DNA from: a bacterium | Lineage (GTDB): Bacteria; Patescibacteriota; Dojkabacteria; GCA-016699595 | Direction: 5' to 3' | NCBI GenBank assembly: GCA_016699595.1 | Contig: CP064982.1 | Span: 75,647-139,646 of the forward strand | Length of the DNA stretch: 64,000 nt | Part shown: positions 1 through 64,000 of the stretch, one piece after another | How positions within the stretch are numbered: position 1 is the first letter of the stretch | Layout: every line of letters begins with the position of its first letter | Translations under genes and position numbers: made by a program | Notes under the pieces: generated by a model | Database searches by the model: none | What the model was told of the DNA's origin: nothing | What the model saw: only the letters and a program-made list of their open reading frames with translations

Positions 1-116
1 TGATCTAATGAATACTTTGGAAGTTGTTTTGATGTTTGAGCGAAATTTCAAACGATTTTCATCGACATCTTTTGACATGATTATACAGTCTAGCAAATCA
101 AAGTATAAATTGCAAA

Positions 117-554
117 TCACTGCTCAGGTTGTTGTTCTGCTAGCTTATTCTCATTGATGATCTTTAGGTTTTCGTCGATTTTTGCAGTGTAGTTGTTTTT
201 CGCAGTTTCTATTTTTGCCTTTACTGACTCACATTCGGCAATTTGTTCTTTGGTAACTGCGGCCACACAAACATTCATAGAAGTAAATACTTCTTGAAAA
301 GAACTAAGGATAGTAGAATAATTTGGCAAAAACTTTGTTTGCACTTCATTTATCACCTTTTCACTTGCACTTACTCGTTTGTCCAAAGATTCATTGGTGG
401 ATTTCAATTCGGACAATTCTCTTTTCAACCCAAGATTTTGCAAATAGAAAATGCTAACTATAAGGACAACTGAAAGTATCAAGATCCCAAGCAGTAGGAT
501 CAAAATAGAATTCTTTTTGATGTAGTGTCTAGCTAATGTAATTCTGGCGTTCAT
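117..554 (-). CDS. hypothetical membrane-anchored coiled-coil protein
   Basis: 145 aa ORF; N-terminal hydrophobic helix (ILILLLGILILSVVLIVSIFYL) followed by charged coiled-coil-like sequence; no recognisable catalytic motif. Confidence 0.4.
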   Translation of the reverse strand: MNARITLARHYIKKNSILILLLGILILSVVLIVSIFYLQNLGLKRELSELKSTNESLDKRVSASEKVINEVQTKFLPNYSTILSSFQEVFTSMNVCVAAVTKEQIAECESVKAKIETAKNNYTAKIDENLKIINENKLAEQQPEQ

Positions 555-733
555 TTTGTATAAAGTACTTTGAACAAACTTATGGTTAAATTATTTTTGT
601 AGCTTCAATGGTATCAAGATACTTTCGTGCTACAATTGTATATTTTAGCATATTATCAGAGACATTTATACTGTATAAAGTTAATAGTTATCAAAAGCGT
701 AGGCGAAATTGAGTTCAGCTTAAGTATTTATGT

Positions 734-762
734 TCAAAATTAAGGTGCGATAAGTTATAATC
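734..762 (+). promoter_or_regulatory. sigma70-like promoter for tRNA-Gln (TTCAAA -17 bp- TATAAT)
   Basis: TTCAAA at 734-739, exactly 17 bp spacer, perfect TATAAT at 757-762; tRNA 5' end lies 12 nt downstream of the -10 box. Confidence 0.5.
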
Positions 763-773
763 TCACAAGTTCT

Positions 774-847
774 TGCGGGATCGTCTAATGGTAGGACACC
801 GCTCTCTGGAAGCGACTATCTTGGTTCGAATCCAGGTCCCGCAGCCA
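774..847 (+). tRNA. tRNA-Gln (anticodon CUG), CCA encoded
   Basis: Hand-folded cloverleaf: acceptor TGCGGGA/TCCCGCA with U1-A72 and G73 (bacterial tRNA-Gln identity features); D-stem GTCT/GGAC; anticodon stem CCGCT/AGCGA with loop CTCTGGA (U33, anticodon CTG); T-arm CTTGG-TTCGAAT-CCAGG; 3' CCA present. Confidence 0.85.
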
Positions 848-882
848 AGTTGTACTCCCTGTATGGGACTATGCAGTGCATA

Positions 883-1036
883 GGTTCGAGCCATACTAAA
901 TCAACGTTTTCGCATTTGCAAAATCGGTTCGAGCTACATATCACTACCCAATGTGGAATAAATATAATTTTTTCTTTTTCATTTTGTTCGAGCCAGTATT
1001 TATCGACATAATTGAGATATCTTCTGGGTTCGAGCG
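883..1036 (+). repeat. four direct repeats of the 8-9 bp motif (G)GTTCGAGC immediately 3' of tRNA-Gln
   Basis: gGTTCGAGCc at 883-892, gGTTCGAGCt at 926-935, GTTCGAGCc at 986-994, gGTTCGAGCg at 1027-1036; spacings about 42/60/42 bp; the motif resembles a tRNA T-arm (GGTTCGAAYC) but no full tRNA folds around any copy. Confidence 0.6.
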
Positions 1037-1053
1037 AGAAATTATCTCTTCTT

Positions 1054-1239
1054 TTAACCTATTTCGTATTTGTCACCATAAAGTTCCTGCTTTTTCAGAT
1101 AGAACTCCATAATTACTTTGCTGAAAGCTAATATGTTTTCAGCTAACTGTTCAATCTGCTCCTGTGTCAGAGGTTTTTTATAGTACTTTTGAAAAATAGT
1201 ACGAACCAGCTCTAAATAATATTCTGATACTTGAATCAT
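1054..1239 (-). CDS. hypothetical small protein (61 aa)
   Basis: ORF only; helical, charged sequence; no motif recognised. Confidence 0.25.
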   Translation of the reverse strand: MIQVSEYYLELVRTIFQKYYKKPLTQEQIEQLAENILAFSKVIMEFYLKKQELYGDKYEIG

Positions 1240-1302
1240 ATTTTTATGAATAATAATTTAGTTGATGTTTCAAATTTTGATTAGAAGATGTAGAATAGAA
1301 AT

Positions 1303-1911
1303 ATGTATGATTTACAACTCCAGTTTAAAGATCTTAAATTAATTGACCGAGACTTTTTTAGACGAAACCCTGTGGACATTGCATCTGAACTACTTGGCAA
1401 AGTAATCTTACGAAGATTTGAAAATAAAGTTTTAGCAGGAAGAATTGTTGAATTGGAAGTATATCTAGGTGAATTAGATCAAGCGGCTCATTCATATATA
1501 GGAAAAACAAACCGTAATTCTGTACTATTTGGTGACGCAGGATATGCATATGTGCATAGCATTCACAAATACTTTTGTATGGACATTGTATGTGATGTAG
1601 AAAATATTCCAAGTAGTATTCTAATAAGAGCAGTCGAACCTTTGGTTGGCATTAATATAATGAAAGCTAACCGTAATACCTCTGATTTGTATAAATTGAC
1701 GTCTGGGCCTGGGAGATTTTGTCAGGCCTTTGGTATTGATAAGTCATTAAATGGAGAGGATGTTTGTAATAATACTTCAAAAATCTCTATTTGTTCTGAC
1801 TCAATAAATACTAAATATGAAATACTAAATTCAAAACGTATTGGTATTTCGAAATCTACTGAGTTACCTTTACGATATTATATAAAGGATAATAAATATG
1901 TTTCAAAATAA
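1303..1911 (+). CDS. mpg: DNA-3-methyladenine glycosylase, Mpg/AAG family
   Basis: Strong match to the AAG/Mpg signature: RIVELEVYLGELDQAAHSYIGKTNRNSVLFGDAGYAYVHSIHKYFCMDIV...LIRAVEPLVGINIM...LTSGPGRFCQAFGI (compare human AAG: RIVETEAYLGPEDEAAHS...RN..MF..PGTLYVYIIYGMYFCMNIS...LLRALEPLEG...LCSGPSKLCQALAI). Confidence 0.9.
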   Translation: MYDLQLQFKDLKLIDRDFFRRNPVDIASELLGKVILRRFENKVLAGRIVELEVYLGELDQAAHSYIGKTNRNSVLFGDAGYAYVHSIHKYFCMDIVCDVENIPSSILIRAVEPLVGINIMKANRNTSDLYKLTSGPGRFCQAFGIDKSLNGEDVCNNTSKISICSDSINTKYEILNSKRIGISKSTELPLRYYIKDNKYVSK

Positions 1912-2417
1912 TATTATTATGAATGAATTCTCCGAAAATGACAAAAAATTTATGAAATTAGCTCTAGAAGAAGCAAAAATATCTTCACTTTCAGGTAATT
2001 TCCCTTGCGGGTGCTGTTTTATCAATAGGCGATGATTTAGTTGATAAAAGGCATAACATGAAAGAAGTTAAATCAGACCGTATCTCGCATGCTGAAATGT
2101 TGTTATATATCAATGGTAAAATATCAAATATGATCAATAGCAAGAGTAATGACCTGAAACTATTGTGGAGTGATTTATCACAAAACAATCGAGTAACAGA
2201 GTCTTACAAATTCAGAAATGGAAGACAAGTTAATATCGGATATGTAAATCAATTTGCTTTACATGACTATATTCCGAATAAATGGTTTGATTGGAAAAAT
2301 CGTATTGATGGCAAGGTTATGATTATTGGTCAGGATTGGGGACCATACAGTGCATTGCTTCCTTTTATTACCGAACATGAGACGCAAAAGTGTATTAAAA
2401 ATCTTAATGAATTTTAA
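1898..2417 (+). pseudogene. deaminase-like (CDA/TadA-like HAE motif) gene disrupted by a +1/-2 frameshift; possibly degenerate
   Basis: Frame A (ATG 1898, overlapping the mpg stop by 14 nt) encodes MFQNNIIMNEFSENDKKFMKLALEEAKISSLSGNF..., like a TadA N-terminus (FMxLALxEAxkA). Around 1996-2006 (aatttccc) the conserved continuation SLAGAVLSIGDDLVDKRHN...ISHAEMLLY (compare TadA ...PVGAVLV...HAE) is in another frame and runs on to the stop at 2417. No PCxxC zinc motif is found downstream, so the assignment is tentative. Confidence 0.35.
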
Positions 2418-2985
2418 CTTTGTCAGCAAATTCTTCTACGCTATTTATTCCATTTTCTAAAACAGCGGTATAAATATCAAAACTTTTTACTTTGTCTTTG
2501 TATTTAACTCCGTCAAAATATGCCTCTTTGATTTTGAGTATCGTTTCTCTTTTTCCTGGATTTTCAGATAAAATTTTCTCAAATTTGCTGATTGAATCTG
2601 AAACTAAATTTGTATATCTCTCATCTGGTTTTAAATACCAAACATCAAATTTCCAATTTGTGCCTCCATGCGGAATTATCAACTCCCAATAAAAACCGAG
2701 GGGTATATCATATGCTGGAAAAGTTTGATAATCGGCAAGGGCGACTGTTTGGAAAATACCTTTATCCAAAAAGCTCTTTGTCGTTTCTTTGGCCTTTTCT
2801 TTATCGATATTTTCAGAAATTACAAGTAAATCTATATCGCTCCGATACATTAAGTCCAAACGAAGACTGCCGATTATCTCAACTTTTCCTAAATTTGAGA
2901 AGATTTTAATAGCTTCAGTTTTCGCCAAAATTTCATTAGCTATATCGTGAAGATTTTTTGAATTTTGTATTAAATCTTTTGTCAT
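2404..2985 (-). CDS. nucleotidyltransferase-fold protein (GrpB/MNT-like, Pol-beta superfamily)
   Basis: 193 aa; GSLRLDLMYRSDIDLLV matches the GS...[DE]h[DE]h nucleotidyltransferase motif; size typical of the GrpB/minimal NTase families. Confidence 0.55.
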   Translation of the reverse strand: MTKDLIQNSKNLHDIANEILAKTEAIKIFSNLGKVEIIGSLRLDLMYRSDIDLLVISENIDKEKAKETTKSFLDKGIFQTVALADYQTFPAYDIPLGFYWELIIPHGGTNWKFDVWYLKPDERYTNLVSDSISKFEKILSENPGKRETILKIKEAYFDGVKYKDKVKSFDIYTAVLENGINSVEEFADKVKIH

Positions 2986-2988
2986 AAA

Positions 2989-3678
2989 TTATTTTAATAT
3001 TTCTTCAACTGAAGTATCTGCAAAAATTTTCATGGTGTCGAAAATTTTTAAGTTTTGGTGTTGGGGTATCAACAATTGCAAATCGGTACAAGCCAATACC
3101 ACGCAATCTACATTTTTATTTTCAAAATCGCCAATAATTTTAATAAGTTCACCTCTATCTTTGGTATTTTGTTGTCCAGTAACGAGATTATGGATAAATT
3201 TACCTAATTTTGCTTGCTGAAAATCATCTGGCGTTTCGTAGCCGATACCACTTTCCATAAAAGCGTTCTCATATAATTTGTTCTTAATTGTTGTTGATGT
3301 GGAAACTATGCCAACTTTGTTAAAATTATTTTTCTTAAGAAATTTTACAGTTTCCTCCACAATACTTAGAACAGGAATTTTAACAGAATCTCTAATGTCT
3401 TGGATAAAAATGTGGAGTGAATTACACGGCATAACAATAAAATCCGCTCCTGCCTTTTCCAATCTTTGGGCTTCAGTAATTAAAAATGGCAAACACCTTT
3501 CAATCCCAACATTTTTTGATATTGCATCTTCTTCAATTTGATATGGCAAAGGGACACTCGCAATAATTACGGAGGGTCTAGCAGTTCTATCTTTTTTCTG
3601 GCATGAGAAAACAATATCGAGGTAAAACTCGGAAGTTGTTTCTGGCCCTAATCCACCAATTATTCCTATCGTTTTCAT
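2989..3678 (-). CDS. aspartate/glutamate racemase family protein
   Basis: MKTIGIIGGLGPETT (GIIGGMGP motif), VMPCNSLH (MPCNTAH motif) and VLACTDLQLL (second catalytic Cys region); 229 aa. Confidence 0.85.
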   Translation of the reverse strand: MKTIGIIGGLGPETTSEFYLDIVFSCQKKDRTARPSVIIASVPLPYQIEEDAISKNVGIERCLPFLITEAQRLEKAGADFIVMPCNSLHIFIQDIRDSVKIPVLSIVEETVKFLKKNNFNKVGIVSTSTTIKNKLYENAFMESGIGYETPDDFQQAKLGKFIHNLVTGQQNTKDRGELIKIIGDFENKNVDCVVLACTDLQLLIPQHQNLKIFDTMKIFADTSVEEILK

Positions 3679-3685
3679 AATTTTA

Positions 3686-3892
3686 TTATTTCAATAAATC
3701 CTCAATGGAAACACTGAGAGCTTTCGCCATTTTGCCCATAATTACAACTCAAGGTGTCTTAATAACTCCACTTTCAATTTTAGTGAGGGTTGTATATTTC
3801 ACACCGGACTTTTGGGCAAAATCTTCCTGCGAAAGCTCTAGCTTCGTCCGATGTTTCTTTATATTTCCATCGATATTGTTTTCAGTTGCCAT
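3686..3892 (-). pseudogene. XRE-family HTH transcriptional regulator interrupted by an in-frame TGA (codon 48)
   Basis: MATENNIDGNIKKHRTKLELSQEDFAQKSGVKYTTLTKIESGVIKTP-TGA-VVIMGKMAKALSVSIEDLLK-TAA. The stop at 3749-3751 splits a classic Cro/C1 HTH (LSQEDFAQKSGV..TLTKIESG) from its conserved last helix (IAKALSVSIEDLL) in the same frame. First gene of an XRE-racemase-NTase co-directional trio. Confidence 0.6.
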
Positions 3893-3912
3893 ACTTGCAT
3901 TATCTTGATAGT

Positions 3913-3938
3913 ATGAAAGTGCTTTGATACACTTTCAT
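3913..3938. promoter_or_regulatory. perfect palindrome ATGAAAGTG-N8-CACTTTCAT, putative operator just upstream of the XRE gene
   Basis: 9-bp inverted repeat arms at 3913-3921 and 3930-3938, about 21 bp upstream of the XRE start codon (3892, minus strand); typical geometry for an autoregulated HTH repressor. Confidence 0.45.
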
Positions 3939-3990
3939 TATCATAATATCAAAAATTATGGATTTATTCAAATTTAAAGGGAGTAAAACT

Positions 3991-4215
3991 GATGTCGTGT
4001 GCGCATGGGTGGGTTGGAGCGAACACGACACCTCTTGTTGTATTGGATTTTTCTGCGGCGTATTTCGCGAAGCGAAATCTGAATGGCGGCGATTTTGAAA
4101 AAGGCATTTCCGAAACCCGCCCGCATTCCTCCTCAGACCCCTCCTGCGGGCGGGACATAAGCCGAGGTTTTGCCAATCATTTTCCCCAGAAAAATAGTTT
4201 GGCAAAACCGAGTCA
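3991..4215. ncRNA. GC-rich, hairpin-dense non-coding island (candidate structured RNA, family unknown)
   Basis: Composition jumps to high G+C in an otherwise AT-rich intergenic region. Three strong hairpins: TGTCGTGT/ACACGACA (3993-4000/4024-4031); CCCGCCCGCA/TGCGGGCGGG (4116-4125/4145-4154) with a 19-nt loop containing two CCUCC motifs; GGTTTTGCCAA/TTGGCAAAACC (4166-4176/4199-4209), followed by a T-run. The three overlapping ORFs here are Arg-rich and look spurious. Confidence 0.3.
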
Positions 4216-4361
4216 GTTTTTAGAATTCAGTATCAAGATTTTCTTGATAAAAAGTTCGGATTTCATTCAGGAGGGACAGAGATTTGCTTGACAAGATCGC
4301 AAGTGATCTAAAAAATTATTTGCAGATATTCCTTTTAGCTATTATATTGTATAATATTGCT

Positions 4362-4907
4362 ATGCAAACCAAAAGGTTGAATATTGCTATCCGCCCCTCG
4401 AAAGAGCTAGAAAACTATATCTTTCAAATTGTTGATCAATTCAATCTTTGTGGTGAGATGCTCTTTGCTTTGGATGGAGTAGGCTATTATCCTCATGCAA
4501 CGCTCTACTTTCCTGAATTTCCAATAGAGGCAGAATCAAAAGTTTGTAGTGACTTGGCATCTTATTGCATCAACCACAAAGCAATAAATACTACCTTTAC
4601 ACAACTAGAAGCTGAAAACGGATATATTGTAGTAAGCTTCTTTCTAAATGATGAAGTCTTTGAACTACACAAGGAAATCGTTTCTTTGATAAATCCTCTT
4701 AGAAACGGAGTTGTACGAACAAAGTATTTGGATGTTGACACTTTGAATTCTTTGCCGAAAAATCAGACTCGTAACATTCTAACTTATGGATATCCAGGTG
4801 TGATGAGAGAGTGCAAACCTCACATTACACTCGGTCGATTCAAAGATATTTCAATTGCGATTGAAGTCAAAAGAAAAGTTAATTGGGACTTCCGCACTTT
4901 GATATAA
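4362..4907 (+). CDS. 2H phosphoesterase superfamily protein (LigT/2'-5' RNA ligase-like)
   Basis: Two H-x-T-x motifs spaced as in LigT: YPHATLYF and KPHITLGRF; start placed at Met27 of the track ORF (MQTKRLNIAIRP...); about 181 aa. Confidence 0.6.
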   Translation: MQTKRLNIAIRPSKELENYIFQIVDQFNLCGEMLFALDGVGYYPHATLYFPEFPIEAESKVCSDLASYCINHKAINTTFTQLEAENGYIVVSFFLNDEVFELHKEIVSLINPLRNGVVRTKYLDVDTLNSLPKNQTRNILTYGYPGVMRECKPHITLGRFKDISIAIEVKRKVNWDFRTLI

Positions 4908-5006
4908 ATAGTATCGGAGTATTTGAAATTGGTGATAATGGAACTTGCACTAGGTTGTTAGGCAGTTTTGATTTATAAGTATAGCTACTGAGATTTGGAT
5001 CATTAT

Positions 5007-5867
5007 TCATTTATACTTTTGATAGTTCAAAAGATACTTCAGAAATTTATCAAGGTTGCCATAATGCTTCTTGTAGAAATAAATGGCGTTTTTGATATCT
5101 TTCGCTCGTCTGGAGTTTCCAAAAGTATCCATATCTAGATGTTTTGTAACTACATGTGGATCATAAAAAATTTGAAAGCCCAGATCGTTTATCCTTTTCG
5201 AAATGTCTTGAGTTTCATGATATTGCATTTGTGCGTCAAAACCATCTATCTTTTTGAAGATATCAGCACGAATAGCAAAGTTGCTTTCAATTCCCCAGTC
5301 AATCGACAGTGGTGATTGAATTGAATTTGATTCAATCGAAAAGATATAAATATTTCGAAATAAATTATGAAGTACTCTCAGCAAAGTTTCATTTTGATGA
5401 AAGAGAAAATATATCATCAAAGACATGGCTTCTAAAGTTGAACGGACAGGGTGGAGTCTGTAACCGAAATTCCAATAATGCTGTTTGTTTTCCTTAGTGA
5501 GTACCTTGCCAGTAATAACTGCAATACTTTCTTGCTCAAAAGACTTTTGTAAGCTATCCAAGTTCATTTCAATTATCTCCATATCAACATCAACAAACAG
5601 CAAAATATCTTTATTATTTATAATGCCGTGCTGATACATACTCAAAACCCTGTTTCTATTTCCAGCTGGTCCTAAATTTGATTGACCTTCGACCATATAG
5701 ATTTCATTTGGACATGTGGCTTGAAAGTCTTTGATAATTTCTTTGCTATCATCAGTAGAACAATCGTCAGAGATAATTATTTTGCCAAAGTGATAGGTAA
5801 TCGCACTAGTCAGTAAATTTCGTAAATATTTGGAACCGTTGTAGTTGGGGATAATGAGGTGAACCAT
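5007..5867 (-). CDS. family 2 glycosyltransferase
   Basis: HLIIPNYNGSKYL...IISDDCSTDDS...LLFVDVDM: the canonical GT2 N-terminal DxD-type motifs. Confidence 0.8.
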   Translation of the reverse strand: MVHLIIPNYNGSKYLRNLLTSAITYHFGKIIISDDCSTDDSKEIIKDFQATCPNEIYMVEGQSNLGPAGNRNRVLSMYQHGIINNKDILLFVDVDMEIIEMNLDSLQKSFEQESIAVITGKVLTKENKQHYWNFGYRLHPVRSTLEAMSLMIYFLFHQNETLLRVLHNLFRNIYIFSIESNSIQSPLSIDWGIESNFAIRADIFKKIDGFDAQMQYHETQDISKRINDLGFQIFYDPHVVTKHLDMDTFGNSRRAKDIKNAIYFYKKHYGNLDKFLKYLLNYQKYK

Positions 5868-6047
5868 TAGTTTGAAATTATACCAAATGCTTTATAGTTG
5901 TTGGTAATTTCTTTCAAAGCAATTGCTTGAGTTTGTAACTAATGTTTAGTAGAATGAATCAAATCTGAATTGACATTATCAGTTCACGCAATTACATAGC
6001 AAATTCACTTATTACATTTCAAAAATAGTAAGCTAACAATTACACTT

Positions 6048-6905
6048 ATGACAAAGACAAATGATGAAAATCTGGCAAAAACAGATTATGATAAGGCAAA
6101 TTATGATTATCAGACATATTGGGAAGGTCGTTTTTATGAAAATATGGTAGAACAAGATTATCTTGACTCGTTGTTGCCATACTACTCTGCTAGGAATAAG
6201 ATAATAGTTGATGTAGGTGGATCTTTTGGTAGGCTTGATGATACCACCTCGAAGTATTTCAAAAAAAGGATAATTTTGGACTATAGTTTATTGAATTTGC
6301 AAAATTGCAAAAGTGATGCAATCTTGGTTCAAGCTGATGCTTATGCAATGCCATTTTTGGATAGTGTAGTTGATTTGATTTTGACAGTGAGGGTATCTCA
6401 TCATCTTCAAGATCAAGCAAAATTTTTGCAAGAAGTATATAGGGTACTGTCATTAGATGGAATCTTTGTTTATGAAGTTGCAAACAAATTTCATTTCAAA
6501 GCGATACTCAAAAATATGTTTCGGCTAAATTTTAAGTTTTTCAAAAAAGAGCCAATACAACAAACTGCAGGTGCAGGCAAAACATTTTTTCAAAACTATC
6601 CAATTTCATACATACTTGATATAGCAAGAAACGCAGGATTTGAATTGATTGAAAAGAGGTCTATCGAAAACTTTCGTTCTGGTCCAAAGGGTTTTTCACA
6701 AAAGAGACCTGAATTTTGGATGAAATTGGACAAAGTATTAAGTTTCTTTTTTGACTCGCTTAATTTCGGTCCAAGTATATATCTTGTGTTGAGGAAAACA
6801 AACGATAAAAAAGAAGTGGTTGACAAAGAAGTCGATCTAGATATTGCGGAAATTTTCAAAACTGAGCCTAAAAATGTGGAGGGTAGGGTGCTGGTGTATA
6901 CCTAA
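6048..6905 (+). CDS. class I SAM-dependent methyltransferase
   Basis: Motif I IIVDVGGSFGR, acidic post-I LDYS, motif II/III ADAYAMPFLDSVVDLI, and LSLDGIFVYEV. Confidence 0.6.
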   Translation: MTKTNDENLAKTDYDKANYDYQTYWEGRFYENMVEQDYLDSLLPYYSARNKIIVDVGGSFGRLDDTTSKYFKKRIILDYSLLNLQNCKSDAILVQADAYAMPFLDSVVDLILTVRVSHHLQDQAKFLQEVYRVLSLDGIFVYEVANKFHFKAILKNMFRLNFKFFKKEPIQQTAGAGKTFFQNYPISYILDIARNAGFELIEKRSIENFRSGPKGFSQKRPEFWMKLDKVLSFFFDSLNFGPSIYLVLRKTNDKKEVVDKEVDLDIAEIFKTEPKNVEGRVLVYT

Positions 6906-6943
6906 TTCTGCTATCCCTATGTGGTTTATTTTCTATCTGTCAA

Positions 6944-7927
6944 TCAAAGTCCAAGTGCCTTGAGGGCATCTTTCAAGGTTTTTTGATTTGCAATATCTGT
7001 TGATAAAGTTTTTTTAAGCTCTATTATTTTCAATTTAGTCAATAGATACTCTTCGACCCAATCGTGTGTTGATAGTAAATCATTATCATCCAGGAGAGCT
7101 TGTATAGATTTCTCGGTTAATGCACCTGTTTTGTTGTATCCTTTCTTTATTACTTCGCGATAGAGGGAAATTCCACTTCTGTCATGCAAAGACTTTGTCA
7201 GTGCGTCAATTTCACTTCTTACGCCATTTGTTTTCTGCTGTGCTTGATGGTATTCAGTAAGTGTCAAGATTATTTGACTCAGATTGTCTAGAGAACCTTT
7301 TTCTTGGAGAGCTGCATACACTTTTGGCTTTTCTTCTTCCAAAAATTTCCTTAAGTCTTGAGTTATATTGGCCAATTCGTCAACTGATGGATTCACATTC
7401 TGAAGTTCTGGATAATTGTTTTTTAACCATGTAGTAATTACTCTCATCCTGCCACCTGTTTCTTTAGTTTGTAATTGAGCTGGAGTTAATTCTTTTCCAC
7501 GTCTACTTTTAGAAGGTTGCGGACTTGTAGGTTTTGCGACAGGTTCTTGGCTTACTTTATTTGTAGGTTTCTTTGCAGCTTGATTATCATTATTGTTAGT
7601 TTTGTTTAATGGATTCTTTTGAGCTTCATCTAATTCTCTTCTTAAATCAGTATTTTTCGAGCGAAGATATGAGCAATAACCTACAAGGACTAATGCTATA
7701 ACATACCCAGTGGCTGCTATAGCAAACTCCAGGTCACTTTGTTGAAGTCGCACTGTTTCTCGAATGGTTCCATGTAGTTCCAGTGAATGCAATGCAGGTA
7801 GTAGTACTGCTGCTATTTTTTGAAAACTTTGATTTCCATAACCTTGTTTTTCTGTTGTTGGGGGCATCTCTGATCTTGGTATTTCCATAATATTGAATAT
7901 AGCCTTTGAAAATAAATAGTTAAACAA
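6944..7927 (-). CDS. hypothetical membrane/coiled-coil protein
   Basis: One TM helix (AIAATGYVIALVLVGYCSY), a Pro/Lys-rich linker and a long helical C-terminal region; no catalytic motif. Confidence 0.4.
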   Translation of the reverse strand: MFNYLFSKAIFNIMEIPRSEMPPTTEKQGYGNQSFQKIAAVLLPALHSLELHGTIRETVRLQQSDLEFAIAATGYVIALVLVGYCSYLRSKNTDLRRELDEAQKNPLNKTNNNDNQAAKKPTNKVSQEPVAKPTSPQPSKSRRGKELTPAQLQTKETGGRMRVITTWLKNNYPELQNVNPSVDELANITQDLRKFLEEEKPKVYAALQEKGSLDNLSQIILTLTEYHQAQQKTNGVRSEIDALTKSLHDRSGISLYREVIKKGYNKTGALTEKSIQALLDDNDLLSTHDWVEEYLLTKLKIIELKKTLSTDIANQKTLKDALKALGL

Positions 7928-7966
7928 ATATCTAAACTAATTACACCATATTATACCATAAAAAAA

Positions 7967-9601
7967 TCATTTCACAATACTTACACTAGTTCCAATTTCT
8001 GCCCAATTATACAACCATTTTGCATTTGCATCGCTTGGCATCACACATCCATAAGTTACAGGATACCTACCAACTGATGCTGCCCAAGAAGTGTACTTCG
8101 CTCCTTCAGGACTTGTAGGTATCCCATGTATACCATTTACTGATCCTCCTGCATAGTAAATGCTGAGCCAGTAAGGCATCCATATTTCATAATAACCCCA
8201 TGCATTTGGTATTTTGTCAAAAACGCTGAACTCTCCGTATTTCGTAGGATGTTTGGCTTCTCCGGTCGAACTTGCAAAACTGCGGATAATTTCATAGTTC
8301 TCAATCACATAAGTATATTGACTGCTTACATCAGTTATAATTCTTTTGCTGTTTTCTTTGCCACCTCTACTTAGCACATAGCTATCAAAACTTTCTCTAG
8401 CTTTTTCGAAGTTTGATTTTGCATCTCTGTAACTTACAAATTCATCTGAAGTGTCAATGTCAACTTTGGTCCCAAGATCACATCCATAAAATGTGCAAAT
8501 TTCGAAAAGTGAATTGTACTTTCTAACTAAATTTTGAGTTTCTTCCCTCAAACTTTCAAGAAGCTGAGTTTTTTGACTTACCACAAGCTGATTTACTTGA
8601 TCAAAACTTTCTTCTAAGCTTGTATAGTTTTCGTCGTTGAAATTTGATACGAGGTTTGTATAGATGGCTAGAAATTCATCTTTGTAAGTAGATGTATCAA
8701 AACTTAGTTCATCATACTTTGTGTAAGTTTCTCCTCCAACTTTGATCAAATTCACGATGTCCTCAAGATACTCATATCTTTTTGTCAATTCTTCGTTCAG
8801 TGCCTTTGTGCTTTCTGTAGCTTGTTGAAGCTCATTTTGACTGAGCAAAGACAATATCTCACTGTACTTTGCTTCCAATCTTACGGAACCTAAGTTGGGA
8901 CTAATGTCTCTTGTCCTGGTCTCACTAGCTTCATCTTTTTTGTTTCGGTAGTTCAAGATAGAATTTTCTTGACTTTGTATCTCATCAAAAACAGACTTTG
9001 AGGTTTCGAGTTTCTTTTGCAGATTTTGAATTGGAGATAACAAATTTGCTTTTTGACTTTCTATACTGAGTGCTAGTTCGTTGTTGAGTTTTTCAAAAAA
9101 ACTTTGGTCAAGTATGTAGTTCAAAAAATACCCAGCTTTTGCAGTTCTTTTCTCGGCGATCTTTCTGTCTACTTCTGTTAGGTCAAATCCTTTGGTTTTG
9201 TAGTAGCTGAGGGAAACATCGTACTTTGTATCTTCTCTGTTTAGCTCATTGTACTTTTCCTTTGCAAGATAGTATATACTTATGACAAAAACAAACTGCA
9301 ACAGTAGAAGTATCAAGATTGACAGAAGTATAGCAAAAGTCTTTTGATTTTCGCTTTTGTTGGGAGGAGGTTTTTGTGAAATTTGTTTTGTACTTACTGT
9401 CGGGCTTGTCAACACTATATTTACTTCTGGAGTTAGGGTAGTGGTAGTTTCGATCGGATTGTGATTTGAAGTACTTTGTTGGCGTAGTTTTTTGTTTTGC
9501 TTTGATTTTCTTTTCTTTTTGCCCAATTTCTTTTGTCTGCTGCAAAGCTCTTCATTTGCAATTGAAGATATAGTCTCAGTCAATATACAAAATTTCCACA
9601 A
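7967..9601 (-). CDS. membrane-anchored coiled-coil protein with C-terminal L,D-transpeptidase (YkuD)-like domain
   Basis: TM helix, long coiled-coil, then ...SVNGIHGIPTSP...RYPVTYGCVMPSDANAKWLYNWAEIGTSVSIV, which resembles the YkuD catalytic core (H-G ... S/T-x-G-C-[IV]-R/M ... G-T-x-V). Confidence 0.5.
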   Translation of the reverse strand: MWKFCILTETISSIANEELCSRQKKLGKKKRKSKQNKKLRQQSTSNHNPIETTTTLTPEVNIVLTSPTVSTKQISQKPPPNKSENQKTFAILLSILILLLLQFVFVISIYYLAKEKYNELNREDTKYDVSLSYYKTKGFDLTEVDRKIAEKRTAKAGYFLNYILDQSFFEKLNNELALSIESQKANLLSPIQNLQKKLETSKSVFDEIQSQENSILNYRNKKDEASETRTRDISPNLGSVRLEAKYSEILSLLSQNELQQATESTKALNEELTKRYEYLEDIVNLIKVGGETYTKYDELSFDTSTYKDEFLAIYTNLVSNFNDENYTSLEESFDQVNQLVVSQKTQLLESLREETQNLVRKYNSLFEICTFYGCDLGTKVDIDTSDEFVSYRDAKSNFEKARESFDSYVLSRGGKENSKRIITDVSSQYTYVIENYEIIRSFASSTGEAKHPTKYGEFSVFDKIPNAWGYYEIWMPYWLSIYYAGGSVNGIHGIPTSPEGAKYTSWAASVGRYPVTYGCVMPSDANAKWLYNWAEIGTSVSIVK

Positions 9602-9941
9602 ATTTTGCTAGAGTTATTTGGATAGAAGCGTATTTTTTGGTTTCTGATCTTTGAAAAAATGTTTTGCAATTGGTTTGAAGTTTGGTATAATTTCTTATCT
9701 AAAATCAATTTGCACTGACTTGGGAAATAGGTCGGTGGATTATATATAATATATGCAAGGAGGTGAGGTGATCCAAAATACATATGATTTTTTCGCTTCC
9801 CAAGAAGGTAGTCATATGTTTGAAACAGTGAGATGTGGTATGAAGGTACTTGCTAGACATCTCGCGAATTCAGCAAAAAGTGCCTATCAAGCAATGGGAT
9901 CAGCTATAGATGAGGCAGGATATCAGCTTCGAGGTATAGCT

Positions 9942-11078
9942 ATGGAGGCTTCTCGTCAACCAAAACGCTTTGCTACAAACATAGGGCTCAGCCTTATTAT
10001 AGGTTTGTCAGTTGCTAGTTGCACAAAGCAAGGAAGCGAAACGCAGGTTGTAGCTCCAATCACAGAAGAAATGCCACCCATTCAAGAGGGTGGTGATGCT
10101 CAAGAAATTACTACTACATTGACAATCACCAATGAGCAAGCTCTAGTAGATGTTGCACAAGTAGGTCCTAAAGGTATATATACTCAAACAGTTCCAGAGC
10201 AACAAGCAACTGAAATCGCAGGAGAGTTTGGTACTGGTGGACCAATCACCACCACCGCCGAGATCACAGACACAGTCGCGCTATCCGAGACAATGCCACT
10301 GGTCGTGGAAGCACGGGAGGTTGAACCGGTAGATATCGAGAAGATATGGTCTGCTATCCGGGATGCTTTGTGGAAAATTGGTCTGGAACCGGTAGTGGCA
10401 GTAGCGAATAGCTACGAGGGAATTAGGGTTCCTGTCGAAAATGAGGAGGGCAGGATGGTGCTTAGGGAAGTTTCACCAATCTCCATTCAAATTGAAGTGA
10501 GACCGGCTGATGGTACTCCTGATACCAGGACTTTTGCCGAAGCTTTGACTGAGGCAAGTACTCCACTTTCTGACAAAGAAAGGCAGGATATGGTCTATTT
10601 TCTCAATCGTGGGTTGTTGAAAGTTCTTGATGCAGGCAAGAACGCTGATGTGAGAATTGCAGGCAGAGTGAAGCTCAGTGATTTGCAATACTACATTTCA
10701 ATCTATCTGGGTAGCCTTGATAATGTTTTAGAGTTTATCGACGCCCTCAACGGTGAAAAAAAATTGCCACGGATGTCGCCATTTACAAATATCAATGGTG
10801 GAATAGCAAGTAATGCAACCTATTTAGTTTCCGTTAGTGAAGTGGCCAATCAAGAAGCAGTTGGATCTATATCTGAAGAAGCGATCTTTGAGTATGTAGA
10901 GATTGGAATTAGTGAAGAACTCAAAAGACTTCCACAAAAAGAGATACTTGAAATCTGGTTGGATTTTTTGGCAGCTCAATATAACGCAAAGCTCATGCAA
11001 GATATAGTAAAAAATATGAACCAAAAATTTTTTGATGGTGAGGAACATTTCAGGATAGAACAATTTCAAGTACCTTAG
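9942..11078 (+). CDS. predicted lipoprotein (higher-GC island)
   Basis: Start chosen at the internal Met giving MEASRQPKRFATNIGLSLIIGLSVASC: a positively charged n-region, h-region and lipobox VASC. The track ORF extends upstream to 9753. Coding G+C is visibly higher than in neighbours. Confidence 0.45.
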   Translation: MEASRQPKRFATNIGLSLIIGLSVASCTKQGSETQVVAPITEEMPPIQEGGDAQEITTTLTITNEQALVDVAQVGPKGIYTQTVPEQQATEIAGEFGTGGPITTTAEITDTVALSETMPLVVEAREVEPVDIEKIWSAIRDALWKIGLEPVVAVANSYEGIRVPVENEEGRMVLREVSPISIQIEVRPADGTPDTRTFAEALTEASTPLSDKERQDMVYFLNRGLLKVLDAGKNADVRIAGRVKLSDLQYYISIYLGSLDNVLEFIDALNGEKKLPRMSPFTNINGGIASNATYLVSVSEVANQEAVGSISEEAIFEYVEIGISEELKRLPQKEILEIWLDFLAAQYNAKLMQDIVKNMNQKFFDGEEHFRIEQFQVP

Positions 11079-11083
11079 ATAAA

Positions 11084-14000
11084 TTGATTAGTCACTGCCA
11101 GATCAAAACCCAGCTTCTCGTTTTCATACTCGCTCTTTTCACGATATTTTTCTTCTTTTCCACGAAAATAGAGGCTAGTAATCCTGTCTGTAGCGATGCC
11201 ATAATGACTTGCAATAAATATTGTGAGTATGGTTCCAAACCTCGTCCAAATACTCCAATATGGAGAGAATGTTGTACTGAGCAGGATGCAGCTATTCCAG
11301 GACGGTGTTCTGCTCCGGGTGAGATCGTCACGAAAATGATTTATTGCAATCAGATACAGTGCGTAGATGCTTTGATCTCGTATTGTCCTATCGGTGAAAG
11401 ACCTGGAGGCCAAGTCTGTGCAATGGTCTGTCCACCCGGTCAGATGGTTGATCCGACCGGAACCACCTGCATCCCGATCACTTCTACTTCATCGAGAACC
11501 AGCTACTCGAGAACCAGCACAACGACAAGAACAAGGACAAGCACGACAACCCGAACGACGACATCTCTGCCTACCGGCTGTGGCAGTGATTGTATCGCTT
11601 GTACAATCGTTGATGTCCCTGGGCATTGGATACGAATAGATCCAAACAGTAATGCGATTTGCAATGCGCAGATCCACCCGGCGACTGATTGTCAATGGAT
11701 AGGTCCAACTTATCGATGTCCACCAAACTCATATCAAGGCAGGTGTGCACCATTGCAGTATTGTGAGCCAGATTATAGTTGTGTACTCGGAAACACATGT
11801 TTTGGGCAAAATCCTACCACGGATAGGATATGTATACCTGATGCTGGCACTGGTTTTGTGCCTGGAAATGAAATCAGAACTTGTGATACTTGTGGACTAG
11901 TTGGGGTTGACGGCATACTACAAAGTCATGTAGATGATGAGTGTATGATAGGTGTGAATTCTGGAGTTGCATGTGAAATCAGGAGGGCAGGTAGCAATAC
12001 AGGTTATTCGGGAAATTCTGACGCGTATGCTTCAGTTCCTATGTGTAGAAATGAAGCAATGGGCCCAAACAATCCAGCTGAGTTTGAAGTTATATGTAGA
12101 TCGGGAAGGGAAGATCTTGATAATGCAAGATGGAACATACAATCACTTACTTCTACTTTGGGACATCCTACGGCTCCTGGATTTCCTGGAGGTTCTGCTA
12201 CTGAAATTCGATTCTCAGTCTTTGTGACTTATCCAAATGATGCGATAGATAGATCAGAAGATACTATAACTATAACTGTTGGTGATGGAGGAAGTGCATT
12301 TGTTTCGGAATGTGGTGTTGGTCCTGGTGGAACTGCTTGCTCAAACAATATGGACTATCAAGGTGAGCATACTGCAACCGTTAGTATCAAACAGCTAGTA
12401 GATACAATTCGACCAGCACTTTCGCGAACATCTGATTTCAAAATCACAAATACACGATGTTTCACAAATCCAGATCCGGTAAGTTGTGATCCAAATACTA
12501 TACTTGGATCAGGACAAGTTAAGTATGACTATAAGGCAGTTGATACATCAGGTATAGTTCAACATACAGGTTTTGCTGGACCAATAAACTTTGATACTAC
12601 GATTCCACTAAATTATCAGTTTCTGGCGGAGTACAATTTTGGAGGATTTGGTTTTGCTGGAGGATTACCTGGTGTTGGTGCAAATAGAAATTTGATCACG
12701 AGTTTCAATTATTATAGTTATTCTGCAGGAAGTGGAATTGATCTAAATAATCCACTTCTGGGTAGCGATGTCATCATAAGGCCAGGATACTTTTCTGGTG
12801 ATAATGATTCGAGATATCATTTCAAGTATATATATAGTGGAGGCAGTGTTTCAAATCCTGTGTTCTATCGAGACAACAATCTGTCTGTAGTCTATACTTT
12901 AAGGCCACCAGATCAACCAATGAGGAGTCCCATAAGTTTCAGATGGGGCAATGGGGAGAGTGGAGTTTTGGATTTCTATGCAGAAAGTTGGAGCGCAGTC
13001 GATATGTTTTGCAATTGGAGAGGAGGTGATAACTCAGTATCTACTTTGTCAGTTGGCAATCCATGGATGAATACGATTGGAGGAAATTTATTTCTAAAAG
13101 GAGCATTCAATCAGTTTGAAAATCACCCTTACGAACTTCCATCGATAAACTTTTCCATTCCAAAAAGTATAGCCGAACGGTATGGTGGATCTCAAAATAC
13201 TGACCTTACTACATATATAGCAAGATCAGAAAATATAGACCTAGGTCAAAATGTGAGTAAAAACGATATGACTTTTGCATCAAATGGTGAAAGTCTTCTT
13301 GATGTATACAAATTCACGAAAGGTAGATACGAATCATTGTATGATTACTTCAAAAATCTGTTTGGAACAGTAAATAGGTATGACAAAAGATCCGAAATAT
13401 ATTGTGGTAATGATTCAAACAAATCACTGTACCTCAAAACGAATCCAAACTACAACAATGTTTGGATATTTAATCAAAGCATAGAAGATTACTTATTGCA
13501 CGGGACTGATGGGAATGGACATCAAACTTGGCTTGATAATGAATCAAACACTTTACTAAGAGATAGTGACTGTATTGGGAATGCAAAAGCTATAGTAGTT
13601 GAAGTAAATGGAAACTTGCAAATGAGAAACCATAATGACGAAAGGAATTCACCTATATATGCAAGTACAAAACCAATCATTTTTCTTGTTGATGGTAACT
13701 TGACTATTGATGAAAATATAGAGAAGAGAAATGGCAATACTATAATGTTTGTAGTGAAAGGTGATGTGATAATCTATGGTGGCAAGAGTAGGTCAATGTT
13801 TGATTCCAAAACAGTGACTCAAGAACCCTCAAGCGATACAATAGATGCAACTTTCTTTGTAGATGGCAAGTTCATCACTATGCCGGATGATGGTGAAAGT
13901 CACAATATAAATGGAGTTGACTATAACGGTCAAACTCAATTTGTGGCAGATTATCCAGATATGTATCCGAATGTAGCAGATGGAGAGACTGTGATATGGG

Positions 14001-14269
14001 ATTCACTGAAGATCAAAGGTTCAGTGATAGTATCGGGACTTTGTCCAAACCAAAGATCAGCTCCTATATACAATGCTGATGGAACTCTGAGACAAAGTGG
14101 TATACAATGTAAGTCGCATTTTGGAAGAGATTTGATATTGGTGCAAAATTTCTTGTACCCAGCTGAAAGCATCATCTATGATCCTGCTTATCTATTTGAC
14201 TTCAAAAACTTACTAAAAGGTGTACCTCCTTTCAATATAAGAGAAACAGGGTATGATCCTTTTTTGTAA
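11084..14269 (+). CDS. giant secreted protein: signal peptide, Cys-rich N-domain, Thr/Ser/Arg-rich linker, large uncharacterised domain
   Basis: 1061 aa; N-terminal signal/TM; more than 20 Cys in the first 250 aa; TSTSSRTSYSRTSTTTRTRTSTTTRTTTS linker; the 5' ~700 nt share the elevated G+C of the upstream gene. Confidence 0.6.
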   Translation: MISHCQIKTQLLVFILALFTIFFFFSTKIEASNPVCSDAIMTCNKYCEYGSKPRPNTPIWRECCTEQDAAIPGRCSAPGEIVTKMIYCNQIQCVDALISYCPIGERPGGQVCAMVCPPGQMVDPTGTTCIPITSTSSRTSYSRTSTTTRTRTSTTTRTTTSLPTGCGSDCIACTIVDVPGHWIRIDPNSNAICNAQIHPATDCQWIGPTYRCPPNSYQGRCAPLQYCEPDYSCVLGNTCFGQNPTTDRICIPDAGTGFVPGNEIRTCDTCGLVGVDGILQSHVDDECMIGVNSGVACEIRRAGSNTGYSGNSDAYASVPMCRNEAMGPNNPAEFEVICRSGREDLDNARWNIQSLTSTLGHPTAPGFPGGSATEIRFSVFVTYPNDAIDRSEDTITITVGDGGSAFVSECGVGPGGTACSNNMDYQGEHTATVSIKQLVDTIRPALSRTSDFKITNTRCFTNPDPVSCDPNTILGSGQVKYDYKAVDTSGIVQHTGFAGPINFDTTIPLNYQFLAEYNFGGFGFAGGLPGVGANRNLITSFNYYSYSAGSGIDLNNPLLGSDVIIRPGYFSGDNDSRYHFKYIYSGGSVSNPVFYRDNNLSVVYTLRPPDQPMRSPISFRWGNGESGVLDFYAESWSAVDMFCNWRGGDNSVSTLSVGNPWMNTIGGNLFLKGAFNQFENHPYELPSINFSIPKSIAERYGGSQNTDLTTYIARSENIDLGQNVSKNDMTFASNGESLLDVYKFTKGRYESLYDYFKNLFGTVNRYDKRSEIYCGNDSNKSLYLKTNPNYNNVWIFNQSIEDYLLHGTDGNGHQTWLDNESNTLLRDSDCIGNAKAIVVEVNGNLQMRNHNDERNSPIYASTKPIIFLVDGNLTIDENIEKRNGNTIMFVVKGDVIIYGGKSRSMFDSKTVTQEPSSDTIDATFFVDGKFITMPDDGESHNINGVDYNGQTQFVADYPDMYPNVADGETVIWDSLKIKGSVIVSGLCPNQRSAPIYNADGTLRQSGIQCKSHFGRDLILVQNFLYPAESIIYDPAYLFDFKNLLKGVPPFNIRETGYDPFL

Positions 14270-14306
14270 ACTTCTCTCGAAGTAATTCGCTGGCTTATAT
14301 TTTTTC

Positions 14307-14334
14307 TTGAGTTAGTATCAAATTGTGCTATAAT
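14307..14334 (+). promoter_or_regulatory. extended -10 promoter of rpmE (TTGAGT -16- TGcTATAAT); ATG 7 nt downstream (leaderless)
   Basis: TTGAGT at 14307-14312, TGc+TATAAT at 14326-14334; the rpmE ATG at 14342 coincides with the expected transcription start. Confidence 0.45.
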
Positions 14335-14341
14335 CATCTTC

Positions 14342-14668
14342 ATGAAAAAAGGCATTCACCCACAATATTTCAAACAAGCAAAGGTTTTTGTAGGAGGTCA
14401 ATTGGTCGGGACTGTAGGATCTACCAAAGAAGAACTTCATTTGGATATACACTCTTCAAATCATCCGTTTTGGACTGGAGCACAAAAAATTATCGATACT
14501 GAAGGTCTTGCTGATAAGTATACTAGAAGAAAAGAAGGTGCGAAAAATGCTGATGAACTGAAAGCAAAAAAAGAGAAATTGAAAGCAAGAATAGAAAGAT
14601 CCAAAGCAAAGTCTGTAGATACCGACACAAAGAAGATAACTTTGAAAGATATGTTGAAAGCAAAATAA
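14342..14668 (+). CDS. rpmE: 50S ribosomal protein L31 (type B, Lys-rich C-terminal extension)
   Basis: MKKGIHPQY...STVGST...LDIHSSNHPFWTG: the canonical L31 N-terminus and HPF(Y/W)TG motif, with no Cys zinc ribbon; extended to 108 aa. Confidence 0.85.
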   Translation: MKKGIHPQYFKQAKVFVGGQLVGTVGSTKEELHLDIHSSNHPFWTGAQKIIDTEGLADKYTRRKEGAKNADELKAKKEKLKARIERSKAKSVDTDTKKITLKDMLKAK

Positions 14669-14858
14669 TTTTTGTTTTTGACTGTCTTCAAAACTTTCAA
14701 ACAGCCTCACAATCGCTTAATTACCATATATTACATAGTATTATATGCGGTATTATATAGACATAACTTTTTCTTGCTATATTTACTAAAGAAGCTTTCG
14801 CAAAAACACGAATTTCACTTTGAGATAAGATATCTAGGTTGTTAGATTCCTTGTTTGT

Positions 14859-14867
14859 TGATATAAT
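14859..14867 (+). promoter_or_regulatory. extended -10 box TGaTATAAT, 7 nt upstream of the uvrA(N) GTG start
   Basis: TG at 14859-14860, TATAAT at 14862-14867; GTG start at 14875. Confidence 0.35.
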
Positions 14868-14874
14868 CACACTC

Positions 14875-16344
14875 GTGCTAGATAAAATCAAAATAAAAGG
14901 GGCCAGAGTTCATAATCTAAAAAATGTTTCTCTAGAATTCCCGAAAAATAAACTGATAGTATTTACCGGCGTTTCAGGTTCTGGTAAATCAAGTTTGGCT
15001 TTTGATACATTGTATGCTGAAGGGCAAAGAAGATATGTTGAATCACTAAGTTCTTATGCAAGACAGTTTCTAGGTATGATGGAAAAGCCAGATGTAGATT
15101 ATATCGAAGGACTTTCTCCAGCTATTTCGATAGATCAAAAATCAACAAGTCACAATCCAAGATCGACAGTAGGAACTATAACTGAGATTTATGATTATCT
15201 GAGATTACTCTTTGCAAGAGTAGGGACAGCCTATGATCCAACTACTGAAGCAAAATTGGAATCACAAACAGTCCAAGAAATAGTCGAAAGAATCATAAAT
15301 ATTCCCTCGCTTGTTAGCTTCACACAGGAAGTGCAAGAAAAAGGATCAAAAGTTGATACAAGTGAATTAGGCAAATCGAATGTTTCTGGGGTGAAGATTA
15401 TGATTCTCTCTCCGATTGTCAAAAATAGAAAAGGAACATATGAAGAGCTTTTTCAAAAACTTCTTTCGCAAGGATTCACACGAGTTCGAGTAAATGGAAA
15501 TCTGAAAAGTCTCGAAGAAGAAATCAAGCTTGATCGCTACAAAACTCACAATATTGACTTAGTTATAGATAGATTGGTTCTAAATACAACAGGAACTGCT
15601 GCTGAAAAAGAAGACGGTGAAGCTCTAGGTACTTTGAAAAGTGAACAAAGGAAAAGAATCACTGATTCCGTAGAACTCGCACTCTCAAAGGGGGACGGAC
15701 AACTAGCTGTAAACATTATTGACACAGATCAAGATATCGTGATGTCAGAATCAATGGTTATGTCAGATGGTTCAGCTTTTCCAAAGCTTGAGCCAAACTT
15801 GTTTTCATTCAATTCTCCAGTTGGTGCTTGTCCTAGTTGCAACGGTCTTGGCTTCATAATGGAAATAGATCCAAACTTGGTTTATAATCCAAGACTTACT
15901 ATTTCCGAAGGTTCGATTTATCCGTGGAGTCGAAGTTGGGACATGAATGGAGGTTGGTACCGAACGATGCTTGAACAAGTAGCAAAGAAACATAAAGTTG
16001 ATTTGAAAACACCGATGGGAAAATTGGCAAAAGAGAAGCTATACTTGATTTTGTATGGAACTGGAGATATGACTTATAAAGTGACAATGGAGTCAGGGCA
16101 TAGCTTCAACGGTAAGTATGAGGGTGTGATACCAAATATTTCTCGTCGTTTCAAAGAAACTCAAAGTGACTACATAAGAGATGAACTTAAGGAATATTTT
16201 CGTGATGTAGATTGTCACGAATGTGAAGGGAAGAGATTGAATAAATTTGCCTTATCAGTCAAGGTAGGAGAAAAAAATATTTGGGAAGTCAGTAATATGA
16301 ATATTGCAGAGGCATTGAGCTGGATAGATACAATAGCAAGCTAG
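14875..16344 (+). CDS. uvrA: UvrA N-terminal fragment (Walker A of NBD-I, UvrB-binding and insertion domains, Zn fingers); terminates at TAG
   Basis: A GTG start gives (M)[107 protein letters not shown], near-identical in pattern to the E. coli UvrA N-terminus. CxxC pairs are present (CPSCNG, CHECEG). It ends ...IAEALSWIDTIAS* at the position corresponding to E. coli residue ~470. Confidence 0.9.
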   Translation: MLDKIKIKGARVHNLKNVSLEFPKNKLIVFTGVSGSGKSSLAFDTLYAEGQRRYVESLSSYARQFLGMMEKPDVDYIEGLSPAISIDQKSTSHNPRSTVGTITEIYDYLRLLFARVGTAYDPTTEAKLESQTVQEIVERIINIPSLVSFTQEVQEKGSKVDTSELGKSNVSGVKIMILSPIVKNRKGTYEELFQKLLSQGFTRVRVNGNLKSLEEEIKLDRYKTHNIDLVIDRLVLNTTGTAAEKEDGEALGTLKSEQRKRITDSVELALSKGDGQLAVNIIDTDQDIVMSESMVMSDGSAFPKLEPNLFSFNSPVGACPSCNGLGFIMEIDPNLVYNPRLTISEGSIYPWSRSWDMNGGWYRTMLEQVAKKHKVDLKTPMGKLAKEKLYLILYGTGDMTYKVTMESGHSFNGKYEGVIPNISRRFKETQSDYIRDELKEYFRDVDCHECEGKRLNKFALSVKVGEKNIWEVSNMNIAEALSWIDTIAS

Positions 16345-16422
16345 TTATTCTCAACGAATGTAACTATAGGGTATTTTGAAATTTTGCAAGACAAGTAAAT
16401 TAGCTTATATACAATTCATATA

Positions 16423-17718
16423 ATGAAGAAACATAAAAAAAGTATTTCAACAAACAACAAAATAGTTTTTTTCATAACACTATTGGTAGTTTTTCTAGAT
16501 GTGTTCGGATTTACGCTAGTTATACCTATACTTGCAAGTATGATTCAGTCACCTTATGGAGTTTTTTACAATGTAGTTGATCCAGCTGATAGGAATTTAC
16601 TCTACGGCTTTCTGCTAGCAAGTTACGCACTTGCTTCGTTTTTATCTTCTCCAGTTATCGGGCAATTGTCTGATAAATATGGAAGGCGACGACTTCTGGC
16701 TATTAGTGTAGCTGGTTCATTTATTTCTAGGATATTTTTTCTTTTAGGTATTCTTACTCTGAATTTACCATTACTTTTTGTATCGAGAGTTCTCGATGGT
16801 ATAACTGGAGGTAACATAACAGTTGCAAATAGTGCAATTGCAGATATCTCATCAAAGGAAAACAAAGCAAGAAACTTTGGCTATGTAGGTATGATAATGG
16901 GGTTGGGTCTTCTTTTGGGACCTTTTGTAAGTTCAAGGCTGTCGGATATACAAATTGGTGGAATGGTAGGAGTCGCAACACCTTTGATGCTTGGTATAGT
17001 ACTTTGCTTCATAGCTTTGATCTTGATTGTATTCAAGTTTCGTGAAACAAACCAATATATACAGAGTGATATGAAGATAAATAAATTGAGTGCTCTTATG
17101 ACAATAAAAAAGGCGTTTAGAGCTAAAGGAATAAAAACTATATTGATAACAAGCTTTCTTTTCACTTTTGGTTTCAATTTCTTTGTAAGTTTCATAAATG
17201 TGTACTTGATTGGACTGTATCAATTCTCACTTCTTGATATGGGAAATATTCTAGTTTATATAGGAGTTTGGGTTGCTGTGGGTCAAGGTCTGCTAGTAAA
17301 GCCACTGTCAAAAAAGTTTAGCACCAGAACTATAGTGATTTTCGGACTCATCCTTACAGGATTTGGATTGATGACTCCCATCATTCCTTCTATACTACCA
17401 TCTGTTGGACAGCATGATAAACTTATATACTTACTAGTTCCCCTTTTTGCGGCATCTTATGGATTTACTTCACCAAATATCATAGCACTTGTTTCAAATG
17501 CAGGAGAAAAAGATGAACAAGGAGAAGTCTTGGGTATAAATACCTCGATCCAAAATCTTGCACAAGCAATACCGCCAGTCTTGGCAGCTTATTCTTCAAT
17601 TATTTCAAATACACTGCCTTTGATAATTGGCGGATCATCTATGATTTTTGGAGCTTTGATACTTTCTACATTTTATGAAAACCAAAAAACAGAGAAAATC
17701 TTCAAAGTGAAAAAATGA
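16423..17718 (+). CDS. MFS transporter (DHA1/TetA-like), copy 1
   Basis: 12-TM profile; MFS motif A GQLSDKYGRRRLLAI; 431 aa; ends in a TGA stop. Paralogous to the ORF at 18626. Confidence 0.85.
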   Translation: MKKHKKSISTNNKIVFFITLLVVFLDVFGFTLVIPILASMIQSPYGVFYNVVDPADRNLLYGFLLASYALASFLSSPVIGQLSDKYGRRRLLAISVAGSFISRIFFLLGILTLNLPLLFVSRVLDGITGGNITVANSAIADISSKENKARNFGYVGMIMGLGLLLGPFVSSRLSDIQIGGMVGVATPLMLGIVLCFIALILIVFKFRETNQYIQSDMKINKLSALMTIKKAFRAKGIKTILITSFLFTFGFNFFVSFINVYLIGLYQFSLLDMGNILVYIGVWVAVGQGLLVKPLSKKFSTRTIVIFGLILTGFGLMTPIIPSILPSVGQHDKLIYLLVPLFAASYGFTSPNIIALVSNAGEKDEQGEVLGINTSIQNLAQAIPPVLAAYSSIISNTLPLIIGGSSMIFGALILSTFYENQKTEKIFKVKK

Positions 17719-17752
17719 AGTATTTGCCTAAGTTCAAATTTAAGTTTACTAT

Positions 17753-18139
17753 ATGACAATTTTTATAAAAATCATCAACAAAGAAATACCAGCAAGAATT
17801 GTAGATGAAAACGAAAGTTTCATAGTCTTTCTTGCAAAAGATCAAGTAAACCTTGGACATAGTCTACTAGTTCCAAAAGTTGAAGTTGATCAAATCATAG
17901 ATTTAGAAGATAGTTTGACTTCTGACATGTTTGTATATGCAAAGAAAGTTGCAAAAGCTATAAAACTTGCTACCAATTCTGATCGAATCATTTATACAAT
18001 TCATGGTTTTGAAGTTCCACACCTTCATTTGCATTTAGTACCAGCATTCTTGGATCAAGACAATGATTCTATAAAACAATTTTCAGAACAAGAATTAGAT
18101 GAAGTACAAAAGAAGATAAGAGAAATTTTAAATAATTAA
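17753..18139 (+). CDS. HIT-family (histidine triad, Hint-like) hydrolase
   Basis: FLAKDQVNLGHSLLVPK ... HLHLHLVP: a canonical histidine triad; 128 aa. Confidence 0.85.
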   Translation: MTIFIKIINKEIPARIVDENESFIVFLAKDQVNLGHSLLVPKVEVDQIIDLEDSLTSDMFVYAKKVAKAIKLATNSDRIIYTIHGFEVPHLHLHLVPAFLDQDNDSIKQFSEQELDEVQKKIREILNN

Positions 18140-18143
18140 ATTT

Positions 18144-18611
18144 ATGGCTGTAATTTATGAAACAGAAAATTTTATAGTTAAAACTTATACTACACCCGAA
18201 GTTCCGCATAATGATAGGCTTGATGGAGGCCATATAATTATTTCACCAAAAATTGAAGTAGAATCAAGACAAGATTTAACCCCAGCACAATTAGTTGAAT
18301 TTATTTGGTTATCAAGTATAGTTGGTGAAGCAATGACAAAAGTTTTAACTGAAAAAGGAATTGAAATAGGAAGAATAAATTATCAAGATAACGGGAATTA
18401 TAATCATAAATTTCACCTACATTTATATGGCAGAGCAAAATCTGCAACCAAACAGCCTTATGGAAAACCTTTTGTGATTTATACAGAAGATTTTGAAAAT
18501 TGGAAAGATAATAAACCACTAACCCAAGAAGATATAGCTAAAATTAAATCTAAAATAGAAGAATTATCAACTTTGAAAAAATATCAAAAACAATTATTTA
18601 AATTTAATTAA
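18144..18611 (+). CDS. HIT-like protein (divergent histidine triad HKFHLHLY)
   Basis: GGHIIISPK ... NHKFHLHLYGR; 155 aa; the start codon is 4 nt after the preceding HIT gene. Confidence 0.55.
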   Translation: MAVIYETENFIVKTYTTPEVPHNDRLDGGHIIISPKIEVESRQDLTPAQLVEFIWLSSIVGEAMTKVLTEKGIEIGRINYQDNGNYNHKFHLHLYGRAKSATKQPYGKPFVIYTEDFENWKDNKPLTQEDIAKIKSKIEELSTLKKYQKQLFKFN

Positions 18612-18625
18612 CCTTTTTTAATATT

Positions 18626-19879
18626 ATGAAAAAATCTCCATTATTTACAATTTTTCTAACAGTCTTTATAGACTTGATTGGTTTTTCAATAGCAATTCCT
18701 ATATTGTCAAGCTTGATACAATCACCATTTGGCAAGTTTTTTCCACTTATCGAACCTAGTCAAAGGAATATTGTTTATGGATTTTTGATTGCGAGCTACC
18801 CAATAGCTGCTTTTATCGCAACACCTATAATCGGAGAATTGTCAGATAAGTATGGCAGAAAACCACTTTTAGCTATAAGTTTGATTGGGAGTCTTTTTGC
18901 ACGGTCTCTTTTTATACTAGGAATTGTAAATGCAAATTTACCGTTACTATTTATCGCAAGATCACTTGATGGTATCACTGGTGGAAATATATCTGTTGCA
19001 CAAAGCGCAATAGCTGATGTGTCAACCCCTGAAACCAAAGCCAAAAACTTTGGGATAATTGGCATGGCATTTGGACTCGGTTTTGTCTTGGGTCCATATA
19101 TTGGTGCAAGACTGGCAGATTATCAAATCCTTGGTTTAGACAAAATCATCACACCACTTCTTTTTGCAACAGTTCTTTGTTTAATAAATATACTTTCGGT
19201 ATTTTTTGTATTTCCAGAAACATTGAAAGAAAAGTCCAAGAGTGTAAAAGTTAGCTTTTTTAGTGCATTTAGAAATGTCAAGAAAGCATTTTCGATCAAG
19301 AGTTTAACAGTGATTTTACTAGTTAGCTTTTTGTTTAATTTTGGGTTTAACTTTTTCACTAGCTTTTCGAACTATTACTTCATACAAACTTTCAATTTCA
19401 CTTTTAGTAATATCGGAGATTTGTTTGCATATATAGGAATTTGGATTGCTATAACTCAAGGTGCAATAGTAAGGCCTCTTGTCAAAAAGTATCCAGCAAG
19501 CAAACTTGTCAAATTTGCATTACCATTGACTTCACTTGGATTACTACTGCTTTTGTATCCAAAAGTATTTCCAAACCTAGCAGGAAATTCAAATTATCTT
19601 TACTTAGTCCTTCCTGTCTTTGCTATATTCAACGGAATAGTAACTCCAAATTTGATAGGTTTGGTTTCAAACTCAGCAGATCCAAAGGAGCAGGGCGAAG
19701 TTTTGGGAATCAATGCAAGCATCGGAAGTCTTGCTCAAGCAATTCCTCCAATTTTGGCAGCATACATAGCAAATATTAGCAACGAGCTTCCTCTTATAGT
19801 TGGAGCTGGAGTGATTTTTGTGGCTTTTCTAATTTTTGCAACTAGTTATAAAGAGCAGAAGTTTAAAATTGAAGAATGA
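18626..19879 (+). CDS. MFS transporter (DHA1/TetA-like), copy 2
   Basis: 12 TM; motif A GELSDKYGRKPLLAI; similar to copy 1 along its whole length (for example LDGITGGNI.VA.SAIADVS, EQGEVLGIN.SI..LAQAIPP). Confidence 0.85.
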   Translation: MKKSPLFTIFLTVFIDLIGFSIAIPILSSLIQSPFGKFFPLIEPSQRNIVYGFLIASYPIAAFIATPIIGELSDKYGRKPLLAISLIGSLFARSLFILGIVNANLPLLFIARSLDGITGGNISVAQSAIADVSTPETKAKNFGIIGMAFGLGFVLGPYIGARLADYQILGLDKIITPLLFATVLCLINILSVFFVFPETLKEKSKSVKVSFFSAFRNVKKAFSIKSLTVILLVSFLFNFGFNFFTSFSNYYFIQTFNFTFSNIGDLFAYIGIWIAITQGAIVRPLVKKYPASKLVKFALPLTSLGLLLLLYPKVFPNLAGNSNYLYLVLPVFAIFNGIVTPNLIGLVSNSADPKEQGEVLGINASIGSLAQAIPPILAAYIANISNELPLIVGAGVIFVAFLIFATSYKEQKFKIEE

Positions 19880-19919
19880 TTCCAGGTTATAGATACCAGC
19901 AAATCATCAATCTCAAACA

Positions 19920-21542
19920 ATGAGTTTAATGGCAAATTTAAGCTCTCAACAAAAAACAATTGCCAAAGAAGTTTTGAAAGAACTCAAAGCCCGACTTGGA
20001 TTTCTAAATTCAGTTGGCTTAAGTTACCTAACTTTATCAAGAACTGCTAGAACGCTTTCTGGTGGTGAAGCTCAAAGAATCCGACTTGCTTCACAAATTG
20101 GTTCAGGTTTGACTGGAGTTTTGTACATACTTGATGAACCAAGTATCGGACTTCATCAAAAAGATAATGAAAGGTTACTCGAAACTTTACTTCATCTTCG
20201 AGACATAGGAAATTCAGTTGTAGTTGTCGAACATGATGAAGATACTATCAAACATGCAGATTGGATAGTTGATGTTGGACCAAAAGCCGGTGAACATGGA
20301 GGAGAAATTATTTATAATGGAGAACTGGATGATTTTGACAAAGTAGAAAATTCTCTAACATCTGACTATATTTCAGGTAGAAAAAGTATAAATAAAGATA
20401 ATATCTTAGCTAAAGTTGCGACATTCGATAAAGATTTGACTGATCTTGAAAATGAAGCTGGGACAAGACAATTCATGACAAAAAAAGTTGCAAAGAAAGC
20501 TCCGGAATTAGCTTCACTCAAAAAAGCGGATGTTTTGAAAAGGCAAAAGGATTATTCTATAAAAGTAATCGGAGCAAGTGAGAATAATTTGAAAAATATC
20601 GATGTAGAATTTCCACTTGGCAAATTTATCTCAGTTACTGGAGTTTCTGGATCTGGTAAGTCAACTTTAGTTAATGATATTTTGGCTAAGTCTTTGATGA
20701 AAGATATTTATGATAGTAAAGAAATTCCTGGTAAGCACGAAGCAATAACTGGATTCGAATATATAGACAAAGTTGTAGTTATAGACCAAAGCCCAATTGG
20801 TAGAACTCCAAGATCAAATCCAGCAACTTATACTGGGGTTTTCAACTATATTCGAGATATTTTCGCAGAAACTAAAGAAGCAAAAATCCGAGGTTATGGT
20901 CCAGGTAGATTTAGTTTCAATACAAAAGGTGGTAGATGTGAAAAATGCAAGGGTGATGGAGTTTTGAAAATTGAAATGCAATTTTTGCCTGATGTTTTTG
21001 TAGAATGTGAAGCATGTCATGGTAAAAGATATAATGAAGATACTTTGCAGATTGATTATAAAGGCAAAAATATTTCGCAAATTCTTGAGTTGACAGTTGA
21101 AGATTCAGTTAAATTTTTTGAAAAGATTCCTTGGGCAGAAAATAAACTCAAAACTCTTGAGAAAGTTGGACTTGGTTATATCAGACTCGGTCAATCAGCA
21201 ACTACACTTTCTGGAGGTGAAGCTCAAAGGGTGAAACTTGCAACTGAACTTAGTAAAAGGCAAACTGGAAAGACTGTTTATATACTTGATGAACCTACAA
21301 CCGGACTTCATTTTGCAGATGTTGAGAACTTGCTTCTTGTACTTCATTCGCTTGTCGCAAAAGGAAATACTGTAATTGTAATTGAGCATAACTTGGATGT
21401 AGTGAAAACTTCAGACTGGATAATTGACTTAGGACCAGAAGGTGGTGATAAAGGTGGTCAAGTAATAGTTGCAGGAAGTGTAGATAATGTGAAAAGATGT
21501 GAAAAAAGCTATACTGGAGAGTGGTTGAGAAAGATCAGATGA
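19920..21542 (+). CDS. uvrA: UvrA C-terminal fragment (signature/Walker B of NBD-I plus complete NBD-II) with its own ATG
   Basis: [108 protein letters not shown] resumes exactly where the N-fragment stops relative to E. coli UvrA (…[57 protein letters not shown]…). It continues through the second Walker [11 protein letters not shown], a CxxC…CxxC pair and the second signature [12 protein letters not shown]. Confidence 0.9.
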
Positions 21543-21773
21543 CAATAGTTTTACAGTTTGGAACTCAATCTCCAAACTTGATTTGTCCAGAATTATTATT
21601 ATATATTGTCATATTTTGTTCAAATTCTTCTTTGGTAATTTCATTCGAAACTTTTGAATATGGAACTTTTATAATTTTTCACTTTCAGTTCAATTCTGTT
21701 TTTTCTAATTATTTAGACAATATTCCTCTCAAGTCTCCGCCTGTAATTGATGAAAATGCTCATTAGTAAAAAC

Positions 21774-24113
21774 CTAAAATTCTAAATTTTCCCAATCGCG
21801 CTCGTTTTCATAAACATAATTCTCTTTTTTGTTTATTCTCCAACTAGGATGTTTAAAATCGGCAATTCCTCCCATAATTTCAAAATCATAACTTGCTTTT
21901 TTCGCTTTAATCCATTCTTGAAGTGTTTTATTTTTGTCTGCTGTTTCTTGTGACATTGCAGTACTTCCTGATTTTGTATCAAGCAAATAAACTTTGTTTT
22001 CTTTTTTTATAATAAAGTCTGGATAAAAAAGCCGGTTTTTCTTTTCTTGTGTGTCGTAGTATTCAATAGCAAAAACATTTCTTCCACTATCTTCTTGCTT
22101 ATGCCACCAATCAATATCTTGTGATTCTAAAAATTCAATAAATTTAGTTTCATTATCTTTTCCTTTGTAAACTTTTTTAATATAAAATTTTTCATAAACA
22201 TTTTTTGATGCTTTTAACTCTTCAAAATCTTCTGTATAACTCATTTCTTGCTCTGGAATTAGAGTATCAAAAATATCTTTTTCTTCTTTTTCTTTTATTT
22301 CAATATTATAAGTTGTTCTAAAATCAATAAGTGCTTTGTGAATAGCTTTTTTTAACTCGCTATTTGGATTTAAAAGTTCATTTACAATTATTTTATACCA
22401 AACACTTCTATCTAAACCAAACCTTGTACTAAACCAAACATTTAAAGCCTGTTTTAATTGCCCCCATGATCTTGATGGATTGTATTTTGCTTCGTCAAGT
22501 TGCTGCTTTTTTAGTTCTTCAAAACAAAGTAAGTTATAAAGTCTTTCAATATCTAATTGTGAAAAATGATAATCTAAGTTTTTACCTTTATCTTTAATTT
22601 CTTTTACAAAATTATCAAAACTTTCAATTTCTGCATCAACGATTATTTGATTATTTACGTTTTCTTGATAAAGATTTATTTTCCCCTTTACTGCTGTAAT
22701 ATTTTCAGAAAAGTCTATAATTAAATTATCTTTGGTTCCAAAATATTCATCTAAAGTCTTTTTAAAAGATTTTTGCCATAAAGGAGGAGGTGTCAAAGTA
22801 TTAAAATCTGTTCTGTGATGAAAAATTGTTTCAAGTCTAATTTGTAAAACATCTTTTTTAAGTTTTGTATAATAAATCGGAGATTTGTTTCCGTTTTCTA
22901 CTTCTTTTATATCTTTAATATGACTTTTATTATAATTTGTGTAAATATATGCTTTGTTTAGTTCTTCTTTTTCATAATGATGGCCTTCAGGCATTCTTTT
23001 TATTCTCCCTATTATTTGAGTATGAAACGAAGGACTTCCAATTTCTCTAAACATAACCAAAACATCAGCTCTCGGACAATCCCAACCAGTCGCAGGAGCT
23101 ACTTTGAAAATCATGAAATTAACTTCATTATTATTTTTTTCTATTAACTCAAGATTTTTCTTTTCGTTTGATAACCAAATGGCAATTTCATTTTCTTTTA
23201 CTCCTTTTTGTTTCAAAAACGACAAAACCATATCTTTTTTGTTTGTTGCTACATCTTCTTTTTCTTTTTCATCACTTGGAAGTTGTATAAGAACAAGAGG
23301 ATTGATTCCAAGTTCTAAATCGTCATAATATTTTTTTAGTTCTAATCTTTTTTTGAAAGCAAGTTCAAGCATTATTTCATCTTCACTCAGTTCTTTATTT
23401 TCAAGTTTTATAATCTCTTCTTCTGTTTGGATAATGATTTTTTCTTTTATCAGCCCACTTTTGATCACATCTTCTTCCAAAACTTCTACAAAACCTGCTT
23501 TCTTTTGATTTATTTCACTAATATTTGGCAAGTCTTTTGGGGTTGCTGTAATTTTTAAAATAATTCTTGGATCTATAAGTTCAATAACTTCATTTGCAAG
23601 TGTTGTATTCGTTTCCGTATGTGCTTCGTCAATTATCAAAACAAGATCTCTTTCTTTTTTTGTTTTTTTAATAAATTCATCAAAAACTCCAAATTCTCCT
23701 TCTGTGTGTTCGTTTGGTTTTTTTAATTTTTTTGATTCTTTATCTGTTCCTTTTATTTTTGCCCAGTTGATAAAGAAAATATTGTTTTTATAAAGTTTTC
23801 CTTCGCTTAAATTATTTATATCTTTCAAATTCATATCAGTACCTTCATTGTAGTAATGATAGAGTTTATTTTTTGATTGAGTATAAGACTCATCTCCACC
23901 AAAAGAGATCCATAAATATGCCTTATCTTCATGAAATTGGTAATTATCATCAAGACATCTCAAAAATTCTGCCATCATTATGGTTTTCCCTGCTCCAGTT
24001 GGAGCTTTAAAAATAAGAGGGATTTTATAGTTTCCCGTTTTCCATAAATCCAAAAAAGTAAGACTTAATTGATTTATTGCCGATTCTTGAAAATCTTTTA
24101 AATGTATAGACAT
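21774..24113 (-). CDS. res: Type III restriction enzyme Res subunit (SF2 helicase + PD-(D/E)xK nuclease)
   Basis: Walker A KAPTGAGKT and DEAH box LIIDEAH; C-terminal YPDFII...VYLLDTKSG nuclease-like motif; lies immediately downstream of the mod gene on the same strand. Confidence 0.8.
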   Translation of the reverse strand: MSIHLKDFQESAINQLSLTFLDLWKTGNYKIPLIFKAPTGAGKTIMMAEFLRCLDDNYQFHEDKAYLWISFGGDESYTQSKNKLYHYYNEGTDMNLKDINNLSEGKLYKNNIFFINWAKIKGTDKESKKLKKPNEHTEGEFGVFDEFIKKTKKERDLVLIIDEAHTETNTTLANEVIELIDPRIILKITATPKDLPNISEINQKKAGFVEVLEEDVIKSGLIKEKIIIQTEEEIIKLENKELSEDEIMLELAFKKRLELKKYYDDLELGINPLVLIQLPSDEKEKEDVATNKKDMVLSFLKQKGVKENEIAIWLSNEKKNLELIEKNNNEVNFMIFKVAPATGWDCPRADVLVMFREIGSPSFHTQIIGRIKRMPEGHHYEKEELNKAYIYTNYNKSHIKDIKEVENGNKSPIYYTKLKKDVLQIRLETIFHHRTDFNTLTPPPLWQKSFKKTLDEYFGTKDNLIIDFSENITAVKGKINLYQENVNNQIIVDAEIESFDNFVKEIKDKGKNLDYHFSQLDIERLYNLLCFEELKKQQLDEAKYNPSRSWGQLKQALNVWFSTRFGLDRSVWYKIIVNELLNPNSELKKAIHKALIDFRTTYNIEIKEKEEKDIFDTLIPEQEMSYTEDFEELKASKNVYEKFYIKKVYKGKDNETKFIEFLESQDIDWWHKQEDSGRNVFAIEYYDTQEKKNRLFYPDFIIKKENKVYLLDTKSGSTAMSQETADKNKTLQEWIKAKKASYDFEIMGGIADFKHPSWRINKKENYVYENERDWENLEF

Positions 24114-24119
24114 AGTGTT

Positions 24120-26255
24120 TTATTTAATATTAAAAGTGTTTATCATATTTATTATATGATCATAAAAATCTTGCAAATCTTTTAAATCAAAACCAGTATA
24201 ATCTCCATGACTTGCATTATTTCCGATAACGATAAAAGTTTTGTTTTTCTCCCAAAATATTTTATCAAAAATATTTATTCTCTTAATTTCATCATTAAGA
24301 TTAGATAGTTTTTTACCTTCAAATTCTATGGAATTTTTAAAACATATTTCATGAGTGATGTGTTCCATACATATTCGCAGAACTCTGGCTCCATCTTCTT
24401 TATTTGAATTATCTATATGCTTTTTAGCCCTTATTATCTCATTATTTAAATTAAACCTTCTTACACTTTCTCTTAAAGTTAAATTGATTTCTTTATAAAT
24501 TTCTAATATTGGTTCTGGTATATCTTCCAAAACAATATTTTTACCAAGATAATTAAATATTTTTTTATCAATTCTTGAATAACTAAAAACATACAAGACT
24601 GTTTTTGTCTTACCTATTTTTTTTACTAAACTTTCAAATTCATCCATATTTTCACGAAAATATATAGCTGTTTTTCTGCTTTTATCTTTGTTTTCAAAAA
24701 TTTGATACCACTGGTTTGTTTCTACTTCTTCAAAAGTATTTTCTTTAATAGCTATCATTTGTCCTGCTTTTTCTGTAAGTTTATTTCTTTGCTGATCATT
24801 AATATTATCAATTCTTTCTACTGGTATTAAATCTGTTTTGAAATATTGAAGATTACCATTTAGACCCTCAATAAATTCTCCATTTCCATTTTTATTATAA
24901 CCTTTGATAACTTTTTCTAACCTTGGATATGTTACTCTTTGGCAAATTCCAAATTTTTCTTTGTCTTCATTTGGATTTTTTTCTGCAAGTTCACTTCCTA
25001 CTCCGTTTAAATCATTATTAGTACATAAAATAAATCTACGATTCCCATTATCTTCTTTGTTCAATTGTAAAATCGCTTGTCCTGTTGTGCCTGACCCAGC
25101 AAAAAAATCTAAGATTGTAGAATTTTTATTTTCATAAGTAATACTCTCTATAAGATATTTAATTAATTTTGTTGGTTTGGGATAATCCATAGGAGAAATT
25201 CCATCAAACAAATTTTTTAATTCATTTGTAGCATCTGTATTTGTCGCTCCATCATTTATATATTTGCTATATAAACTAATTGGTGCTTTAATTCCAGCTT
25301 CTCTATTTGATATTTCTAATGTCGCTCTTAATGTTTTTATGCTTTTTATATATATAATTCCATTATCACTACTAATTGCTTCATTTATTTTTTCTTGAGA
25401 CCACTTAAATCTTCCTTCTAAAATTATGTCTTCATTTGCAATTCCATTTTCAATAATTAAATCATTTTTGAGATAAACTTTTAGTTCTCCATTCCCATAA
25501 ATTCCAGATTTTAATTCTCCATTATATTTAGAGCCTATTATTGTTTTTTCTTTTTTAAATAATCTTACAGCTATAGAATTTGATTTATTTAACATTTCTA
25601 TATGCTTATTAGGATCAGTCATCCCTCCTTTAAATTCTAATTTATTATTTGAATTTTTATAAACTAACACATATTCTGTTACATTTATTACTTCTCTAGT
25701 CAAAAAAGATGGTTGTGTTTTCTTGTGCCAAATAATGGGATTTAAAAAATTATTCTCTCCAAACACAGCATCACACAACAATTTTAACTGAGCAAACTCA
25801 TTGTCATCAATACTAATAAAAATAACTCCTTTTTCTGTTAGTAAATTTCTAGCAAGTCTTAATCTTTTATCCATAAAATTTAGCCACTTGCTATGCCTAT
25901 ATCCGTCTTCTTTGTCTATATATTTATCATTATAAACAAAATCTTTATTTCCAGTATTATACGGAGGATCAATATAAATTACATCAATCTTCCCTTTGTG
26001 AGTATAATTGAGACAAGTAAGAGCATGATAATTATCTCCTTCTATCAAAATATTATCATCACTATCATCAGTTTTGATTTCTTTTTCTTTTATTCTCTGT
26101 AAAATCGGAATATTATTTTCACAATCCAAAACAACTTGTTCTGGTTCTTTTTCACTATCCCAAACAAGCCCATACTTTTTAGTTTTTAGCTCTTTTTCTT
26201 GTTTTTCAACAAGTTTTAAGAGTTCTTCTTTGGATAAGTCTTGATATTTAGACAT
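24120..26255 (-). CDS. mod: Type III R-M Mod subunit (beta-class N6-adenine DNA methyltransferase)
   Basis: Motif IV DVIYIDPPYNTG precedes motif I ILDFFAGSGTTGQA (the beta-class order typical of Type III Mod); 711 aa; 6-nt gap to res. Confidence 0.85.
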   Translation of the reverse strand: MSKYQDLSKEELLKLVEKQEKELKTKKYGLVWDSEKEPEQVVLDCENNIPILQRIKEKEIKTDDSDDNILIEGDNYHALTCLNYTHKGKIDVIYIDPPYNTGNKDFVYNDKYIDKEDGYRHSKWLNFMDKRLRLARNLLTEKGVIFISIDDNEFAQLKLLCDAVFGENNFLNPIIWHKKTQPSFLTREVINVTEYVLVYKNSNNKLEFKGGMTDPNKHIEMLNKSNSIAVRLFKKEKTIIGSKYNGELKSGIYGNGELKVYLKNDLIIENGIANEDIILEGRFKWSQEKINEAISSDNGIIYIKSIKTLRATLEISNREAGIKAPISLYSKYINDGATNTDATNELKNLFDGISPMDYPKPTKLIKYLIESITYENKNSTILDFFAGSGTTGQAILQLNKEDNGNRRFILCTNNDLNGVGSELAEKNPNEDKEKFGICQRVTYPRLEKVIKGYNKNGNGEFIEGLNGNLQYFKTDLIPVERIDNINDQQRNKLTEKAGQMIAIKENTFEEVETNQWYQIFENKDKSRKTAIYFRENMDEFESLVKKIGKTKTVLYVFSYSRIDKKIFNYLGKNIVLEDIPEPILEIYKEINLTLRESVRRFNLNNEIIRAKKHIDNSNKEDGARVLRICMEHITHEICFKNSIEFEGKKLSNLNDEIKRINIFDKIFWEKNKTFIVIGNNASHGDYTGFDLKDLQDFYDHIINMINTFNIK

Positions 26256-26370
26256 GAATTTTCTTTTGTAAAATCTTTTATTATATTTTTATAGATAAGT
26301 CGATACATAAGTATAATATAATTCTATTATTTTCAGTAAAATATTGCAAACAGAGATCGATCATGCATTT

Positions 26371-26379
26371 TGTTATAAT
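26371..26379 (+). promoter_or_regulatory. extended -10 box TGtTATAAT, 6 nt upstream of the umuC ATG
   Basis: TG at 26371-26372, TATAAT at 26374-26379; ATG at 26386. Confidence 0.35.
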
Positions 26380-26385
26380 TTCCCC

Positions 26386-27669
26386 ATGTTCGCCCTAATC
26401 GACTGCAACAATTTCTACGCAAGTTGTGAACGGAAACGAAACCCAAGTCTGATCGATAAACCAATAGTTGTAGCTTCAGGTTTGCAAGGTGCAGTTATTG
26501 CTAGATCAAATGAAGCAAAAAAACTTGGTATCAAAACTGGTGATCCAATTTTCAAAATAAAAGATTTGATTGAGAAAAATCATGTTGCAGTCATTCCTAC
26601 TGATATTCCATATTATGTCAAAATTTCAAGATCAGTTATGAAATGTTTGAATGAATTTTCTCCTGTTGTTGAGATTTACTCAATTGATGAAGCTTTTGTA
26701 ACTATTTCAAATTATGAAAAAGATTATGAAACATTTAGTAAAAAGATAATTGATAAAATATGGGATCAAACAGGAATTCCAGTTTCTATAGGAATTGCAA
26801 AAACTAAGGTTTTATGTAAAATTGCTAGTAAATTAGCCAAAAAAGGCTACAAGTTTTTTGTTTTAGACAAAGATATACTTGGAGATGTTGAGTTTAGTAG
26901 TATTTTGAAGAACTTTCCAATTGAAGATATTTGGGGAGTTGGTTATAAGTTAAACTTAAAACTGCAAGTAAACTATATCTATAATGCAGAAGATTTGAGG
27001 CAAATGGATCTCAAACTGGCTCAGAAAATTGGAAATATTAATCTTGTTCGAATTGTTCAAGAACTGAATGAAATTAGTGTAATTGAAATAAATGAAAAGT
27101 TTGAAGCGAGAAAGATGATTTTGTTTTCCAGATCATTTACAACTCCGATTTTTGAATATGAAGTGCTTGAAAGTAAATTAGCAAAGTTTGTAAGTAGAGC
27201 TTCAGAAAAACTTCGCTCTCAAAATTCACTTTGTGGCAAAATTTCAGTTTACCTCTCAACTTCTCGATTTGAAAAAGCTGAAAAATATAGTATGTATGAA
27301 GAATTGAAAATCATTCCAACCGACTTTACTCCAGAACTTATCAAACACTGCAAAGTTTTACTTCAAAGAGCATATAAACCAAATACAAGATTCAAAAAAA
27401 TGGGAGTAGTTTTGACAAATTTTACTGACAGAAGTTTTGATCAAGTTGAACTTTTTGATAATGAGCAAACTTTGAAATTGAAAAACAAAAAGAGCAATAT
27501 GATGAAAGCGGTTGACAAGATAAACCAAAAATATGGTAAAAATATAGTCAAGAGCAGTGCTGAAGTTGAGAACTACAAGTCAAATGAAGCGAACTGGACT
27601 TCGCAAGATCCGGTAAATAGTTATGGAGATGACAATGCAACAATATTTGATGCGAAGAGGTTTATTTGA
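26386..27669 (+). CDS. umuC: Y-family translesion DNA polymerase, UmuC-like
   Basis: MFALIDCNNFYASCERKRNPSL is almost superimposable on E. coli UmuC MFALCDVNAFYASCETVFRPDL; also VVASGLQGAVIARSNEAKKLGIKTGDP, SIDEAFV. Start placed at ATG 26386 rather than the upstream TTG of the track ORF. Confidence 0.8.
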   Translation: MFALIDCNNFYASCERKRNPSLIDKPIVVASGLQGAVIARSNEAKKLGIKTGDPIFKIKDLIEKNHVAVIPTDIPYYVKISRSVMKCLNEFSPVVEIYSIDEAFVTISNYEKDYETFSKKIIDKIWDQTGIPVSIGIAKTKVLCKIASKLAKKGYKFFVLDKDILGDVEFSSILKNFPIEDIWGVGYKLNLKLQVNYIYNAEDLRQMDLKLAQKIGNINLVRIVQELNEISVIEINEKFEARKMILFSRSFTTPIFEYEVLESKLAKFVSRASEKLRSQNSLCGKISVYLSTSRFEKAEKYSMYEELKIIPTDFTPELIKHCKVLLQRAYKPNTRFKKMGVVLTNFTDRSFDQVELFDNEQTLKLKNKKSNMMKAVDKINQKYGKNIVKSSAEVENYKSNEANWTSQDPVNSYGDDNATIFDAKRFI

Positions 27670-27728
27670 GTTTGAAATGGTGAAAAGAATATAGACATAA
27701 TTAGATGCCTACATTCAAAGATCAAAAC

Positions 27729-27944
27729 TTATAATTTATGAAAAATATCTTTGCTTATGCCTGGTAAATTTACATCAAAAACTCGCTCGAGTAGTCGAAA
27801 GCCCAAAGGTTTGATTGTAGTGGAAGTGTGATATTCACCATTACTGTCTGGCGCTGATGCACAAGTACTGCCATAGCCAACGCAAGGCGTTGAAAGTGGG
27901 AGAAAGAATGTAATTAAAAACAGTATAAGTATTATGATACTCAT
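27729..27944 (-). CDS. small secreted Cys-containing protein (hypothetical)
   Basis: An internal Met start gives MSIIILILFLITFFLPLSTPCVGYGSTCASAPDSNGEYHTS..., a signal-peptide-like N-terminus; the longer track ORF would overlap the upstream gene by 65 nt. Confidence 0.3.
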   Translation of the reverse strand: MSIIILILFLITFFLPLSTPCVGYGSTCASAPDSNGEYHTSTTIKPLGFRLLERVFDVNLPGISKDIFHKL

Positions 27945-27960
27945 CTTTTTAGTTTGAAAT

Positions 27961-28533
27961 TTAGTCATTTGATTGTATAAGTTTTGTTCTAAGTAATGTA
28001 GGTAGATTTGTATTGTCTTGAGCAACTCTGATAAATTTTAGTACTATCAAGTACCCGTATCCGAAAAACAAGTCAGACAGTATAGTCATCTTGAAAAAGG
28101 GTAGGGCACTTACATAGCAAAGTAAAAGATTGTCAAAGCCCTTTGGGTACCAATTTAGATAAACTCCTAAATTTGAAACCAAGAAAAAAAGTATAGATGC
28201 TAGTGGCAAAAGTAAAACTTGTTTTTTTGTATCTTCTTTTGCATATCGTCCAAGTACAAAGTAAAGGAAAAATCCTAAATAAGTATACAAAAATCCAGTA
28301 TAAAAGCCCTTGTAAATAATGTCGAACACAACAATGACTAGAAAATAAGGTATGGGATTTTTGCCAAAGAAACCGAAAGCGCCAACAGGGGAGAAGTTTG
28401 GCATGAAGTTCACAAACCTTGCAAAGAAAACGATGAAAGCTCCAAAAAGATCTTTGAAACTGGGGAATTTACTTGTTGTATTTTTTGACAATTGGTACAT
28501 TTCAGTAACTATTAGAGTATCTATTATTATCAA
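27961..28533 (-). CDS. polytopic membrane protein, possible ECF-transporter S component
   Basis: 190 aa with about six hydrophobic helices rich in aromatic residues; a 2-nt gap to the upstream DUF4430-like gene, a pairing often seen with ECF S components. Confidence 0.4.
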   Translation of the reverse strand: MIIIDTLIVTEMYQLSKNTTSKFPSFKDLFGAFIVFFARFVNFMPNFSPVGAFGFFGKNPIPYFLVIVVFDIIYKGFYTGFLYTYLGFFLYFVLGRYAKEDTKKQVLLLPLASILFFLVSNLGVYLNWYPKGFDNLLLCYVSALPFFKMTILSDLFFGYGYLIVLKFIRVAQDNTNLPTLLRTKLIQSND

Positions 28534-28535
28534 TC

Positions 28536-28967
28536 TTAATCAATTTTGGTATATACCCATTCAACTTTATCATTTGCTTTCAAAATTGTATCTTCGGCTC
28601 CAGATTGTGCATCTTCACCATTTATTTTTAGCAACCAAAAATAGCCGTTATTATTTGCAATGATGCCATTGATTGAAGTTACAAACTTTCCTATGCCCGG
28701 ATAGTCTTCAAACTTTATTTCAAATACATTTTGTGTTGCTACGAAAGCATTTGCACCCTCTATGCCATTAGTGAAAGTGAAGGTTTTGCCTTCAGAAATA
28801 ACTTCAGAAGTCTGGCTTGTTGATAAACTCGATTTGCTTGCTCCATTTATAGTTTCTAAAGTTTTATCTCTGTTTGTCAGAAAAAATATTGCAGCTATTG
28901 CGAAAATCACAAATGCAACAATCAGGGTAATTTTTTTAAAGTTTTTTGGACATGAAATATTTTCCAT
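28536..28967 (-). CDS. DUF4430-like membrane-anchored protein
   Basis: N-terminal TM then a C-terminus GYFWLLKINGEDAQSGAEDTILKANDKVEWVYTKID matching the DUF4430 tail pattern (W.Y.VNG....G......L.DGD.I.W.Y). Confidence 0.55.
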   Translation of the reverse strand: MENISCPKNFKKITLIVAFVIFAIAAIFFLTNRDKTLETINGASKSSLSTSQTSEVISEGKTFTFTNGIEGANAFVATQNVFEIKFEDYPGIGKFVTSINGIIANNNGYFWLLKINGEDAQSGAEDTILKANDKVEWVYTKID

Positions 28968-29283
28968 AGAAATTTTTGTTAAGTGTTGAATAATTAATTG
29001 AAATTTGTTCGCTATCCTTTACGTACATTAAGTTGTATATATAAGCTCTGTATGTCCAATATATTGAATGTGTGGCATATTTTAGTATACGCATAGTTTT
29101 ATTGCAAGTGAAATTACTCTGCGTTCAGGTTTGTCGAAAAGAGAAGTAAAATTAATTATTAATTAAAAATCTGTATTCACGCACAAAGAATTAAAAAGAA
29201 ACTAAAATCAAGAGTGGTTATCTGAAATTTTCAAATGTCAAAATAGAACTAGATACTAATGCAAACTTGTAGTATAATTTTTC

Positions 29284-30078
29284 TTGAAATTTCTTTTGGA
29301 AGTTTTATTATTCAAATTTCTAAATATGACCATGCAAACTAGAGATAATTTAAGTCAACCAGTATCAAACAAAGTGAGGATAGGTAAACTCTCAATTTCA
29401 AGAAATTTATTGAAGATACTGATATCAATAATTTTTTTTGTAGGACTGTATTTTTTAGTTTCTCCTTTTTTGCCAAGAATCAAATATAATTTGTTTGACA
29501 AGGGAAAGGTTTACTTAACATACGATACTCAGATCGAAAACTTGATCAAAGAGCAAGCGGACAAAAATAGTGAGAAAGTTGTTGATAATAAAAAAGGCAT
29601 ACCAGAAGGAAGAAGATTGGTTATTCCTAGTATCAATGTCGATTTGCCTATACTCGAGGGTGTAGATGAAAGTACTTTGTCATATGGTGTTTGGTGGCGA
29701 CCGGGAACTGGTGATCCAATCAAAGGCTCAAATATGGTTTTGACTGGTCATAGGCTTGGCTATGGTTTTTTGCCACAAGAAATTCAAGAACAATCATCTT
29801 TTTATAATTTAGATAAAGTGAAAATAGGTGACTATATCATAGTATATTGGGATGGTAAGGAGTATGATTATCAAATCAGCACAGAGGAGACTGTGTTGCC
29901 TACTGAAGCTAGAATCGAAAATCCAACTGATGAACCTCAACTTACACTGTATACATGTACGCCGGTTGGCATAAATAGTCACAGGCTTGTGAAGTATGCA
30001 AAGCCGATAAATATGCATGAAAACTCAACGACTGTAAGTTCAAGTAAATCAACGACAAGTAGTGCAAGTAGCATTTAA
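29284..30078 (+). CDS. sortase family transpeptidase
   Basis: N-terminal TM anchor; catalytic His motif VLTGHR and catalytic Cys motif LTLYTCTP (TLxTC); Ser/Thr-rich tail. Confidence 0.8.
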   Translation: MKFLLEVLLFKFLNMTMQTRDNLSQPVSNKVRIGKLSISRNLLKILISIIFFVGLYFLVSPFLPRIKYNLFDKGKVYLTYDTQIENLIKEQADKNSEKVVDNKKGIPEGRRLVIPSINVDLPILEGVDESTLSYGVWWRPGTGDPIKGSNMVLTGHRLGYGFLPQEIQEQSSFYNLDKVKIGDYIIVYWDGKEYDYQISTEETVLPTEARIENPTDEPQLTLYTCTPVGINSHRLVKYAKPINMHENSTTVSSSKSTTSSASSI

Positions 30079-30105
30079 TAAATTTGATTATAAATTATAG
30101 ACAAT

Positions 30106-30660
30106 ATGACAATCTCAAAGTTAAAAAAGGGTTATAAATTTGAAGACAAGTTAAATCATATACTTTTCAATCCTGAAAGTTCTGAAGTTGAGCAAGATAC
30201 TGCATTTATTCTGACTAATGATCAAAGCTTTGATTACAAAAGTCATGAAAAGTTTGTTGTTTCTGGTGCAGGTGAATATGAAATAAAAGATATTTCTGTA
30301 TATGCTTATGATAGTGGGAATAGTGGAGGTTTTGACATTGCAAAAATTATCATTGAAAATATCGGTGTGTGCTATTTAGCAGAAACTATAAATGCTATAC
30401 CTAAAACTATTTCAGAGGAACTGGGAAATGTAGATCTTCTCGTGCTTGAAATATCAAGTATGAGCTTATTTGACAATAAAGTTGAAATGATACAAGACAT
30501 GGAGCCAAAACAAGTCTTGTTGCTTGATCTGGGTAATGGATTAGCTGGATTTGAGAAAGAATATAGTTCAGAAATTGAGAAAATCAAAAAGTTGAAAGTG
30601 AAAGATAGTGATTTCACACAGAGTGATAGTCAAGAGGTCAAGGTAATAACTTTGGAATGA
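30106..30660 (+). CDS. hypothetical protein
   Basis: 184 aa acidic ORF downstream of the sortase gene; no motif recognised. Confidence 0.35.
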   Translation: MTISKLKKGYKFEDKLNHILFNPESSEVEQDTAFILTNDQSFDYKSHEKFVVSGAGEYEIKDISVYAYDSGNSGGFDIAKIIIENIGVCYLAETINAIPKTISEELGNVDLLVLEISSMSLFDNKVEMIQDMEPKQVLLLDLGNGLAGFEKEYSSEIEKIKKLKVKDSDFTQSDSQEVKVITLE

Positions 30661-30692
30661 AATTGCAATTTCTAACTATTTATCACTTTAAC

Positions 30693-31580
30693 TTAGTCTA
30701 TTAATTGTTCTACCTGTGTATATCTCCATTTCCCAAAAGTATCTTTGAATGATTGAAATTTGAAGTAGTGTTTGTATTCTTTCTCCAATTTCAAAATTTG
30801 TGATTTTGAGTTTAGCTCGAGTAGTATATGACTATTTTCATTCAAATGAGTTTTCCCAAACTGAAGTATCTCTCTTGCTAGATCTAACCCTTCTTGTCCT
30901 GCAAAAAGTGCCATTGTAGGTTCGTTTAGCTTCACTTTTCTAGAGACATGCTTAGAGCGAGTAGGTATGTACGGAGGATTTGAGATGATTAGATCGAACT
31001 TTGTGTCTGTTGAAAACTCTTCTATGCTTGTTTCAACAATGTCAACATTCTTGATATTGTTAGATCGCAAATTACTCCGTGCAACTCTAGCTGCCTGTCT
31101 TGACTTTTCGATAGCTATCAAATGTACAACTTTGTATGCCTCAAATGTTTTACCGATTTCCAAAGAGATGTATCCACTGCCAATCCCAACCTCGAGTATG
31201 GTGAGTGGTTTACAATTATTACTTTGCATCTTTCCAAATATTAGACTTTTGCCAAGTTCAATCAATCCCTCGGTTTCAACTCTAGGAATCAAAACATCTG
31301 GAGTGATTTGCAACTCTAGATTTCCGATTTTTATACTTCCTACTATTTGTGCAACAGGAACTTGCATATCAAGTTTTCTTTCAATGTTTCTCAAAACTAA
31401 GTTTATAGTATCGAAGTTTACACTGTCTTTTTCCGGACTTTTTAATTCAGGACGTTGTTTAGTTTCATTAATTGCAAATTGACAGATCTCGTGAAATTCA
31501 ATATTGCTTAGATTCGCAATCAAGTTATAGCCATTCCTCTTCAGATTGTCTTTTGTCAGAATTCTTGTGATGTTGTCCAT
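30693..31580 (-). CDS. prmC: release factor glutamine N5-methyltransferase PrmC/HemK
   Basis: LEVGIGSGYISLEIG (motif I) and LIISNPPYIP (NPPY amino-methyltransferase motif); about 295 aa. Confidence 0.8.
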   Translation of the reverse strand: MDNITRILTKDNLKRNGYNLIANLSNIEFHEICQFAINETKQRPELKSPEKDSVNFDTINLVLRNIERKLDMQVPVAQIVGSIKIGNLELQITPDVLIPRVETEGLIELGKSLIFGKMQSNNCKPLTILEVGIGSGYISLEIGKTFEAYKVVHLIAIEKSRQAARVARSNLRSNNIKNVDIVETSIEEFSTDTKFDLIISNPPYIPTRSKHVSRKVKLNEPTMALFAGQEGLDLAREILQFGKTHLNENSHILLELNSKSQILKLEKEYKHYFKFQSFKDTFGKWRYTQVEQLID

Positions 31581-31746
31581 TTCAAAAAACTTGGAAACTG
31601 ATTTCGAATTTTATAGTATAATCTAACAGAGAAAATTAATCTATCGACTTGATAATGTTGTTGATATCATTATACCATTATTTTGCATTTGCTTAATTTG
31701 AATATAGAAATAGAGTCTTGATAAATTAAACAATTATTTCAATTAT

Positions 31747-33063
31747 ATGACCCCAACTCTACCACACAATACAGAAGTAGAAGAATATGTTTTATCATGT
31801 GCGTTGGTTGATGAAGAAGCCATATACAGAATTACTCCGATACTTGAATCGTCAGATTTTTATGATGATAGATTGAAAGAAATTTATGAATGTTACCTGG
31901 AATTGTTCAATGACAGAAGAAGGATTGATTTGGTCAATCTTGCAGATATTTTGAAAAAACGAGATAGACTTAAATTCATTGGAGGAAAAAAGAAACTGAT
32001 AGAGTTGGCAAGTCTACTTCCTACTGCATCGCAAGTTGAAGACTACTCAAAGATAGTCAAAGAATCATCTATCAGACGAAAGCTAATATCCAAAAGTAGT
32101 GATATTGCAACATTATCTAGAGATGAAACGAAATCTTTGTCAGATGTAGTAAATACGGCTCAACAAGACATTATGTCTATAAGCGAGCAAAGCATCAAGT
32201 CTGATTTCGCAAAAGTTTCTGATCTTTTATTGCAATATTATGAAAAAATAGAAGAGCTACACAAACATAAAGGTGAGTATCCGGGGATTCGGACGCACTT
32301 TGCAACATTGGACAAAATGCTTGGCGGATTTCAAGGTTCTGATCTGATAATTCTCGGAGCAAGACCTTCTGTGGGAAAGACATCTTTAGCATTGGACTTT
32401 GTCAGGCATATGGGAATCAAAGAAAACAAGAAAGTTGCATTCTTTTCTCTTGAAATGGCTGCTGAACAACTAATCCAAAGAATGGTATCTGCAGAATCTG
32501 GAGTTGCAGTGTTCAACCTCCGTACAAACAAGATATCTGAAGTAGCTTTGCACAAAATAACTCAAGCAGAAGAAAAATTAGCTGAGACAGATATATTTAT
32601 AGATGAAACACCAGGTATCAATATATCAGAAATGAGAGTGAAGGCAAGAAAACTCAAAATGAATGAAGGTTTGGATATAATAGTTGTTGATTATTTGCAG
32701 TTGATTGCAGGAAATAGAAAAGAGAATAGGGTGCAGGAAGTTTCTGAGATAAGTAGAGAGTTGAAAAATTTAGCTAGAGAACTCCAAGTTCCAGTTGTAG
32801 CATTATCACAGCTTTCAAGGTCAGTAGTTCAAAGGGGTGCTGACTCCAAACCTCAACTTTCTGATTTGCGTGAATCAGGATCTATTGAGCAAGATGCAGA
32901 TATAGTTATGTTTCTACATAGACCAATGTTTACTAGGGGTGAGAATCAAGATGGTGCTACTGATGATGCAACTTTGATAATTGCTAAACATAGAAATGGT
33001 CCAACAGGAGAGATTGAACTTCAATTTATGAAAGAAGAAGCAAGTTATAGAGAGAAGAAGTAA
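31747..33063 (+). CDS. dnaB: replicative DNA helicase DnaB
   Basis: GFQGSDLIILGARPSVGKTSLALDF (Walker A), FSLEMAAEQL, IIVVDYLQLI, ALSQLSRSVVQRG and FLHRP, the standard DnaB motifs; 438 aa. Confidence 0.9.
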   Translation: MTPTLPHNTEVEEYVLSCALVDEEAIYRITPILESSDFYDDRLKEIYECYLELFNDRRRIDLVNLADILKKRDRLKFIGGKKKLIELASLLPTASQVEDYSKIVKESSIRRKLISKSSDIATLSRDETKSLSDVVNTAQQDIMSISEQSIKSDFAKVSDLLLQYYEKIEELHKHKGEYPGIRTHFATLDKMLGGFQGSDLIILGARPSVGKTSLALDFVRHMGIKENKKVAFFSLEMAAEQLIQRMVSAESGVAVFNLRTNKISEVALHKITQAEEKLAETDIFIDETPGINISEMRVKARKLKMNEGLDIIVVDYLQLIAGNRKENRVQEVSEISRELKNLARELQVPVVALSQLSRSVVQRGADSKPQLSDLRESGSIEQDADIVMFLHRPMFTRGENQDGATDDATLIIAKHRNGPTGEIELQFMKEEASYREKK

Positions 33064-33142
33064 ATTTATTCCCAAAGGTATGTATAATTGAAGAATTGAC
33101 AAGACAGAACATGGATGTAATTAGTATATTGAGAAGTTCTTC

Positions 33143-33151
33143 TGTTATAAT
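33143..33151 (+). promoter_or_regulatory. extended -10 box TGtTATAAT, 9 nt upstream of the prfA ATG
   Basis: TG at 33143-33144, TATAAT at 33146-33151; ATG at 33161. Confidence 0.35.
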
Positions 33152-33160
33152 GTCCGTGTT

Positions 33161-34177
33161 ATGTTAACCAAAGTACAATCAGAAAGGCTTGAAGAGTTGG
33201 AAGCAATACTTCTCTCTCCATCTCAAGAACTATATTCAAATCCATCAAGACTGAAATCATTGAATGCTGAATTTTCACATTTGAAAGAAATTAAAAGCAT
33301 AAATGAAACTTTGGATAGAATTGAAAAAGAAATTAAAGAGAGTAGGGAACTGATGTCTTCAGGTGATTATGATATTGCAACAATCGCAAAAGAAGAAATA
33401 ACTACTCTGGAAGAAGAGAAGAGTTTGAATGAAGCAAAACTAACTGAACTAGAGAAACCTCACGATCCAAAAGATTTTGGCGATTGTATAGTCGAGATCA
33501 GGGCTGGAACAGGAGGAGAAGAAGCTGCGCTTTTTGCAGGAGATTTGTATAGGATGTATACAAAGTACTCGACTACTAAAGATCTTGTCGTAGAAATTAT
33601 GGATATGAACGAAGCTAGTGCAGGAGGTATTAAGGAAATCATTTTCAAACTATCTGGTGCAAATGCTTTTGGAACATTCAAAAGTGAATCAGGGGTTCAT
33701 AGAGTCCAAAGGATACCAAAAACAGAAACAGCTGGCAGGATACATACTTCAGCTGCATCAGTAGTCGTGCTACCAATAATAGAACAGGATGAAGTAGAGG
33801 TGAATGAACAAGATTTGAAGATAGATGTTTTTAGAAGTTCTGGAGCAGGAGGCCAAAGTGTCAATACTACTGATTCTGCAGTAAGGCTCACGCACATTCC
33901 AACTGGAATCGTAATTAGTTGTCAAGATTCTAGATCTCAATTGAAAAACAAAGAGGCAGCATTATCTATCCTTCGATCAAAGTTATATGAAATTGAACTG
34001 GAAAAAAGGGAGGGTAACATTACAGATATTCGTAAAACCTCAATAAAAACTGGAGATAGGTCAGACAAAATCAAAACATACAACTTTCCTCAAAATAGAC
34101 TTACTGATCACAGGACAAAGAAATCTTGGTACAACCTTGATTCAATTTTGGAGGGACATTTGGAAGGTATTTTGTAA
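33161..34177 (+). CDS. prfA: peptide chain release factor 1
   Basis: GGQ motif (SSGAGGQSVNTTDSAVRLTHIPTG) and RF1-type tripeptide region RIPKTETAGRIHTSAASVVVLP (PxT), not the SPF motif of RF2. Confidence 0.9.
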   Translation: MLTKVQSERLEELEAILLSPSQELYSNPSRLKSLNAEFSHLKEIKSINETLDRIEKEIKESRELMSSGDYDIATIAKEEITTLEEEKSLNEAKLTELEKPHDPKDFGDCIVEIRAGTGGEEAALFAGDLYRMYTKYSTTKDLVVEIMDMNEASAGGIKEIIFKLSGANAFGTFKSESGVHRVQRIPKTETAGRIHTSAASVVVLPIIEQDEVEVNEQDLKIDVFRSSGAGGQSVNTTDSAVRLTHIPTGIVISCQDSRSQLKNKEAALSILRSKLYEIELEKREGNITDIRKTSIKTGDRSDKIKTYNFPQNRLTDHRTKKSWYNLDSILEGHLEGIL

Positions 34178-34253
34178 TGTTTTTCAAATTTTGATATAAA
34201 GTAATTATTCGAAAATTATTCTTAATTTTTTTGAAATTTTATATTCAAATAAT

Positions 34254-36332
34254 ATGAACAACAAACAAAGGTTCTTAGTTTTCTTTCTTTTTTTACTGCT
34301 TTTATTATTTTTCTGTACAGGTACACTGATTTTGATAAAGAAAGTTTTTGAAACCCGTAATTATGACTATGTCGGGATAGAAAATCAAAACAGGGATTTG
34401 ATTTTTCTGACTAACTTTCAGAAGTTTAGCAATGAATTGGAATTCAGAGATTATCTAGCAAAAGTTTACGAGACAAGGAAATACTCTTTTGATGGAGGAA
34501 TGAAAGTTACCCTAAATGATTTGACTGCCACTCCTGCCGAATCAGCACCAATCTCTATCGATCGATATTCTGAAACAAATACAAGAGTGGTTGGGATAGA
34601 TGAGCCTGACAAAGTAAAAACAAACGGCAAAAGCATATTTCTGTCTGTAGAAAATCAAGACAAAAGCACACGGAATTGGCTAGAAAGTAAAATTTATCCT
34701 GATTTCTACTTCCCTTATCAATTCAAGACGAATGTACTAAATGCTTTACCAGTTGAGGATCTAAAGCAAGTTGCAGAATTGGAAACAGGAGGTGATATGC
34801 TTCTTTATAATGATATTTTGGTTGTGCTTGATTTTACTAACTATAACGATAGTAAGGAAATTACGGAACAAAAAATTGTAGGCTATAATGTGTCAGATCC
34901 AACAAATATTCAAAAAATATGGCAAATTGACTTGGATGAGAATCAGTCATATCAGGAAGCTAGGATCGTTGAAGGTAAACTTGTTGTAACGACTAGCAAA
35001 TATACTGCCAATTATGAAAATTGTGTATTGCCTTTGTATAAAATAGCAAATGAGCAATTAAATTTGGATTGTACGAGTATTTACTTCCCAAAAAATACAT
35101 ATAATTCGAATAACTTGACTACTATAACTAAGTTTGATCTTAAGACTGCGAAAGTAGAAGGTACATTTTCTGCAATGACAAACTATTCGGCGCTAATTTA
35201 CATGAATCAAGATAATATCTACTTAAGCTACCCAGAAGAACAGAACTACCCATACATTATACTTGATTTTCTTAAAACTGATGGAGTAGGTATATTTTCA
35301 AATCAGGTGATTTTGCGAATTGAGAAGATATTGAATTATGATATTTCATCAACTTCCAAATTGAATGAAATTTATGATTTGATGAGCAAGTACTTTGATT
35401 CACTAGACTCTGATCTTTCATTGAAGATGTCGAATGATTTGAATAATAAGATGGCAGAATATGCAAAGCGAAATATGCGAAGTCTAGTTGCAACAAAAGT
35501 AGTGAAAATTGACTTGAAGAATATGTCAGTAATCGCTCAAGGTAGGTTCCCGGGTCAGCTTTTGAATCAATATGCAATAGATGAATATAAAGGAAATTTA
35601 AGAGTTGCTACAACTATTGATTTATCAACCAATTTCTTTCTGCCGCAGATGCAACCTAGTAGAAGGTTCAATGAGACTGCTGAATCATTAATTGCTCTGC
35701 CATCGAACAATGGATCATTATCAGAAAATGATGTCTATGTATTGAACGAAGATCTAAACGTAACTGGTGAACTGACAGGACTAGGATTAACAGAAAGAAT
35801 ATATTCTGCAAGATATATAGGTGATAAATTGTACTTGGTAACATTTCGTAGAACTGACCCTTTTTATATAATAGATCTTTCCGATCCGAAAAGCCCTCAA
35901 AAGATTGGAGAGTTCAAAATACCGGGATATTCTGGGTACTTGCATGAAATTGATGAAAATATCATTCTTGGTGTCGGAATGGAGGGTTCAAATCTGAAAT
36001 TATCAGTATTTGATGTAACTAATTCTGCAGAACCAAGTGAAGTGAGTAAGTATATATTGAATGAATACGGTTCAGAATCTCTGTACAACCCTCATGCTTT
36101 CGTTTTTGATCCTAAGTATAATTTGCTCTTCATACCCGGTTATCAGGGTGGATACTTGTTTACGATTGATGAGAAATATGAATTGAAACTACAAAAAGCT
36201 ATAGATGGATACAATGTAGATAGAGCGATATATATAAATGACTATATTTATATCTTATCAAACAATGGGGAAATAAGAGTTTTTTCAGAAAAGACTTTTG
36301 ATAAGGTAGGGGAATACAACAATTCAAAATAA
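34254..36332 (+). CDS. secreted beta-propeller domain protein (PF09826-like), tentative
   Basis: Signal/TM at the N-terminus; 692 aa; the C-terminal half has the GYSGYLHEIDENIILGVG...KLSVFDV...NPHAFVFD pattern typical of secreted beta-propeller proteins. Confidence 0.4.
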   Translation: MNNKQRFLVFFLFLLLLLFFCTGTLILIKKVFETRNYDYVGIENQNRDLIFLTNFQKFSNELEFRDYLAKVYETRKYSFDGGMKVTLNDLTATPAESAPISIDRYSETNTRVVGIDEPDKVKTNGKSIFLSVENQDKSTRNWLESKIYPDFYFPYQFKTNVLNALPVEDLKQVAELETGGDMLLYNDILVVLDFTNYNDSKEITEQKIVGYNVSDPTNIQKIWQIDLDENQSYQEARIVEGKLVVTTSKYTANYENCVLPLYKIANEQLNLDCTSIYFPKNTYNSNNLTTITKFDLKTAKVEGTFSAMTNYSALIYMNQDNIYLSYPEEQNYPYIILDFLKTDGVGIFSNQVILRIEKILNYDISSTSKLNEIYDLMSKYFDSLDSDLSLKMSNDLNNKMAEYAKRNMRSLVATKVVKIDLKNMSVIAQGRFPGQLLNQYAIDEYKGNLRVATTIDLSTNFFLPQMQPSRRFNETAESLIALPSNNGSLSENDVYVLNEDLNVTGELTGLGLTERIYSARYIGDKLYLVTFRRTDPFYIIDLSDPKSPQKIGEFKIPGYSGYLHEIDENIILGVGMEGSNLKLSVFDVTNSAEPSEVSKYILNEYGSESLYNPHAFVFDPKYNLLFIPGYQGGYLFTIDEKYELKLQKAIDGYNVDRAIYINDYIYILSNNGEIRVFSEKTFDKVGEYNNSK

Positions 36333-36430
36333 CAAAATAATTAGAAAAGTACTTGATTTATTTTAAAAAAGATTAGAAAATACAGATACTGTCTTTATCA
36401 ATAATTATTTAATAATATAAATTTACTATT

Positions 36431-37195
36431 ATGGACAAATATAAAGCATTATTTATAGAATTTCTTACAACATTTTTATTTACATTAGGAATATTATTAG
36501 CATTACCAAACGGTGCTTTTGTAGTTGCATTTGTAGCTTTAGGCCTTTTTGCTACTATGGTTTATGTCTTTGGAGAATACTCAGGAGCACATTTCAACCC
36601 AGCAATATCTTTTGGTGCTTTGGTGAAAGGTGAGATAACTTGGAAGAGGTTTTTGGGATATGTTGCGTCACAGGTACTCGGAGCATCTTTAGCAGCATGG
36701 TTGGTTTATGCTATATCGAAAGTTACTACATATAGTGCAGTTGTTGCTTATGCATATACGCAATATCCTTTATCTAGTGTTTCAGATGCTACGCACTGGT
36801 GGATTCCTGCATTTTTTGAATTCCTGTTTACTGCTTTGTTGGTTTTTTCAGTAATGGCACTTGCTTACAATAAGAGAAAAGAGTCAAATCAATTTACCGG
36901 CCTAACATTAGGTGTATTGATATTTGCTTCTATACTTTTGATGTCAAATATTAGTGGAGGCAGTTTGAATCCTGCAATTGCATTTGGAACAAACTTGGTC
37001 CATGCATCGAGTGATTTTTCAAAATATTTTGCTAATGATGCAAATTTGAATTTACTAAGTGTTTATTTGCTTCCTCAATTACTTGGAGGACTAGTAGCTG
37101 GAGTTATGGCAAAAGTTTTTGTTGACAACAAAAGAATGGTATTGAGAGTAGGTAAGGCATCCAATGTTCAAAAAACAGAAACAGTGAATGCTTAA
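36431..37195 (+). CDS. MIP-family channel (aquaporin/glycerol facilitator)
   Basis: Two NPA boxes: SGAHFNPAISFG and GGSLNPAIAFG; six TM segments. Confidence 0.9.
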   Translation: MDKYKALFIEFLTTFLFTLGILLALPNGAFVVAFVALGLFATMVYVFGEYSGAHFNPAISFGALVKGEITWKRFLGYVASQVLGASLAAWLVYAISKVTTYSAVVAYAYTQYPLSSVSDATHWWIPAFFEFLFTALLVFSVMALAYNKRKESNQFTGLTLGVLIFASILLMSNISGGSLNPAIAFGTNLVHASSDFSKYFANDANLNLLSVYLLPQLLGGLVAGVMAKVFVDNKRMVLRVGKASNVQKTETVNA

Positions 37196-37258
37196 TTGAT
37201 AACTATCCCAATTAATTATTAAAAAGTTAGAAATAAAAGTATAAAAATAAATTTTATT

Positions 37259-37624
37259 ATGGAATCACAAAATATAGATCATAAAAATCATAAGGATTGT
37301 TGTGTCGAGAAAACGAAGGAAACTGGGATGATTTCTTGGTTTTTCACAAGCATTATTGTATTTTTTCAATTTTTGGCAACTTTGTTTATCTTGAGTTTAG
37401 GATTTACCGCTGGGAATGGTAATTATGATAGAGAAGCATTGTTCTTTATACTCACAATATTTTCCTTTTTGACAGCAGTGGCATTCTTGTTTTTATCGTT
37501 TTTTTTCAGTATAAAATTCAATAGATTTCAAAAGATTTTGCTAGCAGTCTTACTCTTGATGATGTCATGTAGTACAATGTTTTCGACAGTTATTCATTAC
37601 TTAAATAACAATTTAATATATTAA
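37259..37624 (+). CDS. hypothetical small membrane protein
   Basis: 121 aa with about three hydrophobic helices. Confidence 0.35.
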   Translation: MESQNIDHKNHKDCCVEKTKETGMISWFFTSIIVFFQFLATLFILSLGFTAGNGNYDREALFFILTIFSFLTAVAFLFLSFFFSIKFNRFQKILLAVLLLMMSCSTMFSTVIHYLNNNLIY

Positions 37625-37655
37625 TTATTTAGATTTTTTCTTAAAAATATATACA

Positions 37656-38279
37656 ATGAATCCAAACACACCTCAACCAACAAATATGAATCCAGGAATG
37701 CAAGTTCCGATGAGTCCTGAACAATATGCAGCATGGTACAATCAGCAACTGCAAATGATGCAACAAATGCAATCATGGCAACAACCTGCTCAACAAGTAG
37801 GACCGATGATGCCTCAAGCTCCTATGCCAAACTACAATCAAATGCCAGTTGGTATGTATCCACAAAGTCCACAACCTGTTATGCAACAAATGCAGCAACC
37901 TCAAGCACAAATGAATCCTGTTGCAAATCAGCCAATGATGGTTAATGGTCAACTAAATCCAGCAGTTTTGGATAGAGATCCAAATGTATTGGCATTTATG
38001 AATCAAGCTGTAAAGGAAAAATATAAAGATCAAGAAGTAACTCAAGATTTTTTGAAAACGGAATCAGAAAGACTTTATGATGATTTTGGTTCAAATTTAG
38101 TAAGTCACTTTGAACCAATGCTTAATGAAGATCAGTTAAAGCAATTTGATCAAATGCTACAAGACGGTGCTACTCAGGACCAATTGTTACAATACTTGAT
38201 GAGTTGTATCCCTGACCTTATGAAAAAGATGGAAGAAGTATTATTAGGTTATAAGGAAAATTACTTGATGTCTTTCTAA
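37656..38279 (+). CDS. hypothetical protein with Q/P/M-rich low-complexity N-terminus
   Basis: 207 aa; followed by a clear intrinsic terminator. Confidence 0.4.
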   Translation: MNPNTPQPTNMNPGMQVPMSPEQYAAWYNQQLQMMQQMQSWQQPAQQVGPMMPQAPMPNYNQMPVGMYPQSPQPVMQQMQQPQAQMNPVANQPMMVNGQLNPAVLDRDPNVLAFMNQAVKEKYKDQEVTQDFLKTESERLYDDFGSNLVSHFEPMLNEDQLKQFDQMLQDGATQDQLLQYLMSCIPDLMKKMEEVLLGYKENYLMSF

Positions 38280-38304
38280 ACTACATTGATATGGAAATTA
38301 ATTA

Positions 38305-38346
38305 AGCAGATTTTGTTTTCTTCTGAAAACTTAGTCTGCTTTTTTG
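38305..38346 (+). terminator. rho-independent terminator
   Basis: AGCAGA..GTTTTC-TTCT-GAAAAC..TCTGCT nested hairpin followed by TTTTTT (38341-38346). Confidence 0.55.
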
Positions 38347-38622
38347 ATATGTCAAATGTATATTAGCTGAAAAACATTGATCGGATAGAGTATTACTTAA
38401 TTTAAAATAATGATAATCAAATTCATACAACACAACAAGAACTATAAAGGTGATGACAATCAAGGGAATCAGATTGAATCTCAAATAGAAGGGATGAAAA
38501 AACAAAAAACCGAGTATGGCAAGAACATAGAGGAACTGACAAAAGCCGTATAGCAATTAAAAATTGGCATATCACAGCATAAAAATGAAGTAGCGAGACT
38601 TCAAAATGGTGAGAAGGAAACG

Positions 38623-39045
38623 ATGCAGTCATTGAACGAAATAGATGCCAAAATTGCTGGATTCAAAGCCCAAATAGCAAATCTTGAAAATGCACTCTAC
38701 AATCCTGATATACCTGAGCAACAAAAGGAACAGTTGAAAGAAGAGTTGAGACAATACAGGGAAGCTCTAAAGCAACATCTGGAAGCAAAAGAACAAAGAG
38801 AAGATCAATTAAAGCAATATAAGGCTGCTATACAAAATTACCAAAAGCAGATACAGCAAATGCAACAACAGTTGCAACAATATCAAGGTCAACTTGCTCA
38901 ATTGAAGGCTCAAAAGAAAGGGTTGGAAGTGCAATTGAAATCTCTAGCAGGTGTTGTAGCAAAGCAAAAAATGGCACAAAAAGAAGCTGCAAAGAAGAAT
39001 CAACAGATAGCTGTTGATGCTGAGCAAAGTGGTGGAATTGGATAA
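38623..39045 (+). CDS. hypothetical Q/K/E-rich coiled-coil protein
   Basis: 140 aa helical low-complexity ORF; an in-frame upstream ORF (38410-38550) is separated from it only by an amber codon at 38551-38553. Confidence 0.4.
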   Translation: MQSLNEIDAKIAGFKAQIANLENALYNPDIPEQQKEQLKEELRQYREALKQHLEAKEQREDQLKQYKAAIQNYQKQIQQMQQQLQQYQGQLAQLKAQKKGLEVQLKSLAGVVAKQKMAQKEAAKKNQQIAVDAEQSGGIG

Positions 39046-39320
39046 TTTAGACTTTCAAATTACATTTATTTTGCAATTGCCTTGCATATTCGCAATTACA
39101 TTGTAATAGTTACAACCTCTGAGATTTAATCTTCACTAGGTCCATCACGGTTATTTGTATAATTATCAGAGCATTTGCTGTTGATAGTTAAACTTGAATA
39201 TTTAGTGCTTGTAAATTTTGATTTCCTTGATATAATTCGCTGTATTGGTCGAAAGAGTCATTGCAGAGTTTGATAATTATATCAAATTGATTTACTACAA
39301 ATTTACGAAATTTTTTTCAT

Positions 39321-39890
39321 ATGGCAGTTTATTTAAATCCAACAGAACTCCGAAATGGCACCGTTTTTAAGCAAAATGAAGAGTCATTTAAGGTTTTGCG
39401 TTATGAACATAACAAAAGAGGAAGGGGTCATGCAACTATAAGAGTTAAAGTAAAAAATGTAGTTACAGGACAGGTATTGGAGTTTACTTATACTGACGGA
39501 GATAAACTTGAAGTAGCAGACATAGCAAAGAGAAATGCACAGTTTCTCTATAAAGATGCAAAAAGCTTGTTTTTTATGGATGGCAGTGATTTCTCTCAAT
39601 TTGAATTTTTGCTAGAAGATTATGCTTTTGAAGCAGCGTTTCTGAAAGAGGGATTGATAGTTCAAGTTGTTTGGTTAGATCAAAAGCCTGTGAGTTTTGA
39701 GTTACCGGCATCTGTTGAACTTGAGGTCGTCTATACTGAAAATGGAGTTGCAGGTGATACAGTTTCTGGCGCTTTGAAAGATGCAGAATTGGAAACTGGA
39801 CTCAAATTGAAAGTGCCTTTATTTATAAAAAATGGAGATAAATTGAAGATTCGAACTGATGATGCTACATACCAAGCTAGAGTAGACTAG
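39321..39890 (+). CDS. efp: elongation factor P
   Basis: 189 aa; N-terminal LRNGTVFKQNEESFKVLRYEHNKRGRGHATIRVKVKNVVTG matches the EF-P KOW domain; length and domain order typical. Confidence 0.85.
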   Translation: MAVYLNPTELRNGTVFKQNEESFKVLRYEHNKRGRGHATIRVKVKNVVTGQVLEFTYTDGDKLEVADIAKRNAQFLYKDAKSLFFMDGSDFSQFEFLLEDYAFEAAFLKEGLIVQVVWLDQKPVSFELPASVELEVVYTENGVAGDTVSGALKDAELETGLKLKVPLFIKNGDKLKIRTDDATYQARVD

Positions 39891-39954
39891 AAAGTATCAG
39901 ATTACTGTTATATTTGATTAACTATTTTTATTCAACCACTGCGATTTTTATGAA

Positions 39955-40938
39955 ATGCCATTATTAGCTCAAACAACCATAAGCCAGGATATAGTACCTG
40001 CAGTTACAACTTCTACTACAAGTTCATTGACATCTTTTAGTACATCTTCAGCAAACCTAGTGTTGACTACAATTGACAAAATTCAAACTTTGGATTTCAA
40101 CTTAGTTGCGAAATACTGTCTTGGTATACTAATTTTTATATGGTTGGTTATGACGATATGGGTTTTTCTTGATGCAAGAAGGAGGTATGTACATTGGTAT
40201 ACTGCTTTAGTTATAACAATGCTTTGTGGAATTCCCGGAATAGGTTTTGCTTTTTTGCTCTTGTATGCAATTATGCGACCTGAATTGACAATAAAAGAAT
40301 GGGAGATCGTTCACGCAAACTACGCCAAGTTTGATCTTTATTCATATGGTAGACTTGACAAAGCTTTGCCAATGCCTGATCCTGTAGAACAAAAAGATAT
40401 CAAGAAGGACAGGGAAAAAGAGGAATTACAACTTAAGCAAGATACTGCTGAGAAAGAGAATTCTGAACTAGCCAATGCTGAAGAACTAAAGAAACTTGAA
40501 GCTGAAAGTAACGAAGTACAGGAACTAAAAAATGATGTCGAAGAGATAGCTGAACAAGTCAAAAAACTTAATGAGAGTATAAATGAAAGTTCTTTGGAAG
40601 CTAAGATCGATATTGTAGAGCAAAGAATTGCAGATGAAGATGATGCAATTGATGTAGAAGTATCTTCTGATACATTACCTGCAGATGCTCATACTGCAGA
40701 GAGTTTAAATGATTCTGAAAAACAGGGTTCAGAAAGTCCAGAAGAAGTTTTGGATGTAGAGACATCAAACCAAGATATAGTAGGTACAGAGCTACCAAGA
40801 GAACAGAGTGAAGTTGAGACAAAGGATGGGGAATTAAAAAAAGATAAACTAGGAGCTGACATTGACGAGGTCAAAGATGCAGCAACACAGAAACTTTCGC
40901 TCTGGCAAAGACTGAAAAATTTTGTTAGTTTTGAATAG
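39955..40938 (+). CDS. hypothetical membrane protein with acidic coiled-coil C-terminal region
   Basis: Two TM helices near residues 55-105, then an E/K/D-rich helical tail. Confidence 0.35.
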   Translation: MPLLAQTTISQDIVPAVTTSTTSSLTSFSTSSANLVLTTIDKIQTLDFNLVAKYCLGILIFIWLVMTIWVFLDARRRYVHWYTALVITMLCGIPGIGFAFLLLYAIMRPELTIKEWEIVHANYAKFDLYSYGRLDKALPMPDPVEQKDIKKDREKEELQLKQDTAEKENSELANAEELKKLEAESNEVQELKNDVEEIAEQVKKLNESINESSLEAKIDIVEQRIADEDDAIDVEVSSDTLPADAHTAESLNDSEKQGSESPEEVLDVETSNQDIVGTELPREQSEVETKDGELKKDKLGADIDEVKDAATQKLSLWQRLKNFVSFE

Positions 40939-41050
40939 AGCTTAATTACTATTTCTTCGGTTTATAAATAACTTTAAGTTGCATATTCTTGATAGGTTGC
41001 TACTAATTTATATATTGTCAATTCATACATCCTTTGATATGATATAGCCT

Positions 41051-41947
41051 ATGGAAATTGACAGTATAATTATTGTAATAAAAAATATATTGGTATCCAA
41101 TTGGTTGATACTTATACTTTCCTTGCTCCTATCTCTATATCTGATCTTTCGTGATGCAAAGCGTTTGAATATAGAGTATATAAAGTACTATGATAAATTA
41201 TTTAAAGTCTTAATTTTAGGTTTAATCCTGTCTCGTATCATTTTTTTTGTTTTCAATTTTACAGAAGTATCTAACCTCCCCTGGAATGTAATTCCAAGGA
41301 TATATATAGAAGATCTTTATACATATCAAATTGCAACTGAATGGTCTTTGAAAGTTCTTCCGTGGAATTTTTTTGATATATATTCTGGTATCAATGTTTC
41401 AGGTTTCTTCATATCTTTCATTCTTATAGTTTTGTACAAACGAAAAAATTATAAAAAAAGTAAAGTAGTTGATTATTCATATTTTGCTTCGGTTAGGATT
41501 TTGATATTGCCTGTTTTCATATTTGTAAGCACTCTTACAGTTTTGATTTATCGTAAACTCGGCAAAGGATTCTTCTTGGAATCACTTTCAGATATGGATT
41601 ATATAGTCTTTTTTCTTATAGTTATAGTTGCTCTTTGGATAGGTTGGTTTGCTAGAAAAGAAAAAGTCCAATTTGACAAGGATATTCGAAACTCACTTAG
41701 GGAAACAGCCGATGAAGATAAATTGGTTGAAGTTGCAAAGAAAGTTAAATTTGAAAGATTCATGCAAAGAAAATTAAACAATTCAACAGCAAATGATTCC
41801 ACAGTGGAAGCAGCAGTAAGTCAAAAGAAGAGAAATAACTTGTTAGAAAGGCATTTGTTTACTTCTCTATATACAAAAGCTGGAGACTTGAAGTTTTTGA
41901 GGTCAAATAAGAAAGAAGTGAATGATAAAAAAAGTAATTTTCAATGA
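41051..41947 (+). CDS. hypothetical polytopic membrane protein
   Basis: 298 aa with several hydrophobic helices; its stop overlaps the start of the next gene (ATGA). Confidence 0.35.
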   Translation: MEIDSIIIVIKNILVSNWLILILSLLLSLYLIFRDAKRLNIEYIKYYDKLFKVLILGLILSRIIFFVFNFTEVSNLPWNVIPRIYIEDLYTYQIATEWSLKVLPWNFFDIYSGINVSGFFISFILIVLYKRKNYKKSKVVDYSYFASVRILILPVFIFVSTLTVLIYRKLGKGFFLESLSDMDYIVFFLIVIVALWIGWFARKEKVQFDKDIRNSLRETADEDKLVEVAKKVKFERFMQRKLNNSTANDSTVEAAVSQKKRNNLLERHLFTSLYTKAGDLKFLRSNKKEVNDKKSNFQ

Positions 41948-42891
41948 ACAATATAACGACAGTCAAAAAAGAATATCACAATATGACTTTGGAGCATTAT
42001 CTTCTGATAACCTATCCTGAATATTCAAGATCGTATATGTCCAAACTTATCAAATCTGGAATGGTTGCTGTAAATGATATAGTGTCAGATTCTCGACTCA
42101 AGAGAATAATTCATAATGACAAAGTAGAAATTGAATTTCGAGATAAAGTAGGGGATACGATTCTATCAGAAAACATTCCATTTGAAATTATATTCGAAAA
42201 TGATGATTTGCTCGTTATCAACAAAGAAGAAGGTGTAGTTGTCCATCCTGGAGCAGGACAGGAATCCGGCACTTTGTTAAATGCAGTAAAACATTATCTA
42301 AAAGAAGATTCACAGCCCGTTATGGTGAACAGGATAGACAAGGAGACTTCAGGGATAGTTTTAGTAGCAAAAACTCCAAAATCTAGAGAAGTTTACGCAA
42401 AACAGTTTGAAAATAGGGAGGTCAGTAAGACATACCTTTGTGTAGTTTCTAGTAAATTGAATCCAGCTCTTGATTCAAAGTATGGTACTGTGGCAGAAGA
42501 TGGATTTCAAATTGAAGGGATGATAGGTCGGAACAAAAGGAATAGAAAGATACAATATTTGTTTGAAACAAAAGTTGGCAAAATCAAAACTGTCAATAGG
42601 GACAAGTTGAATTTGAAAACTGCTGACAGAAGGTTTTCCCTTACTCAATTCCGTCATTACAACGAGAATCCGGCATATATTACATTGTCAGTCTTTCCTG
42701 TCACAGGTAGGACTCACCAAATAAGAGCACATCTGAAAGCTATAGATTTCCCCATCATAGGTGATCTGGACTATTCTGGAGAAAAGTTTGCTAGGCTTAT
42801 GCTTCATAGTTGGAAACTGTCAATTCAGGTTGACGGTAAAAATCAAAATTTTGAAACAAAGATACCAAGTGAATTTGATATTTTTTTATAA
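41944..42891 (+). CDS. RluA-family 23S rRNA pseudouridine synthase (RluD-like, N-terminal S4 domain)
   Basis: S4-like N-terminus, VVHPGAGQ, catalytic-Asp motif VNRIDKETSGIVLVAKT and HQIRAH. Confidence 0.85.
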   Translation: MNNITTVKKEYHNMTLEHYLLITYPEYSRSYMSKLIKSGMVAVNDIVSDSRLKRIIHNDKVEIEFRDKVGDTILSENIPFEIIFENDDLLVINKEEGVVVHPGAGQESGTLLNAVKHYLKEDSQPVMVNRIDKETSGIVLVAKTPKSREVYAKQFENREVSKTYLCVVSSKLNPALDSKYGTVAEDGFQIEGMIGRNKRNRKIQYLFETKVGKIKTVNRDKLNLKTADRRFSLTQFRHYNENPAYITLSVFPVTGRTHQIRAHLKAIDFPIIGDLDYSGEKFARLMLHSWKLSIQVDGKNQNFETKIPSEFDIFL

Positions 42892-42905
42892 TTTGGTTCT
42901 CGCTT

Positions 42906-43967
42906 GTGATGTTGAGAAATTACTCCAAGTACAAAAAGCAGGATATGAAGCGTGAACGATTTCCAGTAGGCCACTTTTCTTTGAAAAAACCAGATTTCTT
43001 TATATTAGGCAAATTTAGAGAACTAACAATTAGCTTAAGAAATCTTTCGCAAAGTCAAAAAGTTAGCTTGAAGATACTAACTTTTGTAATCATTCTTTTT
43101 CTTGCTGTGATAGTTTTATTCAACCAGTTTTCTTCTAAAAATATTGTATCCAAACTTGAGTTAAGCAATCCATTTACTACACGCAATCAAATTATCCCAG
43201 GAAACTCGTTTCGTGTTGCAGTGATAATATTCGAACAATCCGATGACTCAAGGATTGCAACAAAGTTTTTTATCTCAAAGTTTGATCCAAAAGAGCAAAG
43301 TATCGTGACTCTCAATTTTACAGATGCATTAGACTCAAGTAATCCAGACCTTTTTGCAGCTAAAAGTTTATATGAATTTGAAAACTTGATTAGAGAAAAG
43401 TTATCTTTGTATATTGACAGGATTATAGTTATTGAACCTAGTAGCTATCAAAGTAGCGAACTTATGGATCTATCACCTAAAGAATTTTGGCATATATTGG
43501 ACAGGAAATTCAAAAATATGACAAACATTGTTAACTATATTCAAGCTTTCAATAGCGATATGCAAACGAATCTAAGCGTTGAAGAGTTCTACGAAGCTCA
43601 AAGAATTGTTGGGTACAATTTGTTCTCAACTATCGATGCAAACCTATCTATACAATCAGATCTAGACAATAGATTTTTAAGCGATGATATCTCAAAAGAA
43701 CAAGCAAGAGTTGAGATAGTGAATTCTTCTGATAAAGGAGGTTTGGCACAGTATTATGCAGGTTTACTTGCAAATTCAGGAGTCTTTGTAAGCAAAATAG
43801 GGAACTTTGACTATAGTTTTGAAAGAAATGTACTTTATGTAGAAGATGTTGAGAATTACCAATCTACAATCACCTTGATAAGCAATATTTTACCTGATCT
43901 TGAGATTCGAAAACAATCACTTAACGGTTTGACGACTTCCGATATGCTACTGATTGTCCGAAAATAA
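42906..43967 (+). CDS. membrane protein with LytR_C-like C-terminal domain (LCP-related), tentative
   Basis: N-terminal TM; C-terminal VEIVNSSDKGGLAQYYAGLLANSGVFVSKIGNFD...VLYVED resembles the LytR C-terminal domain. Confidence 0.4.
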   Translation: MMLRNYSKYKKQDMKRERFPVGHFSLKKPDFFILGKFRELTISLRNLSQSQKVSLKILTFVIILFLAVIVLFNQFSSKNIVSKLELSNPFTTRNQIIPGNSFRVAVIIFEQSDDSRIATKFFISKFDPKEQSIVTLNFTDALDSSNPDLFAAKSLYEFENLIREKLSLYIDRIIVIEPSSYQSSELMDLSPKEFWHILDRKFKNMTNIVNYIQAFNSDMQTNLSVEEFYEAQRIVGYNLFSTIDANLSIQSDLDNRFLSDDISKEQARVEIVNSSDKGGLAQYYAGLLANSGVFVSKIGNFDYSFERNVLYVEDVENYQSTITLISNILPDLEIRKQSLNGLTTSDMLLIVRK

Positions 43968-44113
43968 ATACCTGCTTATTTTCAATCTTTGGTAGTAACA
44001 AATTTCACATATTTTTACATACAATTTGCTTGCAATGAATTTGAAAATTTCTTATCATAGAGTATTTATTAAATAGTACATTTTCAAGTGTAATCTAATC
44101 TAGTGTAAATACT

Positions 44114-47100
44114 ATGAACACAAATATCACTTTTTCAAACTTCGCGAATAAAAGAAACGGCAAATTAGTCATGTTTTTTTTATTAGGACTAGTTATGTTT
44201 TTCCTAATAATAACCATTTCTTTGACTTTATCAAAAAGGGACATAAATCTAGACGAGTCTAATGCTGGTAACTATAATGTCGTCAAAGACAAAGATGGTT
44301 GGTGGGTGCAGGCGGCTCCTTATTGTGAAAATTTTCCTGTAACCAATAGTCAAGGCGAATGTTCGAAAGTAACTGTAGTCAGTGGCTCTATTGTGCAACG
44401 ACTAAATCAGACAAAGAAGTGCGACAATACAGTATGTCCAGCTCAACCTTCGCCAGCGAGTAGCTGTATAGATATACAAACTTATGTCAAGGGGGACAGC
44501 AAAGATACTAATGATCAAACGAAGTGGAGGTGTACCGATGTGAGAAGTGGTAATACATGGAGTGATCCTAAGGAGAATTCTTCTGGTCAAGGCGTGAAAT
44601 GTGATGGAACTACACTTTGTCAGTCACCTGTTTGGCAAACAGCAAGTTTAGGAACTATCCAAACAATCACAGTGTGCCCTACAGTATCTAGCTCTGCTGA
44701 CTGTACAGCTGGATATGTCGGAGGGAATGGATTGAGAAAGGCGATAAATGACATACAAAATGGAGGAACGATCAAAGTAAAGAATGGAGTGTACAAAAAT
44801 ACTGAAGCTACTGATGTTCAATTTCAAGATACAACTGGAACGAGAAAAGTAGCTTACTTGATAAGAGACAAAGATTTGACAGTCCAAGGGGAATCAAGAG
44901 AAGGAGTAGTGCTTGATGGGAGTGATCCATCAAACAATGTAACAGATGGGGTGAGAGGTATAGTGAGTGTAGGAGTGAGTAAAGTAGAGATAAAAAATTT
45001 GACTGTTGCAAAATTCACCTCTCATGGTATTCTCTCTCGAGATACATCAAGTATGACAATAACAAACTCAATATCCAAAGAGAATGCACATTCAGGCATT
45101 TCCTCTTGGGATACATCGAGTATGGTAGTCACTGAATCAGTATCTGAAAATAATAGCCTTCAGGGCACACTGTTCTCGACTGGACATGGCTTTTTTGCTG
45201 GGCAACAATCAAAAATGATGCTTCGCAATGTGAAATCAATTGGTAATAGAAGAGTAGGGGTATGGATAGCAACCTCTTCTGAATTAAAAATAGAAGATAG
45301 TGAGATTCTTGCTAACTTAGATTCTGGCATAATACTAAGTGACGGAGCTAAACTCACTTTAACTTTAAAAAATACAAAGATACAAGCGAATACGATAAAT
45401 GGTATATTGTGTAGTAATTCTTCAGCTAGAATCACACCTGAGTCAATAGGCAATACAATTTCTGAGAATGGTGGTGGGAACTATGTGAGTACAAATGGAG
45501 GATGTCCGGGGACTACACTGGAAACTTTGACTGGGAGGGCTACATACACAAACGGACTTCATGTTGTATTGGTAGGTTCAGATGGTAAAAGAATGAAAGA
45601 TACAGCATATTCTCAAGAAGTACAATGTGAAGGTACTAGACATGTAGATTTCTCTTTCACTTCTGTAAGTATGTCAGGAGATAGTAGCAATACAAACTTG
45701 AGGGTTAGACCAGATCAGTGTTATAACGATGGCAAAAATCCACAGTTATTGTTTAGGACGCAAAGCAGTACAACTGAAGAAGCTACTTGGAATTTTAGGA
45801 CAACTTTCGGCGATGGATGTAGTTGGGTTTATGATAATGACTATAGAACTCCGGAGACTACGGCATCAGGTAACAATTGTTCAAACATCTCTTTTCTAGG
45901 AGGTCGAGCAACTAATGTAGACTCTATATATGCTTCTCTCACTATTAGACTTGCTCTTATTACAAATACTACACCTGCAACATCTGCAACAGGGACATTT
46001 GGTACAAATAATACTGAGCAACCAGAATTATCAACAATCACAGTTTGTCCTACTGAAGGTTCATCTAGGGATTGTACATCGGGATATGTTGGAGCTAGTG
46101 GTATTCAAGATGCATTGAACAATGTCAAAGCAGGTGGAGCGATAAATATCAAAGCTGGTGTATACGAAAATACAACAACAACCAATGTCCAAGAAGTCGG
46201 GCAAGTAGTCAAGGTTGCTTACTATGTAACTAAAAATGTAAATATAATGGGAGCGATGAGAAACAACGAGGTCGCTGTTTTTTTGGAAGGTGCAAGAAGT
46301 CAAACGGACACACTTGGAACTAGAGGCATTTATGTGAAAGACGGTGTAACAGTCAAGATTGATAATGTGGCAGTGAAAAATTATACAAGTCATGGCTTTG
46401 CGTTGTCTGGAAGTTCAACATTAAACGGTAGAAACTTGAATTCATCAGGAAATCAAGGAAGTGGATTTATCGCAGTGGATAATAGTAAATTGAATCTAAC
46501 TGATAGCTACTCAAACAACAATGTTAGAAATGGAGTTGCATTATGGAACAATTCCATTGCAAATTTGCTAAGTCTTGAAATCACAGGGAATGGACGGGGT
46601 ATAAATATTGGGGATAATAGTAAATTGAAATTAAATCAAACTGAGATTCGTGGAAATAATAATACTGTAAGCTACAAAGATAAGTACGGACTAGTTTGCG
46701 ATGGTGGAAATTCTAAGATAGAGCAGGATTCAAAGGAGAATAATTTAACACAAAATCAAGGAGGAGATTTCAAACAGTTAAATAATGGTTGTCCTGGTAT
46801 CACTGAGGCGATGTTGGAACCTACTGTAAATGTAACGACTACACCATCTCCTGTAACTACAACACCTACAACAAGCGCATCTAAGTGTATTGTATCTGGT
46901 TGTAATAGTGAAATATGTAGTGATACGAATCAAAATTCAACTTGTGTCTACAAAGAAGAATATGCATGCTATAGAACTGCAAAATGTGAGGTTCAACAAA
47001 ATGGGCAATGTGGATGGACTCAAACCTTGGAACTGATAAGTTGCTTATCTGGATCTCAAAACGGTACTACTAGTCAACAAGTACAATGTACAAAATATGA

Positions 47101-47326
47101 TTTAAATAGAGATAATAAGGTAACCATACTTGGCGACTTTACATTATTCTTGAACGAATTTGCAAATTATCCAATAAAAGCTGGCATTCGAGATTCAATA
47201 GCAGATTTCAACTCAGATCGAAAAGTTGATATAGTAGATTTTGTAATGTTTAGAAATGCTTTGTACCAATATGCTGTTACAAAAAGCTGTGATGTGACAG
47301 TATTAGAAACAGAATTTAGACCTTAA
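44114..47326 (+). CDS. giant secreted protein: internally duplicated parallel beta-helix-like modules + C-terminal type-I dockerin
   Basis: Signal/TM anchor. Two roughly 120-aa homologous segments (TVCPTVSSSADCTAGYVGGNGLRKAINDIQNGGTIKVKNGVYKNTEATDVQ... near nt 44661 and TVCPTEGSSRDCTSGYVGASGIQDALNNVKAGGAINIKAGVYENTTTTNVQ... near nt 46031). The C-terminus has two calcium-binding dockerin repeats, DLNRDNKVTILGDFTLFLNEF and DFNSDRKVDIVDFVMFRNAL (D1-N3-D5-D9-D12 pattern), at nt ~47099-47280. Confidence 0.7.
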   Translation: MNTNITFSNFANKRNGKLVMFFLLGLVMFFLIITISLTLSKRDINLDESNAGNYNVVKDKDGWWVQAAPYCENFPVTNSQGECSKVTVVSGSIVQRLNQTKKCDNTVCPAQPSPASSCIDIQTYVKGDSKDTNDQTKWRCTDVRSGNTWSDPKENSSGQGVKCDGTTLCQSPVWQTASLGTIQTITVCPTVSSSADCTAGYVGGNGLRKAINDIQNGGTIKVKNGVYKNTEATDVQFQDTTGTRKVAYLIRDKDLTVQGESREGVVLDGSDPSNNVTDGVRGIVSVGVSKVEIKNLTVAKFTSHGILSRDTSSMTITNSISKENAHSGISSWDTSSMVVTESVSENNSLQGTLFSTGHGFFAGQQSKMMLRNVKSIGNRRVGVWIATSSELKIEDSEILANLDSGIILSDGAKLTLTLKNTKIQANTINGILCSNSSARITPESIGNTISENGGGNYVSTNGGCPGTTLETLTGRATYTNGLHVVLVGSDGKRMKDTAYSQEVQCEGTRHVDFSFTSVSMSGDSSNTNLRVRPDQCYNDGKNPQLLFRTQSSTTEEATWNFRTTFGDGCSWVYDNDYRTPETTASGNNCSNISFLGGRATNVDSIYASLTIRLALITNTTPATSATGTFGTNNTEQPELSTITVCPTEGSSRDCTSGYVGASGIQDALNNVKAGGAINIKAGVYENTTTTNVQEVGQVVKVAYYVTKNVNIMGAMRNNEVAVFLEGARSQTDTLGTRGIYVKDGVTVKIDNVAVKNYTSHGFALSGSSTLNGRNLNSSGNQGSGFIAVDNSKLNLTDSYSNNNVRNGVALWNNSIANLLSLEITGNGRGINIGDNSKLKLNQTEIRGNNNTVSYKDKYGLVCDGGNSKIEQDSKENNLTQNQGGDFKQLNNGCPGITEAMLEPTVNVTTTPSPVTTTPTTSASKCIVSGCNSEICSDTNQNSTCVYKEEYACYRTAKCEVQQNGQCGWTQTLELISCLSGSQNGTTSQQVQCTKYDLNRDNKVTILGDFTLFLNEFANYPIKAGIRDSIADFNSDRKVDIVDFVMFRNALYQYAVTKSCDVTVLETEFRP

Positions 47327-47366
47327 CTAATTATTAAAAATTAATTTATAAGTAAACTTTGAATTT

Positions 47367-48734
47367 ATGTCAAAACTGCTCGGTTCCAACATTAAACTAG
47401 ATAAGAGGTTACTGACCTTGTTAATATTTCTTGCAGTAGGGGTATTGACATTGGTTGTATTATTTGTCGTGCTTGTATTACCATCTCTTGCTCCCTCTAA
47501 ATCAAGTGCAAGTAATGTAAGTGTATACCTGACACCTAGTACTGGAAATATTTCGGCTACACAAGATACAAATATTGATTTGTATATAAATACAGGTGGA
47601 ACGGAGGTTACTGCAGCGTCAGTATTCTTGAAGTATGATCCAGCTAAAGTCTCTTTACAAATTTCGCAGGGTGAAATTCCAGTGGCTTTTGTTTCTCAAA
47701 GTGCAGGAAATGATACTTTCGAAATACAGGCAGGTTTGGCAGAAAAAAATGAACAAGGAGGGATTACAGGTAGAGGATATACAGGTACTGGTATAGTAGC
47801 TAGGATAAAAGTGAAAGCATTAACTGGACAAACTTCAGGTACAGCTTCGTTATCTATCACTGATCAGTCCAGTTTGGAAATTGGCGGCAATAATACTGGA
47901 TTTTCAAATCAAAGTATAAGAGCGTATGTATATAATCTGGGAAATGCTTCTGCTGCTACTCCTATAATTGTTAATCTTACACCAGCACCAGCAAATATAA
48001 CTAATTACGATGATACTTATGTGAATATAGCTATAAGTACTGTAAATCAGAATGTACAAGGAGCAAAAGTATATCTAAGGTTCGATCCAACGAAGGTAAG
48101 TATTGAGGGCTTAGTAGGTAGTATTCCAGATTTTGGAACAAGCATATTCCAGTCAAGAATTGTAGATGGAAATACATTAGAAATTCAAAGTGGTGTTAGC
48201 CTAAGTAATCAAAGTGGGTTCAATGGCACAGGCACATTTGCAAGACTGAAGTTGCGAGCATTAAGTACTCAGAAAGGGATAACTGAAATATCTGTACTTG
48301 ATTCTTCAACATTTGGTATAACATCAACTACATGGATAGGCATTTCAACTTCAAGTGTGAAAGCATATACATTTCAGTTAAATGAAAGTGCAATTGCAAC
48401 TAGCAGTTTATCATCAAATCCGGCGACTTCGGCAGAACCCAGAAGAAGCACGAGAAGTAGTAGTTTATCATCGTCTAACTCGTCTTTATCATCATCGAGA
48501 TCATCATCTTTATCATCTAGTATGTCTGCTACCTCAAGTATTAGTAGTATCGGAGCGATTCGTACTAGTTCTCCATCAGTATCATCAGCTCTTCCTTCAA
48601 CAGGCATTCTTGATTCGTTTGGAGGTAATGAATGGATGATATATTTGTTTGTAGGTTTGGCTTTAATAGCAATAGTTGGTTTACCAATGTTAACAAAGGT
48701 AGGGAGTTTTGAAAGGTCTATAGTGAAATCTTGA
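47367..48734 (+). CDS. LPXTG cell-wall-anchored protein with two cohesin-like domains and a Ser-rich stalk
   Basis: N-terminal signal/TM. Two roughly 140-aa repeats (…VFLKYDPAKVSL…GTGIVARIKVKALTG… and …VYLRFDPTKVSI…GTGTFARLKLRALS…) resemble cohesin modules (compare CipA …YDPNVLEI…GVFATIVAKVKSG…). Then an S-rich linker, LPSTG (48591-48605), a hydrophobic segment and a charged tail. Confidence 0.7.
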   Translation: MSKLLGSNIKLDKRLLTLLIFLAVGVLTLVVLFVVLVLPSLAPSKSSASNVSVYLTPSTGNISATQDTNIDLYINTGGTEVTAASVFLKYDPAKVSLQISQGEIPVAFVSQSAGNDTFEIQAGLAEKNEQGGITGRGYTGTGIVARIKVKALTGQTSGTASLSITDQSSLEIGGNNTGFSNQSIRAYVYNLGNASAATPIIVNLTPAPANITNYDDTYVNIAISTVNQNVQGAKVYLRFDPTKVSIEGLVGSIPDFGTSIFQSRIVDGNTLEIQSGVSLSNQSGFNGTGTFARLKLRALSTQKGITEISVLDSSTFGITSTTWIGISTSSVKAYTFQLNESAIATSSLSSNPATSAEPRRSTRSSSLSSSNSSLSSSRSSSLSSSMSATSSISSIGAIRTSSPSVSSALPSTGILDSFGGNEWMIYLFVGLALIAIVGLPMLTKVGSFERSIVKS

Positions 48735-48750
48735 TATGTTATAATTCCGA

Positions 48751-49590
48751 ATGTCTGTAAGCATACTGAAAGTAAATACTCGTTTTAAGATATATCTTAC
48801 CATATTGACTATTTTTGTCTTAGATATATTGACATTCTATGGATTTCTAGGTAATTATGGGTATCTGCGCATATCTATAATTGAGTCGAGTATAGTAATT
48901 ATATCGATTTACTGGATCGTTCAAGTGTTGCATAATATTAGACTCAAAGATTTGTTTGTATTGATTATTCTACCTTTTTTGTTTACGCTTTCACTTTCTT
49001 ATTTTAGTAGAATTATATTTGTCAATGATGACTTAGTCGTTAATTCGATTCGCGGAGGAGTTTTGAGTGTTTTTTTGATAGGTTTCAAAGTTTTTGGTAT
49101 ATATAGTTTGTTGTTGAATACAAACATACTTGCTATTGCTTTGAAGCAAGATATACCTCTTGCTAGAGCAGCGAAAAGTGTAAACTATATATATTCAATA
49201 TTAACTCTGTACTTCATTGTTGTAAGTTTGTTTTCTGTAAATCTCAACTTATACTATAGATTGTTTGCTTTTGCGATTATAGTTTTGCTTCTTTGTTATC
49301 AATCATTAAGCTTTCTACACAAAATCAATAGTACAAAAAGATCTCAGTTATTACTTTTGATAGCATTTGCAATTATAAATACCTCTTTGGGTGTAATGTT
49401 ATTTCAACTCTCTCCACAAATACTTTCACTTCTATTGACGATCTTGTACTATATATTGATAAGCATTGTATATGATGAAAATAGCAAGTACAGGCTGAAA
49501 AACTTAATTGAATACATAGGTTCTTTTGCTCTTATTTTGATTGTAGTTGTGATAAATATTGACTGGGGAATATATAAAATATTCAATTAA
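48751..49590 (+). CDS. hypothetical polytopic membrane protein
   Basis: 279 aa, 7-8 hydrophobic helices; 16 nt downstream of the LPXTG gene. Confidence 0.35.
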   Translation: MSVSILKVNTRFKIYLTILTIFVLDILTFYGFLGNYGYLRISIIESSIVIISIYWIVQVLHNIRLKDLFVLIILPFLFTLSLSYFSRIIFVNDDLVVNSIRGGVLSVFLIGFKVFGIYSLLLNTNILAIALKQDIPLARAAKSVNYIYSILTLYFIVVSLFSVNLNLYYRLFAFAIIVLLLCYQSLSFLHKINSTKRSQLLLLIAFAIINTSLGVMLFQLSPQILSLLLTILYYILISIVYDENSKYRLKNLIEYIGSFALILIVVVINIDWGIYKIFN

Positions 49591-50116
49591 TGTTTTCAAA
49601 AAAAAGACTCTCTATGTTTTGTACTTTTAAAATAGAGTAGAATAGGTGGTATATCTAATTGTTAAAATGTATATAAATAGATATTCATTGTTAATTATGT
49701 AGATATCAACATGTGGTAACTGCAATAAAATAATTATCAAATCTCTAGCTTTAATATTTATCTAAATTTCGATAACTTCTAACAGGGGAGATGTGCAAGA
49801 TGCAAATACGATACACTTGCACTAACCAGAGTAACTCCGTATAATCACTCTTATACGAAGCGAAAAGGGTCAAAATAGAGCAGGTTGACAGTTTTGTGGA
49901 TAAGTTTACATGCTTACAAAAATCTATAAGTAAGAGATATTAATCGTTATGCTTGTACTGTGCGTGAATAATTTTTAGATCCTTGTAAACTTCTATTATT
50001 AGCCAATTTCACAAAACTTATGCTTTTCTCTCTTTTATAATTATTTTTTCGGAAACTTGGTACAAAAAACTATATAATATACATATCTTATTGGATGGTT
50101 AAACTAATAACTAATA

Positions 50117-51262
50117 ATGAGTACAAAGTTACCTTATAAAAAAGAATTTATAATTCATCTTAAATCATCAAATTACTCTGTCAAGACTACCAAGAGTTAT
50201 CTGCGAGATTTATGCTATTTTGAATCATTTTTAATTTATAAAGCACTAGACTTTTTGAATTTAAAGAAGATAAATATAACGGAATATAAAGCAGTACTGA
50301 AAACTGAGGAACATATCAATTTACTAGAAAACGTAAGAAATTTGGAACTTGAATTTAATCAAGATAGTAATACTAGAAAAAGAACAATTCAAAGAGGTAT
50401 AAATAATCAACTAGAAAGTACTGAAGGGCTTAAAAACGATTTTAGAGGCTCGGAAGAATCTTCCTTTTATATAAATGAGAATAATGACAATAATTATCAC
50501 CAAAACGGGGGCATAGTGGATCAATTATCTACTCAATCAATTAATCGTATGCTTTCGGCACTTAGATCATATTTGAAGTTTCTTGAAGAATTTGACTACA
50601 ATTCACCATTATCATCTGATGCCGTCAAACTGTTGAAAAAAGAGAAAAAAGAGTCTCAAGTTGCCGAATTTGATGAATTGATAAAATTGATTGAAGCGCC
50701 AAATCAATTTGAAAAAATTGAAGAGATTAAGCTTAGGAATCGAGCTATGTTAGAATTACTCTTTTCTACAGGTATGCGTATATCAGAATTAATGCGATTG
50801 AACCGAGAGCAAGTTACGCTAGGTAAAGAAGATGCTAATGTTGGAGTTTCAAGGATATATATACTTGGAAAAGGTAAGAAACAAAGGTTTGTTTATCTGA
50901 CTGATCGTGCTAAGTTGCACTTGCAAGAGTACCTAAAGCTAAGAGATGATAAACTGCCTGCATTATTCATTCAATATAGAAATAGGAGTAAACCTGTTGA
51001 TGCAACTAGAAACTATAGATTAACCGTTGATTATCTTCAGAAAAAGATTGTAGAGTATAGAAAGCTACTAGGGATAATTGTTCCAACATCTGCCCATTCA
51101 TTAAGACACGGATTTGCTACATACCTTATCGAGCAAGGCGCAAACTCTGCTGCTGTTCAAATACTTCTTGGTCATGAAAGTCTAGCTACTACCACGAGAT
51201 ATGTTCATGCTTCTGATAGATTTGCCGAAGAAACTCACAAAAGGTTTCATCCACTAAACTGA
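50117..51262 (+). CDS. tyrosine site-specific recombinase (XerC/XerD-like) with insertion in the N-terminal core-binding domain
   Basis: C-terminal catalytic domain with RNRAMLELLFSTGMRISEL (R), HSLRHGFAT (H-x-x-R) and LGHESLATTTRYVHA (catalytic Y). The N-terminal SAM-like domain is split by an ~90-aa N/E-rich insert. Preceded by a 520-bp AT-rich non-coding region. Confidence 0.8.
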   Translation: MSTKLPYKKEFIIHLKSSNYSVKTTKSYLRDLCYFESFLIYKALDFLNLKKINITEYKAVLKTEEHINLLENVRNLELEFNQDSNTRKRTIQRGINNQLESTEGLKNDFRGSEESSFYINENNDNNYHQNGGIVDQLSTQSINRMLSALRSYLKFLEEFDYNSPLSSDAVKLLKKEKKESQVAEFDELIKLIEAPNQFEKIEEIKLRNRAMLELLFSTGMRISELMRLNREQVTLGKEDANVGVSRIYILGKGKKQRFVYLTDRAKLHLQEYLKLRDDKLPALFIQYRNRSKPVDATRNYRLTVDYLQKKIVEYRKLLGIIVPTSAHSLRHGFATYLIEQGANSAAVQILLGHESLATTTRYVHASDRFAEETHKRFHPLN

Positions 51263-51511
51263 TTTAAGTAAATTTAGATAGTTCGATATTATACGGAGTA
51301 TTTTTCAAAGTGAAATGATTAAATAAGTTAAACAAATCTTTGCAGAGATTTATTTGTCAAAAAGTAAAAATTAATAACCTAATTTTGATTTTGACATAAA
51401 AATACAAATTTAAAGTATCAGGTGGTGAATGTAGACTAAGAAGTGATGAATCCCCTAATCTCTACCCTACTCTTCTGAACTTCCAGTGAAAAGTTACTCT
51501 CAATAAAAACA

Positions 51512-51540
51512 AAAAGAGAGGAACAAGTCCCTCTCTTTTT
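51512..51540. terminator. bidirectional intrinsic terminator between convergent genes
   Basis: AAAAAGAGAGG-AACAAGT-CCTCTCTTTTT: a 7-bp GC-containing stem flanked by an A-run and a T-run, between the recombinase (+) and the acidic protein gene (-). Confidence 0.6.
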
Positions 51541-51563
51541 GTTAGCGGTTACACGGAAATATC

Positions 51564-51983
51564 TTATACCTCTTCTACATCACTAGCATCATTTTGTGCA
51601 TTTCCTACTTTTTCTGCGACATCATCAGCCACATTCATAGCCTCAGCTGATTCTGCAACTACTTCGTTTGCAACATCTGCTACATGATCTTTTGCTTCTT
51701 CGACTTCTTCCCCTACTTCTTCAACTACTTCTTTAGCACCATCTGTAGCTTGTTCTACTACATTTTGTGCATCATCAGCAACTTGTTGAACAGCATCATC
51801 AGTTTTGTTTAGGTTTGCTTTAGCACCATCTACGGCACCTTTTACAGCATCACCTAAATCATCAGCAGCATTTGTGACTTTCTTTTTTAGATCATCAGCA
51901 GCATCAGATACTTTTTGTGCAATTTGATTTAGATCCATATCTTTGAAATTACAATTATAGCTTAAGTGTTCGCGAACAATCAC
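51564..51983 (-). CDS. hypothetical acidic repeat protein (CsbD/LEA-like composition)
   Basis: 139 aa; repeated A-x-DD/A-x-E-V amphipathic segments; the likely true start is the internal MDLNQIAQKV. Confidence 0.35.
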   Translation of the reverse strand: MIVREHLSYNCNFKDMDLNQIAQKVSDAADDLKKKVTNAADDLGDAVKGAVDGAKANLNKTDDAVQQVADDAQNVVEQATDGAKEVVEEVGEEVEEAKDHVADVANEVVAESAEAMNVADDVAEKVGNAQNDASDVEEV

Positions 51984-52125
51984 CTAACACCATACTTGTA
52001 TAAGTTAAATAAAAAGATTTTTGATGAAAGTTGAGAAAATAATTCTTGCAAAAATCATTTCGATTTTAGCAAAGAAGTTATATTTTAACAATCAGAAAAT
52101 GCCTAATTAAGTACGCTTGTAGTGA

Positions 52126-53496
52126 TTATTGTCTGTTTTCAACTACAACTTGTAAATTTACAAATTCTTTATTTCTATATACTTTGAGGTTCAACTCTTC
52201 ACCTGCCTTCTTGCTTTGTATAATTATTTGAAGATTGATATTATCAAGTGATCTTTTGTCAGCTTCAACAATCAAATCACCTCTTCTTAAACCAGCTTTA
52301 CTAGCTGGACTCTGAGAAGATATCTGGGTTATCAAAGCACCATAGATATTTGTCCCATCAGGTAATAAGAAAGCTTGCTGTTTATAATTGATACCGATAT
52401 ATGGGCTCAAAAACTTACCAAATTGTCTGTATTCACTGTACTTGGTTTGAACGATACTTATTGGCAGAGCAAAAGAAACATTACTTGCATTTTCTGAAGT
52501 AGCAACATTGACGCCAACAACATTTCCATTAATGTCAATCAATGGACCTCCTGAGTTACCATGATTGATAGCAGCGTCAGTTTGTATGGCACCCCTTATT
52601 GCTTCCATACTTTGTCCGTAAGTATCACTAACACTAATATCGCGATTTAAACCAGATACTACACCAACTGTTACTGTGTCAGTAAGATCACCCAATGGTG
52701 AACCTATAGCTATGACAGTTTGTCCTTTTTTCAAAGTATCGCTATTACCTAACTTAAGAAATGGTAAATTTGATTTGTTTACCTTGAGAATAGCAATATC
52801 GTTATCTGGATCTAAGGCAAAATTCTCTATCTGGATAGGTTCTTTTTCACCAGCAATCAGCACTTCATACTCATAATTCGTATCATCAACTACATGTTTG
52901 TTGGTGATAATGTAACCATCAGCAGAAATGATGAAGCCAGAACCAATATTATTTGACCTTTCGACTAATTGATCGTTGAAATAATCTTGATAGTATGTTT
53001 TTGCAACCACAGTGACAACTGCTGGACTTGATGTTTCAATAATTGAAGTTATTTCATTTTCTCTTTGGGATAATGCAGAATTATCAGAGCTTGATTTTGT
53101 TCCATTTGATTCATTGTCCTCTTCATTTCCACCACTATTATTTGAATTACTTGCAGTGCATCCAAATTCTCCTTCTGAGTTTATACATTTACAATCAAGA
53201 TTGAACCAATGTGGAGAGCCAGCCATGCTTGCTTTGCACAGTATTTTGTGACTTGCACTTCCATCGAATGAATCTGAGATTCCATATCTAATGATAGCAT
53301 CTGCTGGTTTCACCAAATTTACCATTCCATTGAAAAAACCAGATATAAATCCAGCAATTATTGTGAAAAATAAAAGAACAAACATTATACAACTACATGA
53401 GAGATATTTTTTTACTTTCCCTTGTGATTTAAAATGATTTGCATTTTGTGTGTCCATATAATTAACTAAAATATAACTTTTATAAATAATAATCAA
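52126..53496 (-). CDS. htrA: HtrA/DegP-family serine protease with PDZ domain
   Basis: Catalytic triad context GSGFIISADGYIITNKHVV (His), ...DIAIL (Asp), TDAAINHGNSGGPLIDINGNVVGVN (Ser); C-terminal PDZ (…GALITQISSQSPASKAGLRRGDLIVEAD…); N-terminal TM. Confidence 0.85.
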   Translation of the reverse strand: MIIIYKSYILVNYMDTQNANHFKSQGKVKKYLSCSCIMFVLLFFTIIAGFISGFFNGMVNLVKPADAIIRYGISDSFDGSASHKILCKASMAGSPHWFNLDCKCINSEGEFGCTASNSNNSGGNEEDNESNGTKSSSDNSALSQRENEITSIIETSSPAVVTVVAKTYYQDYFNDQLVERSNNIGSGFIISADGYIITNKHVVDDTNYEYEVLIAGEKEPIQIENFALDPDNDIAILKVNKSNLPFLKLGNSDTLKKGQTVIAIGSPLGDLTDTVTVGVVSGLNRDISVSDTYGQSMEAIRGAIQTDAAINHGNSGGPLIDINGNVVGVNVATSENASNVSFALPISIVQTKYSEYRQFGKFLSPYIGINYKQQAFLLPDGTNIYGALITQISSQSPASKAGLRRGDLIVEADKRSLDNINLQIIIQSKKAGEELNLKVYRNKEFVNLQVVVENRQ

Positions 53497-53523
53497 TAAG
53501 CACTATAAAGAATCAAAATTAAA

Positions 53524-54888
53524 TTAAAGTGAAGGATTTAGCAATTCTTGTTTAGATTTTTCAAGAACTTTATCCAATCCTAGTCGTATATCATCAACTG
53601 TGATATCAACTTTCAAATCTGGGACAATAGGAGTTTCATGGTTAATATTTTTCTTGTCTGGCAATAACCATTTTTTTACTGTTAGATGAAGACTACTTCC
53701 ATCTGGTAAATCCAAGATTTGCTGAGCAGTTCCTTTCCCAAAAGTATTTTCACCTATCAACTGCGATCTACTATTTTGTTGCAAAGCTCCAGCTAGTATC
53801 TCTGATGCCGAAGCTGAAGTAGAGTTGACTAAAGTTACCATAGGTGTATCTAGAAATTCGCCCTTTCGTGTAACTTTGTAAGTTTTTGAAATTCCATCTC
53901 TCCCTGCTTCATGAAGTGTAACTGTATTCAACGGTAGAAATTCTTCTGCAATATAGTGTGCTGCATCCAAAAATCCACCTGGGTTGCCTCTGAGATCAAG
54001 TATGATCCCTTTGGGATTTTTGGATTTCAATTCAGTAGCTATAGATTTCCAGTTTGATATGAATTCTTCGTAGGTATTGTCAGTAAATCTACTTATTATT
54101 AGTCGGTATATATCATTTCCTTCATCAACTATTTCCATAGATTTAGTTTCTATCGGAGCTCTGACTATAGAAATTACATTTTCACTTGTACCGGTAGTAT
54201 CTTTAACTACTGTTATTTTAACCGTAGTTCCTTTTGGTCCACGAATTTTGTAAACCACATCTGTAATGTTGTCATTTTTTTTGACAATATAATCATCAAC
54301 TTTGGCTATATAATCACCAGCCAAAATACCAGATTTCTCGGCAGGTGAATCCGGTATCGGTTTTTTGACTATAATCCAACCATCACTATAACCAAGTTCC
54401 ATACCTACTCCTTCAAAGCCACCACCTAGTGATTGATTGTAATCTGAAGTTTCATCTTTAGTTAAATACATTGTAGCTGGGTCATTTAAAGCATCAACCA
54501 TTCCTTTTATAGCTCCTTCATCCAGCTTATTTTGGTCAATACTTTTATCTACATACTTTGTATTTAGTATACTAAAGATATTCTGAAATTTAGTTGATAC
54601 GAATGTAGAGTTAGAATTATTATTTGTTGGTTGAGCTGGGGCCTGATTGTTTCTGTTGAAAGTACAAACTACTTCATCTTGCTTAGTGAGCAAGACATCA
54701 CCAAGATTCATTGTGCCAAGAAATTGTGATTTATTGATAAAGAATCCAGCTAAAAATGAAATAGATCCAATGATAAGAAATAACATAGGATTGATGATCC
54801 AAAAAAGCCATTTTTTTTCACCAGTTTGACTTTTTGAAGCATCGTTGTTACTCAATAAGTTTGTGTTGTATGTTTGTTGATAATCCAT
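53524..54888 (-). CDS. ctpA: C-terminal processing peptidase (S41, CtpA-like) with PDZ
   Basis: GIILDLRGNPGGFLDAA and TLVNSTSASASEILAGAL...FGKGTAQ (S41 Ser/Lys dyad regions); PDZ segment; N-terminal TM. Confidence 0.85.
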   Translation of the reverse strand: MDYQQTYNTNLLSNNDASKSQTGEKKWLFWIINPMLFLIIGSISFLAGFFINKSQFLGTMNLGDVLLTKQDEVVCTFNRNNQAPAQPTNNNSNSTFVSTKFQNIFSILNTKYVDKSIDQNKLDEGAIKGMVDALNDPATMYLTKDETSDYNQSLGGGFEGVGMELGYSDGWIIVKKPIPDSPAEKSGILAGDYIAKVDDYIVKKNDNITDVVYKIRGPKGTTVKITVVKDTTGTSENVISIVRAPIETKSMEIVDEGNDIYRLIISRFTDNTYEEFISNWKSIATELKSKNPKGIILDLRGNPGGFLDAAHYIAEEFLPLNTVTLHEAGRDGISKTYKVTRKGEFLDTPMVTLVNSTSASASEILAGALQQNSRSQLIGENTFGKGTAQQILDLPDGSSLHLTVKKWLLPDKKNINHETPIVPDLKVDITVDDIRLGLDKVLEKSKQELLNPSL

Positions 54889-54921
54889 TGTAAAATTATT
54901 TAATTAAATATAATTATGATT

Positions 54922-56541
54922 TTAGATCAATACTTTCAATTTTGAACCTATGATGTTGGCGTATTTCATATCAAATTTTAACAAACTATCTTTAGTTCTA
55001 CTATCTAAATCTTTCTGACCAAATCCATAAAGTGTAAATAATGTAAAAGGTTCAGATATCGAATTTATGTTATTTAATGTATTGATGTCTATAGTTGGTA
55101 TTACTATATTTGTAAACCCAAGTCTAATCAAATCAAAAAGTATAGAAGAATTTACATTACCCAAATAAATAACTAACGAATGATTGTCGAGAGCTGATAA
55201 ATCTTTTCTTTTGATGTCATCAAAACTTTGTAATACATGCACAAGATAACTTTGTTCACCAACAAGTCCATGTAACTTTAAAGGTAAACTAATATTTGCA
55301 CATTTCCCTTTCAAAACTATATAGTCATTTGCTACAACAGATTCAATTTTGCAATTTGTATTTGGCTTTATATAACCTGTCTTTTTAAGAATAATCTGGA
55401 GAATTCCATTCTTTAATTTCGATAAATCAACAATTCCAGAATTTGCATTTTTTACTTCAATCAAGCCTATCCCACCAACAACTTTCTTTTTAGCAAGCAA
55501 TGTATCGCTTATTACAACTTCCCCATGCACTACAGTCAAAGCCTTTTTTTGTGATTCATCCCATTTGGGGAAAGTATCGTACAAATTGATGCTTTCTACA
55601 ACTGCATCTTCTCTTGTTTCTGCTAAAATGTCATTTGAGTTTATAGTTGTTGACACTTCATGCAATAACTTAAATTCTTTCTTCGGAAGAATTTTGATAG
55701 TTGTGTCTTGAAGGTATTTTATACTATTTGCAAATGTAGTATAAATAGGCAGTTTGTTTGAATTGCTAACTTGCAGTTTACTGCTCAAACCAAATTTATT
55801 GACAAGCCTTTCTAATGTGAGTTTAGCACTCAAGTATTTGTCTTGGGCAGTTTGTGAAATAAATTGTGGTTTATCATAAATGCAAAAAAATCCTTTAGGG
55901 ATATTTTTCAAATTGTATACTCTGACATCTCTTACATACAATTCATTTGGTTGAAAATTAATATCATATTTTTCCTCAATATCTCTTACAATAATCTCAT
56001 CTTGTATACCAAACAATTCATGTTTGCCATTATTTACCTCAATGTTTGCTATTCCTATTATACTATTATTGTTGTTTCTTTCTGTCTTTGTGTATATGAA
56101 ATTTATCTTATTCTCAACGTTGACATGTCCTTGAAAATCAATAAGTGCGTCTAAAATAAAAAAGGAAAGTTCAGTTCCAAACTTCTCAACAATATTGCCA
56201 ATCAACTTGATACTGCTATCACTAATGACAACTTTGTTACTGCTTTTATGATTTAGAGTGTTAAAAAAAAACTTTATAAATTCAAAATAGTAGTTTAGGA
56301 CTTTTGGATTTTTTTCAGAGAACTGGCAGTTTAAAAAGTATTCTAAAATATTATCTCCAACTTGAGAAGACTCAAGGAGTGATTGGAAATCTTTCAACCT
56401 TTTGATGTTGAGTTCATTTCCATCAAAAAAATTCGTAGGTTCAAATTTGCAAATGATATCTCCTTTTTCGGAAGTCAAAGAAATCTCATTTGTGGAGATC
56501 AAAGCAGTAACTTGGCTTTGTCTAACTATACTATTGGGCAT
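54922..56541 (-). CDS. hypothetical protein (539 aa)
   Basis: Long N/I/K-rich ORF co-directional with ctpA-htrA; no motif recognised by eye. Confidence 0.4.
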   Translation of the reverse strand: MPNSIVRQSQVTALISTNEISLTSEKGDIICKFEPTNFFDGNELNIKRLKDFQSLLESSQVGDNILEYFLNCQFSEKNPKVLNYYFEFIKFFFNTLNHKSSNKVVISDSSIKLIGNIVEKFGTELSFFILDALIDFQGHVNVENKINFIYTKTERNNNNSIIGIANIEVNNGKHELFGIQDEIIVRDIEEKYDINFQPNELYVRDVRVYNLKNIPKGFFCIYDKPQFISQTAQDKYLSAKLTLERLVNKFGLSSKLQVSNSNKLPIYTTFANSIKYLQDTTIKILPKKEFKLLHEVSTTINSNDILAETREDAVVESINLYDTFPKWDESQKKALTVVHGEVVISDTLLAKKKVVGGIGLIEVKNANSGIVDLSKLKNGILQIILKKTGYIKPNTNCKIESVVANDYIVLKGKCANISLPLKLHGLVGEQSYLVHVLQSFDDIKRKDLSALDNHSLVIYLGNVNSSILFDLIRLGFTNIVIPTIDINTLNNINSISEPFTLFTLYGFGQKDLDSRTKDSLLKFDMKYANIIGSKLKVLI

Positions 56542-56607
56542 TGAAAGATTTTAGCAATTATACAAAAAACATTAAAGCCAAAATGCAAACAATCATGGAA
56601 GGTATCA

Positions 56608-57388
56608 TTATTTATCAGAATTTTTAAGCAAAGCATTCAAAATATCGGTACCTTCAAAAGCGTAAGCATTATGTCCACGATTTGACCATTCATAAATCTC
56701 GACTTCTGGAATAAAGTCTAATAAAAGACGGATTTATCAAAAGATCGTTTTTTGCGATGAAGGCTAGTGTTGGTGGAAATAGTTGAGGAAAGTTTAGGTT
56801 TGGCAGATCTAGATCAAACTGTTGCGCAAACTGCAAAATTTGCAAAGAATTTCGGAAATTTCTCCATAAAGGTATGATTGACTTGCCCGCTCCTCGTTCC
56901 TTGATGTAGTCTTGATAAACTGACAGGCTTGCTACTTGCAATAAGCTTAAATCCAAAGGAGCAAGTTGAGGTGTAATCAGGACCAATTTCTCGACCTTTA
57001 TTTTTGCTTGACTTACAGTTAAATGATGAGCTAAATCAAATGCTAGTCCTGCACCAAGTGAATGTCCTGCAAGGACGATATTGGCTATCTCTAATTGTTC
57101 TAGAAATATCAATAAAGTATCTCTTATGGAGGCAAGTGTATATGGGCCTTGTTCCTTAGGTGAGCCACCAAATCCCGGAATTGACAACAATACTACATTA
57201 TAATGTTGGGCTAGTATATTCCCAATATTTATATATCTTCCATGATCGTAAGAACCACCATGCAAAAAAACTAGAGTTTGAGTATCCAAATTTCTTTGAT
57301 ATGTGCAATCAAAGATTTTGTATTTCAAATGGGTGTCCATCAATAGTGAGAAAGAGAAGGAAGAAGTTCCTATATTTGGAATTATCAA
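56608..57388 (-). pseudogene. alpha/beta hydrolase with frameshift near the C-terminus
   Basis: The track ORF 56690-57388 has the nucleophile elbow GHSLGAGLA and ends ...NDLLINPSFIRLYSRSRDL*. The +1 frame continues …LLDFIPEVEIYEWSNRGHNAYAFEGTDILNALLKNSDK* (catalytic-His region) down to 56608, so the shift lies in an AT homopolymer-rich stretch around 56700-56745. Confidence 0.55.
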
Positions 57389-57458
57389 ATTCCTCCTAAA
57401 TTTAAATAGAAAGAGTAGTAAAGTATTAAAATAACTTCAAAATCCGATGCAAATACAT

Positions 57459-57707
57459 TTATTGAGCAGTTGCATCGTAATTGACAAAAGGTAACAATGC
57501 CATATGCCTTGCTTTTTTTACTTCCCTAGCTAGTGCTCGTTGACAAATAGCTGAAACACCTGTCATTTGACTAGGAAAAATTCTCCCTCGTGGAGATAGA
57601 TACTTTTTCAAAGTTTCAATATCTTTATAACTTATCTTTTTTGGATTTCTACCGAATGGACAAGTTTTGTTCCATGGTTTGTATTTTGCTTTTTTCAATA
57701 TAGACAT
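57459..57707 (-). CDS. rpsR: 30S ribosomal protein S18
   Basis: …YKDIETLKKYLSPRGRIFPSQMTGVSAICQRALAREVKKARHMALLPF: the canonical S18 core. Confidence 0.9.
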   Translation of the reverse strand: MSILKKAKYKPWNKTCPFGRNPKKISYKDIETLKKYLSPRGRIFPSQMTGVSAICQRALAREVKKARHMALLPFVNYDATAQ

Positions 57708-57741
57708 ACTTTTATAATTTTTGAATTTTTACAATTAATAA

Positions 57742-58272
57742 CTAAAACAATTTTTCATCTTCTGATTCAGAAATCGAAGCTATATCAGATTCTTTGGCAG
57801 GGACTTCTATATCTGTTGCTGATAGTGATTCTACAGGCTCTAGTGTAGGATTCTCTTCGTTAACTGTACTTGGCATATTTGCAGTATCAACTTTAGCATT
57901 TGACATTGCCTGCTCCATACCCACACCTTTCTTTTCTTTTGCATCCATGATTTTCATATCTTCTATCCTAATTTCATATCTTACAACTCTGACTCCGTTT
58001 GTTTCCCATGCTTCTGATACAATTTCACCTTCAACATATACCAACATACCTACTGATAAAACATTTGAACAAATTTCAGCTAACTTATTCCATGCTACTA
58101 CATTATGAAACTCTGCTTTTTCTCTAAGTTGTCCAGTAGCATCTTTCCAAGATTTGTTTGTAGCAATACCAAATGTACAAATCATTGCACCATTTGGAAG
58201 TTGTTTCAATGCAGGATCTCTTGTAAGATTTCCAATTAACATGACCTTGTTCATTGATCGTGATGTTGACAT
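57742..58272 (-). CDS. ssb: single-stranded DNA-binding protein
   Basis: OB-fold N-terminus MNKVMLIGNLTRDPALKQLPNGAMICTFGIATNKSWKD…FHNVVAWNKLAEI, then an acidic tail ending …DEKLF; located between rpsF and rpsR. Confidence 0.9.
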   Translation of the reverse strand: MSTSRSMNKVMLIGNLTRDPALKQLPNGAMICTFGIATNKSWKDATGQLREKAEFHNVVAWNKLAEICSNVLSVGMLVYVEGEIVSEAWETNGVRVVRYEIRIEDMKIMDAKEKKGVGMEQAMSNAKVDTANMPSTVNEENPTLEPVESLSATDIEVPAKESDIASISESEDEKLF

Positions 58273-58347
58273 TTTGTTTGTTTCATTCCCAATTTACTTA
58301 GAATTAGGAATCAATATCTAAAGATAATTATATTTTGCTATTTCAAG

Positions 58348-58623
58348 TTACAATTTTGTGATCATCGAACGCACTATATCTTTGTTGCTTTCCATAAACT
58401 TTCTGAGCAACCCTACTTTGGATGATGGAATAGTAAATTCCCATATATAATAAAAACCATCAACATTCTTCTCTATCGGATAAGCAAGTCTTTTTTTGCC
58501 CCATGTTGCTTTTTCTGTAACTTCACCCATCAGGGTTGTGATCTCAGTTTCTATTTTAACCAAAGTGTCATCTAGTGTAGATTCCAATTGAGATTTGATA
58601 ATAAATGCAATTTCGTATTTCAT
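58348..58623 (-). CDS. rpsF: 30S ribosomal protein S6
   Basis: MKYEIAFII…WGKKRLAYPI…: the S6 fold signature; 91 aa. Confidence 0.85.
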   Translation of the reverse strand: MKYEIAFIIKSQLESTLDDTLVKIETEITTLMGEVTEKATWGKKRLAYPIEKNVDGFYYIWEFTIPSSKVGLLRKFMESNKDIVRSMITKL

Positions 58624-58750
58624 ATTGATAAACTTTTATATTTGTTAATAGAGCTATGGGATTATAGCAAGATTTGTGAGAAATTCAATAATTATTTAGG
58701 TTGGCAGTAATTGTACTAAATTAAATATGTCGGTAGAATGTTTTGAGTCT

Positions 58751-64000: not shown

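Follow-up and report, generated by a model that had tools for sequence, protein, structure and literature searches.

Canonical class I UvrA proteins, including those of E. coli, Geobacillus stearothermophilus (2R6F/3UWX), M. tuberculosis (3ZQJ) and C. thermocellum (9GXK), are single polypeptides of approximately 940 aa. The UvrA described here has the same complete set of domains in the same order and is 48-51% identical to these proteins, whereas it is encoded as two pieces of 489 and 540 aa, cut in signature domain I of ABC module I. It further differs from them in the absence of the Zn1 ligands and in having an insertion of about 40 aa, predicted to be disordered, in the linker between the two modules. 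Class II UvrAs (D. radiodurans UvrA2, 2VF7 and Ecm16, 7SH1) are single chains without the UvrB-binding domain, whereas here nothing has been lost, and in the double-length fused UvrAs (NCBIfam PRK00635, ~1800 aa) the whole protein is duplicated in one chain, whereas here it is only divided. The class II and double-length proteins, as examples of domain loss and duplication-fusion respectively, indicate that the architecture of UvrA is plastic in evolution.

Outside the UvrA family, ABC ATPase heads of the Rad50/SMC type can be rebuilt by combining separate N- and C-terminal polypeptides. The likeness to the present case lies in having Walker A on one segment and the signature and Walker B on the other, with a nucleotide-binding domain formed by association; however, the Rad50/SMC segments are normally part of one chain via a coiled coil, whereas in the present case the separation is at the gene level, occurs naturally, is conserved and affects a tandem-ABC NER protein. 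Natural split genes are also known in the reduced genomes of Nanoarchaeum and other DPANN archaea, which share with this locus an essential-type protein encoded in an ultra-small genome by two ORFs that are linked loosely or not at all, and a split that is conserved within a clade; the present case, in contrast, is from the Bacteria (CPR). In split-intein proteins such as cyanobacterial DnaE, one enzyme is made from two separately encoded halves. In general, genes are divided by fission less often than they are joined by fusion, and the cut is usually located between domains. The literature searched contained no report of a naturally split UvrA.

Here, we report a computational analysis of a uvrA gene that is divided into two ORFs. 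We read the locus, with a probability of about 0.8, as encoding an obligate two-chain UvrA that would have arisen by a stable, selected fission of a canonical class I UvrA and would assemble non-covalently.

Gene content and putative expression signals of the divided uvrA locus

The window (the whole 64-kb stretch of DNA that was analysed) is from a tiny-genome, Dojkabacteria-like bacterium. The initial annotation placed uvrA in two codirectional ORFs that lie 3.6 kb apart, with four complete genes on the same strand between them, and this layout was confirmed (Table 1); the four genes (MFS, HIT, HIT-like, MFS) are all intact.

Table 1. Features of the divided uvrA locus, numbered from the first nucleotide of the window.
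Feature	Coordinates	Strand	Remarks
Promoter-like site TTGTTA-17-TATAAT with TG	14839-14867	+	consensus match only
uvrA N-half ORF	14839 (TTG) / 14875 (GTG)-16344	+	ends TAG; 489 aa
Spacer	16345-16422	+	78 nt, between N-half and MFS1; no terminator
Promoter-like site AAGACA-16-TACAAT	within 16345-16422	+	-10 box ends 7 nt before the MFS1 ATG
MFS1, DHA1/Tet(A-C)-like efflux-type MFS transporter	16423-17718	+	431 aa; MFS_1 1.8e-42
HIT1, histidine-triad (HinT-like) nucleotide hydrolase	17753-18139	+	128 aa; domain match
HIT2, divergent HIT-domain protein	18144-18611	+	155 aa; HIT 3.3e-06
MFS2, second DHA1/Tet-like MFS transporter	18626-19879	+	417 aa; domain match
uvrA C-half ORF	19920 (ATG)-21542	+	540 aa; 9gxk E=3e-223
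Terminator-like hairpin, weak T-tail	21555-21578	+	just after C-half; consensus match only

Of the two possible starts for the N-half, the GTG is favoured because MLDKIKIKGARVHNL aligns with the N-terminus of Bst UvrA. The N-half matches solved UvrAs (2r6f, E=1e-144) and the profiles PF17760 (1.7e-29) and PF17755 (3.9e-28). Following the domain assignments of PMC6486640 and PMC12796330, it comprises the N-terminal part of ATP-binding domain I with Walker A-I, the larger part of signature domain I, the UvrB-binding and insertion (DNA-binding) domains and Zn2. The C-half, which is identical in sequence to NCBI QQR93640.1 (encoded on a complete contig of 761,814 bp), comprises the final helices of signature domain I, including LSGGEAQR, the Walker B-I and H-loop of ATP-binding domain I, the inter-module linker with its clade-specific insertion and a complete ABC module II with the Zn3 hairpin. 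Among the intervening genes, MFS1 and MFS2 are 49.6% identical and HIT2 is 28% identical to HIT1; the Tet family score of MFS1 (166 bits) is under the cutoff of 475.

Promoter and terminator matches are treated here as hints only, since promoter counts were not above the shuffled expectation. A leaderless mRNA is suggested by the -10 box upstream of the N-half, whose end lies 7 nt from the GTG, and the same promoter geometry is seen at L31 (14342) and MFS1. A TANNNT sequence ending 4-10 nt before the start was present at 26 of 54 ORFs, compared with 18% of random positions, while a Shine-Dalgarno (SD) sequence was present in only 4 of the 54 genes in the window. No recognisable promoter or SD was found before the C-half. 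No terminator was found between the genes of the cluster (14875-21542), the hairpin after the C-half being the sole terminator-like site at any of its gene ends. The two halves can be co-transcribed, as the six genes are tightly packed on one strand without internal terminators, and we infer that they are.

Position of the break and distribution of motifs

The N-half aligns to residues 21-466 of the 2r6f SEQRES and the C-half, from its residue 6 onward, to 9gxk from position 469; hence the break is clean and nothing has been lost. That the C-half resumes where the N-half stops, as had been noted from the sequence at the outset, therefore holds against 2r6f, 9gxk and the multiple alignment, with no residue missing. 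In the multiple alignment, the cut falls between residues ~444 and 445 of Geobacillus (Gst) UvrA, where signature domain I has a variable loop. From there it is 35 residues to R480, located ahead of signature motif I (PMC6486640).

The alignment also bears out the proposed distribution of motifs, with Walker A-I on the N-half and signature I, Walker B-I, the H-loop and all of module II on the C-half. Walker A, Q-loop, signature, Walker B and H-loop are present and conserved for both ABC modules over the two ORFs, and the catalytic motifs of the distal site are all on the C-half. The initial annotation also held that the Zn modules were kept; this stands for Zn2 (CPSC...CHEC) and Zn3, which are intact, and fails for Zn1, where all four ligands are absent and YDP.. 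and VMSDG.. replace CPxC/CxxC. Zn1 loss is common to the whole split clade and is also found in a contiguous UvrA, L007. Profile scores mirror the division: against PRK00349 (cutoff 1147) the N-half scores 529 and the C-half 850 bits, each below the cutoff while their simple sum is above it, and against TIGR00630 the C-half alone (798) exceeds the cutoff of 729.8 and the N-half scores 499.5.

A structure of the concatenated halves was predicted using AF2 with an alignment (pLDDT 83, pTM 0.75), single-sequence AF2 having given a pLDDT of only 33. The model matches UvrA structures with TM scores of 0.81-0.87. In it, a helix spanning residues 477-489 ends at the final residue of the N-half, followed by a loop of lower pLDDT (490-497) and a second helix (498-520); the linker insertion is disordered in the model. 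Contiguous UvrAs L007 and L090 carry insertions of 25-30 aa exactly at the break loop, and this loop is tolerant of change.

Split relatives and selection on the two halves

Relatives were found in independent assemblies from other samples (Logan SRR20005815, SRR20005812 and SRR26425193; JGI 3300056850). Their halves are 65-74% identical in amino acid sequence, and in all split lineages, at least three of them divergent, the split is at the same alignment column: the N-halves of the window, L001/L002 and L006 end there and the C-halves of the window, L001/L002 and L004 start there, while the stop codons of the N-halves vary (TAG, TGA-TAA, TAA). The arrangements differ among lineages. In L001/L002 the halves are on opposite strands (divergent), and the 4 kb that separate them contain a MacB-type ABC transporter; in L004 the C-half is alone on 13.7 kb, and in L006 the N-half is alone on 10.4 kb, flanked by Band_7 and DnaK. 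L004 and L006 may be from the same organism. Upstream of the L004 C-half are a HIT1 orthologue (54% identity) and, directly adjacent, an MFS2 orthologue (58-81% identity, frameshifted). Efflux-type transporters lie between or beside the halves in both the window and L001.

The split clade is small, comprising the window genome and three or four metagenomic lineages. One relative has a DnaB (P0242) of 87% identity. The split halves are monophyletic in 100 of 100 NJ bootstraps, in the N-half and C-half trees alike, and the fission is best explained by a single event in the ancestor shared by a small Dojkabacteria-like (CPR/Patescibacteria) clade. A GTDB scan with the N-half (universal motif MMEKPDVD) returned 80 unrelated contiguous uvrA loci and no split relatives. 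In a metagenome scan, a clade-specific C-half pattern, which does match L004, had no match in a collection without the L004 sample, and an N-half pattern matched only distant contiguous uvrA genes (L087-L089). An exhaustive HMMER search with the N-half recovered mostly double-length UvrA fusions; the only true stand-alone N-half was P0122, of the split clade. Other candidates for further splits were rejected: P0002 and P0003 are chimeras with a duplicated C-half, P0444 is cut by a contig end, P0503 is on a 1.9-kb contig with a junk tail, P0461, P0482 and P0489 are frameshifted or truncated, and L090 is a pseudogene with a nonsense mutation and a frameshift.

An assembly artefact, in which a chimeric join placed 3.6 kb inside a contiguous uvrA, has a vanishingly small probability. 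The source is a MAG, and one relative that had appeared to be a further split (L005) was dismissed as a 10-N scaffold gap; however, the break in the window is bounded by proper stop and start codons, GC there is flat, neither N runs nor junction repeats are present, and the independent assemblies share its stop and start positions.

Synonymous sites between the split lineages are saturated. For the N-halves, dN was 0.23-0.28 and pS 0.73-0.755; for the C-halves, dN was 0.22-0.26 and dS ~1.6-1.7, giving a dN/dS of 0.13-0.16, which is to be read as an upper-bound style estimate since dS is saturated. No internal stops were present. Near-invariant positions were defined as the 309 columns at least 97% conserved in 109 contiguous UvrAs; 298 of the 309 are kept, the split lineages retaining 102-105 of 109 in the N part and 190-195 of 200 in the C part (94-97%), and contiguous CPR-type relatives retain them equally well. 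There was no rate acceleration in the split lineages, their mean distance to the references being no larger than that of the contiguous relatives. The most conserved part of the N-half is the Walker A segment (residues 1-88; 86-91% identity, pN 0.06-0.13), whose structural partner on the C-half is 70-79% identical, and the UvrB-binding and insertion domains are also under purifying selection. These comparisons indicate that the split is old and conserved and that both halves are kept intact by selection, in agreement with the proposal that they show no decay.

A recent disruption, in which an insertion inactivated uvrA and the two ORFs are decaying remnants, is highly improbable. It would be consistent with the loss of all Zn1 ligands, with the NCBI name of the C-half (merely 'ATP-binding cassette domain-containing protein') and with the apparent absence of the N-half from the protein collection, as a pseudogene flag would produce. 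Decaying remnants are, however, hard to reconcile with a break shared by lineages so divergent, with the low dN, or with conservation matching that of contiguous UvrAs; a true pseudogene looks different, as in L090, where an in-frame TGA interrupts a conserved motif and the 3' end is scrambled. The initial annotation had left the choice between a functional two-piece UvrA and a very recent disruption. The shared break, saturated synonymous divergence, purifying selection and differing arrangements select the former, and recent disruption, pseudogene and misassembly are rejected as readings of these sequences.

Origin, assembly and significance of a proposed two-chain UvrA

The split probably arose when an efflux/HIT gene block, or a stop and restart, landed in the insertion-tolerant loop. 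The view of the initial annotation that an insertion split the gene draws support from the HIT..MFS2 block upstream of the C-half, which is common to the window and L004, whereas the signature of an insertion is absent: no direct or inverted repeats were found flanking the block, no recombinase was found in or near it (its genes being MFS and HIT only), the closest tyrosine recombinase/integrase (50117-51262) is 30 kb away, and GC is flat across the block without compositional contrast. Origin by cassette insertion is thus plausible but unproven.

The same observations bear on a rejoining of the halves by DNA excision or inversion, RNA trans-splicing or a split intein. Precedents exist elsewhere (developmentally excised elements, split-intein DnaE), but such a process is most improbable here, given the lack of flanking repeats, the distance to the recombinase, and relatives with halves on opposite strands or separate contigs. 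No intron or ribozyme was detected with Rfam. There is no intein sequence at the break, the N-half ending in ALSWIDTIAS and its stop codon and the C-half being colinear with contiguous UvrA, so that no surplus terminal residues could form intein halves; unlike the products of split-intein genes, the UvrA halves therefore cannot be ligated.

Because relatives are cut in the same loop and both pieces are selected intact, the locus almost certainly encodes a working two-chain protein. Under the obligate two-chain UvrA that we favour, the two products would associate non-covalently into one UvrA protomer, which would then dimerise as usual. The cut lies in a loop on the protein surface that connects two helices of signature domain I and, with the cut located there, ATP-binding domain I as well as signature domain I would be built from the two chains. 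The proximal ATPase site would be composite, with Walker A and the K37 equivalent from the N-half and Walker B, the E512 equivalent and the H-loop from the C-half; the N-half would carry the UvrB-binding and DNA-binding insertion domains. Relatives would express their halves from other arrangements. Physical assembly and NER activity of the halves are presumed from these comparisons, and no uvrB or uvrC was found among the scanned ORFs of the window.

It is unlikely, though conceivable, that the halves are real and selected but act apart, for example with the C-half functioning as a DNA-binding ABC ATPase on its own and the N-half as a UvrB-binding protein or adaptor. Walker A-II, Walker B-II, signature I and the Zn3 damage-sensing hairpin are all on the C-half (PMC6486640), and the two halves are not linked in L004/L006 and in L001 are transcribed divergently. 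Yet neither half contains a complete ATP-binding domain I, and the K37A substitution in the proximal Walker A nearly abolishes the ATPase of Geobacillus UvrA (PMC6486640). No part of the N-half is more conserved than the orphan Walker A segment, and the C-half retains Walker B-I and H-loop I intact, which is hard to explain unless a joint proximal site is formed; such conservation is expected only if the two halves still form one domain.

A broader proposal, which we regard as rather doubtful, is that this is the first natural obligate hetero-oligomeric UvrA, (N+C)2, with its proximal site in trans, created by an efflux/HIT block landing in a permissive loop and kept as a co-regulated 'genotoxin defence' operon or for stoichiometric tuning of the damage sensor.

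For the UvrA family, the locus shows a cut through an ABC nucleotide-binding module that survived until synonymous sites were saturated. It offers a naturally occurring split point that evolution has already tested, of use both in engineering split proteins and in studies of the communication between the proximal site, UvrB-binding domain and insertion domain on one side and the distal site and Zn3 hairpin on the other. The locus is also an annotation trap: with a generic ABC name for the C-half in the public record and the N-half apparently omitted, pathway reconstructions would score the lineage as being without UvrA. The case shows that split genes can be kept for core proteins in CPR bacteria as they are in DPANN archaea.

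The uvrA reading frames and their surroundings

The initial annotation described uvrA as two separate ORFs with four complete same-strand genes between them, and the ORF table and the Pfam and NCBIfam assignments bore this out. When the halves were compared with solved structures, the N-half matched Geobacillus UvrA (2r6f, E=1e-144) to SEQRES position 463-466 and the C-half matched C. thermocellum UvrA (9gxk, E=3e-223) from position 469. Hence the C-half does resume where the N-half stops; combined, the halves have no segment lost or duplicated. GC is flat across the block and neither junction contains N runs or repeats. The N-half protein was absent from the protein collection searched, which suggests that it is classed as a pseudogene in the public annotation.

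Features of the window and of relatives' contigs (L numbers other than L31)
Feature	Sequence	Position	Strand	Basis or remark
Cys-rich protein, 1061 aa	window	11084-14269	+	
-10-like motif before ribosomal protein L31	window	14334-14341		
L31	window	14342-14668	+	Pfam
-10-like motif before N-half	window	14862-14874		
uvrA N-half, 489 aa	window	14875 (GTG)-16344 (TAG)	+	ORF table; frame open upstream to TTG 14839
-10-like motif before MFS1	window	16410-16422		
MFS1, Tet(A-C)-like MFS transporter	window	16423-17718	+	Pfam, NCBIfam
HIT1, HinT-like HIT protein	window	17753-18139	+	Pfam, NCBIfam
HIT2, divergent HIT protein	window	18144-18611	+	Pfam, NCBIfam
MFS2, second MFS transporter	window	18626-19879	+	Pfam, NCBIfam; 49.6% identity to MFS1
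uvrA C-half, 540 aa	window	19920 (ATG)-21542	+	ORF table; NCBI QQR93640.1
ResIII-helicase-like protein, 779 aa, N6/N4 DNA methylase, 711 aa, and the DinB/Pol IV gene after them	window	21774-26255; 26344-27669	-; +	
Tyrosine recombinase	window	50117-51262	+	Phage_integrase and SAM-like N domain
Operon ending in N-half	L001	4001-7870	-	
P0002	L003	5369-7927		
MFS2 orthologue	L004	6792-8044		
10-N scaffold gap	L005	3139-3148		
Contiguous uvrA	L007	1216-4233		
Broken uvrA	L090	1562-4453		Dojkabacteria-type

SD-like motifs precede 4 of the 54 ORFs in the window, and in 26 of 54 a -10-like TANNNT ends 4-10 nt ahead of the start codon, compared with 18% of random positions, which suggests that leaderless mRNAs are common in this genome. 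The N-half (TGaTATAAT, 7 nt before its GTG) and MFS1 (TACAAT) fit this pattern and the C-half does not; in the relative L004, a TGcTAAAAT box stands 8 nt before the C-half. Co-transcription of the six genes from N-half to C-half is plausible, since no terminator-like hairpin separates them and one follows the C-half.

Among the neighbours, the Cys-rich protein, which no Pfam family matches, begins with a hydrophobic N-terminal segment and contains a tract of Thr/Ser/Arg repeats (…TSTSSRTSYSRTSTTTRTRTSTTTRTTTS…); most likely it is secreted or sits at the surface. Ribosomal protein L31 continues for ~45 aa past its Pfam domain in a C-terminal extension rich in Lys and Glu. Directly downstream of the C-half, and followed by a DinB/Pol IV gene, the ResIII-like protein and the methylase look like a type III-like restriction-modification pair.

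Relatives sharing the break and selection on the halves

Each half was searched separately in 5.8 billion protein clusters, where only a handful of short relatives were closer to the window halves than any contiguous UvrA: P0004 (533 aa, 72%) and P0005 (545 aa, 68%) for the C-half, P0121 (456 aa, 67%) and P0122 (475 aa, 62%) for the N-half. In L001 and L002, two independent Logan assemblies, the N-half closes an operon on the minus strand in which a MacB-type ABC transporter is also encoded, and the C-half lies 4 kb off on the plus strand. L004 (JGI, 13.7 kb) holds a C-half only, and L006 (Logan, 10.4 kb) an N-half only, flanked by Band_7 and DnaK. The L001 operon comprises the MacB-type efflux genes (FtsX permease and ATPase), two unknown proteins and the N-half, whose start overlaps the end of the gene upstream; efflux genes thus adjoin uvrA halves in differing arrangements in the window and L001.

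In the multiple alignment, one and the same column is the end of every N-half and the start of every C-half, so that all four contigs share the window's break; the N-half stop codons vary (TAG, TGA-TAA, TAA). In neighbour-joining trees, of 41 taxa for the C-halves and 47 for the N-halves, the split sequences group in one clade in 100/100 bootstraps, with contiguous Dojkabacteria-type UvrAs as closest neighbours. The closest contiguous UvrAs are also from Dojkabacteria, and the top named matches of DnaB are Candidatus Dojkabacteria (49-53%). All three split lineages share two derived traits, the loss of all four ligands of zinc module Zn1 and an inter-module linker insertion of ~40 aa, predicted by AF2 to be disordered. 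One ancient fission is the parsimonious reading.

Pairwise Nei-Gojobori estimates gave, for the N-halves, amino-acid identity of 0.65-0.72, dN of 0.23-0.28 and a saturated pS of 0.73-0.755, and for the C-halves identity of 0.70-0.74, dN of 0.22-0.26, dS of about 1.6-1.7 and dN/dS of 0.13-0.16. The expectation that neither half had decayed further held, there being no internal stops or frameshifts in either half of any split lineage. A set of 109 contiguous UvrAs has 309 columns conserved to at least 97%; of these, the split lineages retain 102-105/109 in the N part and 190-195/200 in the C part, indistinguishable from the contiguous low-GC relatives L087, L088 and L007. Nor does their mean distance to the references exceed that of contiguous relatives. 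By segment, the linker insertion is the sole relaxed stretch. N-half residues 1-88, with Walker A, are its best-conserved part (86-91% identity, pN 0.06-0.13), and the complementary C-half segment with Walker B shows 70-79% identity. The Walker A segment probably still pairs with its C-half partner, because an orphan would not stay best-conserved. In contrast, the broken uvrA of L090, either a genuine pseudogene or low-quality sequence, has an in-frame TGA in the conserved LR*DLGN and a scrambled, frameshifted 3' end. Evolutionary support for a functional two-piece UvrA is strong.

Position of the cut and probable assembly of the chains

The multiple alignment places the cut between residues about 444 and 445 of Geobacillus stearothermophilus UvrA. 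The signature domain I core of C. thermocellum UvrA comprises residues 90-120 and 423-506 (PMC12796330). In Geobacillus UvrA, K37 (Walker A) and E512 (Walker B) belong to the proximal site, which ATP-binding domain I makes up together with signature II, and R480 is found five residues ahead of signature motif I, a motif of the distal site (PMC6486640). By these positions the cut falls within signature domain I, and signature domain I and ATP-binding domain I would each be contributed by both chains. Walker A, signature and Walker B are partitioned as the initial annotation had it. On the N-half lie Walker A-I and two domains, the UvrB-binding one (PF17760) and the insertion domain (PF17755); on the C-half lie signature I, Walker B-I and H-loop I, along with the whole of module II, Zn3 included.

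With an alignment of 63 sequences as input, AF2 gave a model of the two halves joined end to end (pLDDT 83.1, pTM 0.75) that resembles full-length UvrA structures (TM 0.81-0.87). In it, helix 477-489 terminates exactly at the final N-half residue, and a loop of lower confidence (490-497) precedes helix 498-520. The contiguous UvrAs of L007 and L090 carry 25-30-residue insertions at exactly this loop, which thus tolerates length change. L007 also lacks the Zn1 ligands.

As to rejoining, the alignment revealed no surplus intein residues at either terminus at the break, Rfam detected only a tRNA in the window, and neither flanking repeats nor a recombinase was found at or near the block; the relatives' halves sit on opposite strands or separate contigs. 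Non-covalent assembly would thus be the only mechanism left, and is consistent with the known behaviour of Rad50/SMC-type ABC heads. The only integrase in the window, the tyrosine recombinase, is 30 kb off and unrelated to the block.

Origin and distribution of the split

Directly upstream of its C-half, L004 carries orthologues of HIT1 (54%) and MFS2 (58-81%), the latter frameshifted over three reading frames and either a pseudogene or affected by sequencing errors; a Cass2 (effector-binding) gene stands in place of HIT2. As L004 branches outside the window and L001 pair, this synteny probably predates the clade. Insertion of a cassette into the loop would fit it, as well as the order N-half, cassette, C-half in the window. 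A stop/restart mutation with later insertions would yield an identical picture, and no insertion scar was found.

Scanning 1.84 billion representatives exhaustively with HMMER revealed no other convincing stand-alone N-half, the remaining candidates being contig-end cuts or frameshifts. The apparent split in L005 (462-aa and 561-aa ORFs) was rejected as a scaffold gap. P0002 and P0003 consist of the C-terminal half of UvrA in duplicate; upstream of P0002 in L003 come uvrB and an N-half ORF of 463 aa that overlaps it. Chimeric assembly or the collapse of strain variants probably accounts for this. The HMMER scan also turned up many UvrA-family proteins of ~1800-2300 aa (P0361-P0443), tandem double UvrAs, cf. 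NCBIfam PRK00635, the opposite architectural extreme to a split uvrA. Full-text literature searches turned up no description of uvrA being split in nature. The split UvrA is a well-known protein in a new architecture, so far restricted to a small CPR clade.

Follow-up and report, generated by a model that had tools for sequence, protein, structure and literature searches.

A probable two-gene, non-cellulosomal cohesin-dockerin surface display module with a sortase-type anchor

Two adjacent genes in a 64,000-nucleotide stretch of bacterial DNA (the window) probably encode a non-cellulosomal cohesin-dockerin surface display module that is anchored by a sortase, a reading to which we give a probability of roughly 0.7. 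Gene A would provide the cargo and gene B the scaffold. The reading is built on the identities of the modules, the adjacency of the two genes and the conservation of the cargo/anchor pairing in related loci, each of which was observed in this analysis. The genes at the locus are as follows.

44114-47326, plus strand: gene A, 1070 aa, a beta-helix protein, secreted or at the surface, that ends in a dockerin and is the putative cargo (ORF, Pfam)
47367-48734, plus strand: gene B, 455 aa, a putative sortase-substrate scaffold with two cohesins (ORF, Pfam Cohesin)
48751-49590, plus strand: a polytopic membrane protein of 279 aa, 16 nt 3' of B (ORF)

Both A and its neighbor B are open reading frames where the original prediction had placed them; its word "giant" is overstated for a protein of 1070 aa. 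The two genes lie on the same strand with a gap of 40 nt, and no terminator-like site was found in 43800-50200, the A-B gap included. The product of 48751-49590 has no Pfam or NCBIfam match; it is a possible third member of the operon, with an uncertain place in the system. By exact-sequence look-up the product of A is QQR93661.1 of GenBank, where its sole annotation is "right-handed parallel beta-helix repeat-containing protein".

The dockerin of A consists of two loop-helix repeats, with the loops 35 residues apart.

47087-47290, plus strand: dockerin, aa 992-1059, with Cys992 and Cys1059 at its bounds (Pfam Dockerin_1, leave-out HMM)
47099-47137, plus strand: Ca loop 1, DLNRDNKVTILGD, at aa 996, 13 residues
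47204-47239, plus strand: Ca loop 2, DFNSDRKVDIVD, at aa 1031, canonical 12 residues, DxNxDxxVDxxD

A type I dockerin is a tandem F-hand containing two 12-residue Ca2+ loops (D1, N/D3, D5, D12), each followed by a helix. Two textbook loops had been predicted; loop 2 is one, but in loop 1 an extra residue, absent from loop 2 and from related dockerins, puts the last acidic ligand at position 13, and Ca2+ binding by this loop may therefore be poor. The assignment of the module as a dockerin nevertheless stands. Full-length A scores 19.1 bits (E 0.0015) against Pfam Dockerin_1 (PF00404), under the GA of 22.9, whereas the isolated module is above this family-profile threshold (30 bits for the last 148 aa of A; 33.3 bits, E 5.6e-8, for the last 86 aa). 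A profile (A4) combining the A dockerin with three dockerins found independently beside homologous cohesin genes matches type-I dockerins in the PDB (11 of the 15 matches are dockerins; 5nrm_B at 4.5e-4), and an HMM built from the dockerins of related loci (L026/L029), leaving A out, has the A dockerin as its sole match in the window (24 bits, E 5.9e-7). The flanking cysteines are invariant in all four aligned dockerins, and a Cys992-Cys1059 disulfide probably clamps the A dockerin; the invariant Cys pair at the ends of this dockerin subtype is possibly a covalent version of the "intramolecular clasp".

B begins with a hydrophobic segment that precedes the two modules predicted to be cohesin-like.

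47406-47495, plus strand: N-terminal signal/membrane segment of B, aa 14-43 (read from the sequence)
47508-47909, plus strand: cohesin module 1, aa 48-181 (leave-out HMM, AF2, Foldseek)
47955-48347, plus strand: cohesin module 2, aa 197-327 (leave-out HMM; best Pfam stretch aa 219-320)

Whole B scores 30.1 bits in two stretches against Pfam Cohesin (PF00963), over the GA of 24.1; of the single modules, which are 35% identical to each other (alignment A2), the first reaches only 17 bits and the second has no match, so that Pfam alone is borderline for B. A cohesin HMM built without B scores 65.2 bits on module 1 and 72.2 bits on module 2, and B is its sole match among the 356 six-frame ORFs of the window. 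Searched against the PDB, profile A2, which represents the family of B modules, retrieves 33 sequences, almost all of them cohesins, with a best value of 2.3e-14. Relatives of B at E<1e-3 number 30 among 1.84 billion representatives; Pfam Cohesin is matched by nine of the ten that were scanned, and the closest (P0003-P0005) are multi-cohesin proteins that score 113-275 bits against it.

The AF2 model of module 1 (pLDDT 83.7, pTM 0.79) is an all-beta sandwich with no helix of at least four residues (DSSP) and has the flattened, jelly-roll form of about 140 residues that defines a cohesin, not an unrelated fold; the single-sequence model of module 2 is poor. In a Foldseek search of the PDB with the module 1 model, the top 23 matches are cohesins at probability 1.0, the best being 2xdh, 2vn5, 6kgf, 1g1k, and 2vo8 (TM 0.62-0.75). 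In type II and type III cohesins the core sandwich is elaborated by an extra alpha-helix and beta-flaps, and such an assignment (ScaE-like or SdbA-like) was rejected for module 1, whose model has no such helix; the type-III cohesin of ScaE (2zf9) and R. flavefaciens cohesins also rank, at TM 0.55-0.61, below type-I and non-cellulosomal ones. The modules of B are interpreted as two type-I-like cohesins.

The pairing of cargo and anchor recurs in related loci. In L026 and L029/L030 a beta-helix-dockerin gene is likewise followed by a cohesin gene with an LPSTA anchor; the cohesins are 29-35% identical, and the dockerin 36% identical, to those of the window. Members of this L026/L029 group are 52-73% identical among themselves, and only for two lineages, that of the window and this group, which are deeply separated, is the exact gene order on record. 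L026 contains two cargos, one a beta-helix protein and the other FGE-sulfatase-like, whose dockerins are 55% identical and which lie beside three cohesin genes; the use of one dockerin type on several cargos is cellulosome logic. Cohesin and dockerin genes are clustered in L031 and L032 as well. Recurrence of the order [beta-helix + dockerin] then [cohesin + LPST(G/A) anchor] at about 30-35% identity supports a functional coupling of A and B, and this conserved adjacency is the strongest new evidence for the coupling into a display system that had been predicted.

The same observations make it rather unlikely that A and B act independently, with B a fibrillar adhesin whose cohesin folds are only stalk or adhesive Ig-like domains, and with the EF-hand pair of A a Ca2+-dependent stabilizing or glycan-binding module that has no cohesin partner. 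Independence would fit the borderline Pfam scores, the atypical loop 1 of A, and the non-cohesin beta-sandwiches that appear among the lower-ranked Foldseek matches (the CLIPPER adhesin domain 9ifr and YcnI); dockerin- and cohesin-like modules are also common without proven partners, according to the passage of PMC9012536 that cites Peer et al. 2009. It does not fit the finding that cargo-dockerin and anchored-cohesin genes are still adjacent at about 30-35% identity, nor the sharing of one dockerin type by two unrelated L026 cargos beside cohesin genes, and dockerin binding is proven for the cohesins that rank highest by sequence and by fold.

The C-terminal part of the scaffold carries the predicted Ser-rich stalk and LPSTG sorting signal, and a sortase is encoded elsewhere in the window.

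48399-48590, plus strand: Ser-rich low-complexity stalk of B, aa 345-408 (read from the sequence)
48591-48731, plus strand: cell-wall sorting signal of B (LPSTG, spacer, hydrophobic helix, basic tail)
29284-30078, plus strand: sortase, the presumed transpeptidase for B (Pfam, TIGR01076, motifs)

The LPSTG (aa 409-413; 48591-48605) is followed by an 11-residue spacer, a hydrophobic helix of about 19 residues (aa 424-442), and the basic tail TKVGSFERSIVKS (K, R, K); the DNA encoding the stalk contains only a weak 12-nt repeat. Among the real ORFs of the window B has the sole LPXTG-type C-terminus, and LPST(G/A)-(I/L)-(L/F)-D with a TM segment and a K-rich tail is kept in distant homologs (P0009, P0013, and L026:1696-2373). 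B therefore has the C-terminal LPXTG, hydrophobic helix, and positive tail by which a sortase substrate is recognized, in a genome that encodes a sortase. The sortase, correctly predicted at 29284-30078, scores 91.4 bits against Pfam Sortase and 74 bits against TIGR01076 (cutoff 39.35), and has the motifs GHR..TLYTC..HR with a catalytic TLYTC; no class-specific model scored above its cutoff for this protein. Since it is 17 kb upstream of B, the sortase gene is outside the operon. An L,D-transpeptidase in the window implies peptidoglycan.

Outside the dockerin, A contains an N-terminal hydrophobic segment, a duplicated beta-helix, and a cysteine-rich module.

44165-44227, plus strand: N-terminal hydrophobic segment of A, aa 18-38, after basic KRNGK (read from the sequence)
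44654-45535, plus strand: beta-helix repeat 1, aa 181-474, opening with the cap motif TITVCPT..CTAGYVG..IKVKNGVY
46022-46825, plus strand: beta-helix repeat 2, aa 637-904, an internal duplicate of repeat 1
46826-46879, plus strand: Thr/Pro-rich linker, aa 905-922 (read from the sequence)
46880-47065, plus strand: eight-cysteine module, aa 923-984, directly N-terminal to the dockerin

The N-terminal segment would be a Sec signal peptide or, if it is not cleaved, a signal anchor; it is about 21 residues long, charged residues come next, and there is no obvious AXA site nearby, so that A might stay tethered to the membrane rather than being released. Were this the case, A would be held by its uncleaved helix while its dockerin enters wall-linked B, and the two would form a strut from membrane to wall, or else a loop that keeps the beta-helices within or atop the wall. 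This envelope-spanning arrangement is judged unlikely: the length of the segment and the charged residues after it are signal-anchor-like, and the cargo proteins of L026 and L029 have the same N-terminal design, but a ..DNR(A/T)KA motif about 10 residues past the helix is conserved in relatives and, by eye, could be a signal-peptidase site. The tethered arrangement and the display module involve the same cohesin-dockerin interaction.

The beta-helix that had been predicted in A scores 81 bits against Pfam Beta_helix, with the best stretch at aa 282-441, and 39 bits against NosD. Repeats 1 and 2 are 35% identical (BLASTP, E 6e-39), and the cargo proteins of L026 and L029 have beta-helix domains to which repeat 2 can be aligned. 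The eight-cysteine module has weak matches to TIGR04289 and TIGR04292; its homologs P0031-P0035 are 58-71% identical and have a precomputed assignment to Pfam PF27854, and the module is found elsewhere as a stand-alone small secreted protein. In the PDB the beta-helix profile has only weak matches, among them the AlgE4 epimerase at E 0.025 and an alginate lyase of family PL6 at E 0.65.

A cellulosome sensu stricto consists of dockerin-tagged CAZymes acting on plant cell walls and a scaffoldin with a CBM or equivalent targeting; this assignment was rejected, as Pfam and NCBIfam place no GH, CE, PL, or CBM family in A or B. Lacking any CAZyme or CBM, the pair is cellulosome-like in logic only, and the original description as "cellulosome-like" holds for the logic and fails for the enzymes. 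A bona fide mini-cellulosome for plant polysaccharide degradation is very improbable, as the cohesins, the dockerin, a right-handed beta-helix fold that pectate and alginate lyases also have, and the weak epimerase and lyase matches are set against the lack of over-threshold enzyme or binding families in A and B, a source genome of 0.76 Mb, and a co-clustered L026 cargo that is FGE-sulfatase-like and not a cellulase.

For the two-gene display module we infer the following course, from secretion and processing by the sortase to the Ca2+-dependent binding of dockerin to cohesin, its stoichiometry, and the activity of the cargo. B would be exported via its N-terminal signal, after which the sortase of the genome would cut it at LPST/G and join it covalently to peptidoglycan; the Ser-rich stalk of about 65 residues would hold the two type-I-like cohesins outward. 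A would be exported via its N-terminal hydrophobic signal, and its C-terminal dockerin, with two Ca2+-binding F-hand repeats, would dock non-covalently into a cohesin of B. The cell surface would then show at most two copies of the double beta-helix protein per B, or B could alternatively carry other genome-encoded proteins with the same dockerin type. The beta-helix cargo would most likely bind or modify polysaccharide of some other surface, for instance that of a host cell or matrix.

To our knowledge, the ways in which ultra-small, host-dependent bacteria build and decorate their surfaces are largely unknown. A cellulosome-style kit without cellulose enzymes, recurring in related uncultured bacteria, may explain such decoration, and the defined, syntenically conserved anchor-cargo pair offers a directly testable model. 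It would extend the principle of the sortase-anchored scaffoldin beyond Ruminococcus to a non-cellulolytic setting. A cohesin profile and a dockerin profile also come out of the analysis; they cover modules that are in part missed by standard Pfam scans, and could be used to take stock of the displayed repertoire in such genomes. A more speculative and less likely proposal is that the operon is one instance of a minimal system for surface display, widespread yet undescribed in ultra-small CPR/Patescibacteria-like bacteria, in which sortase-anchored mini-scaffoldins capture a few cargos (beta-helix and FGE/lectin-like) through a lineage-specific, disulfide-clasped dockerin and the cell thereby attaches to or attacks the host envelope; if true, this system would be the physical basis of episymbiotic adhesion.

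The closest known parallel in architecture is ScaE of Ruminococcus flavefaciens and R. champanellensis, a cohesin protein that is attached to the wall by a sortase through an LPXTG-type signal and captures dockerin proteins (CttA, ScaB XDoc) (PMC4611034; PMC11557425). Like ScaE, B is a cohesin protein with a C-terminal LPXTG-type signal and a proposed wall anchor, and the ScaE cohesin 2zf9 is among its fold matches. The cohesin of ScaE is single and of type III, and the complex it anchors is large and cellulolytic, whereas B has two type-I-like cohesins (best fold matches 2xdh, 2vn5, and 1g1k), is accompanied by neither cellulases nor CBMs, has its cargo gene directly upstream, and comes from a 0.76-Mb MAG that is probably of Patescibacteria/CPR and not a Firmicute. 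Sca2 of the Ruminococcus bromii amylosome is a small scaffoldin with a cohesin and a sortase signal that displays dockerin-tagged non-cellulolytic proteins (PMC4611034). B resembles it in being a small cohesin scaffold with a sortase signal and non-cellulolytic cargo; the cargos of Sca2 are GH13 amylases whose binding is proven, whereas that of the window is a beta-helix protein presumed to bind.

The best structural matches to cohesin 1 of B are the non-cellulosomal modules of Archaeoglobus fulgidus (2xdh) and Clostridium perfringens (2vo8, 2jh2, 2ozn), which, as proposed for A and B, function outside cellulose degradation. In C. perfringens, toxin and glycosidase subunits are linked to one another by these modules, and we know of no sortase-anchored double-cohesin scaffold encoded beside its cargo in either of these systems. 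Archaeal cohesin-dockerin pairs have been reported to bind specifically (PMC9012536). The original view that such systems are rarely described outside cellulolytic Firmicutes is true only in part: catalogues of non-cellulosomal cohesin and dockerin modules already span bacteria and archaea (Peer et al. 2009, cited in a passage of PMC9012536). ANME archaea have dockerin/cohesin proteins with a proposed role in surface assembly or adhesion (PMC9012536), and in the Saccharibacterium Southlakia epibionticum the dockerin-domain protein SEML1_0315 is reported to be essential (PMC10633639). Both cases concern organisms attached to partner cells, and both reports are domain annotations without a defined anchor-cargo pair; for the window, by comparison, the sequence predicts one definite pair of this kind, sortase-anchored and conserved in synteny.

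Gene A encodes a right-handed beta-helix protein ending in a dockerin, and the gene that follows it, B, encodes a protein with two cohesin modules and a sorting signal; the analysis supports A and B as a cohesin-dockerin display system. The features of the two proteins, and the two cell-wall genes of the window that bear on anchoring, are as follows:

44114-47326, + strand: gene A, ORF of 1070 aa
A, aa 18-38: hydrophobic segment of ~21 residues, preceded by a basic stretch
A, between the hydrophobic segment and the beta-helices: N-terminal region containing Cys
A, between the second beta-helix and the eight-cysteine module: Thr/Pro linker
A, aa 923-984 (46880-47065): eight-cysteine module, pattern CxxxGCxxxxCS..C..C..C..C..C
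A, C-terminal end: dockerin, two Ca2+-loop motifs at aa 996 and 1031
47367-48734, + strand: gene B, ORF of 455 aa
B, N-terminus: signal or TM segment
B, modules 1 and 2: ~130 aa each, 35% identical to each other
B, after module 2: Ser-rich stalk of ~65 residues
B, C-terminus: sorting signal made up of LPSTG, spacer (11 residues), hydrophobic helix (~19 residues) and K/R tail
29284-30078: sortase (Pfam 91 bits; TIGR01076 74 bits against a cutoff of 39.35)
7967-9601: L,D-transpeptidase

The two genes run in the same direction with 40 nt between them, and no hairpin resembling a terminator was found across 43800-50200. A gene for a 279-aa polytopic membrane protein (48751-49590), which matches no Pfam or NCBIfam family, begins 16 nt 3' of B and, with no terminator after B, may be co-transcribed with the pair. 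Protein A corresponds by exact-sequence look-up to QQR93661.1, annotated as "right-handed parallel beta-helix repeat-containing protein". The window is unremarkable chromosomal sequence with a GC of ~33-34%, and its genes include those for DnaB, RF1, EF-P, an RluD-like protein, HtrA, Ctp, and YchF. An EF-P-based scan of 185,579 species genomes gave best matches of only 42-43% identity, one of the two best belonging to a Patescibacteria MAG, and did not lead to a syntenic locus. Taken with the small size of the genome, these matches make it likely that the organism is CPR/Patescibacteria-like.

Several other features of the window were recorded. UvrA is apparently split into two ORFs: the first (14839-16344) is the N-terminal part, with UvrA_inter and UvrA_DNA-bind domains, and the second (19920-21542), an ABC_tran ORF of 540 aa, could represent the C-terminal part; the ~3.5 kb between them holds two MFS transporter genes (16423-17718 and 18626-19879) and two small ORFs. 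At 10001-12000 the GC content reaches 0.44, compared with ~0.33 for the window. Two ORFs lie in the segment 9753-14269: one, of 441 aa, has no NCBIfam match; the other encodes a Cys-rich secreted protein of 1061 aa that starts at TTG, contains an S/T/R linker, and matches neither Pfam nor NCBIfam. A low-GC island (21774-26255, minus strand; GC 0.26-0.27), probably horizontally acquired, encodes a ResIII/SNF2 helicase together with an N6_N4 DNA methylase, a pair resembling Type III restriction-modification. A 692-aa protein (34254-36332) matches Beta_propel (PF09826) very strongly (354 bits) and is a probable further surface protein.

The identity of the B modules was assessed at several levels. 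Pfam Cohesin passes on whole B (30.1 bits against a threshold of 24.1); scanned singly, neither module passes (17 bits and no match), and independent evidence was therefore sought. Word-indexed homolog searches with full-length A and B yielded at most fragments of the queries themselves, the candidates probably having been crowded out by low-complexity Ser/Thr words. The relatives of B were instead obtained by searching 1.84 billion representatives exhaustively with HMMER, using only the cohesin region; this gave 30 proteins at E<1e-3. Pfam Cohesin matches nine of the ten relatives scanned, and the closest three are multi-cohesin proteins scoring 113-275 bits. One relative (P0005, 919 aa) carries three cohesins (124 bits) fused to a NosD/beta-helix region (150 bits), joining on one chain domain types that the window encodes on separate genes. 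A scan of the genome contigs for B relatives found none.

Comparison with known structures needed a profile, as phmmer of B against PDB gave no significant match. The profile of a 35-row cohesin alignment matched 33 PDB sequences, essentially all cohesins, including ScaB (3l8q, 2.3e-14), CipC (1g1k, 2e-11), SdbA, and NagJ. Single-sequence AlphaFold2 prediction of both cohesins was unusable (pLDDT 44); repeated with the 35-row alignment it was confident for module 1 alone, giving an all-beta sandwich (pLDDT 83.7, pTM 0.79). In a Foldseek search of PDB with this model the top 23 matches were cohesins: first the non-cellulosomal A. fulgidus cohesin 2xdh, then cohesins of C. cellulolyticum, C. acetobutylicum, and C. 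perfringens (TM 0.62-0.75, probability 1.0 for these). An HMM built without B scored 65 bits on module 1 and 72 bits on module 2 and matched nothing besides B among the 356 six-frame ORFs of the window. The two cohesin-like modules of the original prediction hold for whole-protein Pfam, PDB profile, and leave-out HMM alike, and the structural check, which covers module 1, agrees with them.

The same prediction had described two textbook calcium loops at the C-terminus of A. Both are present and the second is canonical, but the first carries a one-residue insertion, which places its last acidic ligand at position 13. Pfam Dockerin_1 scores 19.1 bits on full-length A, under the GA of 22.9, and rises above it when the C-terminus is scanned alone (30 bits for 148 aa; 33.3 bits, E 5.6e-8, for 86 aa), which bears out the assignment. 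Phmmer of the A dockerin against PDB found no significant match, and again a profile was needed. Alignment with three dockerins from related loci (L026:1405-1656, L026:4563-4805, and L029:1258-1503) gave 18 invariant positions, and the four-dockerin profile matches type-I dockerins in PDB (5nrm_B, 4.5e-4; dockerins make up 11 of 15 matches). With an HMM from the three relatives, the C-terminus of A is the sole match in the window (24 bits, E 5.9e-7).

Dockerins of C. thermocellum carry a Ser-Thr pair at repeat positions 10-11; in A these positions are hydrophobic (IL and IV). The invariant positions include a flanking Cys pair that brackets the repeats in all four dockerins, one Cys lying just ahead of repeat 1 and the other beyond repeat 2; in A these are Cys992 (47087-47089), at -3 relative to the first repeat, and, at the C-terminal end, Cys1059 (47288-47290). 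The three relatives have a second, internal Cys pair. The clasps reported at the position of this flanking pair in other dockerins (PMC3821032) are all non-covalent; from its placement, the Cys992-Cys1059 pair may form a disulfide clasp and so be a covalent counterpart of the "intramolecular clasp" known from dockerins.

The remainder of A is dominated by two right-handed beta-helix domains (Pfam Beta_helix 81 bits, NosD 39 bits), which are internal duplicates (35% identity, E 6e-39). No enzyme family could be assigned to them: profile comparison with PDB gave weak matches alone, the best being AlgE4 epimerase (E 0.025) and PL6 lyase (0.65), and phmmer of full-length A against PDB gave no significant match. 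The eight-cysteine module resembles small stand-alone secreted proteins (P0031-P0035, 58-71% identity), one of which (P0031) has it in tandem duplicate; the precomputed family is PF27854, and a TIGR04289 match is weak. The module might be read as the X-module of an XDoc dyad, but it is missing from the related cargos on L026 and L029, and as a conserved feature this reading was therefore rejected.

The pairing of cargo and anchor recurs elsewhere. Self matches aside, the relatives closest to B are P0009 and P0013; both are single-cohesin proteins with a B-like ending (LPSTA(I/L)FD followed by a TM segment and a K-rich tail), and their contigs were retrieved. The 20-kb contig with P0009 (L026, 33% GC) reads:

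Gene 1: TM, beta-helix, C-terminal dockerin
Gene 2: signal, cohesin, LPSTA anchor
Gene 3, 2394-4808: TM, FGE-sulfatase-like domain, C-terminal dockerin
Gene 4: cohesin without an anchor
Gene 5: P0009, cohesin with LPSTA
Gene 6, 6206-14653: 2815-aa protein directly after P0009, in which no Pfam match or dockerin loop motif was found

Two further contigs (L029 and L030) have the order beta-helix-dockerin, cohesin-LPSTA (P0013), FGE-like. Between the window and L026/L029, cohesins are 29-35% and the dockerin 36% identical, against 52-73% between L026 and L029; with the order the same at such low identities, cargo-then-anchor is conserved across two deeply separated lineages. At two further loci (L031 and L032, 44-50% GC), cohesin genes likewise cluster with dockerin-bearing genes. 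The dockerins on the two different cargos of L026 are 55% identical, and one plug type on several cargos is the cellulosome principle. The FGE-sulfatase/SUMF1-like domain of the second cargo (L026:2394-4808; L029:2257-4143) scores 24.3 bits in Pfam, barely over GA, and suggests that lectin-like proteins or proteins with the formylglycine-enzyme fold are among those displayed.

Anchoring has its own components in the window. B alone among the window ORFs has an LPXTG-type C-terminus, and its stalk and sorting signal are as originally described. The predicted sortase is likewise upheld by Pfam, TIGR01076, and the GHR, TLYTC, and HR motifs together, with no class-specific model passing its cutoff on this ORF. 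The presence of the L,D-transpeptidase points to peptidoglycan synthesis by the organism.

The module identities, the adjacency of A and B, and the conserved pairing are direct observations; for the mechanism beyond them we infer from established cohesin-dockerin and sortase knowledge. B would be exported, cut by sortase between the Thr and Gly of LPSTG, and joined to peptidoglycan, its Ser-rich stalk crossing the wall and holding out the two cohesins. A would also be exported, and its dockerin would plug into a B cohesin in a Ca2+-dependent manner, so displaying the double beta-helix as an adhesin or glycan-active module. A cellulosome proper was rejected because no CAZyme or CBM was found in A or B.

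Non-cellulosomal cohesins and dockerins have been broadly catalogued (Peer et al., 2009, as cited in PMC9012536); ANME archaea have many of them (PMC9012536), and in a Saccharibacterium a dockerin-domain protein is reported to be essential (PMC10633639). Within the literature library searched, nothing joined cohesin, sortase, and Patescibacteria, and in the titles and abstracts of the four papers found on cohesin, dockerin, and CPR no such anchor-cargo pair is apparent. Sortase-anchored scaffoldins are known as ScaE of R. flavefaciens and R. champanellensis and Sca2 of the R. bromii amylosome (PMC4611034; PMC11557425). The A-B system follows the same sortase-anchored scaffoldin logic but differs from these in having no CAZyme or CBM in A or B, in cohesins whose character is that of type-I-like or non-cellulosomal modules and not of type III, in a minimal operon of cargo then anchor only, in the Cys-flanked subtype of its dockerin, and in a host that is not a Firmicute.
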